Assembly (NCBI GenBank): GCA_001643675.2
Contig: LSRY02000021.1
Location: 682,001-746,000 of the forward strand
Source of the DNA: Monocercomonoides exilis PA203
Lineage: Eukaryota > Protista > Preaxostyla
Reading direction: 5' to 3'
Length of the DNA: 64,000 nt
In this document: positions 1 to 64,000 of the stretch, piece by piece
Layout of the letters: every line of letters starts with the position of its first letter
Position numbering within the stretch: position 1 is the first letter of the stretch
Program-made: the position numbers and the translations under genes
The notes under the pieces: model-generated
What the model saw: only the letters and a program-made list of their open reading frames with translations
Told to the model about the DNA's origin: nothing
The model's database searches: none

Positions 1-1
1 A

Positions 2-1165
2 GCAACTTTCGAAGATATTGATTCAGATCCAGAATGGGGATTCACACGCGACTCAACAAATTTAGCGGTGCCTTTTGGAGTTTATGGAGGATTTTTCACA
101 CATGAGGATATACGCGAAATTGTCTCGTTTGCCTCGAAGCGAGGAGTTGTTGTTCAGCCAGAGATTGATATGCCCGGACATGCAATGGCAGCGCTGGCAT
201 CGTATCCGTCGCTCGGCTGCAAAGAAATGAAGTGGAAAGTGACTGGCCGGTGGGGCATTTTCCAGGCGGTGCTCTGCTCAAAAGAAGAAGTGATGACATT
301 TTTGGAGGATGTGATGGAAGAAGTGTTCTCACTTTTTAACTCTCAGTTTGTGCACATTGGAGGAGACGAATGCGTTGAAGACATGTGGAGAAAGTGCAGT
401 GCGTGCGCTGCTCAGATGAAGAAAGCAGGGCTCAGTTATGCGAGTCAGATTCCGTGCTTGTTTTTGAACAGAATGGAGAAAGCAGCAGCATCCGCTGGAA
501 AGCGGATTATCGGGTGGGATGAGATAACTGAGTGCAAAAACAGAAAGAATGACACAGCAGCGATTGTGTGGCACCCTTCGGGCGATGCCGAGTCTATTGC
601 ATTGAAAGGCACAGAAGTCGTCATTTCACCTATGTCTTTTTGTTATCTGGACTTTAACGAAACGCGCAGCGGTGAGAGATGCAACAATGAGAGCGATTAT
701 TCGAATGACATGAATCAGATTTCATTGCATACACAGCAACATTCGTTTGATTCAATTGATTCATCTTTACCAGTGCCTTTCTCTCTGTCTGCAAATGGTG
801 CTATTCATTCAGAAAGACTATCAAATTACTACAACGCATCACTTGCCAACGCATACTCATTCGATCCGCTTTATTTTGTTTCCCCGCGCATTTTCAGAAA
901 AAAGGAGCTATCTCCTGCTGAACAACAAGATGCTGAGATACTGCGAAAGAACGTCATTGGCGGGCAGTGCAATTTATGGACAGAGCATCTACCGACTCAG
1001 GATAAGAGGGAGTTCAATACTCTTCCACGTCTGGCTGCCATTGCGGAGGCGCTGTGGATCCAAAGAGAAAAGAAAGATTGGAATATATTTTTGGATAAGA
1101 TGAAGAAGCATTTGACTCGTGTGTATAAGTCAATGAATTGGAAGTTTAACAATATGAATCTTTAA
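2..1165 (+). CDS. Glycoside hydrolase family 20 beta-N-acetylhexosaminidase, 5'-truncated by the window edge
   Basis: The frame is open from position 2. It carries the GH20 motifs YGGFFTHEDIREIV, PEIDMPGH, catalytic HIGGDE, IGWDEI, YLDF, GGQCNLWTE and PRLAAIAEALW. Confidence 0.95.
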   Translation, partial: ATFEDIDSDPEWGFTRDSTNLAVPFGVYGGFFTHEDIREIVSFASKRGVVVQPEIDMPGHAMAALASYPSLGCKEMKWKVTGRWGIFQAVLCSKEEVMTFLEDVMEEVFSLFNSQFVHIGGDECVEDMWRKCSACAAQMKKAGLSYASQIPCLFLNRMEKAAASAGKRIIGWDEITECKNRKNDTAAIVWHPSGDAESIALKGTEVVISPMSFCYLDFNETRSGERCNNESDYSNDMNQISLHTQQHSFDSIDSSLPVPFSLSANGAIHSERLSNYYNASLANAYSFDPLYFVSPRIFRKKELSPAEQQDAEILRKNVIGGQCNLWTEHLPTQDKREFNTLPRLAAIAEALWIQREKKDWNIFLDKMKKHLTRVYKSMNWKFNNMNL

Positions 1166-1910
1166 AGTCATAGCTTTGTATTGAAGATTTTTTTTAATTG
1201 AAAATTAGTAGCTTCAATTAAGTATTTCTATTAATGTATTTATTAAGCAAATATTTGTTTGCATTTTTATGTTTGAGTGAAATTAACATCAATGATTTTT
1301 TTCTCCAATTTTTTGAGAATTTTCATATTGTTCATTATGGTTGTGAATGCGCCAGTTGGTGCGTTTGCATTTTACGCGTAGCTTTTTGCTTCTGTAGATC
1401 GAAAGGAACAGAGAATTTTTTTTGTTCTGAAAGATTTAAAACAACAAAAGACGGAGCATATCTGTTTTGATTAGCATTTTTCCGATAATGTTTCGCTTTG
1501 ATTCATTACATGTACAACGACATTTTGAAAAAATGGTGAAAGTGTAGAACTCGTCTAAACAGCATTTGTTCACACCATTCAGAATAATTATAAGCTCTAA
1601 AACAAAATTGTAAAAAATCACTTGAAAGTAATAAAAACGACTCCTCAAATCTCAATGTATGATGATTGATTGTCCAAACGAAGCAATGGAAAAATGGAAA
1701 AATGGAAAAATGAAAAAAAAAATTGAAAAAAAGAAAATTAAAAAAAAGAAAATTAAAAAAAAAGAAAAGAAAAGAAAAAGAAAAGTAATAATAATTGAAA
1801 AATTTTCCATGTGTCGAAATGAAAAGTGACAAGATCACAAACAACAGAGTTTGTCTTGGTCAATGCTCAATCATGTGGCCAACAATCAGTAAAAATTTCA
1901 AATAAAGTTA

Positions 1911-1943
<33 letters not shown>

Positions 1944-2918
1944 ACAAAAGACAAGAAAATAAGAAAGACCTTTTCAGAAAATGAAAAGAAAAAGAAAAAT
2001 CAACTTTGCGCATTCACGTTTGATGTTCTAAACAGAAAAGTTAAATACAAACATATTACTCGAGGCATACATATAAGAGCTATTTGCATAAGAACAACAT
2101 TCAAACTAGCTGCAAATACGGCTTTTTGTGAATCTCTCAATTTTATCTCAATAAAATCAAAAATACTTCACAAGCACACAAAGCATCACACAATTGAGAC
2201 GATGATAACGATTATCATAATTTTATTTTATTCAAATAACAAAATAAAAAACAAAAAAATAACCAAAACAGACATTTGGAGAAAATAAAAGCAATGAAAG
2301 TTCAAAAAATTAGATCAAATAAAAATTAAAATTAAAATTAAAATTAAAAATTAAAAACAAGAGCACACATTAATAGCAAAAACAATTTCAAACACATCGT
2401 TGAACAGCGACATCAAGCTGTGCTTAACAACAAATGAACAACATGAACTCATTTCTGTGCAGAAAAAATTCGTATCGTTCTGAAAACAATTGCTTATTCA
2501 AGATGACATTCAACAATTGAATTCTTTATTCCCTTATCTCAGAATAATGTTGGTGCATTCACACTCTCAAACACAAACAAATAAAACTTAAAATCAATCA
2601 ACGAATTAATTAATTATTAAATTAATAATTCAATAGGAAAGAAAGAAAGAAAGAAAGAAAGAATAAATTCATTTATATATTCGTATTTGTTTGTGTTTGA
2701 TTCCTTTGTCTTCTCATAAATACCTCATTTACAGTTATTAACATCATTAACTATCTTAAACATTATCTTTATGTATAACTCTTTTACTTTAAAATTTACA
2801 TATGAAACAACATAGACAGCTTACACCCTCTTCCCTTTTCCCCTTCTCTTCCTTCTCTTCTTTCCCTCTTCCCCTCTTCTCCTCTTCCCCTCTTCCCCTC
2901 TTCTTTCCTTCCATCTCC

Positions 2919-5459
2919 TTACAACTCCGCCTGCATATGCGCCATCTGCTTGTGCGCCTTCATCTTCGCCTTCTCCTTCTCCCTCTCCCTCTTCTTCATC
3001 CGCTCTATGTGGATCGGGCATTCCTTCGAGATATGTCCAATCAGCCCGCACACAAAGCACACCCGCGTGTCCTCATACGTGCACTCACTCGCCCTGTGCC
3101 CTTCTCTCCCGCAGCGGAAGCAGCTCGACTTCGTCACCACTATCCCTTTGTTGTGGTGTGGGCAGTCTTCAAAGCGGTGCAGATGCGACCCGCAGTGGAA
3201 GCACCGGTTCGGCTCTCCGCCTTCTAAGTTGTCTTCTCCTTCGCCTTCTTTCTCGCCTTCAGGGAAGGAGTTCGCCAGAGAGCTTGGAGAAGAGGACAGA
3301 GGTGGTTGGGGAGATGGGGAGGAAGAAGAGGAAGAGAGAGAAGAAGCAGCAGAGGTGGATGAAGAAGAGGAAGAGGAATTTGGAGTTGCAGAAGAAGAAG
3401 AAGATGATGATGATGTCGAACCACCAGTAGACGGAGGATACATCGCCTGTGGCAGCAGCTGCTGTGTCGCTGCAAACTGCTGGCTGGGAATCTGATGCAC
3501 CACTCCCCCTGATCCCATCCCTGTCATCCCACTCATCCCACTCATTCCACTTATTCCATTCATCCCGTTCATCCCACTCATCCCAGCCATCTGTGCTGTC
3601 ATTCTCCCCGTCTGCATTGGATTGTGCTGCACAAACGTGTGTGAGTTCTGCGAGTTTGCCACAGGCACGCCCGGCATCTGGGAGATGGCAGGCACCCCTG
3701 CCATTCCAGGCATCATTGCGTGTGTCTGAGACGAAGGCAGGTGCTGAATGTATGATGTTTGAGGCATCTGGGACATCTGAGGCATCTGAGGCATCTGAGG
3801 CATCTGGGGCAGCTGGCGTAGCACAATGGGACCAGAAAAGGGGATGGCAAAGGAGGAAAAAGCAGAGGGATAGGCAGTCTTTGTGGGGGGAGGCTGCTGA
3901 GGAGCATGAGTGACTGGAACAGGTGAGGCAACAGCGGGTTGATTGGAGGGCATTCCATTGGGCATTGACTGAGGGACAGACTGAAGGAAGACGGGGATGT
4001 ATTGAGCATGTGAGTGAGGTTGGGATGAAAAGGAAGAGGAAGAAGAAGAGGAGGAAGTTGTTGTTATTGGTGGAGATGTTGAAGTGACTGTGGAATTTGA
4101 AGAAGAAGAGGAGGAGGAAGAAGAAGAAGATGATGATGATGTATCTGGAGTGCGGTGGGAAGATGAAGAGAGAGTGGAAGGAGGAGAAGAAGAGCGCAGA
4201 GAGGCAGTCTGTTGTTGGACTTGTGGAAGAGGAGAGGAATGTTGAGTGAGTGAAGTGTCATCCAGGAAAGAGGAAGAAGATGATGGAGATGAAGAAGAAG
4301 ATGATGATGATGATGAAGAGTCTTTATTCATTGAGGATTTGGTTAAGAGCATTGAAGAAGATGAAGAGGAGGAAGAGGAAGAGGAAGAAGAAGATTGAGC
4401 AGAGTTATTTGACTTATCAAATGAAAGAGAAGCCATCGGCTGCTGGAGCTGCGATGCCTGAATGAACATCTCTGACTGAAGTGTGCTTTGAGAAGCAGAG
4501 CCAGCAGACGAAGAGGTTGCAGATGGAGGAGAAGAAGACGATGATGAAGAAGATGAAGAAGATGATGATGATGAATTTGTTGATGATACAGCACCAGCTT
4601 CATTTGACGCAACTGTCGTTGCATTTGCATTTGCATTTGCATTTGAATTCGCATTCGCATTATTCACAGAATACATCTGGCTGTTCAAAGAAGCATACAT
4701 CTTTGCCGGCATGCCATTCGCAGCAGAAGAAAGAGAAGGTGTGAATGACGTGTGCCGCGAATAAGGCTCCGACGACAGATCAAACTGGATCTTCAGGTCG
4801 CTTGTGAATGGAGAGGAAGAATTTGAGCTCTGTGGAATCTGCTGATGGACTGATTGTACTGACTGCATTGATTGCATTTGTTGTGATTGCATTTGTTGTT
4901 GTTGTTGTGATTGTGATTGAGACTGCTGCTGCTGCTGCTGCTGTGTCTGTTGTTGTTGCTGTTGTTGCATTCCAGATGCCTGTGAATGCGAATGCCCCAA
5001 ACTGCTTCGGAACGAACCAGCTCCTGTGCTTGCGTTCGAAATAGAGTTAGAAACAGAAGCTGAAACAGAAGTTGGACTCGCAGTTAGCCCAGAAGCTAAG
5101 CCAGAATTAGAGCCAGAAGCCGAAGAAGCAGCAGAAGCAGAGGCAGATGCTGTATTTGAGTCAGCATTGCTGGAGTGTGTCAATGAATGAAAAGCGCTCT
5201 GGAGATGTTGTGTGCTTGAGACATGAGAGCGGCCAGAAGACTGATTGAAAGAGGAAGGAAGCGAACTGGAGAAGGAAGGGTAGAGAGAAGAAGGAGGGGA
5301 CGTGCTGGAAGTGGCTGAGAGAGAAGCAGCAGAGGAACGAGAAGAGACGGGAGAAGGCGAGCGGAGGGTGGAAGACAAGGAAGAGACTGGATCGTCGAAG
5401 GAGGCAGCGAGGGAGGAAGCTGGCGAGGAGGATGAGGAGGAGGAAGAAGAAGATGAAAG

Positions 5460-5491
<32 letters not shown>

Positions 5492-7568
5492 CCATAGCAG
5501 TAGACGAAGGCAAACCGTGTATCGTTGGCGAGTTTCCAGAGAGCGGAGAAGAGAACGAGAGGCCAAACGTGTTGAGAGTGTGGTTATTTGGCTGGCTGTT
5601 GAGGAAATGGAACTGTTCCATCTGAGAAACAGAAGGAGGGAGAGGAGAAAGTGTGTCGAAAGAACGAGAGGCGAAGGGAGAAAGGGCAGATGTGTTCAGT
5701 CTGTCACTGGCAGATACTGCAGTAGATGATGATGGCAACGTCATTGGAGAAGAGATGGAGGAGGATAAAGAGGAAGAAGCAGAGGAAGAGGAAGAAGAAG
5801 AAGAGGATGACGATGAAGGTGTAGCATTTGTTGTTGTTGTTGTTGTGATTGTCATTACTCCTCCTACTGTTGCAGAAGAAGAAGAAGAAGAAGAAGAAGC
5901 AGAGGAAGAAGAAGGCATCGAATGTCCTTCGTCCACACGACGCAGTCTCCGAGGTGATTGAAACGCCGACGGCGACGAGAAGCCAAATGGAGGGTGGCCA
6001 AGCTGGCTATTATTATTATTACTACTACTGCTGCTATTACTATTACTGCCATTAGCCTCTATGCCCATTTCAGAGTGCAGTTGAGGGTGGAGTTCAGGGT
6101 GCAACGGAGGAGAAGTGATGAAGGAGTGGGAGATTGGCGAGGTGGGCGGAGAAGTGATGCCCATGAGAACAGGAGAGGAGAAGGAGGAGGCGAAGGAAGG
6201 GGAAAAGGGGGAGAGGGAAGAGGCATATGTGGAAGGATAGGAGGAGTAGGCAGGGACGGATGAGGCGGAACTGGAGGAAGAGGAAGAGGAGGAAGAGGAT
6301 GATGAACCAGGAGAATGGAGAGAAGAAGCAGTGTGAGAAGAGATGGAGGAAGAGAGTGAGGAGGCAGGGAAAGAAGAGGACATGGTGTATGTCGAAGAGA
6401 GAGAAGAGGCAGGGAGCGGTGGAGATGTTCGTGAGTATGATACCTCGTGAGACAATCCATGCGCAAAAGAGGAAACAGCTGTGGCTAGTGCAGATGAAGA
6501 GGAAGTCTCCACTGAGACAGTGGCAGATGATAAGGGAGACGAGAAAGACGGAAGCTCCTGCAGCGTTGACGTGGCAGACGAAGAGGCGGCTGATTGGGAA
6601 GATAAATGCTGATGTGCTTCGTTATAATTAGAAGAGGAAGATGAGGATGAGGTTCTTTTTGTCTGCGCCTGATACAATGAAGGAACAGAACTTGACTCGT
6701 TTTCATTGCCATTAACTTGATCGTTTAAACTTTGTAATCCTTCTTCATTAAATGCAGATAGTTGTGTTTGATTGTTCGAGCTGTTTTCCTCTTGTATTGT
6801 TTTTTCTGATATGTTATGACTTCGATTTCTGTCTGGAAACCTTTGACGATGCTGGTGAGAAGGATGAACTGCAACTTTCTTCAGCTTTAAAAGTTGTCTT
6901 TTCATTTGCTTTTTCAATTTTTGTTTAACACTATCTTTTAAAGCCTTTAATACTGCGAGTTTTCCAGGAGACATTGAGCCTTGTTTTAAAGATGAACCTT
7001 CATCAGATGAAAACACAGCATCAATGTCATCCAATTCAATTTGCTTCAAAATAGCAGATGAAACACTTGAATGCGATGACTCGTTTGGTGTATCATTTGA
7101 AACAGACTGTGAACGTGTGTTTTCTGTTGAAGAATTTGAAGGAGAGCTTGAAGAAGATGTTCTTGCTCCAGAGCTTGTTCGATGCGAATGCCCTTCATAT
7201 GCTAATTTCCCATGATGCTTCGAGTTAATTCTACGCCTGTGTTTGGTCTGATGCTTGTGAGAATGCTTATGATTGCCATGGTGCTTCGATGACGGAAGCA
7301 CTGGAAGAGCGGATGGATCAGACAATTCTTGAAAAGAAGAATTTGTTCCCTCAACGCAAAATTGTTCCGGTTTTAACGATAGTGACTTTTTGTGCAGATT
7401 AGAGCTTTTATTTGACGAGGGAACAGATTCGGAAGTAGAACTAGAATCTGTAACCTCTCGGTTCAAAGGCAAATTTGAGGGACTCTTTGTTGCCACATCA
7501 CCGGTAGGCTTAAGAAAAAACTCAGAATTTTCTTGTGGAGTCTTTTCCTGCAAAGGGCAAACGGCCAT
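2919..7568 (-). CDS. 1549-aa Ser/Gln-rich disordered protein with three C-terminal CCHC zinc knuckles (putative RNA-binding)
   Basis: Three CX2CX4HX4C motifs: CFHCGSHLHRFEDC, CFRCGREGHRASEC and CFVCGLIGHISKEC (~3015-3210). The rest is low complexity. An extra 5' exon is possible. Confidence 0.85.
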
Positions 7569-7760
7569 ATAAAAAACAAGAAGAGAGTGATCGAACCCTT
7601 TATGTCATTGATCAAGAAAAAAGAATTTGTTTTATTTATTTTTTTCAAATAATATTTTCGTGAATTGGTAATAAAATAAACAACAAAAAACAGAAAAACT
7701 ATTGAAATGAAAAATCAAATCTCAAAATAAATAATATCCGCGATTAATAAGAGCAATTAT

Positions 7761-10700
7761 TCATTCCTTCATAAGTGAGGTGGATGATTCTTCACCAGCT
7801 TCAAAGCCTGCTGAATTTGCTAACTTTATCGTATCACCCATTTCATTCTGTTGACCCACCTCGTCTATATTGCTCAATTCTCTGTATTTTCTTTCCTTAT
7901 TGCGCTTCGACAACTTCACGAACAAAACAATACAGAACACCACCCCAACCACAGCGAACACAGCCGCCCCAGCCACAAACCCCACAATCACCACAAGCGG
8001 AATTTCGATCTCTCTCTCCAGCGGCGATGTCCCGCTGCACTGGACAGTCGCATATTTGGAGACCACAGGTGCTCCTGCTGCGGGGGACGGGTTGCAGACG
8101 ACTCCGTCTTTGAGAGTGGTGACGATGAGCTTTTGGTTGTTGATGCAAGTGCTGTTGAACTGGACGTAGTCTTCGGCTGTGCAGACAGGGCACGCATCGA
8201 TTGTGGGCCACACGAAGTTGTAGGTGCAGCGGGGGGACTCGAAGGGAACAGCTGGGGTGGGTTGGGAGGAAAGTGGATAAGAGGAGGAGGAGGAGAAAGA
8301 GGAGGAAGAAGAGAAAGAGGAGGAAGAAGAAGAAGTGCTTGAAAACAAAGGCGAATGTTGTGGAGCAAATGAAGAAGAAGCATCATTTGTTTGATTGAGC
8401 AGCGCCTGCAGCTGCCTTTGCAGCTGCCTCTGTTTCGTGTCAGGCATTCTGTTGTGTGTGTCAAATGAAGGAAATGCCTTTGGGCAGACAAGAGTGAGCT
8501 TCATTGAGTAGCTTGTGGTTGAGCCGTCTTGCTCGTCAATGAAGCAGGCATCGCCATTCGAATACGTTATCTCCACTCCATAATTCGGAACAGTGGCATC
8601 ATCTCCAATCCCTCCAAGTGGATTATTCCTCTTATTCCTATTCTTTTTCTTGTCATTGCCAGATTCTCCATCCATCTCCACCTTCCTCGTGCTGTTGAGA
8701 GGCGTGATTGCAATCTTCCTCCCCAGCGACAGCGTCACATTCGGCTTTGGGCGGAAGCATGCATACGACAAGACACGATCAGCGCGTGTGAGGGGATGCT
8801 CTTCACTGCACACTCTTTTGACTGCATCGCCATTGCAGACAGAGAAAAAGAACAGACTTTGGTTGGCGTCTGTACCCATGATGGGACCATATGGTGAGGT
8901 CTGCTGCATCAGAGAAGCAAGGTTCACTTCCTTTGTCACTTCAATCGTCTCTTCCTCGCCTCCTTCTTCCTTCTTTTTATCTTTTTCTTTATCTTTCTCC
9001 TTCTCCTTCTCTTCAACAGGCTCTTTTGGCACACGCTTCATAAATTTATAGCTGACACCGCACTTCTCAAACACACACTTCGTCCTGTTCTGATTGGGGT
9101 GTGTTCCTCTTCCGCATCTCTCGCAGCCGTCCAACCCTTCTCTCGCTGCCACAAACCCGTCAGGGCACGAAATGCACTTGCTGCTCTTCTTCGCAGGTGC
9201 ATAGGAGCCTGCAGGACACGGCTGGCACACATACTCGTGCGAGGTCGAGGCAGTCGAGATCGCTGGGATCGTCCCCTTTGGACACGCACGGCAGAATGTG
9301 GAGCCACCGGCTGGCCATTTGATAGTGCTGCCTAACTCTGTTGAAGAAGAAGAAGATGATGATGATGATGAAGTTGATGATGTATCCATTCCCACAAGCA
9401 TGATCTTCTTCAGCTCAACCTGGTCGCTTTTGATGCTATCTGTTCCCTTGATGATCGCCTCTGCCTCGTTCGAGAACACAAACTCCACCTCGTCGTCGCC
9501 GTGCAGCAGAATCACGCTGTCGCTGATCATCTTCGAGTTGTTTGCAGCTGTGTACTCTTTCATCGGGTAGCCATCAACATCCACTGTGAACGTGCATTTC
9601 CCGCTCAGCTTCAGCACAACGGAGAAATACAGCACGCCCGTTTCGCTCTCGGGAACTTTCACTTTGACTGACAGGACGCTCCGCACACGCCCTGCAAATG
9701 GCCCGCCAGATGAGAAGGTCTCGTCGCCTGGGTGTGCAATCCACCCGCCGTCTGATTCGTTCTCATTCAAGAACACTTGTTTGCCATTGGCATTTCTCAA
9801 ATACCTGTTCATTTTTGAGGCCATTCTTGATGAAGGCACAGTGCAGAATGCCTTGTCCTTTGACGAGCAGGTTGTGCTCACGATCCCTCCAAATCCTGCC
9901 GAAGGAAGAACAGGAATAGCCATCACAGGGATCGTCCCTTCTCCGCATTTTTCACACGGCAGGGCATCAGTGGTTGCTGTCTTGTTGTTGTAGATATAGC
10001 CAGCTGGGCAGCTGACGCACTTGTGTGTCTGCGGATGGGCATAAAGCCCCGGGGCACAGGAGGAGCAGTCGAGATTGGACTCAGAAGGAGGAAGGGAGAT
10101 GACATTGGCAGTGTTGACATTGCTGTTGTTGTTGTTGTTGTTGTGAGTGATTCTTGATGATGTGTTGGATAACTTCAGCAACTTTTCAGCACTCTCAGAC
10201 ATTTGAAGCGAAAGTTCCTGAGCATCTATTTGTGCCTGTCTGCAAATTGCATTCGGCTTCCATTGCCACGTCTTGTTCCTCTTCCCGTTTATGCACTCAC
10301 TAAACACTGGCTCGTAGTCACTTTCTGTGCACTCTGGCCTTGACTCGCATACGGAGCTCCCAGGATAAGAAAACCGCCTCTTCTTCTCATCGCACGTTGT
10401 GCATTTCGTCCTCTCCGTGTCCCGGGCGAATGTATCCGCGCTGCACGCTATACAGCGGTCTTGCTCTGCTGATGCTATGCTTCCTGCTGGGCAAGTTTGG
10501 CACGCTATCGGAATGGCTGTCTCAGATTCCACCCTGATCGTCCTTATTTTCGCATGATCATTCCATCTTGATTCGTATTTATGCTTGCTGAATGTGAATT
10601 TTATTTCGTGAAGGCCAGATGAGACTGTAAATTTTGCATTTTTCCATCCATTTGTTTTGGATATTGGGCCTGAACTCAGAATACCATCAACAAAAATTGA

Positions 10701-11392
10701 TAATCCGTCTTTAGGTTCAGACTCAGCGGCAACAAAGTATTCCACTGTTATTACACTTTTATTTCCGGTTGCAAAATGCGAGAAGATTAGTGAAGTTGTT
10801 AATTGAGCATTTGGCTGAAGTCCTGTTGTGATGTAATCACCTTCAGAAATCCATTTATTACCCACGTCGCTTTTGGAAACAAATTCTGATGGGAGAGGTG
10901 ACCAAACATCATATTCTATGATATTTCCTTTTGAAATTGTTCCACCAGGGCAGGATGTTACGATTCCCTTTGCAGGATCGAGATATTGTCCTGGTTTTAT
11001 TTGTAAATCTTTGTTTTCAAAAAGTTAAAATTAATTTGTGTGCATCAATTTAAAAAAATTAAAGCTGAGTAAAAATAAAATAAATGTAATCCATACCACA
11101 TGGAATAACAAGTGGCTTTGGAAGATTATCAGTTGCTAATAAAAAATTAATTAAATATTTCTCAAATTGAACGTATAAATATTATAAAAACCTGATTGGG
11201 TGTCCTTTTTACAAAAAAATGACATGTGCCTTCGGCCTCCTTCGCAAGAGCTGATCAAATAGCGCAAATCGGAAAAGCTGCAATTGTTGTTTGCAGTTGA
11301 AGCTAAAAAATAAAAAGGCTGATAAATTCCCCAACCGCATATAAAAAAAATAAACCTTGAACAAGGCCAAAGAGGATTGCAAATATCCACAT
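7761..11392 (-). CDS. ELAPOR/KIAA1324 (UPF0577)-like Cys-rich type I membrane protein with an MRH-like domain; about 4 exons
   Basis: The spliced start MWIFAILFGLVQ at 11392 looks like a signal peptide, followed by small exons at ~11191-11320 and ~11097-11135. Main exon: CxxCPAG repeats, RPECTESDYEPVFSECING, ITYSNGDAC...LTLVC...CTYNFVWPTIDACPVCTAEDY, a TM helix, and a tail KYREL (YxxL). This architecture matches ELAPOR1/2. Confidence 0.85.
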
Positions 11393-11990
11393 AAATGCTG
11401 CTTTTTCAACTCAAAAATAAAATGATCGATGAATATTATTTTTTTTCAACAAATGAATCATAGAATAATTGTTGAAGAAATTTTGGAATTGTTTAATTGT
11501 GAACAAAGTAAAATAAAAATTGATCACTTTCAAGAGCCTTTTCTTTTTTCAAAATAGTGGATTAATAAATATATTTGTTGAAGAGATTAAAGTTCCAAAA
11601 GTATTATTCTCCTTTGAGAAAATATTTCGGTTTTTTGAAGTGATTTTTGATTCGCAATCGAATTGCGAACATTATCATGAGTAATGATAATAGAAACATA
11701 GATGCTTGCATGAATAAAATGATTTTTATTTTTTTCAGAGTAATCAAATGCATATGAAAATAATTTACATCGCACATTTATTAATTGAAACAGAAAAAGA
11801 AATTCCGGAACCTGTTCAATGTTTTGATCACAATAGTACATTAAAAAATGTGGTATTAACAACAAAACACAAAACAAAATCATCATATCCATATTTTTCT
11901 TCAAAATGATCTTCGTTACCATAATGTTGTTTGTTTTTTGTGGTGTATTCGTTCAACACTCCACTTGGCAGTTATCATATTTGGATTAAA

Positions 11991-14900
11991 ATGACAGTTA
12001 ATTGGGTTAATAAGACTGATTGTGTGCAAAAGGATTTATTTTTTAAGCGTTTTATTTACTGAATGCTTTTGTTACAATAATAATAGTTCTTTTTAAGCCG
12101 GAGCTTGGCCGCTTTGGAACAGCAACTCTCTTATGTGCTACTGAATTGTCAACAGGAAATGTGATGTCATGCAAAAAAGTTCTTATATCAGCAACACCGA
12201 TGAGAGCTGGAGTTCCAGTTGAATTTATTACAACGCAACGAATTCAATCACCTTATGTTGCGAAATACTATGGAATAATTCAAGACGTTGATTCTTTCTA
12301 TTTTTTATACAATTTTTATGCATCACAATCGCTTTCTGATGTTGTTAATGATGCTTTGCAAGATAAATCTTTTCTTCCTGAATCAGTATGATATTTTTAT
12401 TTTGAAAATTATTAAATCACAACCTATATTTTAGAAAATTTGGCGTTATATTTATGAGATAGCTTCTGGGCTTCTAGCTGCACATAAAAAGAAGATCGGA
12501 CATAGAAATATAAACCCTTCCACTGTTTTTGTTTCTGCAGAAGGATTAAAGATCGGTTTTGACGTTCATTAAAATTTTGATTCCATTTATGTTATTTTTA
12601 TTTTTTTTTTTGTAGCTGAAATTGATCATAACGGAAAACCAACTGGAACAAAAGGATTAGTAATATCAAGTATAACACCTTCAAGATTTTCAAGTCCAGA
12701 ATTAGCAAATGAACAACCGTTTGAATTTTTAATTTTCTTAAAGACTTTATTTTTTTGTTTTTTGCTAAATGATTCGAAATTTGTTTGAAATGATTCAGTT
12801 GTGATGTTTCAAGTGATATATTTAGTTTTGGTTCATTGATATATTATATGTGTACTGGAGAAAGTCCTTTTTCGCTTCCGCAGTTGGTTAAGGCTTCGTC
12901 AGATTCAGACTTAACAATTAAGCGTCTTCATTTTGGATATTCAGATACACTTTTTGATCTAATAACTCGAATGTGTAAATTTGTATGTGCGAAATAAATG
13001 CATTGAGAGTGAAAAGTAAAGAGTGGAGAAATGCTGCTCATTTGCTAATAAAAATATTTTCTTTCTAACTTTCTTCTTCTTCTTCTTCTTCTCTCTCTCT
13101 CTCTTTTTTTTTTTTTTTTTTTTTGATTTCTTTGATAACCTCTTTCATTAAATATCTTTCATTCAACTCTTATTTTAATAATAACAATCATAAAAATTCC
13201 TCACAGAATCCATCAGAACGGCCAATTGCCCTCAACGTTATGAACACAGCTATGACACAACTGCAGAAAATGGGCTATCCAGTGAAGATTGAAGAGATGG
13301 AGACTGCTTCATCATCAACATCATCTTCTTCTTCTTATGCATCCACATATTCTTCTCTTTCTCCTTCTTCCTCATCATCATCATCTTCTTCTTCTTCTTC
13401 TTCTCCATCATCATCATCATCTACATACAGCTCATTAACAGCGTCTTCATACTCCTCTCCTCAGGCCAGTGCAGCTTCTTATTCAAGTCTTGCTCCTTCT
13501 TCCTCTTCTTCTTCCTCTTCCTCTTCCTCCTCCTCCTCTTCTTCTTCTTCTTCTTCTTCTCCCACTTCATCTACTTCTACTTCTACGTATTCTTCTTATT
13601 CTTCTCTCTCAAATGCTTCAAAACTGCCTTCAACATCGTTTGTCTCCAGCAACACTTATTCTTCTTTGCCTTCTTCTTCTTCTTCCTCTTCCTCTTCTTC
13701 TTCTTCTTCAACCTCTTTCTCTTCTCTTCAAACTCCTGCTGATGAATTTTCTTATTCTTCCATCTCATCTTCACTGAATAACGAAAAAAAAGGGAAAAAG
13801 AAGATTTCAGCAGCGGGAGGAGGAGGAGGAGAAGGAGAAGGAGAAAACGGAGCAAAGCGCAATGTTCGCAATCAAGAGAACACGAAGAATGGGAAAAAAG
13901 GAGCAAAGGGGGGGAAAACAGCAGGGAAGGATGTATATGTGGAAGAGGGAATGACTATTAGTAACAGTTACAGCAGCATAAGTGGAGGAGGAGGAATAGG
14001 AAAGATAGGAATAACTGGAATAGGAGAAAGAGGAGGTGAAGGAAGGGAAAGAGAAGGAAGAGAAAGAGAAGGAAGCAGTTTTTCGTCGTATTCGTCTCCG
14101 CTGGCTGCGATTGTGAGCAGCACGATGGCGCCAGCCACAGGCCACTCAGCAGCAGACTTCTCATACTCTACACTGAATGCTGATGGTGATGGCACAATTG
14201 TTTCTTCTTCTGCTGCTTCTGCTGTAATTTCACAGGCAGCCACACAATACTCAAGCTATTCATCGCCTGGAGTGTCATTACCATCATCATTGTCATCGTT
14301 ATCAGCAGGGCAGGAAGGGAAGATGAATGCTGCTCAGAGAGAGAAAATGAATGGTAAAGCAAAATCACAAACGAAGCAGTTGCAAAGCACTGGGCAAAAT
14401 TCAAAGGCCAAATCGAAAGCAAAAGCAAACGAGAAGTTTTCTCATTTTCAGTCACAACAAGCTCAACAGCAGTCAATGAAGGACGAATACTCATCTTCAT
14501 CATCATCATCATTTTCTTCTTCTTCTTCTTCTGATTCTTATCAGAGCGCCCAATTATCTGCCGGCAAACAATCCTCCTCGAATGCAATGGGACGGAATTC
14601 TGCCGGCAAGAGTGGGCAGATAAAAGAGCAGAATGGGTTTCAGCCGCAAAACAAGCAAAATGCGCGCCAGCTGTCAGCACAGGAGTCATTTGCTCAATGG
14701 ATTCAGCAGCATCAGCAGCAGCAACACCCTCAACAACAACAACAACAACAACAACAGATGCGTCCTCTCTCGAAGACTTCGTACTCCCCACTTCAACAAG
14801 GTTCTTCATTGGCACAGCCATCGTCATCAGCAGCATCATCATCGTTTTCATCATTCTCATCATCATCGTCATCATTTGTGTCTCGTGGGACTGCTCAGCC

Positions 14901-16566
14901 TTCGTCTGCTTCTTCATCTGCTCCTGTGCCACATGCCCCGATCTTCTCCTCTCCTCCGAACATGCTGGGAAAGAGACAGACAAAGAGCGCTTTTGGTAGT
15001 CGTGGAGAGAGCGAAAATAGAGAAAACAGAGAGGATTTTTGGAGATCTGGGGAAAAAGAGTCAAATTCTTTGGGTTATTCAGATGTTTCTATGCCTCCAC
15101 CGCGGCAGATGCTGTCCGGAAGAAGCTACGGCGGGCAGAGGCAGTTTGAAGGGGAGAGGTTTGCAGAGGTGTCTGAAGTGTCATTGAGAAGAGGAGGAGA
15201 AAGAGGAGGAGGAGGAGGGGAATATGAGAGGCAGTTGTATGAGAGAGAAGCGAGGAAGGAGGCAGAGCGGGGCAGTGTGTGGAGCAGTTATGGAGGTATT
15301 GATGGCAGGAAGGAGGAGAAAGAAGAAAGAGGAGAAAGAGGAGAAAGAGAAGAGCAGCAGTTGTGGGGAGAAAGAGAAGCTAGCGAGCGAAGGGACTACG
15401 GCAGAGGGTATAATGCGAGGAATTACAAGGAAGAAAAGATGTATGAAGATGAGAGGGCAGATTCAGTTGAGCATGAAAGCAGGTGGAGTTCAGAGAGGAG
15501 AATGGCAGGGAGGACGACGCGTGTGTATTCAGGTGGGGGTTCGTTGAATGTGCAGAAGACAGGGATGGGGAGTGGATATGGACAGCAGAGATTCAACAAC
15601 AGTAATAATAATAATACAGGTCGGGATGGTTTGTATGGAGACGAATGGGAGAAGAGAGAAGAGAGAGAGAGAGGAAGAGGGACGGGCAGAGAAGATGGAG
15701 ATAGTGATGTCGCAGGAGACGGAGGAAGAGGCAGAAGTGGAATGGGAAGCAGTGGGAGAAGAGGAGAATGGCAGCAGCGCCAGAATCAGCAGTCGTTGCA
15801 GTTTGAGAGAGGGACAAGGGCAGGTGAAGAAGGATATGCGTATCATGAGATGGGGAGGAGGAACGAAGGGGCAGAAGATTGGCAATCACGCAAAGCTCAG
15901 TCGATGAAGACGAAGCTGGCAGTGTCAGGTGCTGCTGGCTCTTCTTCTTCCTCTTCCTCTCCATTATTGTCGTTTTCATCAACAGCATCATCATCACCAC
16001 AATCATCATCTTCTTCTTCTCCTTCTTCTTCTGTGAATTTGCATTCGTCGCAGTCACGTGAATACCGCCAGGGTTATCAAGGGCATTCGAATCAGCTGTC
16101 GTCTTCTTCACCCACACAATACTCGATGACCAACAGCTCTCCATTGCTCTCCCAGTTCGCTTCATCATCATCATCTTCTTCTTCTTCTTCTTCTCCCTCT
16201 TCTTCTTCTCCCTCTTCTTCTTCCTCTTCTTCTTCTTCTTCCTCTCCAGCCACCTCCCCGAAGGACTCCCCGAGTCTTCTCGAGGACGACACAGAGCCCA
16301 GGGCGATCTATGCGCGTGCGCTGTATGACTATGCGGGCATTCCCAACGAAAGCGCCTTTATTCCCTTCGAAAAGGACACCATCTTCCTCGTCTTGGAGCA
16401 GAAGGAGAACGGCTGGTGGTTCTGCGAGTCTATCAACCAGGTCTGCCCAGACGGCGAGCCAAAAAGAGGCTTCTGCCCTTCAAATTACCTCATCGTCACC
16501 ACTTCAACTGGTCAACCCCAGCGCTCTCTCGATGCTGATAGAGTTAAAAAGCGTAGGGATTGGTAA
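11991..16566 (+). CDS. N-terminal pseudokinase (NEK-like) + Ser/Gly/Arg low-complexity linker + C-terminal SH3 domain; multi-exon
   Basis: Hand-spliced exons give ELGRFGTATL..MSCKK..KYYGIIQD..FLPES|KIWRYIYEIASGLLAAHKKKIGHRNINPSTVFV..LKIAEID..RFSSPEL..SDIFSFGSLIYYMCTGESPF..NPSERP (one intron is 12386-12434). SH3 at ~16305-16495: ARALYDY..IPFEKDTIFLVLEQKENGWW..GFCPSNY. The start codon is tentative. Confidence 0.8.
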
Positions 16567-16818
16567 ATTTTAAAAATAAAATATGCGTATTAAAAAAATT
16601 TTTTTCACTCCAATTGTCAAATGTTATCCCGTATTTTCCTTTTTTATTTGCATTACATAACACTTTTTACACTTGTTCATGCACATCCACTTATCTTTAA
16701 CACACATAATTATAATAATATTATTGTCAAATTTTTAAACAAAAAATCATTTAAAAGAAAAATCATAAGAACAAGTATGGCATAGATCAGAACAAAACAA
16801 AAAAGAAGAAAGTAGAGA

Positions 16819-19084
16819 ATGATAAGGATGATACTGATGGCGCTGATAGCGGGGGGCGCGTGGGTGAAATGCGAGAAGGAGTACTGCGTGGGCGTGGATC
16901 TGGTGGGGGTGGAGGCGCGCGAGGAGGCGGGGCTGATTGAAGAAGCCGGGGAGATAGAGCTGGGGGAGTTCAGCAGCGGGGTGGCGGCGGAGGCGAGCGG
17001 GCGGGGGTGCATGGGTGCAGCAGGGGGGTGCAAGCAGGCGGGGTTTGTGCTTGTGGAGTGGACGGTGTGCAGCCATTTTGCGAGTTTTGTTTGTTTTTAT
17101 TGTTATTTCGTTGTTTTGCTTGGACGACTGCTGGGCGGGTGCTGCGCGTGGGACACTGCTGGCTGGGATTTGGATTGTGTGGATGGGGCTGGGGTTGTGT
17201 TTTTGGTTTTGACAGATGGAAGAAGAAGAGCTGAAAGACTTGAATGTTTGTTTCTTTCGTTTTATCATTTTTTTGTTTTTTGTGGGAATGAATGATATGG
17301 ATTTATTCATTTGTTTTTTGTGTTTTTTTTGTTTTTTGTGTTTTTTTTTTTTTTTTGTTTTTTGTGTTTTTTTTGTTTTTTGTGATTTTTGTGATTTGTG
17401 AGAGGAGATGAATTTGTTGGATTGCAATGTTTCACAATTTGTTTTTTTTTTTTGACAATTTTTTTTTTTGCATGTGTGTGTTTCTGTGTGATGCAGGGGT
17501 TAGCAGAAGAAGGGGTGAAGGTGGTTGTGCGAAGCCAGATTTTGAAGAAGAAAGGGAGCAAGAATGTTGTGGAGGCTTTGGCAGAAGAGCTTGAGAAAGA
17601 GGAAGATGAAGCAGAAGAAAAGAAAGAAGATGAAGAAGAAAAGAAAGAAGAGGAGGAAGAAAAGAAAGAAGAGGAGGAAGAAAAGAAAGAAGAGGAGGAA
17701 GAAAAGAAAGAAGAGGAGGAAGAAAAGAAAGAAGAGGAGGAAGAAAAGAAAGAAGACAAAGAAGACAAAGATGACAAAGATGACAAAGATGTTCAAGATG
17801 TTCAAGATGATCAAGATGAAAAAGAAAAGCCACAAGAGGGAGGCGATGGACAAAAACAAGGAGATGACGAACAGGAAACAGATACAAAAGTACAAGTGGT
17901 TGAAGGAGAAGTGGGAGAGAAAAACGAAGGTGAGAAGAAGGCAGAGATGCGGAAGAAGGTTGTCCTGTACTGCACAAACACAGGTATTGTGAGCTTGTTG
18001 ATTTGTTGATTTGTAACTGTGATGTTAATTTTTATTTTATATTCGTGTTTATATTTATATTTAAACAATTTTTTTATTTCATATGACTGTTGCCTCTGAA
18101 TGGATGCGATGTGGATGCGATTTGGATGGCTATTGGTACGACTTGGGGGATTTGACGATTTGACGATGTGTGTGTGGGGATGGGATGAGCAGAGGGGCGA
18201 GTGTGCAAATACATTGAAGAGAAGCTGAAGATCGAAGGGATTCCGAATCCATTCACACGTGACCCAGAACCTGAACCCGAACCTCAACCTCAACCTGAAC
18301 CCGAACCCAAGCCGACGCCAGCACCTGAGCCAACAGATCCAGAACACACAGATCCAGAGCAAGCAGAGGCTGAACAAGCAGAGGCTGAACAAGCAGAGGC
18401 TGAGGAGAAAAAAGTTGATGATAAAGGAGAAGATGAAGAAGGAGATGAAGAAGGAGAGGGAAAGAAGAACGGAAAAGGAAAGAAGAATGAAAAAGTGTTT
18501 GAGGAAGACACAGTGTATTTATTTGCGTTTGACGGAAAGAAGGGGCAGGAGAGCGGGATGCATGGTTTGTGGGGAGAGATTTGAATTTGTTGGTCTTTTT
18601 CATCATTTTTTTTTTATAAATTGTCATCTTCATTTTTTTTTTCTTTTTTTTCAATAATTTTTTTCTTGTTTGCTGATTGGCTGATGGCTGGTTGCTGTGG
18701 ATGAGCAGTGGAGGATGTGAAGAAGGTGGTGAAGAAGATCAAGGAAGAGTCGAGCGAGTTTGTTGCGCACTATGTTGGGATTGAAGGAGAAATGGTTTGG
18801 GCAAAGATTGATATTTTTTGTATTTTTTGTATTTTATTTTTGTATTAATGTGTTTTTTGACTTCTATTTGAAATGAATGTGAATGTGTGTGTGTGGTGCA
18901 GGAGCCGATAAAGAACGGGCTGCTGATGAGCATGGGGGTGCTGCAGGGGCTGATTGTGCTGCTGGTGTTCCTGTGCATGATGGGGCCGGTGGTGTGGCTG
19001 TCGTTCTCGGTGCAGTCTGCGGGAGACTTTGAGGAAGGAGATGCGGTGCCGGCTGGGGGAAGCGGGAAGCAGAAGGAGAACTAA
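16819..19084 (+). CDS. Voa1/Ac45 (ATP6AP1)-like V-ATPase V0 accessory/assembly protein, copy 1 (6 exons, ~467 aa)
   Basis: Exons 16819-17064, 17216-17245, 17497-17983, 18193-18564, 18709-18794 and 18902-19084 are all GT-AG and phase-consistent. The product has a signal peptide and an acidic lumenal part. The motif VEDVKKVVKKIKEESSEFVAHYVG precedes a C-terminal TM segment, MSMGVLQGLIVLLVFLCMMGPVVWLSFSVQSAGDFE, that resembles the Ac45/Voa1 TM consensus. It ends in a KxKxx ER-retrieval signal (KQKEN). The gene model is strong; the family call is moderate. Confidence 0.7.
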
Positions 19085-19611
19085 CTGGCTGGGATGAGCA
19101 GCAGCCGCGTGGCACTCGCTGAATGGGATGCTGGTGCTGGAGAGAAGGCTTTTGTATGTGTGTGTGTGAAGAGAGAAAGGGAGGGAGAGAGAGAGGGAGA
19201 GAAAGAGAGAAGGTGCACGTCACGTTGAGAGTTTTTGTGGGGAAGGAGAAGGGGGGGGAAGATTTCCTGGAGACTGTTTTTATTGAAGGGGGGAGAGAGA
19301 GAGAAAGAGAACACAAACAAAGCATTGCTATTCATCTCAACATCTCGCACTTTTTTTTTTGTTTGTTTGTTTTGCTTTGCTTTGCTGTGTTTGACGTGTC
19401 GTGGGGCGACTGGCCTTCCAGCACCCCTCAACCCTCGCAAAGCGGGTGAAGTGTTTGCGTGTGCACAAAGCACAAGAAAAGAAAAAAAAAACAAGAAACA
19501 AATGAAAATAAAAACACGAAGTGAAAGAGAAAATGGAGAAGAGTGATGCCCATGGGTTGTTGCACGGGACATGGGAGACCGTTCGCACCCGATGCACCCT
19601 CACGCCCTGCT

Positions 19612-20019
19612 TCACCCCAGCAGCGCCAAAGCCTTTGCAAGTGCATTCCGCGCTCCACAAACCGCCTTTCTCGCCTCCCGTGCTGCTCCCACCCCACCTC
19701 TGCCTCCACATTCTCCGTCCCCTTTCTCCTCTTCACCATCGTCTTCTCCTGCCCCTCCTGCTCCCTCCACTCTTTCATTCTCATTTTCACCGTCCTCCGT
19801 CCCCCCTGCCTCTGGCCCCTCTTCTTCATCCATGTCCTTTCCCACCCCACCTTCTCTCTTCCTGTCCTCTCTGTCTGCACCCTCTCCATCCCTTGCTCCA
19901 TCTCCTGTCTCTTCAATACCCTTTTTGCCGTTTTCCTCCTCGTCCGAGCCTCCCACTGGCCTGTTCTGCACGCGCACTGACCTTCCGCTGCCCTTTCGTT
20001 TTGCTGCCTTCTTCGCCAT
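19612..20019 (-). other. 135-aa Gly/Glu-rich ORF kept open in both inverted arms (partner 36726-37133 +); coding status uncertain
   Basis: The ORF has the same start, stop and length in both arms despite many substitutions, but many of these change amino acids and no domain is recognisable. Confidence 0.25.
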
Positions 20020-20389
20020 TTTCTACCCGATCTGCCTTTTTGTTGTCGTTTTCCGGCACGTTTTTCTTTTTCACTTCATTTGTTTTGGGTGCATAAAAAA
20101 AAATTTTTTTTTGTTATTTATTTTCTGTGATATATTCGCTTGAAAGTGGAAGCAAACTTTGGTAATTCCATATATAGGTTGCCACTTTTATTCTTTTGAT
20201 ATTTTCAGAATCTTTCGAAATATTTCCCAATAATAAATTTTTATTAATTAAAATAAATTAATTTAAATTTAATTAAAAAGAAAATGAATGAATGAATGAA
20301 AAAAGAGAAAAATTAAAAGAAAAAAAGAAAGAATGCAATCATCGATTTTTTTTTTTGAGTAAAGTTTATTTAATTAAGAATGTATCATA

Positions 20390-21160
20390 CACCATTTATT
20401 ATTCAAAATTGTTAAACTTATTATTCGAAATTGTTAAACTTCTTATTCAAAATTAATAAAATTCAGTATTTTTTATTTAAAAAATTTTTTGATATAATAC
20501 GATCACTGGCTGAGTGTCAGAAAGTGATTAAAATGTTTTGTTTTTTCATTGTTTTTAAAGGGGATGAAAAATTGAACCCCGATTTTTATTATTTGTGAAT
20601 AAGTATGAAATTTTTTGATTTTTCAGAAAAAAATTGTCATCCATGAAATCGGATATTTTTTCAAATGAATAAACCTCACATTGTTAACACATGCATTTTT
20701 CAATCAAATTATAATATTTATATTTAAATATGCAAAGAAGATCAATAAAAACAAATGAAGAATTCTGAAAGCGCATTAATGGATTTATTCACTAATAAAA
20801 AATTCTTGTTTCCAGTTTGTAAAATTGATACAAATAAAATATTTCGATTGAATGATGCTTTGCCAAGCAATGTGAGGTTTGTTCGTTTGAAAATTATCCG
20901 ATTTCATGGATGACAATTTTTTTCTGAAAAATCAAAAATTTTCATACTTATTCACAAATAACAAAAATCGGGGTTCAATTTTTCATCCCCTTTAAAAACA
21001 ATGAAAAAACAAAACATTTTAATCACTTTCTGACACTCAGCCAGTGATCGTATTATATCAAAAAATTTTTTAAATAAAAAATACTGAATTTTATTAATTT
21101 TGAATAAGAAGTTTAACAATTTTGAATAATAAGTTTACCAAATTTGAATAATAAATGGTG
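20390..21160. mobile_element. 771-bp MITE with ~300-bp TIRs and TA target duplication (Tc1/mariner-type, non-autonomous)
   Basis: TA|CACCATTTATTATTCAAA ... TTTGAATAATAAATGGTG|TA. The arms at ~20390-20695 and ~20866-21160 are highly similar reverse complements. Each TIR begins with about three tandem 22-bp units (TTATTATTCRAAATTGTTAAAC). Confidence 0.9.
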
Positions 21161-21305
21161 TACTGAAACAAAAAGGACATCAATGAAAATAAGTGATTTT
21201 CACTTATTCGTTTTTCTTTTGCTATATAAATGAACAATTGAAGGTTTTTTCATCAGAAACTTAAGGATTTCCACTTATGAAAAACAAGGAGAATTTTGTT
21301 AATAT

Positions 21306-21573
21306 GGGGGGAAATACGGTCTTTCAAGCTTTTTTTGTAAATGGTATTAAAAAATTGCTTCACTCATAACTTTGTTTCGCTTTCTCAGATTTCGAAATGA
21401 ATATGATTTTAATATACTTAAACATGCATCATTGAAATCAAAATATAAAGAATTGTGTCATTTCACGAATTTCAAATTATCGACACTATATCATAATGAT
21501 TTTTGTTCTCAAAAAGTCAATGAAAAGTGCATAATTTTTCAATGAAAATGCTTGCAGTGAAATATTTTACCCC
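21306..21573. mobile_element. Degenerate ~270-bp MITE-like element with GGGG...CCCC ends and ATAT flanks
   Basis: ATAT|GGGGGGAAATA ... TATTTTACCCC|ATAT. The imperfect TIR similarity extends only ~30 bp. Confidence 0.45.
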
Positions 21574-21586
21574 ATATTGTTTATTT

Positions 21587-21945
21587 CAGTTTGTGCAAAT
21601 AATACCGGATAAGATCGATTTCTCAACAACCGCAAGAAAAAATATTCTGTTAATTTTCCTCAAAATATATCTCTTCAATGCAAACTCAATTGATAAACCA
21701 GTCTTTCCAAACAGCTTCATTTGTGCTCAGAGAGAATTATTTTTAAAAACTCGGAGAAACTCAAAATCTCATGTCTCCGAAATTTCAAATAATAAATTTT
21801 TCAACATACAGTCTTCATGAAAATGGAAGTTTTATATGTCAAATGAGTTTGTATTGATGAGATATATTTTGAGGAAAATTTACAGAATTATTCCTCTTGC
21901 GGTTATTGAGAAATAGATCTTGTCCTGTATTTTTTGCACAAACTG
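21587..21945. mobile_element. 359-bp MITE with ~110-bp imperfect TIRs and Tc1-like CAGT...ACTG ends
   Basis: CAGTTTGTGCAAATAATACCGGATAAGATC... (21587-~21695) pairs with ...GATCTTGTCCTGTATTTTTTGCACAAACTG (~21837-21945). The flanks are TT/TT rather than TA. Confidence 0.8.
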
Positions 21946-22999
21946 TTACACTCATGTTGCAAAAAACATTTGGGTCATTATTTTTCATATCGTAACTTTG
22001 TTCGAAGAAAGATCTTTTTTTAAGTAATTGTGGTATATTTAGAAATAATCAAAAATACATGTTTATAAATAAACAGAAAAAGAATCGTGAATGAATTTTT
22101 GAAAACCAAGTCTCTTTGAGAAAATCAAGAAAATTCCATTATAACATCTATTTATTGAGTTTTTATTTATATCAAAATTATTTGATATCACAACATCGAA
22201 CAAGTCCAATTATCTATTATTGAAGATTCCAACTTGAGTATGATTTAATGACATTATTTTTTTTACTGCTTTTTATAAACTATCATCTCAAAATACAAAA
22301 ATAATTGTTTCATTAAATTTGATTCGAAATTGCAAGGTTTCTTGTTTTTTTTAAGTATTTTTTAAGATGACTTTCTTATTTACGAATGATCAGAATTCAA
22401 TTGAGGACGAATGGAGGTCTTCGAAAGAGGCAAAATATTTTCGTAAGCAATAGTTTTGTTTTTTGAATAATGAGACGGGTTATTAAAAAAATAATAAGGT
22501 TAAATCTTGATTATTACATGTTATCATATCTAACATTATGGATAAAATGTGAAAAGTGACAGCAGTGTTTTATTAAGCTATTATTTTTTGTTTCATCGTT
22601 TTTTGTTTTTTCTTCATTTCAAACGTTGGACTTTGTTAATTTTGTTGAAATGATTATTATCTTTGAAAATTGCACTTCGTTTATCACTGTTAAAACATTA
22701 ATTTGTCCAAACTTAAGTGAGACTTAATTTTTTTGGTTTAAACGATAGAAGAACTTGTTTAACATAATACATTAATTTGATTTCTCATCAAACATATAAT
22801 TATCTTTAGCAATAACAAAATATTTATTTCAATTTACCAGTTCAAAGGTGAAATAAAGAAAAAATATAAAACTAACAACAAATGTGAGGAAAATGACGTG
22901 AAATCAAATAATCCCCAAAAGAATCCATCTTGTTGCTAAGCTTCGTTTAATTCACATATATAAGGAGAATTTATTGTATCTATTCGGTCTGCTCCAAAA

Positions 23000-23560
23000 A
23001 CCTGAAAAGTTGGCAAAAAATTCCTTCCTCCATAACCACTTGCTTTGCATTTCAAGAACTTGCACTAGCTAATCATAACACGCAATTTTATGTTATATAT
23101 ATTCATCCGTCCTCCACCATAAGAATATGCGTAGCGATCATTAAATGAACAAAATTTCACTGAAAGCGTTCCCGATCCCAGGTTATACATGAAAATCGCT
23201 CCACCATTTGAGTCTCCATAAGAATAATTAGAGTTTGTTCCAGTGGTTTTTGACCCATTCCACTCGCACCAAGTGAATGAATTTGCCCCATTGTCTGTAA
23301 TCTGTTGTCTCGCTGGCTTCGATGGATTCCCTTCACTCCCACTGATTGCAACATTCTGTGATAGATAGCACCTGACAAATGAGGTGTTCGAGGCAGCCAA
23401 GGATGATGAGGGGCTGTTCAGCGAGGGGACAATACCCCAGTCATACACATCCCACACCGATGAAAATTCACATCCGCTCATCAGAAACGCTCTTTGACCC
23501 AACCCTTCAGCCAGATGTGATATTTTTGGTGAATTTGAGGAGATGTTGAAGAAGGTCAGT
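23000..23560 (-). pseudogene. Fragment of a GGAI/beta-helix (Pmp-like, adhesin-like) surface protein gene inside the TIR element
   Basis: SSSLAASNTSFVRC...NSFTWCEWNGSKTTG...NGGAIFMY...VKFCSFND..YGGG is followed by an in-frame TAG, after which the repeat continues (CKFLKCKASGYGG). It has no N-terminus or TM anchor. Confidence 0.75.
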
Positions 23561-23639
23561 CGGGTGAGTGTCACAAGGGGTGTCAGGGGAGGCGCCAGAA
23601 ACGGGGCTGAAGACACACAAAAAGATGAGAAATCTGACT

Positions 23640-25677
23640 CACTCACCAATACACTTCCTCCTTCGCTTTCTTCTTCTCTACCTTCTCCTCTTCCTTCTCC
23701 ATCTCTTCCTTCACCTCCTCGCTGTCCTCCTCTCTCTCTTCCTTCATCTCTTCAATGTGATATTCCTTGGTAACCAAAAATATGCCCAAATCCCTTTTCT
23801 TGTCTCTTTCTGCTGCATATGTTATGAATCTCATAAAAAAAAATATAACAGACCTTCGCTGTCAGTGCATTTTTATAATTAATGATCCTATAAAGCTCTT
23901 TCACTAGCTGCTTCAGCTCATTGTCCTTCAGTCGCCATTTTCTGCTATTTTTCTAACCTCGTTAGAACACCAGCGTTTCCAAGTTCCTTGTTCCCTCCTT
24001 GTTGTTGAGCACCCATGCCGAAATTCTAATATCGCAAGATATAAAAAATGAAAGGAATATTAAAATGTAAAAAATAAGAAATATTATTAAAACAGAAATG
24101 GAAAAAGTTATTTTTTAGAATTAATCAAACAAATTTTTGAGGGAATAATCAATCAATCTGATAAAATAAATGCAAACCACTTGTATTTTTGCATTCTAAT
24201 TCTTTTGCCTCCTTTTTCTTATCTTCCTCAGAATAATCCCTTTTCCATATTCTTCTTTTCCTTTCTCTCTTGAGTCTCTTGCTTTTCCCAGCATTCTCCT
24301 TCAATCGCCCGCCATCAGCCAACAATGCTCACTCCCATCGCTCATGCTCCATCCAACTCTTGCCCATCCCTCCAAACTTCACCCACCAACCACCACAATA
24401 AAATACTCCACCAAAATACCATCCACACCAAAACCAGCCAAAACAAGCCAATCTACGAAAAATCATCCTCAATGTCCCATCCTCATCTGACAGCAGCACA
24501 TTCCTTGCCTCATCACACTCTGCCTCCTTTTCCTTTCTTTCTTTTTCTCTCCCCTCGCTAAAATGCAAACAACCACACAAACAACACCAACCACACCAGA
24601 TGCTTCAAATAATTTATCATCGCAGCTTTCCACAGCATCTGAGGATCGCACTGCTTTTGAACAAGAAACAGCTGCAGCAGCAGAAGAAGATGGTGAAGAT
24701 TTTAAAGAAGCGAAGTGTCTTGGAGAAGAAGGTCTAATATGCTGGTTGTGAGGTGGCGACTGCTGCATCGCAAAGCCAGAACAACCAGCATTGTCTGCTT
24801 TTCCTGCTTTGCTATTGAATTTGGCGCTTGACTGAAGTTTCTGAAATGGGAAAGAATGCGAGGCGATTGAGATGAAATGATGAAAATGATGCAGCCAGCC
24901 GAGCAAAAAGGAGTAGTTTTGCTGTTCGGCTTCATGTTGAATAAGGAGAAAGTGGCTGGTCTGGTCAGACAGTGCTGGGGAAAAGCCGTAAATGGACGAA
25001 GGCGATGCAGAAGGTGAAACGAAAGAGGAGAAAGAAGAGAAAGTGGAAGAAGAAACGGAAGTCAGAGAGAAGTTGGAGGTAGTTGAAGATTGAGGCGGAA
25101 GAGGAACTTTCACTTTTCTTGTTCGTTCTGACTGGCTTACGTGCAAATAGAGCATCAAGCTGATCAATTCGATGAGAGTTGAGATGAGAAGAAGAGAGGG
25201 TGAAGGCAAATAAGATAGAAACGAAGAAGGAGATAGAGAACTGATTGAATGCCAGGACTGTATCCAAGGAAGATCAGAAGGGGAAGAAGAAGAAGAAGAT
25301 TGGATGGCTTGTGAAAAGCAATCAGAACCTGAAAATTCATTCTTTCCTTTCAACTTTTCTTCTCCTTCTCTTTCTTCTTTCTCTTCCTCCTCTTCTTTCT
25401 CCTTTTTCCCTCTTCCATTTCTTCCTTTTCTTCCATTTCTTCCTTTTCTTCCTTTTCTTTCTTTTCTTCCTCTTCTTCCTCTTCTTCCTCTTCTTCCTCT
25501 TCTTCCTCTTCTTCCTCTTCTTCCTCTTCTTCCTCTTCTTCCTCTTCTTCCTCTTCTTCCTCTTCTTCCTCTTCTTCCTCTTCTTCCTCTTCTTCCTCTT
25601 CTTCCTCTTCTTCCTCTTCTTCCTCTTCTTCCTCTTCTTCCTCTTCTTCCTCTTCTTCCTCTTCTTCCTCTTCTTCC

Positions 25678-25745
<68 letters not shown>

Positions 25746-26825
25746 TTCTTCTTCTTCTTCTTCTTCTTCTGTTTCTTCTTCTTCTTCTTCTTCTTCTGTT
25801 TCTTCTTCTTCTCCTTCTCCTTCTCTTTCTTCTACCTCTTCTTTCAGTGTCCATTCAAAAATGGCTGAGCAGAAGGCGAATATCATCCTTTCAGCTGAGC
25901 AGGCAACTGGATAGTCTTGCAGTGATGGAGTGCATTGAGGAGAAAAGTGAGGAGAGGATAGAAGCAAATAGAGAAAAAGGAGGAATATGGTTGAGAAGAT
26001 GAGGAAGAAGAGTATATTGAAGATATATCTTCATCTCCTGAATTTGAAGGTTCATCCTCACCATCTTGCTTATCCACTCCACTTTCTTTCTGCTTCACGA
26101 TCTTTTTCGCTTTGTCTTCAGGAAGAATCAGTAGTTTAAAGTGATTTTTCAACAGAACATTCAGAGCAGCTTAGATTTTGCCAAGTTCTTTATCGACTTC
26201 TTCAGCGCTCATTGAAGAAGTACTGGTGATGAAGAGAGAGATGGAGGAGAATAAAGAAGTTGAAATAAAGAAGAAGAAGTGGAAGAAGAAGTGGAAGAAG
26301 AAGTGGAAGAAGTAGAAAAAGAGGAAGAGGAAGAAGAAGAAGAATACGATGGCGATGATGACAAACGCATCAACGAACGTGGTGGCATCGCCTGTTTTGT
26401 TTCTTCGAAATTAAGTCCGAGTGCTTCGCAGCTCCTCCATTCCTTTGCTGCCATCCTTCCAAAGCTCCTCCTTTCCATCGCTCTCTCACATGACCCATTC
26501 CTCCTTTTCCCTCTTCGCTCCTCTTCCTGCCGCTGCAACACCTCGCAGCATCTGTCGGCGCATCTTCATCGCTTTCCTGGGAATCTCCTTCTGCTTTGCC
26601 TTCTTCTCCGTTTCTCATACAGCTTTTCCTCTTCATCTGCATCGCTTTCTTGCCCCTGCCCATCGCTCAAAAAGCTTGCAACCACCCCAACATCCATTTC
26701 CGCCTCCCATTTCTTGAAAGATGCTAACAAAACAAACAAACAAACATGTAAATCAACATATAAATCATCGGCCAAATAATAAAATTTATAAATAAAAAAA
26801 TTCATGCGTCTTTTTGCTAACATCC
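23640..26825 (-). pseudogene. Frameshifted, stop-interrupted, intron-containing Ser/Glu-rich gene relic(s) inside the TIR element
   Basis: Successive minus-strand coding-like pieces in different frames (26566-26823, 26209-26541, 25883-26152, 25350-25967, 24469-25854, 23643-23834) are separated by stops, frameshifts and AT-rich intron-like tracts (e.g. ~24035-24180, ~26727-26800). Confidence 0.6.
25465..25830. repeat. Polypyrimidine tandem repeat (CTTCCTCTT)n grading into (CTT)n; poly-Glu on the minus strand
   Basis: About 25 perfect 9-bp units followed by CTT runs; ~360 bp that is nearly purine-free on the + strand. Confidence 0.95.
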
Positions 26826-28128
26826 ATCAAAATTTTTCTTCTTTGTTTGCACATTTTTATTAATTAACATCAATTCAATCAACTAGTTCGTAAGTTTCAT
26901 TTTAACTTTTCTTTTAATAAAAATTATCTTTGCCTCTTTCGAAGACCTCCATTCGTCCTCAATTGAATTCTGATCATTCGTAAATAAGAAAGTCATCTTA
27001 AAAAATACTTAAAAAAAACAAGAAACCTTGCAATTTCGAATCAAATTTAATGAAACAATTATTTTTGTATTTTGAGATGATAGTTTATAAAAAGCAGTAA
27101 AAAAAATAATGTCATTAAATCATACTCAAGTTGGAATCTTCAATAATAGATAATTGGACTTGTTCGATGTTGTGATATCAAATAATTTTGATATAAATAA
27201 AAACTCAATAAATAGATGTTATAATGGAATTTTCTTGATTTTCTCAAAGAGACTTGGTTTTCAAAAATTCATTCACGATTCTTTTTCTGTTTATTTATAA
27301 ACATGTATTTTTGATTATTTCTAAATATACCACAATTACTTAAAAAAAGATCTTTCTTCGAACAAAGTTACGATATGAAAAATAATGACCCATTTCGTTT
27401 TTTACAAATGAAATTGAATACAAACCTTTTTGATGGATACCAGGTTTGAAAACAATCCTATATTTTTTATTTTTTGCAAAAATAACTTTTTATCTCCTGA
27501 GCACATGTGAAGAGTTAAAAAAAAAATTCAATTCGTTCTTGTTCACACTATTGAGCACAATCAAATTCAAAATTTTTTTCCAAAAGTTCTATTCTTTTTG
27601 AAATTAACACATTTCTCTTATCATTCACTTAAAGAAAAACAACTGACATGAGTTTGGATCTTTTAAAAATTTCCAAAACTTATAATGATAAATCATCATA
27701 TCGATATTGAATGGAATATTTTCGATTACAAATTAAACTTTTTCGATTTCAAATTTAACTTTTTCAATGTAGAATAATTTTTGGTGTATGTTCAACAAAT
27801 GAAGGTTGTTTTTTTTTTTTTTTTTTGTAAACATTCAAAAAAAAAAATTATTAAAAATTATTATTATTTTTTTGAGTTTTTATGAACAGTTTTGATAATA
27901 TCAAAAAAGTCAACATAATTTATTTCTCAATTTACAAAAAAAAATTGTTCTTTCAAAGAAAAACTACACTTTTTGTTTGCGGTTTCGAAATTGAAACATT
28001 TATCATTCAGATAAAAAAAAATATTTTTGCATTATGAACATCATTTGGTTATTTTTGAATATATTTTTTTCGCTTGTTTTGAGATCGAAAATACCCTCAT
28101 TCTTTTCTATCCCTCTTTAAAGTTACAA

Positions 28129-31100
28129 ATGACTTCTTCTGATGAACCGTCAGCCTCTTTTTTATTTGACACAGGAATTCATGGAGCAACAATGATTCAT
28201 TTTAATAAATTCCAAGAAATGTATATTTATAATTCATATTCACTAAAGTTTTTGTAAATATGCTATTTTCAATGTTTTCATTTTAGTTTGTTTTCATGGA
28301 TGTTTGGAATTTCAAAGGTATACTATATATTGTTTTTTTAGTTGATATTTTATTTTATTAAAAAATTTTTTTCTGTTGTAAATTTTTTATGCATTTTTTA
28401 TTTAGATGAGAGAAACAAACGTAATTTACCAATGGATCGTTAATTTATTTTGTGAAATTGAAATGACATTTCTTTTTTTTCAAAATATAATTTGGCCAAT
28501 GGAAACTCCTCATAAATTGAATAATTTTGCTGGATATATCACCTCAATTCATTTTTTAAGGAAAAGCAGCTTTACAATGTACATTCCATTTTGCATAATG
28601 CTGTTTTTCATCATCTTAATGTACATTGCTTCTATTTATCTCGCTTATATTACATCAACAAAAAAACAAATGAATCTGTCAGTTAAATCTTCAATTCGCT
28701 ATTGCGTAATAACTATGGGAAAAATGCTAACAACTCCTCTTCTTATCGTACTCACTACACCAATTACTTGCGACAGTAAAGGAAATATGCAATATTTATC
28801 AAATTCATCTTGCTTTCATTCCATTAACTTAATATTTTTCATTTTGAGTATCATCTTTGTATTGTTGTATGTAATTCACTCTGTATGCTTGTGCGCCTTC
28901 ACTTTCAGTCCTTTAATGAAACATCATGGACCATTTGCGTCTCCTTCTGGAACATTTAATTTTTTCCTTCAGCTGATAATTTGCGTTTTTAGTATTATAT
29001 GTAATATTTTACCTCAAAAACACATTTTGCAAGCAATCATCGGATGTGCGTGCTTCTTTCTACTTGCATTTCTATGTGTTTTGACTCAACCCTATTACAC
29101 AAGACTGGGCAATGCGGCTGTTGCTGTTATGTGTGCCATCCCTGCCACGGTCGGTGTATTTGCTATTATTGCTGCCCACAACTCAGACCCCAACTTACCA
29201 TCACCGCTGGAGGCTGGATCGCCTTACTCAACGACAGTCAAGCCTCCTCTGCGCGTTGTGTTTTGGATTATGTTCTTTTTAGCAATAGCTGCGGTCGCAG
29301 TGCTGACAGCTTGGATGTCTGCGAGTCTGGGGAGGAGGCAATGGCTGATCGACGAAAAAGGAAGGATGATCCAGCTGGGGAAGAAGAAAAAAAAAGGGGG
29401 ATATGCAGAACTCCATGAGAAAGAAGAGGATGAGGATGGAAGCGATTACAGCGAGAACAATGCACTCATGGACATCGAAGGCAATCAAAAGGGAGCAAAT
29501 ACAAGGCTTCACGGCAACGAAACGAGAGCTGGACACACCAAGGATGGGAATGGAAATCAGTTCGACGGAAAAGAGGATGAAGAGAGCAGCGAAGGAGATG
29601 ACAACAGCGACGAGGAAGATGCATTCGACAACAACACTTCATACAACTACAAAAACCCTTCACCAAAAAAGCCCTTTATGAGACCGACTGTTCCATATCT
29701 GACTCGCGCACTTCCCACAATGTCTGCTGCTTCTGGTCTTTCTACCCTCGAAAACGAGCTTTTTTCTCCTCATTTTGTGGCAAATGGCACATCGTCCATT
29801 CTGACATCCTCTGCAGACACGCCTTTGGTGCAGTCGCCTACGCCCTCTTCCTCTGATCTTCAAACAACACAGTTCTACAACTCAACTCGGCAGCGCCCTG
29901 TCGTCTTCTCGCCAACACCCATGTTCCCCATTCGCGGCCCACAGAACTTATCTGCTTCGCCTTTCGATGCAGTCGACCCGCTCGAGCGCAACGTGCAGAG
30001 CATCTTGTCTCCTCCGTTGCAAAAGAGTCTGATTTTTTCTCCGCCTCTGCCAATTCACCCAACCATCAAGGCAGGCGGTTCTTCATCGTCTTTGCCAGGG
30101 TCTCGGTCATCAACTCCGTCTTCCACTGCTCCTTTGGGAAACACACAGAACTCAGCGCGTAAAAAGCCCGAACCAAAATTAAGTTCGAAAACACGAAAGT
30201 TCAAACTCAGCTGCGAAGTGGAGCCAGCGACACGGTTTCTGCAAGTTCCACACATTCGACACCAGGCAAAGTACTTGCGCTTTGCCGAGCGCATATTTCA
30301 GTCTGGGCTGAAGAAGTTTCCGTCATCAGCGTCACTGGCGATCAAATACGCACTCTTCTCTCGCTCGATAACACACGACACACAAAGGGCACTGCTGCTG
30401 CTGAGACACGCAGACACACTCTTCCCGACGCTGATGAGCAGCTGGCTGATATATTCACAGACGAAAGAGTTGGAGGCGCAGGTTATGGAGCACAACAGCG
30501 GGACGGGGCATTTCTTCCTCGACAACGAGGCAGAGATGATGATTCAGATCAGAGAGGCAAAGAACGAGTGCGACAAGGCGCTGGCGTGTGCAGCGTGCGT
30601 CTGGATGAACCTGAGCAAGGCACTGAAGGGAACCGCATCGCTTGTCTCTGACGAAGAGAATGAGAGTGATGAGGAGGCATCTGAAGACGATCATAGCAAT
30701 CACAGCCACAACCACAACAACAACAATAATAATAACAATGAAAAGGAAGATGAGAGCAGAGCTGGGTATAAAGTGAAGAATATCCACAAGAAAGCACACA
30801 AGCACGCAAACATCACAAAGTCCAAGGCGAAGCTCGAAGAGTTCACAAAAAAGCCGCACCGCAGCGAGTTCTTGCACAGCCGCACGACATCGGTTGCCAC
30901 TTTTGGTGAGCCGCCGTCTGCTTCACAGCAATTCCCACTTGGCTCGTCTTCATCCTCTTCATCGTCTTCATCGACGTTGGCATTTCCAATGAGCCATGCA
31001 ACATCGACAGGCACCATCCAGGCGACGTCTTCTCTAGGCGCGTCCATCTCCACGCTCCGCACAATTCCTGTGGCGCGCATCGAGTTCTACGCGGTGGCAG

Positions 31101-34100
31101 CTGTAAAGCATGCGCGCAGCTCCTTCCAGCTGCTGTCGTCGCTGCTGTATAAACACCCGGACTCGACGCTGGTGATGCGCCTGTTTGCGCAGCTGCTGAG
31201 CTCAGTGTGCCACGACGAGGAGGCTGCGGAGATGTTCCTGGACGAGGCAGACATGCTGGACAAGCTGGAGGAGGAGAACGGGAAGGCGCTGGAGGCTGAG
31301 GCAGAGGGCGAGGGCGAGGGCAATCAAGGCGAAGAGAGCGAGTCAGGCTCTGAGCTCAACAACTACAACGAGGAAGACACGTCTTCTGACGAGGCGATGG
31401 AGAACATGTCTGAACTGCTTTCGAAGCTGCCTGCGCTGAAGCTGAAGCTGCCGATACAACAGCAGCAGTCTCAGCACGATGGCTCATCACAGGCTGAACA
31501 GGAGTTGATGCGGAGAAGGAGCAGCGGGGCGTCAGAGAAGGACATTGAAGGCGGGGTGAATGCGACACTGGGAGAAAGGATATTCTCAACGCTCAGTGTG
31601 AAGGATGCCCATCTGATGTCTGAGAACGAGATGGAGGTGACGTCGAGGTCTGCGCGGTGGAAGAGAGAAGATCGGGACAACGACCAGCTGAAGCGAGACG
31701 GCAAAGCAAGCTGCAGCTCCCCCGACGCACCGAGAAAGAAAGGGATGGAGACAGAATCGAGTGAGTATCTGCTGCGGAAGATTTCAGACAAAATGGACAG
31801 CAGGCTGTCGATCAACGACACTTCTGAGAAGATCACCACTGCCAGCACATCCGCCTCTGCGAAATCGACCTGCTCTAGACGTGCCATCGAAGGCGCTGGG
31901 TCGTCCTTGACGCGGCTGAGCAAAGCAGAACAGAGCTCGACGCTTCTGCTGCAGCGGCAGAGCAGCTCGCTCTACCTGCACAGCCAGATGCACCCGACCA
32001 TCCTCCGCAGCAGCTCCTCCTACGGTGACCAGCTTGCCCCGTCGTCACGTTCAAACAGCCGCCGAGAAGCTGTGCTGGAGCTCATCAACGACGGCAGCAA
32101 GCCGAACTTCCGCTCGTCGTCGCATGTGTTTGCGCTGCGAAAGCAGCTGAACAAGCAAGGGGCCGGGTCGAGCCACGAGACGCTGGTGCACTCGTCACGC
32201 AATGTGTCTGAGGTTGACGACAGGAACGGCGACGACACAGCCACACACGTCTCTCGCCCTGGGCGCACACGCATGGGCAGGGCGCTGAACATGTTTGACC
32301 GGAAGATGCAAACGAAGCGGCAGAAGAGCGCTGAGATGATGATGCGGTCGGTGCAATCGATGAAGATGAAGAAGTCAGCGTATTCATTCCGTGTTGCCCT
32401 GGTGCACATCATCGTTGCCTCTATTCTTGTAATCTCTTCCATGTTCTGGCTGTCCATCCACGAAGGGCAGGACATCATACACGCCCAGTGGAATCTGAGG
32501 GACATGGGGATGATTGCTATCCACGCAGCTTCTCTCAGCATCTCTGCACACGACCTCTACGCAATCAAGACACACCCACATGCCTTTAGCACAGACTCTT
32601 CGAGTCAAATGCATCTTCACACGTTTCTGGAAGGGTCTGTGCAGTTTCCTCATTTAAATCATTTTGATTCTTCATCATATTCGCCTCCTCGCTCACTTCA
32701 CAGCAGATCACCTCCACATCATTTGTATTCAAATACACAACATTCTTCACTTCACTCTGCGAACATTTCAAAAGTTGATTTTGCTTCTCAAAGGAATCAT
32801 ACACACATTTCACAATCAGAACAGCCATTTCATAGCTCATTTCACATTCATCCATTCTTTCATCACACTTCGTCGTCACTTCAGCCATTTCGGCAAACAC
32901 ATTCATTTCATCCTCAACACCCAGAAATAAACTTCACTTCAACCTCGGAATCACCATCAGTATCACCATCACCATCGTCATCTGCACCTGATCCACTGTT
33001 TATCTCAAACAACACAACACCTCCTTCTTTGCTTCATCCACACGCTCCAAATACATTCGAAGCAGACTATCCATACATCGAAGACATCAACACAGTCCGA
33101 ATGCGCATGAAGCACGCCTCCTCCTTCCTGAACTACTTCCTCAAAATGGCATACGACGAGTCTCCGCTCCAGTTTGAGTCGTGGAAGAACCATCTTTTCC
33201 GGCTGTTCTGCGGCACTCAGAACCGAACCACGGGAATTCTGCATGTGCAGAGCAAGTCAATTGGCCTGCTTGATCTCGTTGGTGAGTTTGCATCGACTGG
33301 ACACTTAGTGCTGGACACGCAGGTGGCGAGCAGTCAGACTGAAATTGATGCGCTGCTGCTGCTGCTGATGGATGGCCCTCTTTCTGTTGTGGAGGCGCTG
33401 AAGCAGGTGATGGCGACTGTTGTCTTCCACCTGGAGGCAAACCTGATTGTGTACCAGGACGTGTTTATTGGCGTCACTGCATTCACATTCTGCTTCTGCT
33501 TAGTTACAATTCTGTGTGTGACATGGGTGAATGTCAGGCGCGTCATCAAAAGCAGACGGAACGCCATCTTCCAGCTCTGCAACAGCTGCGGGAACCATGT
33601 TGAGAAGCGGCTTGCCGAAACGTATTTGATGCTCATTGGTGACGACGAGAGCAACGAGAAGCAGCAGGAGAAGGAAAGACTGGAGCAGCAGAGAGTGCTG
33701 AATGAAGGAATGAACATTCCCAATGCAAACAGAGAGAACACCGAAGCGTCTTCCATCCGCCCGTCGCCAAGTGTGATCAGGCTGAAGATGCAGCGGAGAG
33801 ACGAACTGCAGAGCAGCGAGATCAACCTGAAGGTGTATGAGTCAGCATCCCGCTTCGAAAAGCAGAACAGCCATAGCGTTTTACCAGAGAACTCACCGTA
33901 TGCTGCTGTTTCTGCAGCTGCTTCACAAGTAAGTACTGCAGAACAAAGCGACGGAGCCAGCAACAAGATCGGGTCGCCTATAAAGGAAGGGCTTTCAGAA
34001 CGGTCTGCTGCTTCTTCGGCTTCACGGCAGTCGATTCTCTCTTCAGGAAGCGAATCAGTTGAATCTGCTGCACACAGTTCAGTTGCCTCGCTGAGGCCGA

Positions 34101-36202
34101 TGTTTTCACAGCAAGCGAATCAGTCGCTGCATGGTAATGCTTCTAATTCTGTTCAGATGGCAAATTCAATTGGAAGCAGAAAACACGCCAAAGCAAACGG
34201 AATCGATGATAGCAATTTATCGCAACAAGATGGTCAACAAGAAAAAAACTATTTTGCACAGAACGCAAATGGTTTTACACCGCAAATCAATCCTTCATTA
34301 AATGCATTTCCTTCAAATTTCATCCCTTCTCCATTGTTTACGCAAGGCAACGAAATGCATATACCTCAGGATGCTTCATCTGACATTCCTTCTCCTTATC
34401 TCACCACACCCATGCCTTCTCCTTTCATGTACCCTCAATTTGGAGCTAATTACTATTCAACTCCTTCTCCCTTCCCTCAAAGCATCCCAGGCAACCAGAT
34501 GCTTCCATACCAGACTTCTCCATTCCAATTCGATTCAAACATCCAACCGAAAGATGGACAGCCTCCAATCAGCAGCGATTTCCTCCAACAGCAGCACATG
34601 CAACAGATGCAACAGATGCAGCAAATTCAGCAGCAACAGCAGCAGATTGAACAATTGAAGCAGCAATTGCAGATGCAGATGCAACTGACACAGCAGGCAC
34701 AGAATGCACAGAATGCACAGAATACTCAAAATGCACAACAAATGCAGCAAATACAGCAAGCACAACTGACACATCACTCACAGCAATCTTCTTCTGACTC
34801 TCCACCCAGCACTAACACCACTCCAACTGCTCCGAAGTTTGTGAAGGAGCATTCGCTTTCTTCGCTGATTGTTCCGCCTGCACTGTCGCAGGACGGCTCG
34901 ATTTCAGCTCAGTCAAGAGTCGATGCAGCAAACACAGCGAACACGAACAAGATGAAGCTGGCGAGATCTCTTTCGTCTTTGATGAACATCGAAAATCCGC
35001 TGAGATCGTCCAGCTCTCAGCTGCAGCAGCTGAAGAGAAGACAGACACGCGTCTTCGACTCCTCGTTTTCTCTGGCAGGCCATCCGTCTTTGCACCTCTC
35101 GAAGTTTGCTGCGAATGTACCCCATCCGCAGCAGTCGTCAAGGATCAACATGTTGGAAGACACAAATGCCCAGCAGAAAGGAACAACGCTGGACGAAGAC
35201 GAAATCGAAGAGCTGAAGGAAAAAATCGCGCTAATCAAAAACCCACTTTCGGGACATTTCTTCCTGTTCTTTGCGATTGGAGTGGTTGGGCTGATTGTTG
35301 GGTGGGTGCTGGCTGTTGTTCCTGTGATCATCTTCCTCTTTACTCTCCTCACATTCACACCAACATCGCTCGCTGCTGCCATCCGTGCCACGTCTGCCAT
35401 GCAGATGGGATATCTTGCACAGCAGCTTGTCTATCGCGACACACCAAACATAAACCAGGCGATTCCGTTGGATTATGTCACACACTCCACATGGCAAGGG
35501 CTGGAGCACATGAGCACGAACTGGGAGCAGATACGTTCGCTACTGTCGAACCAGATTGATTACTTTATCAATATCAACAGGCTCCTCCGCTACGGTTCTG
35601 CACCGAAGCCACGCTCAAAGATATTGGAGCATTACAAGAAAAAGAACGACATACTGCTGTTACACAGCGACTTGTTCTCGTTGATAGAAATCAAGCGGAC
35701 TACTGGCAGATGGAAAGAGCTGGACAACTTCAACCAGGTGACGCGGAGTTGCTTCTTGCTGAATGAAAGCGAATGCACACCCGAGCGATTGGGAGGGATG
35801 AAGTGCGAGTTCATTGGCTTTGACAATCTGATTGACATTCTGATCAAATACTCAGTGGAGCTGGCAGCCAAGCGGCAACAGGAGGATTTATCGCCTTCTT
35901 TGCACGAGTTTGGCTATGTTTACCGACTGATAAGGATGGATGTGGTGCAAGGGCTGTGCCAATATACAGAAATTCTATTAAACTGCAGCGTTGACCAGAT
36001 TCAGACAAACATTAATGTTGTTATTGGTTGCTTTGCTGCTGGAATCTCGCTGATTTTCATCTGTCTACTAATTGTAATGCATCCGCTTGACAAAGAAGTT
36101 AGCTCCATTCTTCAAACAAACGAGGAAATCAAACTGTTTTTGTGCCACACAGAAGAAGAATTGGATCCAGATGTGAAAAAGAGAGACCTTTCTGTTACAT
36201 GA
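28129..36202 (+). CDS. TmcB/TmcC (tiny macrocysts)-like multi-pass membrane protein, ~2640 aa
   Basis: N-terminal multi-TM block with VLTQPYY. TPR-like segments AERIFQSGLKKFPSSASLAIKYALF and PDSTLVMRLFAQLLSSVCHDEEAAEMFLDEA. Two later TM pairs flank extracytoplasmic domains. Two small 5' exons (28129-28220 and ~28288-28317) precede the 28406 exon. Confidence 0.75.
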
Positions 36203-36653
36203 AAGGCGCTCTATTTTGTTATTTATTTTATTTTTGTGCAAATAATGCTAATTATTATATTTTTTCCAGATGCCTTTATTCTATTTTAATTACATTGTTT
36301 TTATGATTTCACAAAATATCAAAGATTCATTTGCTTTCATTTGACAGATTATCTAAGAACTGAACTAATTTTTTCAAAATCATTTTAGATTGAAAGTTGT
36401 CCAATCATAGAATTTACAAATTGCATAACATCATTTGAATGTGCGAAAGATGAAAATCACAAAATTATTTTCCAAAAATTCAAATATAATAAAAAGTTTT
36501 ATGATTTACTTATTCATAAAAAAAGAAGAAAAAAATGTAAGAAAACACATTAAAATTCATTTAATTCACGTCGAAATTTAATTTCCTCCACTAATAAAGC
36601 AAATCACATCAAAAATGCAATTCCAAAAAATAGGATTTTTTTTTTAAAAAAAA

Positions 36654-39273
36654 CACCCAAAATAAATGAAGTGAAAAAGAAAAATGTGCCGGAAAACAAC
36701 AACAAAAAGGCAGATCGGGTAGAAAATGGTGAGGAAGGCAGCAAAACGAAAGGGCAGCGGAAGGTCAGTGCGCGTACAGAACAGGCCAGTTGGGAGCTCG
36801 TACGAGGAGGAAAACGGCAAAAAGGGTATTGAAGAGACAGGGGATGGAGCAAGGGATGGAGAGGGTGCAGACAGAGAGGACAGGGAGAGGAAAGGCGGGG
36901 TGGGAAAGGACATGGATGAAGAAGAGGGGCCAGAGGCAGGGGGGACGGAGGACTGTGACAATGAGAATGAAAGAGTGGAGGGAGCAGGAGGGGCAGGAGA
37001 AGACGAGGGAGAAGAGGAGAAAGGGGACACAGAATGTGGAGGCAGAGGTGGGGTGGGAGCAGCACGGGAGGCGAGAAAGGCGGTTTGTGGAGCACGGAAT
37101 GCACTTGCAAAGGCTTTGGGGCTGCTGGGGTGAAGCAGGGCGTGAGGGTGCGTTGGGTGCGTATGGCTCCCCATGTTCCATGAATCCACCCATGGGCATC
37201 ACTCTTCTCCATTTTCTCTTTCACTTCGTGTTTTTATTTTCATTTGTTTCTTGTTTTTTTTTTCTTTTCTTGTGCTTTGTGCACACGCAAACACTTCACC
37301 CGCTTTGCGAGGGTTGAGGGGTGCTGGAAGGCCAGTCGCCCCACGACACGTCAAACACAGCAAAGCAAAGCAAAACAAACAAACAAAAAAAAAAGTGCGA
37401 GATGTTGAGATGAATAGCAATGCTTTGTTTGTGTTCTCTTTCTCTCTCTCTCCCCCCTTCAATAAAAACAGTCTCCAGGAAATCTTCCCCCCCCTTCTCC
37501 TTCCCCACAAAAACTCTCAACGTGACGTGCACCTTCTCTCTTTCTCTCCCTCTCTCTCTCCCTCCCTTTCTCTCTTCACACACACACATACAAAAGCCTT
37601 CTCTCCAGCACCAGCATCCCATTCAGCGAGTGCCACGCGGCTGCTGCTCATCCCAGCCAGTTAGTTCTCCTTCTGCTTCCCGCTTCTCCCAGCCGGCACC
37701 GCATCTCCTTCCTCAAAGTCTCCCGCAGACTGCACCGAGAACGACAGCCACACCACCGGCCCCATCATGCACAGGAACACCAGCAGCACAATCAGCCCCT
37801 GCAGCACCCCCATGCTCATCAGCAGCCCGTTCTTTATCGGCTCCTGCACCACACACACACATTCACATTCATTTCAAATAGAAGTCAAAAAACACATTAA
37901 TACAAAAATAAAATACAAAAAATACAAAAAATATCAATCTTTGCCCAAACCATTTCTCCTTCAATCCCAACATAGTGCGCAACAAACTCGCTCGACTCTT
38001 CCTTGATCTTCTTCACCACCTTCTTCACATCCTCCACTGCTCATCCACAGCAACCAGCCATCCAGCCATCAGCCAATCAGCCATCAGCCAACAAAAAATA
38101 ATTGGAAAAAAAAAAAAAAAAAGAAAAAAAATGAAGATGATAATTAAGAAAATAAATGAAAAAAATAATTGATGAAAAAGGCCAACAAATTCAAATCTCT
38201 CCCCACAAACCATGCATCCCGCTCTCCTGCCCCTTCTTTCCGTCAAACGCAAATAAATACACTGTGTCTTCCTCAAACACTTTTTCATTCTTCTTTCCTT
38301 TTCCGTTCTTCTTTCCCTCTCCTTCTTCATCTCCTTCTTCATCTTCTCCTTTATCATCAACTTTTTTCTCCTCAGCCTCTGCTTGCTCTGGATCTGTGTG
38401 TTCTGGATCTGTTGGCTCAGGTGCTGGCGTCGGCTTGGGTTCGGGTTCAGGTTGAGGTTGAGGTTCGGGTTCAGGTTCTGGGTCACGTGTGAATGGATTC
38501 GGAATCCCTTCGATCTTCAGCTTCTCTTCAATGTATTTGCACACTCGCCCCTCTGCTCATCCCATCCCCACACACACATCGTCAAATCGTCAAATCCCCC
38601 AAGTCGTACCAATAGCCATCCAAATCGCATCCACATCGCATCCATTCAGAGGCAACAGTCATATGAAATAAAAAAATTGTTTAAATATAAATATAAACAC
38701 GAATATAAAATAAAAATTAACATCACAGTTACAAATCAACAAATCAACAAGCTCACAATACCTGTGTTTGTGCAGTACAGGACAACCTTCTTCCGCATCT
38801 CTGCCTTCTTCTCACCTTCGTTTTTCTCTCCCACTTCTCCTTCAACCACTTGTACTTTTGTATCTGTTTCCTGTTCGTCATCTCCTTGTTTTTGTCCATC
38901 GCCTCCCTCTTGTGGCTTTTCTTTTTCATCTTGATCATCTTGAACATCTTGAACATCTTTGTCATCTTTGTCATCTTTGTCTTCTTTGTCTTCTTTCTTT
39001 TCTTCCTCCTCTTCTTTCTTTTCTTCCTCCTCTTCTTTCTTTTCTTCCTCCTCTTCTTTCTTTTCTTCCTCCTCTTCTTTCTTTTCTTCCTCCTCTTCTT
39101 TCTTTTCTTCTTCATCTTCTTTCTTTTCTTCTGCTTCATCTTCCTCTTTCTCAAGCTCTTCTGCCAAAGCCTCCACAACATTCTTGCTCCCTTTCTTCTT
39201 CAAAATCTGGCTTCGCACAACCACCTTCACCCCTTCTTCTGCTAACCCCTGCATCACACAGAAACACACACAT

Positions 39274-39328
<55 letters not shown>

Positions 39329-39963
39329 AAACAAAAATAAACAAATTGTGAAACATTGCAATCCAACAAATTCATCTCCTCTCAAAAATCACAAAAATCA
39401 CAAAAAACAAAAAAAAACACAAAAAAAGAATTGAATAAATCCATATCATTCATTCCCTCAAAAACAAACAAAAAACAAAAAGATAATACGAAAGAAACAA
39501 ACATTCAAGTCTTTCAGCTCTTCTTCTTCCATCTGTCAAAACCAAAAACACAACCCCAGCCCCATCCACACAATCCAAATCCCAGCCAGCAGTGTCCCAC
39601 GCGCAGCACCCGCCCAGCAGTCGTCCAAGCAAAATAACGAAATAACAATAAAAACAAACAAAACTCGCAAAATGCCTGCACACCGTCCACTCCACAAGCA
39701 CAAACCCCGCCTGCTTGCACCCCTCATCTGCACCCATGCACCCCCGCCCGCTTGCCTCCGCCGCCACCCCGCTGCTGAACTCCCCCAGCTCTATCTCCCC
39801 GGCTTCTTCAATCAGCCCCGCCTCCTCGCGCGCCTCCACCCCCACCAGATCCACGCCCACGCAGTACTCCTTCTCGCATTTCACCCACGCGCTCCCCGCC
39901 ATCAGCGCCATCAGTATCATCCTTATCATTCTCTACTTTCTTCTTTTTTCTTTTATTCTGATC
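36654..39963 (-). repeat. Right arm (~3.3 kb) of the inverted duplication; partner is 16785-20091
   Basis: Reverse complement of the left arm, with indels in introns, a 30-bp EQAEA-repeat deletion and a more divergent inner ~540 bp. Confidence 0.97.
37661..39929 (-). CDS. Voa1/Ac45-like protein, copy 2 (6 exons, ~457 aa)
   Basis: It has the same exon structure and intact frames as copy 1. Differences: LIAGGAW/LMAGSAW, GAAGGCK/GADEGCK, two fewer EQAEA units, and GGSGKQKEN/GRSGKQKEN. Confidence 0.7.
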
Positions 39964-40199
39964 ATACCCACAAAAATATGCATTTGAATATCATCTTTAA
40001 TTTTGATGTGTGTTGCTGATTTAATTTTAAACTTATTGATATTCTTATGTTACTTTTTATTTATAAAGAAACATTTTCGTGTCTTTTAATATTTAAAGAA
40101 GATTATTGTTTTTCAAAGTGAAAATACAAAATTCTTCTTTTTTGTTATTTATACTCAGATTTATTAATTTATTGTGATATTACACAAACAATAAGCTGA

Positions 40200-41714
40200 A
40201 TGGAACAGTTATATGATACCATCACAATACCTTTTGAGAGCATTCCATTTGATTTTGACATTGAAAATTTTCTGCAAAAAATATTACTTCCTACCCCATT
40301 TCTTGCTCATATAGAATCCTATACTTTTTCATCAAATAAACTGCTTTTTTTAATTCAAAAATCCGATAATTCACTTGATGCACTTTTTCAGGATCAAATT
40401 CGACTTCAAACATTCTTATCAATTTCGGTTTGTGATTTTTGTCAAGATTTTTTTTAACACTTTCCATAGAGCATAAAACGCATTTTTGTCGAATTATTAA
40501 TAGCATCATTTTTACTGAATTCTCAACTTATTGCACATGACCCACCAGATCCATCTAACATAAACATCTATGAAGATGGAACGTTGAGAATTCAATTTAT
40601 CTCTTCAAAATCATTTGCAAAAATAAATATGAATGATTTCGATCAATTACCGATGCCAGATGATTTATATGGAAGTCGTCTTATGTTTGCCAACATTAAG
40701 CTTTGTTGATTCTGTAATTTTTGTTAACATACATTTAATTTAGCATATCGGAAAGAAAAGATCTCGAAGCAGTTGCAGCAATTATCAATGAGTTGCTTCT
40801 AAAATACGAGTGCAAACAGCAGCACGCTGCTAGAATCAATCTTATACAAAAAGATTCAGACATTCACCAAAATCTAACTGTTAAAATACTTCCATATTTG
40901 CCCCAGAAAGATAAACCATGCCAAGCTGAAGCAGCAAACGAAACTCAGCCAAGCACTGTCGATTTACCTGTTTTGAATGAACTCACAAAGACTTCTGATT
41001 CATCAACCTTTTCGTCACAAGATAACATTCCGCCTGCTCCGCTTAGCCCCAACGGAAGCTCACCCCCCGTCGAACCAACTGATTCTTGTTCAGATGAGAC
41101 AGTTTCGCCTCCGTCTGCATCGCCACCACCGCCACCGCCTCCATTTCCTCCTCCGCTGCCCACTCCCCCTCCTCCTCCCACAGACTCGCCAGACAGCTCA
41201 AAGGAAAGTGAAACTGATCTTTCTTTTTCTCCAGTTTCGGATGAAGACTCTGCAAAATACACTTCGAATTCGACTCTTCCTGCTTGCCGGCCTTCTTCTC
41301 TGTCTTCTCTTCCTCATTCAACCCGCTCTTCTGTCGACTTTCCGGCAGAGACAAACCATGATTTTTATTCTTCTTTTTATTCGTCTCTGAGGTTTATAGA
41401 TAGTGATGAAAGTCTTCTTGATGAGGAAGAGGAAGAGCTATCCGAAAATGAGGAGGAAGAAGGGGAAGAAGGGAAAGGGGGCTTTGAAGGAATTGAAACA
41501 ACAGATGGAGCAAATCACTGCAAAACAGCAAGAGAAAGAGCAAGAGAACAGAGATTGCGGAAAAAGCAGGAGGCAGAAAAGGAAGAGATGCTCCAGATAA
41601 TTCAGTTGATTATGACTGCACCAATAACTGAATCGGTATGAGAATAAAAAATTTTTTTAATTAAACAAGCCTTAAAATTTTAAAAGCAAAAAATTAGTCT
41701 TTATAAAAGCATTC

Positions 41715-41763
<49 letters not shown>

Positions 41764-44700
41764 TTTTTTATTTTTTATTTTTTTTTATTTATTTATTTTT
41801 TTTTTTTTGTTTCAATTTTCATCATTAATGCTCTTTTCATCGTTTTAATTATCTTTTCATTTTCATTAATCTCACCGTTTTTTCTTTTCTTTTCTCTCTT
41901 TCTTTTTCATCCTTTCCATCTCCCTCCCCATCTTCAGATCTCTTCCATCTCTCTTCTTCTCGACCCTCTGTTCGACAGCGTCCTTAAGCGCATTCGCTCT
42001 GAGACAGCAATCAGCAGAGTGCGTCTGTTTGAGCTGATTTCTGCTCCACCTCCGTCTTCTTCGCCTTCTGCATCTCCATCTTCTTCAGATGCAAAAGCCA
42101 CTTCAGACTCTGCTTATTCAAACAATCAGAGGAATTGCAGGTCAATGAATGCAACACAAAGCTATTCATTCGCTCCACACGATGCATTTAGCATATCAAA
42201 GAGTTCATCATCATCATCATCTTCTTCTTCTTCCTTTGGCTCTTCTGATTCCGCAGACATCCAATCATTCTACGAGCCTCCATCTTCTGCTGCATTTCAC
42301 TACTCCTCTTCTTCCTCTCGCTCTTCTGTCAAGCGCATCACGTCTCCTTCGCCCGATCGCCTTTCTCCTTCGCCTTCTTCCACACTCACACCACAGCCCC
42401 TTTCCACTGCCTTCTCCACAAAACAGAACATCACCTCTTCCTCTCTGCCTTACTCACACACATCCGCATTTCACTCATTCATCACATCATCTTCTGCGCC
42501 AGACGCCTTCTTTCTTCATTCAAATTCTACAGGCGATGATCCGTCTTTGAATGTCTTCTCCACTTCAGCCACGTCCACTTCATGGCAACAGCCTCCTCTC
42601 CTTTCTCGCAACACTTCTGATGCTTCTTCCTCTTATTCCTCTTCTTCTTTCTCCTCTTCTTTATCTTCCTCCTCTTCATTCTTGTCTTCCACCACACCAC
42701 CCTTTTCGTTCTCTTCCATTTATTCTCGAAAGAGCATAGCACACCCACCGTCTTCTGCGTCTTTTGCCTCGTCTTCCCATTTTTCTGGGCACACAACACA
42801 AGACGAGTCAAATCCCCACGACGAATGCAGCTCGCAAACTTCTTCTTTTCCAAGCACACATTCTCATCCAGACAATGAATCCCTCTCGTGTTCTGTCGTT
42901 GAAAACGCCCAGTGCTCTGATAGTACTTCTGTTGTGGCAGGTGATGCCTCTTCGTCTGCTGCTGATTCGACTGGAAAGACGTTCTCTTCTTCGTCTTCTT
43001 CCGTCGACACATCGGGAAATAGCACTTCTTCGTCTGATGTGTGTTTTTGTTACAAGTGTTTTTAGTGATGTTGATAAGAAATATATCTGATAATTTTCAT
43101 TTATGTTATTGTTATTATCTTGCCATTTCTTTATAAATATCACTTTTTCTTTTCTGTAAACATTTTTGTGCTTTTTTCCCCTATTCTTCCATTTATCCTT
43201 CAGCTTTCAATGACTCTTTCCGAACTGCAAAGATCGCCCGAGAAGAAGATCCTGTACGAGCTGAATGTTTTGATAGATGTGATTGACCTGGTGATGCGCA
43301 TCAAAAGAGAAGAGGACGAAAGAGCACAGCATCTCACACGCAATGGAAGGAGAGGAAGAAACTTTAGTGATCCAAATTCTGATACTGGACAATCGCTTCT
43401 GTTGCTGGGAGAAGGGGTTTATACACAGCAGCAGGAATCGCCTTCTACTTCATCATCTTCCTCTTCATCGTCATCTTCATCGTCATCTTCTTCTTATTCA
43501 CCGTCATCTTCTTCCTCTTCCTCTTCCTCTTCTCCTTCTCTTTCATTGATTTCCACTTCAGACAACACATTTCAAGATTCATTTCAAACTCCTTTAACTT
43601 CAACAAATCCATTTCAGAAGAACAACTTTTCTGCTTTTGGAGCTAATCCAAAGGAAACTGCATTACGTTCGCATTCAATTTCTCAAAAAGAGAGTGAATA
43701 CGCACAAACACCCAATAATTTGAACAATGACACATCTCCAAGTAATTCATCGTCATCACCATCATCCACATCATCATCGTCTTCTTCCTCATCATCATCT
43801 TCCTCTTCTTCTGTTTCCAAGCCATCATATATGTCATTCGCCCCAACGCTTCTGTCATCTGGTGTTCCGCCAAACATTCGCTCTCCTTTCTCTGTTCAGA
43901 CTGCTGATATTTCATCATCATCATCATCTTTCTCATCTTCATCCTCCTCTTCTTCATCCTTTTCTTCTTCCTCCTCTTCTTCCTTTTCATCATCATCATC
44001 ATCCTCTTCTTCCTCTTCCTCGTCATCTTCTTCATCATACTCTTCAACAGCCACTCGCTCGCATCGAAAGGGCAGTGTTGATGTTGAGCGTATCTCCACC
44101 ATCAAAACAAAGATTAAAGAAGAAGAAATCATCCCTGGCGATTCACAGGCTGTTTCTGACGAAGATTTGCAGTCAGACATTAAACCAGGTGATTTATGGT
44201 CTGCATCATTTTGTATCATTTTCGTCATCTTTTATTTAATTATTTCATTTAACAATATTATCTTGCCAATAATTATTTTATTTCCTTTCTTCCTTCTTTT
44301 CTCTTATTTGTTTTAGGGCTCTTCCCTCATCCACTCTGTTCCCTCTATTGAACAAGCATCTCTCACTGATCGTATCCACCATGAACACTTCATACGCTAA
44401 CATCACCACAGACAACTTGGACTTCCTGTTTGCAGCGCTCTCTTCGTCTGACGAGCATCTCTGCAGCAGAGCAGCCAAACTGCTCATTGCCCTCTTCTCC
44501 TTCCGCCCGCCGTGTCTGTTCGAGTACATGGCAGAGACCGGGATCGAGAGGATCTACGAGGTGTTCAGCCAGTCAGAAGGGGAGCTGCGGAAGAAGCTGA
44601 TCCACCTGCTGTCGATTGTAGTGGACATTGATGAGCTGCGGGAGAAGCTGATGAAGTACAGCTGGGACGAGCTGCTGTGCAACTCGGTGAAGGAAGATGA

Positions 44701-47584
44701 CCAGTGCATCATGTACGTGTGCCGCTACTACAACTGGCTCATCCAACACCTGCTGAACTCGGCGGAGCCTGAGGCGCTGGACGCCCTGGTGGCGAAGCTG
44801 GCGATCAATGGGCTGATTCAGATGATCGAGTCCTCGTTCGACGAATGGATGCACTCAAAGGCAGGCAGACGCAGCTTCGACAAGGGAAACGGAGAAACTC
44901 TGCATCGCACTCAAAGTCTGGGCAAAAGAGATGTTATGCTCACTCCAACACTACCAAAAGTTCAGACAATGAACAAAAGTGCTGATTCTCAAATGCATCC
45001 AGAAAGTAAATCGCAAACAAAAATGATGGAGGATGCAAAAAATATTTACTCGACAGGCAATAGTGTATTGTTCACACCAGAAAAGCAGCAGTTTTTGAAG
45101 ATCTCTGATGCAGATGCAAAGGGGAAAGATGAATCTTCTCTCAGCCAACAGAGCTCAGACAGTTCACGCGAACATTCTGTCACTCCTCAATCAACAAATA
45201 CAGCAGCCATTTCTCCATCCATTTCTTCCTCTGGTGCTTCTCCAGACAGCTCATCACCAGCAGTTGTTTCATTCAGCTCAACGACCCCTTCTGCCCAATC
45301 AGTAACTCCAGATTCGCCTTCGTCTCAATCCACATCAGATACTTCTGCGTTTGCTTCTGCCATTCCATCGTTTCCTCCACTTCAGTTCTCGTTGCAGTAC
45401 AAAAGTCCTTCTGGCAGTGCTTTTGCTTCTGCTCCGCTTCCATTTCCTCATCTGGACAAGTACAATCAGTTGCCTTCATCACAATCAGCTCTGCCTTCTT
45501 CCTCTAATTACTCTCAATCAAATCTCTCATTTGCTTCGTCTTCTGTTTATTCCTCGCCATTGCCTGCACTCTCCTCCCCCATGCTTCCTTCGACCCCTTC
45601 AAGTTCGTTTTATTCCCCACCGTCTTTTTCTTCACAACCTGGCCATGTTTTGTCTTTGGTTTCGTTGAATGAAGTTGCTCGCTTTCTGCTGGCAATTCAT
45701 TTTATCCGAAAGGATAAGTCTCTTTCTTCTTTTCTTCATACGCTTATTTATCTTTGGCACTCCAGAATCGTCATAAATGTTGAGCTTGTGTTCTTTCTTC
45801 ATCAATTGGAACCAGAAAATGGTATGACTCTGAATTCTGTTTATTTTAAACATGTAATTTAATAATTGATTGAATTTATTTGTTTTATCCCAAAAGCTGA
45901 AATCATCGAATTTTTGGATAGCATACAAAACATTCCTTCATTACTTTCGCTATTGAAGTGTGCCCCACATATTCTTTTTAATTTTTACCTTCAATCAATT
46001 TTCATAATTATACGTTGCAACTTCAATTCTTTTTTCCAGAACTTCAAGCGGATTACAGCTTGTGTCCACTCTTGGTGTTCTATATCATTTGCTAACACAC
46101 AATAGACATTCTTTTGTAACAAAGCTAATTGATTCAGCAATTATTCCCATGCTCACAGAGATATTTCAAAGAGAAACAAACGAAGTTGTGCTGGAAACGT
46201 TGTTTGGTGTGATGTACTATTTGTGCCAGAATTACCTTCTGAAAGTGCTGTTGTGGGTAGATGATGCGCTTATCCAGTCGATGCTCACACGCACAATCAT
46301 CTCCACAAACTCGCGAGTTGTTGAACAATGCTTCACAACTGTATGTGCATTGATTGGCTGTGTTGGCTCAAAGGGTGTGGGTGATTGTGGAAACTGCACA
46401 TCTTCATCCTCCTCCTCATCTTCTTCACTTTTGCATAGAAATAATAATGGAGTTCCAAATTCGTCTACTTCACGCATGGAATTGTGGGAGCGTGGCTTTA
46501 GTTTGGATACGATGAATGATGTTGTGCTTGCCATATCACAGAAGCTAACAAGCAAGTGGAGTTCGTCTTTTCGATCATCTGTTGATCTGCTTCTGGCAGT
46601 TGTCTCAGAGTGTTGCAGGAAGACACAGTCGTTTCTTCCTCATCCCCTTCGCCAAGTGGTGGTTCGAAGTCGGGTGTTTGAGTTTCTGACAAACATTGTA
46701 TTGGGAGGAAGTGACGCATGCAGATCTGTTAATGCAGATGGCGTAAAGAGTTCTGATCACAAAAGAAGTGATGCTGAAAAAGATTCAACTGAAAATGTAG
46801 TTCAGCTTGAATACGAAAAGACAAGCTCAAAAAAAAGGAACGATTTAAACGCAACCGATTGTTCCGTGGATTCTCCACCAAAAACAAATTGCGATAAAAT
46901 AAACACTACAGAAATACAAGAAAAAAATTGCACAAAAGACGAAGACATTATTGAAGGTGATTGTGAAACAAAAGAATTGAAAGAGAAATGCACATTAATA
47001 ATCCTTTTACTGTTTAAAGCAATTGAGCTGCCACAAACATTATATCATCTGTTGGATTATCCTGTTTCCCTTCTATTTGATTCAATGTCTTTAACTCAGA
47101 AAGAAATTGCATGGGCTGCATTAATATCACTTGCTGAACATAAAGGTTTGAGTAAACAATTAAATAACATTACGTTTAGATGATTTTTATTTTCATTTGT
47201 TTGATTATTTTTTTCACAGGAAATCACTCCCTTTTACTGAGCAAGAGTCTGGATCAGCATTCACTTTCATTCATGGAGTTTGTCTAATTTCATTTCATTG
47301 ACTAAAAACCTTCATTTATCATGTCTTTCTGTTTCTGTTTAATTGTGTCTTTTTAATAATAACGCAAATTCTTTTTCAGGAATGATAATATTGATCTGCG
47401 TGTTTCTGCTCTCACATTCATCTACACAATGACGAACATTGGAGATTTAAATACAAAGCGTATTTTCCTTGATGCAGGAACAGTTGGAACTGTTCTGAAA
47501 ATGAGAGATCTTCAAAACTGGGAGGCTGTTGATATTTTAGCTGAAGAAATTATAAATACTCTTCTTTCAATAGAGGGGATCTAG
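40200..47584 (+). CDS. Large multi-exon protein: highly degenerate N-terminal kinase-like region, Pro/Ser-rich linkers and C-terminal helical (ARM/HEAT-like) repeats
   Basis: Same-strand ORFs at 40200, 40793, 42019, 43120, 44348 and 46062 are separated by GT-AG AT-rich introns, and the last exon ends at TAG 47584. The spliced N-terminus reads HIESYTFSSNKLLFLIQKSDNSLDALFQDQIRLQTFLSIS|SIKRIFVELLIASFLLNSQLIAHDPPDPSNINIYEDGTLRIQF. ARM-like helices include KLIDSAIIPMLTEIF..EVVLETLFGVMYYL and QKEIAWAALISLA. It could be more than one gene. Confidence 0.6.
41718..41800. repeat. (TTTA)n microsatellite in an intron
   Basis: TATTTATTTATTT... run visible directly. Confidence 0.9.
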
Positions 47585-47919
47585 TTTTATTTCGATCTTA
47601 ATTTTTTCTTGTTTTTGATGCTATTTTTGAACATTTCTGTTTAATGATTGCCAAATTTTAGTTTATTTGTTTTTGAGACTTTACCACCTTATAAGAGCAA
47701 CATAGCATTTTATTTCTGAAAATATGTTATCATTAAACAATGAATAAAAGCATACACCGAGATTAAAAAAAAGTGAGAAATAAACATAAAAAAATTCAAA
47801 TGTAATTCCTTTTTTTTATTACATTCTTGTTCTTTCCCAATGCTTTCATTAACAATCAAAGATTAAAGTTGCAGGTGAAGCTGGGCAAGTTTTCTTTTGT
47901 GCTTTTAAGATAATATTTC

Positions 47920-50900
47920 TCAGGAGTATTTTATTCTGAACCAAGGATGATTAAGTGCCTCGCGTGCAGTTGGGCGAAGATTTTCATCGAATACTAATAA
48001 CCTTCCGATAAAATCAAGAAATGCAACATCTTCTGATGGAATTGCCTCTCTGAATTTTTTCCTTTGAGTCATGACATAATATGTTTTATCATTCTCACCA
48101 AACAAGTTGGCTATGTGTTGTGCATAACCTTTATCATCATGGAATTGCTGTGGCTTGGAAAAGTTCACACTTACAACACTCGAAGATTCGTCATCAATTG
48201 ATCCTTCGTGATCTTCTTCAGTTATTGAGTCTTCATCACCATATTGTTGGCAGTTTTTAAGATAAAGATGAGTATTTGTGTAAAGATTGCAGCTGCGGCT
48301 GAAAAATCTCATTCGAAACAGTGATTCATCAAGCATATCGATTGGGATATCTCCAAGCAAACTTATCATCTCACTCAATAAGATAACCGACAAATCTTGC
48401 CTCTTTGCAAAAACTCTTTCAGAACGTGAAACGTATCTTTCTATATTATCAATATGAAAATGGAACGACCCTTCAAACAAAGGATACCCCAAAAATAACT
48501 CAGCAGCTAAACAACCAACAGACCACAGATCACTTTTCTGTCCACTTTCATGTCCCAATATTTCTTCTGGAGGAGTGTGTGAAAGAGGAAGACGATCAAA
48601 ATTTGGTGGATCAGAGAAAAAGCGAGAATGATGAAAGTTTGAAAGAAAAACGTTAAAATAGGGTTGATGGCCAGCAAATGAAACGAGAATGTTTTCAGGC
48701 TGAACATCAGAATGAATAACCCCCAATGAATGAACAAAAACAAGTGCTTCAAGAATCTGATGGATAATGTTCTGAATTTCATTCATAGAAAACAATTGAT
48801 GGTAATTTTTTCTCCTTTGCTTTGATTGAAAAAGATTTCTTGAATCTTCATTGATTTCATTCGAATGAGATTCATTTTGAAAAGCTATAACTCCTTGAGA
48901 CCGTTGAGCTAATAAATTTTCTTTCGTTTTTCTTTTTTTCATCTCATCTTTTAACGTTAAATTCACTTGTGGATAAACATACATTAACCGTTCATTGAAG
49001 TAGAACACATCAAGTAATGGAACAACATGAGTAGAATCTGAGCAATTATGCTCATTCACGTACCGAGATATTTTGAGTGTATCAAATGCTCTGTTATAAT
49101 GATTCGATCTATTTTTCATTACAATTATTGAAACATTTATGTTTTCTTTAACTTTGACACAATTAACAACACACTCCATCTGTTTCGAAAATGGCCCAAA
49201 GCATTTTGTCACAACATACTTTCCTCCAATCAATCTTCCCTCTCTGTACATATCATCGAAATTGTCGGCATCGGGCCCAGTGATAAACGGATTTATAATT
49301 ATAGGAAGTGTGAAGAATTGATTAGAAATGGCTGAAAGTTGATCCTTGTTTTCTGAATCTTCACATTTCTGCTCTTCATTTTCTAAATTATTTGAAGTGT
49401 ACCTTGACACTATTTGAAATGTTGCTTTATAGCGTTCACATGAGATGCATCGAAATGGCTGTTTGGAATCATTACCATTTCTTAAAGATGTTAATTTTTC
49501 ATTTGAATTTCCCATTATCATTCTTGCATTGTTTATTTCAATCCAAGGGAAAGTGTGATGCATAATTTTTGTTCGGGGATATTGGCTTTCAATGCAAAAG
49601 TTCGCATTTGGAGGAAGTTTGATAGAAACAGGAGAAGATATAGATAAAGAAAGAAGCATCGACTGAACCTCATCAGAATCAACATTCTGCACATTACGAG
49701 AAAAAATATCTTTTTCAGACAAAGAACCAGTTGAATTTCGACGACAGTTCATTTGAGAACAATTGGAAACGGTTCTTTTGTTTAAGCAATTATTTTGTAT
49801 TTTTTTTCCTTGCTCGCATTGCGTCATCCCGATAATTGAAGAAGAATGTATCTCAGAAGTTAAATGAGTTTGATTACAATCACATACAGAATGAGAAGAA
49901 ATCAAATTCTGGTTGGATTCATTTGTTGAGTCCAAAAACATTGATTGCATTTTGCTTGTTTCACTGAAACTTGATTTGTTGCAAGAATTACTATTTGGAT
50001 GCTGTGAAATTTCTTTTTGAGAATCATTTATCGAATTTGCACTTTGGCATAACAAAGATTTAGAATCAATACAACAATTCTCTGACTTTCTTTGATTTTC
50101 TTCAAGAGAAAGAAGAGACTGATAAGCAACGAATCTAAACAAAGAAGAGTGTGAGGAAGGTGGAGGAAACTGAGCTTCGCAATTTTTGTCCAATAATTCT
50201 GAAATATTTGAAGAAATTTCCTTTATTTTTCTCGTTTTCTGTGTGAGATTTATTGGAAGAGGGATTTGTTCATCTGATAAGCAATCTTCTTTATTTGGTT
50301 TTCTAGACGTCAATGATTCATTACGTTCAATCAATGAATTCTGCTCTTGATTCAAAATGTCATTTCGCTTATTTTCAGAAGATTCTTTTTGGATGGATGA
50401 AATGATGACATCCGACTGAGCAGCTTTTGATAAATTCATATCAACTGGTTCAAGAGAATTATTGTTTGTTTCTGAAGAATGGTGGAAATTGTCAGAAATA
50501 TGAATATCCTCTGACATTACATTGCCTTCATTAGAATCAGAACATGAGCTTTGCAAATTTGTGATCTTCAAAGGAAACGGCAATTGAACATCAGATGATC
50601 TTTCATCAAGTTTTTGTGCACATTCAGCAACAATTTGATTATTTTTGTTTTCAGTTTTTATATCTCCTCTATTTTCAATCTCTGAACTGTTAATCTGTTT
50701 TTCATGATCATTTTCTTGTGAATTGGTATTTTCTATTTCTCGTTGCTCACTATGAATAATTTTTTGTTCGGTAAATGCTGTTAATCCTGTTGTTGAAGCT
50801 GAGGCTGTGCTTGGGGTCATAGGAAGTGAACTTGGCGTTGCTGGAAATAATCTTTCTGCACTTTCTAATGAAGAGACAATTGAAGCTGGTGAAAGCATTG

Positions 50901-53900
50901 ACGAATATGAAAAAATGGAACCACCGTTGGTGAGGAGCCTGGCAGAGCCAAGAGGTGAGGAAGGAAATATTGAAGTTGACGAAGCAGAGGAAGGGGCTGA
51001 TGGAAAGGCACAGAGAGCATTGGCATTTGATAGAGATGTTGATAAAGCAGAAGGAAGAAGGGAGTGGCTCGAAGAAGGAAAAGGACGAGAAAACTGTTGT
51101 GTCGGAGAGTGAATTGGTGATGAAAAGGGAGTCGAAGTTAAAGAAGAAGGAGGCAGATAAAATGGCGATAAAACAGTTGGAGAAGAAACAGGTGTTATGT
51201 CAGCTGAAATGGAAATTGGAGAGCGACCATAACGAAACGGAGCGGGCAACTGAAATGGTGAGTGTTGCCGTCTTCCTTGGTTAAGTTCGTTCATAACTGG
51301 AAATTGTGATGAAATGCGATCGGTTGATGTGGGTGTGAGTGAGGGTGTCAGAGAGGCAGTGAGGGTGTGATGTGTGTAGAAGAGCTGATGCTGATAAGGA
51401 GTCAGTGGTGTGTTTGGTGGGGGAGAAGGAGGATACATTGGAGACAAAGGAGTTGTGGTGAATGAAGCAGATGAAGGCATTCCAGAAGGTGACTGCAATG
51501 AAAATGTGAATGTCAGAGAAAGTGGAGCTGGTGGCTGAGGAAGATGAAATCTACGCTGCTGCTTCTGAGAAACAAGATTGGCGTTGTGAGGGCGTCGCAA
51601 GATTCTGTTGTCTGAGAAGGCATCTTGACTATGAATTGGAATTTCTAACTGAGAATGAATCTCGTCCAGTATGCTCACTTCTTCGCTCTTTGAGCAGATT
51701 TCAATGGATGAGAAATCCTCATCGTTGCGAGAAGATTGATCTGACGCTGTTTGACCTTCGAGTTCTTCTTCGCTGCAAATTGATGAACTACATTTATCCT
51801 TCAAATTGTTTGCGTCCGTTTCAGAAGATCCATCAATTTCTTTGACTATCTGCAAATGATCATTACTTGATGAGAATATTTCTTTCATTCGATCATTTTC
51901 GTCATCGGTCAAAGAAAAATCAGAATCAACTTGCGGGATTGCAATCTCATCAAGCAAAATATGATTCATATTAAATGTAACTTTATGGTGTTGATTTTGA
52001 AGTTCTTCATTTTTCAATGGAGAACTATATGAAACAGTGAATTTCTTCAGGTTGAGAAATTGTGGCTTAATGTCACCATGTGAAATAATTATGTCTCTGA
52101 GACGATCCGCAAATTGCTGTGAAATAAAAATGTCTTTAATTTCAAAAGGCTTGTTGGCTGGGTTGTTAACAGTTTCACTTGTTTTGAGTTCAGAAGCATG
52201 AGACAAAGAAGTGACAGAAGAATATTGATGCTCTGCATTTGTTGGCACATTTGCAAGATTAAAGGAAGATTGAGGTGCAGAAAGTGAATGATTGACACAA
52301 GTGTCAAAATTCTGCTTGGAATCCAAACTTAAAATGTTCCTCAAAGGAGATGTTGACTGATGACTTGCCAAATTCACTGGCTCATTTCTCGATTCTTTCA
52401 TGTCTTCTGATGAACTATCACTATTAAGCAAAAGATCTTTCGGCTTATCAAGAAAATTCAATTGCTGTGAATCCGAAGACAACTCTTGATTTTGTGGAGT
52501 TGCAATTTCAGAAGCTGCTAACGGAGAAACGGTTGCTTGGACAGATTCCAAAAGTATCTCCGGAGGCGTCACTAAAGAAACACTCGCAGCAGGTTCAGAC
52601 GCACTGCTAAGAGGAGTTGAGCTTCCAGATGGAAAGGGCGAACTAGTTAGAGAGTGGTGATTAGAAAAGAAAAAAGAACCTTTTCCTTCATTGCAATGCT
52701 GAATCGATAAGTCAAGCGATTCTGAGGAAGGCAAATGAGCATTTGATGGAAATGGCTTCAATGAAGAAAAGAGCAGCGGCATTGGTGTGGAAGGAGCAGA
52801 GAATGAATGGGATGATTGAGAATGCGAAGATGAGGAGGAAGTAGATGATGAAGATGTCAGTTTCAAAATGCGTTTTGGAAAAGGAAGATCAACTTCATTG
52901 GGCTTGCAACGCACACAATAAGCTATTGGATGATACAAAGAGACAAACATGTCTGAAAATGTGCGCTCATCAGAAGTTTTGTGTTGTTTTTCGCTTTCAT
53001 TTTCTTCGGGAATAGCTTGTTCTTCATTTTGCATGAAAAGTTGCTTCTTCTTTTCGTTCAGCGATTGCAGTTCCTTTTGCAGCATTTCCAGTTTCTGCTC
53101 CTCAGACATTTTGGAGATAGAAGGAAGAGTACATGGCTCCGATCTGAATGTCTCGTATTCAGGCATCGGCGGAGTCAGAACGTGTTTCTCAGCTTTTCTG
53201 TCTGTGGAGCTGCTGGAAATTGATTGGCATTCACTATTTTGACAATTGGTTCCGAGATTGCTTGAAGTAGTCTCTTCCTCTGCATTCTGCTTTGTGTCCA
53301 CTTTTTTGTTCAGTTCTTCATTTTCTTCATTCTCTCCATCTTCAAAATTCATCACTTCTTCACAACCATCATCTTCGGTATCGTCCTCTTCGATTTGACA
53401 CTCCTCTTCTTTTCTATCAAAAGCACCAAAAAGTGAAGGAGAAGGTGGTATCATCTGCTGACATGAAGGAGGCTCAATGGTAGCACTAGTGATGAGTTTC
53501 TCTTTAATGTGAATATCATCAGTTGAATCTGAATGTGTCATTTGATTTGATTCATGGCAAGAATTGAAAAAGCCTTCTTTATTCATTGGATGCTCCATAA
53601 GATCGTCATTTTTATCGTCAACATCACAGCAAGAATCTTTGACTTTCAATTTATCAGAAACTCCATCAATCAAAGAAAAGTCAATTATTCCTTCTTTTCC
53701 TTCAAAATTTTCCTTTATTGCAACTTCACCATTATCTGCATCAACACAATGTGCATCAGATCCATTTGCCTCACTTGCATCAGAATATCCTCCAAATACT
53801 TCAAGTTCAATGAGTTCATCGTCACCATCAGCTCCGTCTCCACACACATCTTCAAACACATCGTTGTCCATTTCAGGTAATATTCTCCTCAATCTGACTT

Positions 53901-56900
53901 CTGGATCTTCAAACACATCTTCAAATTCGTTGGATAATTCTGATGTTTTGTCGATGTCTTTGCTATCGGCTTGCTCATCTTCTTCTTCAGATAAATACTT
54001 TTGCTTTTTATTCATCAGAATTCGCGCCCCTTTTGTTATGATGTGTATTTCGTGATCTTCTGGATCTTTTTGTTCTTTGCTCGATTGTTGTCTATCATTG
54101 CAATAATTTTGTGTTGTCAAATCTATGATATCTTCATCATTTTCATTTGATATAAAATTATCCGAACTTTGTTTTGAATTGTCTGCCTTTGTTTGATTCG
54201 ATGAATCTTTTGCCGTTTTCAAATATTCGTCAAACGAGAAAAACCTGAAATGTTTGTATTCTTCTTTTTCTCCTTTGATATTCTGTTCTCCTTCTTTCGC
54301 AGCTTTAACTTTTGAGTCATAAGATCTGTCTAGCTCTTTTGCTTCATCTGAAATATAAACATACTCCTTTTCATCTTCTAGTCCTTCAATTATGTTATCG
54401 TCAGCATTTTCAGTTTCTGCTTCATTCTCAAAATCAGAAGCTGAATTTGAGTTTTCATTGCTTGAAGCAAGCTTTTTCGCAGATTCAGTTGAAATGCCTT
54501 CTTCACTTTCTTTTCTTTGCCCTTTCGTTGATAAGCCTTCCTTTTGCTCAATTGGCTCATCATGTTTTTCACAATCAGAGGGATCGTTCTGTTTAATATC
54601 ATTTTCATTGAACGAACCACGTTCAGCGAAAAAAGGCTTACAATCAGATTCATCCGAAACTTCTTTCATTTCATCATCGGTGTTGTCTTCGTAACCAAAA
54701 ACATCTTTTTCCGCACCATCCTCTTCATTCTCTTCTTCATCAATGAGAATGATTTCTGGAGATGGCTTATCAGCAACTTCAATATCATTGCTATTTCCTT
54801 CCATCTCTCCGCTTTCATTCACCTCATCGAGCAATTCCTCCTCCTCTTCGAAATCCTCCTCAATCCTCTTTTTCTTTGCATCTTCCAGTCGAAGATAGCC
54901 AAACGAATCATCATTCAACCACCTCTCATGCACTACATTTCTGTCAAATTGTGCTTGTCCTCTCGATTCTTTCTTGTTTCTCCTTCTCAATATCAGCTGC
55001 GTGAATGCATCGTCGTCGTCTTCGAAGTCGTAATCCGAATAAAATCCGCCTTCACTCTCAGATGACAGCCTGTCTGCAACATTGCTGTTGAGCGAGTGGT
55101 AGCTATGCACTGAAAGCGTGTCATCAAATTGATACTGCTCGCTGAAGGGGGAACAAGGAATATCATTGAATTCTGCATTTGCTTGCGTTGTTTCTCTATT
55201 TTCCTGCCTCGTTTCTTCGAATTTTTTTTCTCCTTTCTTTTTCAATCCGTCTCTCTTTTTCCTCTGCTTTATCCTCTTGGAAGATCCAATCTTTGGCAGT
55301 GGAAGCAACTTTTCAGGCGATCCATCAGGAGAACTTACATCTTTAAAATCGTTCGTTTCTCTCAGCTGAGAACTGTTTAAACGAATTCCATAATCAAATT
55401 GTTTGACTGGAGAATTTTCAAAGTTCGCAAGTTTATCCCGCTTGCAATCAGAGGACAATTCAGATTTGCCGCGAACACTTTTATTAGTCATAGCATGTGC
55501 ATGACAATTGCTGTGAGTGCGGCGATGGAGAAGGTGCTTGTGTGGAATAAGATGTCGGCTGCCCGGCAGAAGTAGATTGTGGCTCTTTTCTTTGATCTGA
55601 TTTGTTTCATCACAGGAATCTGTTTGCAGGAAATGAGATGATTTTGGTGTGAGGCAAGGAGATGATGAAGATTGATGCGGTGAATGAAGAACAAGAGAAG
55701 GGTGAAGTGGAGGAGAAACAGGCTCATCTGGGAATGAAGAGGAAATCGTCGAGCCCATCGAATCTGAAGTGAAAGTGGGCAAAGTTCGAGAAGACGAAAC
55801 TGTATCTGCCTTTGAAGGTGAAATGTCTTGGCTGAAAATTCGAGAAATGAGATGAGAACCTTCAGGTGTTGAATCTGTTGACAGAGAACAATCTGTGAAA
55901 TGGTGAGGTGAGTCAATTGAATGAGTTGGATTGGTTTGAGAATGAAATGAATTGCTGGTGTCTGCTTCATCAACGAATGCATTTTTCATATCAAAAGCAA
56001 AATTTCCGTGTTTAACTTCTCCATGTTGGCTGTCGAATGTAATCTCATCTCTGCTTTCTGAATCAAAAAGCGCTCTGTTTGAATTCTCGTCGCTTTCACT
56101 TTCAAAAAGCATTCCCCCTTCTGACTGCCCGTCTGAGCTGCTGTCCTCGGCCAGCAGTTTTTCCAGGTTCTCCTTTTCTTTCTCGGCTTCTTTCAACGCT
56201 TGCTTTTCCTTCTTCAACGCAAGCCATTCTTCAAACTGCTCCTCTTCATTGCTACCTGGCTTCTCCAATTTAAGCTCTGTATTTCCACTTGTTTGCGAGA
56301 AATACGCTCTTAACGAGTCCGTCTCTGAATCTTGCGAGTTGCTGCTGCTTTCCAAGTCGCCAACGGTATCGCTGTTTGATTCACTTCCACTGCTGTAATT
56401 TTTGAAATAGTGAAAACCTTCGCTCGTCTCATGTCCATGAAAGTTGCTGTGCTGAGAGCAAATCCTGCGGAAGTCTTCGCTTCCAGGCGAATCCTTCTTG
56501 CTGGAGTCAGCAGAAGAATTGAAAAAGTAATCACGCAATGAAGCACTTTCGTCGGCTTCTGAAGATTCGTTCATTGCCATTGAGCTTCTAATATTACTCA
56601 TTACTCTATATCTTCCTTGAAATTCTATTTCAGTTTTTTCCATTTCACCATTTTCAACTTTCTTCGAATCTGAAAAAGAAGTTAACTCTGCATTGATCGT
56701 AATTTTTGAGGGATTATCCTGCAAAAAGAAGGGGCTATTTTGCGCTCCAATGCCTTTTTCTGAACTTTCTTCTTCCTCTTTTTCTGAATCGTTTTCTGTG
56801 CATGCGCAACTTTCTCCTCCGTCTTCATCTTCTTCATATCCCTCAAAATCGAATTTATTTTCTTCCTCTTCCTCTGCCTTTAGCATAGAAATTAGTTTTC

Positions 56901-57378
56901 TTTTTGTAAGCTTTTCATATGTCAAATGAGAAAAAGCATCATCTTCAATTTCTTTTCCGAAAGATGTTTGAACCAAAGAAGGAAAAGCCCCATTGCTCGC
57001 CCCATTGCTCGGCTCAAATGCGCATTCATTTTTATTACCTTCATTTTGAATATTTTTAAAATTATTCATCGCTAATCTCTTTTTTGCCCTAAATTGGAAT
57101 TCATAAAGAAGTATTTCTTCCTCAGAAGGAATATCTGAAATAAAAAAATAAAAATAAATTAAAAAATAATAGAGGTCATTAAGAACACAAAAATTATTTA
57201 AACCATGTTTCAAAGCTTCAGGAACACGAATCTGTTCAATAAATGGATCAGAACGCACATTCGGAACTAAAAGAAAATTTTCAAAGAAATTGAGAACAAA
57301 TATAATAATTTATTCACAATTTTATAAAAAATATGAGAAATAAAACTTTCTTCCCAAAGTATTCGCAATTGTTTCCAT
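47920..57378 (-). CDS. ~3100-aa acidic/Ser-rich protein with a C-terminal DYRK-family (DYRKP-like) pseudokinase domain
   Basis: The C-terminus reads FTLPIIINPFITG..LIGGKYVVTKCFG..VSIIVMKNRSNHYNRAFDTLKISRYVNEHNCSDSTHVVPLLDVFYFNERL..IHSDVQPENIL..LSNFHHS..PPEEILG..KSDLWSVGCLAAELFLGYPLF..RPTAREALNHPW. The likely ATG is at 57378, with two short 5' introns (~57270-57346 and ~57135-57198). Confidence 0.85.
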
Positions 57379-57760
57379 TGTGGAATAAACATTGATTCTT
57401 CACGGTAAGAACAAATTTTGTTTAATGTTCAATGAATTTAATAAATATGAATTAAGTTATTATAAAAACAAATCAATTTTATTTGGAAATTAAATTTTAT
57501 TAGCATGTTAAAAGAAAAATTGAACAACATACAAGATTCTTTCAAAATACAACAATGCAGCTATCTAATCCCCGATAATTTATAAATACAAAAACAGACT
57601 TAAAGAGTAAGAGTTGTATAAAACAATCTAATGAGAAATCTATGACAAAAAACAGGAAATGAAAAAATTCTGATCGAATAAATAATTAATTTTTTGTGCG
57701 AGAGAACAGTAACCATTATAATTATTACTTCATATAAAAGGAAACCTTTACAGTTCTAAA

Positions 57761-58692
57761 ATGAAAACCGCTAACATTGTTCCAGAATTAACTTTTTTAC
57801 CACGAATTCATAATGGTGAGTACAATGCTTTGGTTCTATATGTTGTTGCACAAGTTGCTGCCAGATTTTTGATAACAACGTTTATTGCTTGGATTGTTAA
57901 ATTAAGTAAAAGAACAGAAAAGCCTCATCACCCTAAAAAAGCTGCAGGTTTTTATATATATACCATATCATCTTTATTTGTATATTTATTCAAAAATTAC
58001 ATATTTTTATAGAATCTTTTTATTTTGGATTGTATTACCTATCGTCATGGATTTTTTCTAATTTTTCGCTGCATGATGGAAATATATCTGTATGGCAAGT
58101 TATTAAGCATCCAGAACTTTTGCATAAATCTGGGCCATTTCCTCAATCCTGGAAACATTTTATTAATTATGAGCTGGCTCACTACATAACATGTATGATA
58201 TATTATAAATTTGACAATAGGCAGCACCACACAGATTATTATATGATGATGCTCCATCATATATGTTGCATATTTTTGATGTTTACTGCGCAAAAGCTTA
58301 CAGTTTTTCAGCCAGGTCTTATTTACTGTTTATTCCTTCACGATTGGTCGGACATTTGGATGGAATTTGGAAAGGTGCTGCTTTACATGAAAATAAAGCT
58401 TTTCATTCTTTGTTTAGGTGTTCTTGTTCCATCTTGGTTTATCCTTCGTTGCATCGTCTATCCTGCAACTGCAATCAGAAGCGGTATTCAATATTTTGAT
58501 AGGGATGCTACTCTTATTGCAGTTACTGTGTTTGAAATTATCATTTGGATCATGAATTGCATCTGGTTTGTCTTCATATTCCAGATGGTTCTTCGGTCAA
58601 TAAAAGGATCACTTGTAAAGGATGTTAGAAGTGAGGATGAAAGCGATGAAACTATTTCATCTGAAAATAGTAAAGAATACGGAAAATGTTAG
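57761..58692 (+). CDS. Ceramide synthase (Lag1/Lac1, TLC domain); 2 exons
   Basis: Intron 57948-58012 joins KKAA|ESFYFGLYY. The Lag1p motif is DYYMMMLHHICCIFL...FLHDWSDIWMEFGK, and the C-terminus has DVRSEDE. Confidence 0.92.
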
Positions 58693-59263
58693 ATTCAGCA
58701 TTTAATTTTTCATTAATTTTTTCGTTTTATAGTTTTTTATCTTTAAAGTCAGAATTCATTTTTTCTTTCACACTTATTATTCTTTTATTTTTTTTAATTA
58801 AGTTTACAGATTATAATATTTTAGGTAGTTGATTTTATTAAACTTTATTGAGTTAAAATGTTATATTTCACACATTTTTAAAAATTTCACTTATATCATA
58901 TTTGGAGATTTTCTCCACAGATTTTGATTTTATGTTTTCATTGAAGCATTTATTGTTTTTGCTTTCATGGAAAATCATTTCCAGCTTTTTTGTAATATTT
59001 TGTTATTTCCAAAATAAAGGTTTTGCTTCAAATCAAAAATTTTCTTTAATTTATTGCAAATTTTTATTGAGGGGTTTTCAACATTTATCGACTTTGAACA
59101 TTCTTATTTTTCGAAGCATATCATCAATTTGTGTATTATCTTTTTAAATTTTAAATTTGTTTAATTCGTTCAGATTTAATTTTAATGAACGAACAATATC
59201 TGAAAGATAAAAAGAAATATTTTCTTTATTTAAATAAATATGGGCTAAGTAATATTTTTGAAA

Positions 59264-62200
59264 ATGGATTTAACGGCTTTCTTCTTATTTTTTCTGTTTT
59301 TAAAGAGTATAAAAAGCAATGACAATTCAAGGTCACCTGAAAATATAAAATTTGAAAACATATTTTATGTTAACATCCAAAATTTGAGTAATTCATTATT
59401 TCGGCTGCAGAATGAATTACAGATTGAAAAGCCAGACGGAAAAAATGCAATCGGTACAACTTTTCTTGAACATTGTTCTGCCGGATGGAATTTTTGTGAA
59501 AAGTACGAGCACAATCAAAAATATTGTTTATTTTCAATGCTGAATTCCACTGTGCTTTTGGATTCGATTTCTGTGCGAGGGAGTGAGCGTCCTGTTGTGC
59601 TTTTGAGAGACATCCAAGCTGAATGCTGTTTCTGCAATTGCCTTTTTTGGAGAAATTGGGACTCAGACAATTTCTGTGATTCGTTTGGAGGGCTGCTGAG
59701 ACTCGAAAATATTTCATTTTTATGTTCGACACCAAACGTCGCATGCGGATTTGTTTTGTCGAACTCGCTCGCACTTTCATCGAGAATCCATCTGAAAAGG
59801 TGTACAATGCATTCGTTTTCTGTAAACTCGATGAATCCTTTTCTGAGTGCTGAAAATATGGAATCTGTTGCTGTGGACGAATGCCATTTTGAAAACATCA
59901 CCCACAAGCCCGACGCGATGCGAAGAAAAGGGCTCGCAGAGGAAAGAGAATTCGTTGGAAATGGGATTGGCATGATTGAAGTGGAGTCTTCATCATTTTT
60001 CAACGTTGTTGATGCAGATTGCGGATGTATTTTTGATGGATATCACACCTTCCACCATTACCTATCTTTCAATTGCAGTTTTATCGCAAGCAGGGCACAG
60101 GCCAACAACACCAGACAGGTGAACTCTTCTGGAAATGTTGTTCTTCGTGATTCGTTGTTTACCGTTGTGAGCGAGGTTTATGAAGGAGGAGCTGTGCTGA
60201 TTACCGGAAATGCAACGTTAACCATTGAAAGAACAACATTTTTGAATTGTAAATGTGCATTCTTAAAAAATGATTTTGGAGGTGGAGCAATTTCGGCAAC
60301 TGGAACAGGTTTCATTTCTATCGCAAATTCTTCATTTAAAAATAATTCATGTGTCTCACTCTATGGGGGTGCAATTCGCATTTACATGAAATCAGCTGGG
60401 GATGTTTCAATAACAGATTCAACGTTTATTGAAAACGAAGGGCCTCATTTTGGAGCATTTGAAATAATAGAGCAAGCATCCACAACAATTGTTGATTCGT
60501 GTACATTCTATCGAAATAAGGCTAAGACGTATTATGGTGGTTCTATCAGTTTTGGTCGCATATTTTGCAACAATTCGTTACTGTCCAATTGTTCGTTTAA
60601 AGAAAGTTCAAGCGCAATGTATGCAGGAGCTATATTTATTTCGCGGAATGCAACTATTGCATATCCGACAGAAATTCGCTTTTTGTTCTTTGATCAAAAC
60701 ACATGTAGAAATAACAAAGGAACAGATATTGCTATTAGATCATCCAATTTGACATTTTACAATGCTAATAATTTCTCAACTTGCTTTTCCACATCATTGG
60801 AGAAGAGAATTGTATTTTGTACGAATGAAGGCGAATGGGACTGTATAACACATGAACCAAAAGAGAACTGGATACCAACAAATGATCCTTTGTTAATTCA
60901 TGTGGACCCTTCAAAAGAAGATAATGTTGCCTGTGGAAATGTGGGAAGAGAATGCAAGACAATTGGCTTTGCAATTACAAGATGGCTTCAGCCAGAGCTG
61001 CAAAAAGTGTATGTTTCGAGGGTGAACCATTTGGAGACTTCGATTGCAATCAACGGGCGAAATGTGAAAACTTCTATAGAAGGAAGCGGAGATCGACCGA
61101 CAATCACGTCAAAAAACTTGGATGGCTGGCTTGTCACGATCACAACAGGCTCTTTCACTGTGACTGATTTTTCGATTGTTGTGGACACAAGCGTGTCGCT
61201 GGAATCCTCACTATTTTTGGTTTCAAATGCAGAAGGGAAGCTGAACCTGGTGCAATGCGAAATCGCTGCAGATTCAACAAATCGAGTGTTGGAGCATTCT
61301 CAGTTTTCTCTTCTTGGAGGAACTGTCAATCTGACACTCTGCGAAATACGCGGCTTTTCTCTTCAAGGGTGCGGATTGTTTCAAAAGGAGTCTGCAAGCT
61401 CGCTTTTGTTTGAAGGAGGCAGCGTGTGCGACATTGCACGAAGCAGAGGAAACGGCACGATCATTGGCAAAACACTGGGAGATGGCGAGATTCTTGCGAT
61501 TTCGAACATCACTTTCAGAAACTGCACGAGCTCAGCTGAAAATGGAGGAGCGTTTGGCTTGTGTTTGGACAGCGGAAGTCAATTGCGAATTGGGCAGATG
61601 AGTCAAGTTGCCTTTGAAGAATGCAGTGCTCCCAACAGCGAAAAGCAAGGAAAGGGCGGGGCGTTGTATCTTCTCTTCGATCAGGGAGCCAATGATTTTA
61701 TATTGAAGAGCATTTCGTTCAGCGGCTGCAGAGCTTGGAAAGGGAAGAATGTGTTTGTGGATGGGGGCAATCTATCATCGTTGGTGAAGGCGTCTTCGTT
61801 TGCGTTCAATCCTCAAACAGAAGATGAGCTTACAGATTTTGATGAGCTGAGTGGATATGATGCGGGGGATCGTAGCAAGGTGATTCCTTTGGTGTTGTAT
61901 TTGCGGACTTTTTCATCGCCAGCGTATGTGTCTGGAGACGAGAGCGATGCAGATGACACGTTCTGCGGATACAAAGATTATCCGTGCAGAACTGTCGAAG
62001 GCGCTGCTGCATTTCGGTTTGCGAATTCTGCTTGCGAGCTGAGTCTGTTACCGTCGTTTGCATTTTTGAAGGAGCTGACATTGGCTTCGCAATCGTATGT
62101 TTTTGGTGCTGCTTCGCAGGGGCAGGCAACAGAAGTGGGCTCTTCTTCGGTTAAAAGTCGTGAAATGCTTGTTTCGGTGTCTGTTCCATCAACATTTGCG

Positions 62201-64000
62201 AACATAACGTTTTTGCTGAACCATTCGATTGGAAACAGGGCATCGTTCATATCGTTGCAAAGTGCGACTCTGTCGTTAACCAGCTGCTCGATTGGAAAGA
62301 CATCTGAGACCGAGTCCATTGAATACACAGCTGTGATGGCATCTGGTGGGGTGCTAACAGTCACTTCGCTGTCGGTGGCTGCTGACCAAGCGCTTTCGTT
62401 CAGTGCGCCAATGCTTCTGCTGAGTGGAAGTGTGGTGTGCAATTTGTTTGGTGCAACTCTGTCGAGCATTGCGACAACCGGTCCTCAGAGCTTCGTTGAA
62501 GCAAGCTCGTCTGGGCTGACCAACATCACCAACTGTTCGTTTGGTGGGTTCTCTCTTGCGAAGCGTGGGATGATACACAGCGAAAACGGTGGCTCGTTGT
62601 ATGTTGGAGGCTCTTCATTTGCAGATGTGAGCCTTTTGAACGGAAACGGGTCGTGCATCGATTTTGCAGCAGGAGAGGATGCATTTCATTATGTGACAGT
62701 TTTCAATTGCTCGTTTCAGGGATGTTCAGTGCTGAATAATGGGCAGTCGGGAGGAGGAATATTTGCCTCTCTGAAAAGCAGCTGCGAGCTGTTGATAAAT
62801 TCGACAAGCTTTTTATCGTGCACAGCGCCTTCAGAAATGCTGAGTGGATTCGGTGGAGGCATTTCGTTGTTTGCTCTGCAATCTGATGCATCGTTTGCGA
62901 TTGATGCGCCTTCTTTTTCGGATGAGCTTCCCAACAAAGCGAAGTGCGGGAATGATATTTTTGTGTCTTCTCCTGACCTTGCATCGAGTGTCAATAGGGA
63001 ATCATTCTGCTTCTACGACGAGCAGAATCCGTTTTCTGCTGCTTCGTGTGTGGGAATTGATGAGAAAGGGGGAAATTTGATGATTCCTCTTGTGTGCTAT
63101 TTGAGATCATTTTCTGATATTATTTACATTTCAGCCGAGGGAAGTGATGTGCCTGTCTGCGGGTATGTTGACTTTGGATGCCGGACACTCGGCTTCTCAT
63201 TTACTCGGCTGCCAGGAAGAAAGAAAGCTGTCACGATAACAAGCGAATATGCTGTTGGAGAAAGCTGCGTGCTGAGTGATGCAAATGGATACAGCATTTC
63301 TGGTCTTGAAACGAAGACAAGACTGAAAATGGAGGGAAACGAGACGCAAGCGATGTCTGTTATGGAGGTCAGAGCAGCAGTGTTCTTTTCGTGTTTCTTC
63401 ATTGAGATGGCGTCTTCTCTTCATTCGACGAAAAGTGCAGTATTTTATGTTGCAGATTCAAATGGAGTGCTTGAAATTGAAAACTGTGAGTGCCAGCCAG
63501 AATCTGGGGTCTCCTCAATCTCCTATTGTTTATTTGCAGCCAAGACTGGAAAATTGGTGGTGAATGGATTCGTCATGAGCAACGTGCAGTTCTCGGCAGG
63601 CGCAGCTGTTGTGGTGAACGAGTCAGGAGCATGTGAAATAATGAGCATGATATTTGAAAATGTCACGTCCAGTGCAAATGGAGAAATAATGAAGTATTCT
63701 TCGACTGGGGAGATGAATGTCAACAAAAGCCACTTTTCTTCTTCAATGGAATCAACATCCTCTATAATCTTTGATGAGGACGGGGCAGTGTTGTGTGTGA
63801 GCAACACAACCTTCTCTGAGATTGGCCGATCGGAAGGGCAAGGCGGGGCTGTTGAAGGGGTTGTGGGAGATGGATGCCGAATGGTGCTGGAAGGAGTGGT
63901 GTTTCTCAATTGCTGCACCGAGGACGGCTGTGGAGGAGGGTTGGGGCTGAGTGTGTCAGGAACAGGACATCTTGAAATGGGGAAAGAGGAGTTGAATTCA
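59264..64000 (+). CDS. Large secreted/surface beta-helix protein with GGA(I/V)/FxN repeats (Pmp-like, adhesin-like), running off the window end
   Basis: ATG 59264 gives MDLTAFFLFFLFLKSIKS (signal-peptide-like). The same frame carries YEGGAV, FGGGAI, YGGAI, ENGGAF, KGGAL, SGGGI, QGGAV and repeated D..CG....PC.T motifs through to 64000. It is absent from the ORF track, presumably because no stop falls in the window. Frame continuity was checked at both ends, not codon by codon. Confidence 0.88.
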   Translation, partial: MDLTAFFLFFLFLKSIKSNDNSRSPENIKFENIFYVNIQNLSNSLFRLQNELQIEKPDGKNAIGTTFLEHCSAGWNFCEKYEHNQKYCLFSMLNSTVLLDSISVRGSERPVVLLRDIQAECCFCNCLFWRNWDSDNFCDSFGGLLRLENISFLCSTPNVACGFVLSNSLALSSRIHLKRCTMHSFSVNSMNPFLSAENMESVAVDECHFENITHKPDAMRRKGLAEEREFVGNGIGMIEVESSSFFNVVDADCGCIFDGYHTFHHYLSFNCSFIASRAQANNTRQVNSSGNVVLRDSLFTVVSEVYEGGAVLITGNATLTIERTTFLNCKCAFLKNDFGGGAISATGTGFISIANSSFKNNSCVSLYGGAIRIYMKSAGDVSITDSTFIENEGPHFGAFEIIEQASTTIVDSCTFYRNKAKTYYGGSISFGRIFCNNSLLSNCSFKESSSAMYAGAIFISRNATIAYPTEIRFLFFDQNTCRNNKGTDIAIRSSNLTFYNANNFSTCFSTSLEKRIVFCTNEGEWDCITHEPKENWIPTNDPLLIHVDPSKEDNVACGNVGRECKTIGFAITRWLQPELQKVYVSRVNHLETSIAINGRNVKTSIEGSGDRPTITSKNLDGWLVTITTGSFTVTDFSIVVDTSVSLESSLFLVSNAEGKLNLVQCEIAADSTNRVLEHSQFSLLGGTVNLTLCEIRGFSLQGCGLFQKESASSLLFEGGSVCDIARSRGNGTIIGKTLGDGEILAISNITFRNCTSSAENGGAFGLCLDSGSQLRIGQMSQVAFEECSAPNSEKQGKGGALYLLFDQGANDFILKSISFSGCRAWKGKNVFVDGGNLSSLVKASSFAFNPQTEDELTDFDELSGYDAGDRSKVIPLVLYLRTFSSPAYVSGDESDADDTFCGYKDYPCRTVEGAAAFRFANSACELSLLPSFAFLKELTLASQSYVFGAASQGQATEVGSSSVKSREMLVSVSVPSTFANITFLLNHSIGNRASFISLQSATLSLTSCSIGKTSETESIEYTAVMASGGVLTVTSLSVAADQALSFSAPMLLLSGSVVCNLFGATLSSIATTGPQSFVEASSSGLTNITNCSFGGFSLAKRGMIHSENGGSLYVGGSSFADVSLLNGNGSCIDFAAGEDAFHYVTVFNCSFQGCSVLNNGQSGGGIFASLKSSCELLINSTSFLSCTAPSEMLSGFGGGISLFALQSDASFAIDAPSFSDELPNKAKCGNDIFVSSPDLASSVNRESFCFYDEQNPFSAASCVGIDEKGGNLMIPLVCYLRSFSDIIYISAEGSDVPVCGYVDFGCRTLGFSFTRLPGRKKAVTITSEYAVGESCVLSDANGYSISGLETKTRLKMEGNETQAMSVMEVRAAVFFSCFFIEMASSLHSTKSAVFYVADSNGVLEIENCECQPESGVSSISYCLFAAKTGKLVVNGFVMSNVQFSAGAAVVVNESGACEIMSMIFENVTSSANGEIMKYSSTGEMNVNKSHFSSSMESTSSIIFDEDGAVLCVSNTTFSEIGRSEGQGGAVEGVVGDGCRMVLEGVVFLNCCTEDGCGGGLGLSVSGTGHLEMGKEELNS

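Follow-up and report, generated by a model that had tools for sequence, protein, structure and literature searches.

The window analyzed here, a stretch of 64,000 nucleotides of the Monocercomonoides exilis PA203 genome, holds at 21972-27391 a 5.4-kb copy of a non-autonomous DNA transposon (Table 1). Direct reading and a search of the genome (82.3 Mb in 101 contigs) with the arm as query bore out what the first-pass annotation had described at its borders: two inverted arms of 463 bp that are 100% identical, ends reading GGGTCA...TGACCC, and ATTT on both sides. That annotation had seen no transposase inside, and we reached the same result, as the open reading frames of the interior are of low complexity or without a Pfam match. 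Outside each of the two 4-bp duplications of this copy, about 16 of 20 bases are also complementary.

Table 1. Features of the transposon copy, with positions in the window.
Feature	Position	Strand	Basis
Left target-site duplication, ATTT	21968-21971		Read directly; repeated in direct orientation at 27392-27395, non-palindromic
Left terminal inverted repeat, 463 bp; conserved throughout the family over its first 55-60 bp (GGGTCATTATTTTTCATATCGTAACTTTGTTCGAAG...)	21972-22434	+	100% identical to right arm
Family-specific non-coding backbone (left block), ~560 bp	22435-22992		Genome matches; all ORFs shorter than 50 aa
Cargo 1: 5' part and ~1 kb upstream region, Cys/Gly-repeat orphan gene family	22993-24690	-	Colinear with host loci L056 and L059
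Gene model MONOS_15191, 247 aa	23068-24016	-	Annotated protein (P0116) maps exactly, in two pieces
MONOS_15191, exon 1	24016-23957	-	
MONOS_15191, predicted intron (208 nt)	23956-23749	-	
MONOS_15191, exon 2	23748-23068	-	
Cargo 2: internal fragment (~aa 979-1409) of a Ser/Glu-rich ORF of at least 1577 aa	24676-26341	-	DNA and amino-acid identity
Distal cargo 1 (right block): far-upstream region, Cys/Gly-repeat host gene family	26295-26802	-	Match to L056
Short stretch between cargo and right arm	26803-26928		Common to other family copies; no host-locus match
Right terminal inverted repeat, 463 bp	26929-27391	-	Identical to left arm
Right target-site duplication, ATTT	27392-27395		Read directly

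With up to three mismatches allowed in 30 nt, 61 ends were counted genome-wide against 0 for the reversed control. There are at least 22 complete pairs of 2.2-10.7 kb at unrelated loci and about 30 related copies in all. When only the first 19 nt are required, which related families have in common with this one, the count rises to 159 ends, against 1 in the control; sister families with GGGTGA...GATAT and GGGTCA...GAAAT are among them. Conservation over 21 copies is 92-99% in the outermost 60 nt and 53-91% further in; arm length across the family goes from 346 to 1210 bp. Identical 4-bp flanks were found in 18 of the 22 pairs (ATAT 14, ATTT 3, AGTT 1). As A and T invariably occupy the outer positions, these flanks can equally be read as duplications of 2 bp next to TIRs of the form T...A. 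Direct non-palindromic duplications account for four cases (ATTT three times and AGTT once), and the target site is A-N-W-T, mostly ATAT, its outer A and T being invariant in 22/22 copies. A net duplication of 4 bp was confirmed at two paralogous empty sites: removing copy L032 together with one AGTT closes up a pogo transposase frame, which then runs without a break and colinearly with a paralogue, and copy L037 interrupts a foldback MITE of which the intact arm reads ...GGACAAGATCGATTTC. A TIR that is multi-copy and paired, with 4-bp duplications in most pairs, and a non-autonomous family that carries host gene fragments are thus what the first-pass annotation had proposed from the window and what the genome search found.

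The interior of the window copy joins DNA of the element itself to DNA of host genes. The backbone gave 18 long genome matches, 16 of them beside or inside copies with located ends and two unplaced, and it matches host genes only in its last ~70 nt. Cargo 1 shows ~85% identity with the C42-cluster genes; its colinearity with host locus L056 extends for 2.2-2.4 kb in copies L032 and L040, with end points common to several copies. The right block, 88% identical to positions 3386-2867 of L056 (C42, upstream of a family gene), is common to at least 17 family copies, and L032 and L040 have it joined directly to the remainder of cargo 1, matching the arrangement of the host locus. Most of the cargo had been taken for a private capture of the window copy; it is instead one contiguous host segment of ~2.5 kb present in most family copies, and therefore the capture is old. 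That it was a single capture is suggested by the shared end points rather than by phylogeny, since the cargo tree is star-like and has two host genes only. As for the ~4.5 kb of minus-strand gene relics described earlier, the two unrelated genes and a predicted intron are there, but ~0.56 kb is the element's own backbone and ~1.5 kb the upstream region of the host gene, not coding relics. The protein family itself gave a Beta_helix match in Pfam for 1 of 40 members (E=0.008), its profile found no match among solved structures, and an AlphaFold prediction for MONOS_15191, made with 40 paralogues, was unusable (pLDDT 38); it is by its repeat motifs only that the cargo protein may be called Pmp-like or beta-helix.

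Cargo 2 (1.67 kb) belongs to the window copy only, with no match in other family copies. Its donor is an intact Ser/Glu-rich ORF of at least 1577 aa at C36:1.13 Mb; DNA identity is 81-82% to L057, as compared with 67-68% for its paralogue L058, and amino-acid identity is 72-80% with one in-frame stop. The fragment carries an expanded CTT/GAA repeat and both of its junctions lie inside (GAA)n tracts common to donor and recipient, a microhomology that gives a direct clue to the entry route, which was probably microhomology-mediated template switching or ectopic gene conversion. Another host fragment, of ~1.8 kb and 90% identical to C1:372-374 kb, was found in the L035/L036 subfamily. An ancestral capture brought in ~2.5 kb from a Cys/Gly-repeat orphan gene, namely its upstream region, a predicted intron and its first ~310 codons. 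Lineage-specific gains came later, the 1.67 kb of the Ser/Glu-rich gene in the window copy and the ~1.8 kb from C1 in the other subfamily.

The family is of the Pack type: its members have TIRs and target-site duplications, are multi-copy and are without a transposase of their own; their interior comes from host genes elsewhere and was taken as DNA; and fragments of different loci lie in one element and differ between copies. Taken as a whole, the window element is very probably an old copy from a family of non-autonomous DNA transposons of the cut-and-paste kind that carry transduplicated host DNA.

No transposase of the family's own is encoded in the copies examined, and movement would have used an enzyme supplied in trans that recognizes the conserved termini. 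Two kinds of ORF inside long copies were considered and rejected as element genes. The DDE_1 (pogo) ORFs were found in copies L050 and C32, that of L050 being inside a nested pogo of 2.05 kb, which has separate TIRs and a TA and resembles a copy elsewhere at 92% identity; the D5/VapE-like helicase of the 10-kb C36 copy belongs to another nested element, 4.6 kb long and with TIRs of 675 bp, and is present at 30 or more loci elsewhere. Multi-copy USP (PF00443) ORFs were considered as a candidate autonomous partner; on contigs C1-C19 they lie near a GGGT[CG]ATTATTTTT end at about chance level (2/11 loci within 10 kb, 1/11 within 15 kb), and the commonest USP ORF type on these contigs at 0/8 loci within 10 kb.

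Regarding the superfamily, the TTAA target of piggyBac and Kolobok was found in 0/22 copies. The earlier statement that the element is neither MULE nor CACTA holds, as the net duplication is 4 bp, not the 8-11 bp (7-12 bp) of Pack-MULEs or the 2-3 bp of Pack-CACTA, and the ends are GGGTCA. AT-rich 4-bp AWWT duplications (ATAT, AAAT, ATTT) are described for Sola2 (PMC3627910), TIRs of 11-1124 bp for the Sola superfamily (PMC10741241), and Pfam is without a Sola model (PMC5751038). Because the 4-bp, AT-rich signature of the 18 identical pairs matches that of Sola2, the trans-acting enzyme would most likely be a Sola2-type DDD transposase, going by the duplications. The first-pass annotation had attributed AWWT to Sola1; PMC3627910 gives it for Sola2-type elements and does not show it there for Sola1. 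The Repbase rule for non-autonomous elements combines the same duplication length with termini that agree at positions 1-11 with at most one mismatch (PMC4455052), and here GGGTCATTATT departs further than that from DFa-2 GAGCATTTATT..., the one published Sola2 end compared.

A different source of movement could be considered, namely that the element is derived from pogo/Tc1-mariner, with TIRs starting TGGGTCA... and a 2-bp duplication (usually TA), and was moved by the pogo (DDE_1) transposases that are very abundant in this genome (1201 first-look candidates). The flanks ATAT followed by GGG read equally well as A-TA-[TGGG...CCCA]-TA-T, TA occupies the two central positions in 18/22 copies, and the nested L050 pogo ends in TA followed by GGGTGGTTTTTTTATCCGG, loosely like GGGTCATTATTTTTCATATCG; however, this similarity falls in T-rich sequence, and each pogo copy seen within a family member is a nested insertion that has separate ends. 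For Tc1/mariner, an invariable TA duplication is described (PMC10741241), whereas four of the 22 insertions duplicate TT or GT centrally on both sides, the other 18 being compatible, and the outer A and T, invariant throughout, would need an extra target preference. We regard a pogo derivation as improbable and keep the Sola2-type enzyme as the likelier candidate. The identity of the arms likewise admits two readings, both named by the first-pass annotation. Within a copy, the arms are 96-100% identical in almost every case, whereas between copies the median is 70%, the nearest relative of the window copy is at 89%, divergence amounts to 11-30% and the closest pair reaches no more than ~96%; this comparison argues for arm homogenization, as one of its options had it, and nothing in it indicates the recent mobilization in trans of the other. 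A very young copy, still mobilized in trans and with no homogenization, would show the same 100% identical arms and intact duplication, and since cut-and-paste leaves no sibling, the missing near-identical relative does not exclude a recent move. Yet cut-and-paste does not reset differences between two arms, and both the range of arm lengths and the outward extension of arm identity beyond the element ends into the flanks in L035 and L040 are the behavior of conversion tracts. Recent transposition thus seems to us an unlikely explanation, and arm-to-arm gene conversion would be what keeps the arms identical. The homogenization is not universal, since L053 has a perfect ATTT duplication and arms only 76% identical. 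The inner arm segment has diverged too far between copies to reveal the direction of conversion. The M. exilis assembly went through ten rounds of short-read polishing (PMC8767320), which could have erased small real differences between arms.

The state of the cargo raises the question of whether it is a working, selected gene, an element-borne member of the orphan gene family and not a decaying fragment. The first-pass annotation had called the cargo rotten; for cargo 1 this has to be withdrawn, as its reading frame is open over 215 codons in 9/10 copies, its dN/dS of 0.17-0.48 equals that of the two chromosomal genes compared (0.26), gene models were annotated in five copies (MONOS_15191, 6381, 3459, 15980, and 8708), and a stop is found only in cargo 2. 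The upstream region and the predicted intron are included, and about one-quarter of the words sampled across the stretch are present in RNA runs. Against a working gene, however, all element versions are truncated (221-448 aa vs 550-700 or more) and run into the backbone, inside which the MONOS_15191 frame terminates, and single-base frame breaks occur in the cargo 1 of three copies. Selected paralogues could also be the source of a low dN/dS, by way of gene conversion, because the histories of cargo and backbone disagree: their trees conflict, and copies L038 and C21 are 94-99% identical in the backbone and 85-90% in the cargo. A working gene therefore appears rather doubtful; the cargo is mosaic and probably continues to exchange sequence with many genomic paralogues, an exchange that would explain both the open frame and the low dN/dS. 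That the structure is no mobile element at all, and is a local inverted duplication or a nanopore assembly artefact, is hardly credible. The genome is rich in inverted duplications, such as the 3.4-kb arms at 16785-20150 and 36587-39963 of the window, and has many inverted gene pairs; but the copies at unrelated loci with sharp identical ends, the 4-bp duplications and the two paralogous empty sites contradict it, and DNA runs of the years 2016 and 2022 contain 48-85% of the words of the stretch. The family evidence speaks against an artefact, the complete identity of the two arms in the window copy being that of the assembled sequence.

The genome paper of M. exilis reports that 35% of the assembly consists of unclassified repeats overlapping large gene families (PMC8767320), and transduplication followed by gene conversion between cargo and paralogues offers a concrete, testable mechanism for part of them. 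A bolder and rather speculative proposal is that the GGGTCA family and its sister long-TIR families are mobile cassettes of the largest orphan gene families of M. exilis, more than junk with dead fragments, whose promoter-bearing 5' modules would undergo transcription, retain their open frames and continually trade places with chromosomal paralogues through gene conversion. If so, these cassettes could account for part of those same repeats (PMC8767320), the spreading of orphan gene families and their diversification would both be driven by transposons, and the whole would be a donor-cassette system reminiscent of antigenic-variation archives. Long TIRs held identical over a long time are also a warning against dating such elements by the divergence of their arms. 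To our knowledge, Pack behavior has not yet been described in the oxymonad group; it is now found in a metamonad protist with a 4-bp, AWWT integration signature different from that of plant MULE and CACTA elements.

Pack-MULE and Pack-CACTA are the Pack-TYPE elements of plants, where gene-fragment capture by TIR transposons has mainly been documented. Like them, the M. exilis family is a non-autonomous TIR element with host fragments transduplicated as DNA, upstream region and intron retained, and its fragments are multiple, vary between copies and are in some cases annotated as genes. It differs from them in its 4-bp duplication (A-N-W-T), its GGGTCA... ends and its oxymonad host, and also in that one old capture is present in most copies and that the cargo exchanges with a very large family of ~400 paralogues. 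Arm-to-arm gene conversion, in turn, is known from large palindromes and inverted repeats, for example those of sex chromosomes and plastids; as there, the M. exilis arms are near-identical while the sequence diverges between lineages, and the arm boundaries shift, but here they form the two termini of a mobile element, with a 4.5-kb spacer in between, and conversion is the mechanism that we infer. With the pogo/Tc1-mariner MITEs of M. exilis, the family shares T-rich ends starting GGGT after TA and a TA-centered target in most insertions, and it departs from them in the non-TA duplications of 4/22 copies, the invariant outer A/T and the far longer arms. The dictyostelid Sola2 elements (families DFa and PPa; Bao and Jurka, 2013) have 12-21-bp TIRs, a Sola2 DDD transposase and a Fanzor passenger (PMC3627910). 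In M. exilis, unlike these, the TIRs are 350-1200 bp long, the passenger consists of host gene fragments and no transposase is linked to the ends, and the DFa end (GAGCATTTATTTCT...) is only loosely like GGGTCATTATTTTTC. Both have 4-bp AWWT duplications, and Sola2 likewise includes chimeras with one common end and an unrelated passenger as well as derivatives with the transposase deleted (PMC3627910), whereas for the long arms the likeness is with the Sola superfamily at large, in which TIRs of up to 1124 bp are reported (PMC10741241).

The GGGTCA-family copy in the window carries a perfect 463-bp inverted repeat, with GGGTCA at the start and TGACCC at the end, and is flanked by direct ATTT. 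The first-pass annotation had placed and described this element correctly, and both arms matched the query at 100% in a search of the whole genome, a nanopore assembly of M. exilis PA203 with 82,301,135 bases in 101 contigs (PMC8767320). Repeats make up 46% of this genome, and 'unclassified' repeats, often overlapping large gene families, 35% of the assembly (PMC8767320). Of the words sampled from the studied stretch, 48-85% are present in DNA runs made from the source sample in 2016 and 2022, and 18-25% in RNA runs from an independent study dated 2024, so that some part of it is probably transcribed. Just outside the element, about 16 of 20 bases are complementary between the sides (window 21952-21971, tcatgttgcaaaaaacattt, against 27392-27411, tcatttgtaaaaaacgaaat), in contrast to the 4-bp duplication, which is direct; this could be due to a palindromic target, to an old conversion tract or, the DNA being A-rich, simply to chance.

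Searched in the genome with up to three mismatches, the arm's first 30 nt gave 61 occurrences (33 exact) and a reversed control none; for its first 19 nt the figures were 159 and 1, the 159 taking in sister families whose ends are GGGTGA...GATAT and GGGTCA...GAAAT. The 22 paired copies that were extracted measure 2.2-10.7 kb and all differ in their surroundings, and the 4-nt flanks were identical in 18 of them (ATAT 14, ATTT 3, AGTT 1). With ATAT being palindromic, only the four non-palindromic cases are informative, and all of them are direct repeats. A net gain of 4 bp was confirmed at two paralogous empty sites. At locus L032, deleting the copy and one AGTT leaves a pogo transposase frame uninterrupted and colinear with its paralogue (PLDRGVFATLKTSLSSSFDVPSS against PLDRGVFAVLKSEMSSQYEAPSS), and at L037 the copy interrupts a foldback MITE, whose intact arm reads GGACAAGATCGATTTC and whose filled site reads GGACAATAT, element, ATATCGATTTC. 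Between copies, conservation is 92-99% over the outermost 60 nt of the arm and 53-91% over the remainder; judged by this, the tip looks like a transposase-binding end. A further locus, L055 (C27:138521-148307), has two + ends, each after an identical atacATAT, and one - end; here the left flank and most of an element are duplicated in tandem at a period of 4.1 kb.

Anatomy of the GGGTCA-family copy in the window (window positions)
Feature	Position	Observation
Arms (TIRs)	21972-22434 and 26929-27391	
ATTT flanks	21968-21971 and 27392-27395	
Non-coding backbone	22435-22992	18 long genome matches, nearly all beside or inside located family copies
Cargo 1, one host segment in two parts	22993-24690 and 26295-26802	Colinear with host locus L056
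Gene model MONOS_15191, 247 aa	Exon 1 24016-23957; predicted intron, 208 nt; exon 2 23748-23068	Annotation mapped to window
Cargo 2	24676-26341	81-82% identical to interior of Ser/Glu-rich ORF at C36:1.13 Mb

Cargo 1 is contiguous in two other copies (L032 and L040), and its colinearity with the chromosomal locus, which lies in a gene cluster of contig C42, extends over 2.2-2.4 kb, starting far upstream, crossing the promoter region and taking in the gene's first ~310 codons. Its end points are common to the copies, which points to one old capture, earlier than the spread of the family. The gene is a member of a Cys/Gly-repeat protein family that is very large and specific to M. exilis (1915 first-look candidates in the search), and among the matches listed the protein relatives of the cargo are all M. 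exilis MONOS_ proteins, all 'uncharacterized'. On contigs C42, C71, C53 and C80, Cys/Gly-repeat genes often lie in convergent inverted pairs that are nearly identical, with some 5 kb between the members, as at C71:60271-61551 (+) and 65759-67039 (-), and their orientation alternates along C42; this gene family seems in general to be marked by inverted duplication.

Cargo 2 had no match in other family copies. The donor-type ORF is intact, at least 1577 aa long and has a paralogue on C29, and the sequence in the window copy contains one in-frame stop. In three-way alignments both junctions fall inside (GAA)n tracts found in donor and recipient. A subfamily of four copies (L035, L036, L052 and L053) retains part of the ancestral upstream region and bears a different fragment of ~1.8 kb, 90% identical to C1:372-374 kb. 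Counting cargo 1, cargo 2 and this fragment, the family has taken up host DNA at least three times and so behaves as a Pack-type family; the Pack-type reading of the first-pass annotation is thus supported at family level.

The cargo had been taken as rotten; the main cargo turned out to be old, mosaic and, instead of private, shared. Over 215 codons, the cargo 1 frame is without a stop in 9 of 10 copies, and its dN/dS is 0.17-0.48, with 0.26 for two chromosomal genes against each other. Between L038 and the copy on C21, the backbone is 94-99% identical and the cargo 85-90%; in the backbone and cargo trees the copies cluster differently, host genes falling among the element cargo. By these comparisons backbone and cargo have different histories, most simply explained if element cargo has repeatedly undergone gene conversion with the many paralogues, which would bring in substitutions that selection has already screened. 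The element-borne genes may also be under selection themselves. As for the arms, their identity had been ascribed either to recent mobilisation in trans or to ongoing TIR homogenisation. In 19 of 22 copies the two arms of a copy share 96-100% identity over 346-1210 bp, whereas the median identity between copies is 70% and the nearest relative of the window copy reaches 89%. Cut-and-paste cannot reset differences between two arms of one element, and therefore the pattern calls for arm-to-arm homogenisation, which we favour over recent movement, although slight genuine differences between arms could have been lost during ten rounds of short-read polishing. Arm length differs between copies, and arm identity extends outward past the element ends by 21 nt in L035 and by at least 500 nt in L040, as fits conversion tracts. 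L040 (C80:1138437-1145246) is the centre of a palindrome of at least 8.8 kb, with helicase codons 140-635 facing outward on both sides and with inverted 4-nt flanks (ATTT/AAAT), not direct ones; here, the identity between arms has moved out past the ends of the transposon. The arms of L053 are just 76% identical, yet its duplication is perfect.

Other repeats lie around and inside the copies. A 3.4-kb inverted repeat, 93% identical (window 16785-20150 against 36587-39963), surrounds the GGGTCA-family copy together with two small foldback elements and a 2598-aa ORF (28406-36199); no sharp TIR ends or duplication were seen at it, and it might represent either a giant element or a segmental duplication in inverted orientation. 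One foldback element (20388-21162; 775 bp, 273-bp arms at 98%, ends TA|CACCATTTATTATTC) looks like a pogo/mariner-type MITE. The other, a MITE of ~350 bp (21587-21945) with ends CAGTTTGTGCAAA...CCGGA, has copies 3-1000 bp from five family copies (window, L037, C32, C36 and L032), that of L037 sitting inside one, which may come from a preference for certain targets or from AT-rich neighbourhoods that both occupy. Nested in L040 (1317-3316) is an element whose ends read GGCATA...TATGCC; its 524-bp TIRs are 100% identical, and its 8-bp duplication, GATGTTTA, is perfect. Another nested element, of 4.6 kb (L044 2134-5568 on into L045 to 1164; C36:1034666-1039264), has 675-bp TIRs at 99.3% and a 635-aa ORF with DUF5906/VapE-like D5-type helicase domains (E=3e-21). 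This ORF has 81 matching pieces at no fewer than 30 genome loci, several as outward-facing inverted pairs, and the element could represent a virus-like or self-replicating family.

The D5/VapE-like helicase of a long copy was accordingly rejected as a family gene, since it belongs to this nested element, as was the DDE_1 domain of long copies, which belongs to a 2.05-kb nested pogo with its own TIRs and TA inside the right arm of L050. On contigs C1-C19, USP-bearing multi-copy ORFs mostly do not adjoin family termini. ORF and Pfam searches, Pfam having no Sola model, found no transposase in the window copy, and none was linked to the family ends. Duplication and termini rule out MULE, CACTA, piggyBac and Kolobok. 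A pogo reading, with a 2-bp TA duplication and TIRs that start T...A, is formally inseparable from the 4-bp one, but four non-TA insertions and the invariant outer A and T of the flanks disfavour it. Dictyostelid Sola2-type elements make AT-rich 4-bp duplications described as AWWT (ATAT, AAAT, ATTT) and form chimeric, passenger-carrying and transposase-deleted derivatives (PMC3627910), and reported Sola TIRs measure 11-1124 bp (PMC10741241); the signature of the GGGTCA family therefore fits Sola2 rather than Sola1, the group named in the first-pass annotation, and makes Sola2 a plausible, putative assignment.
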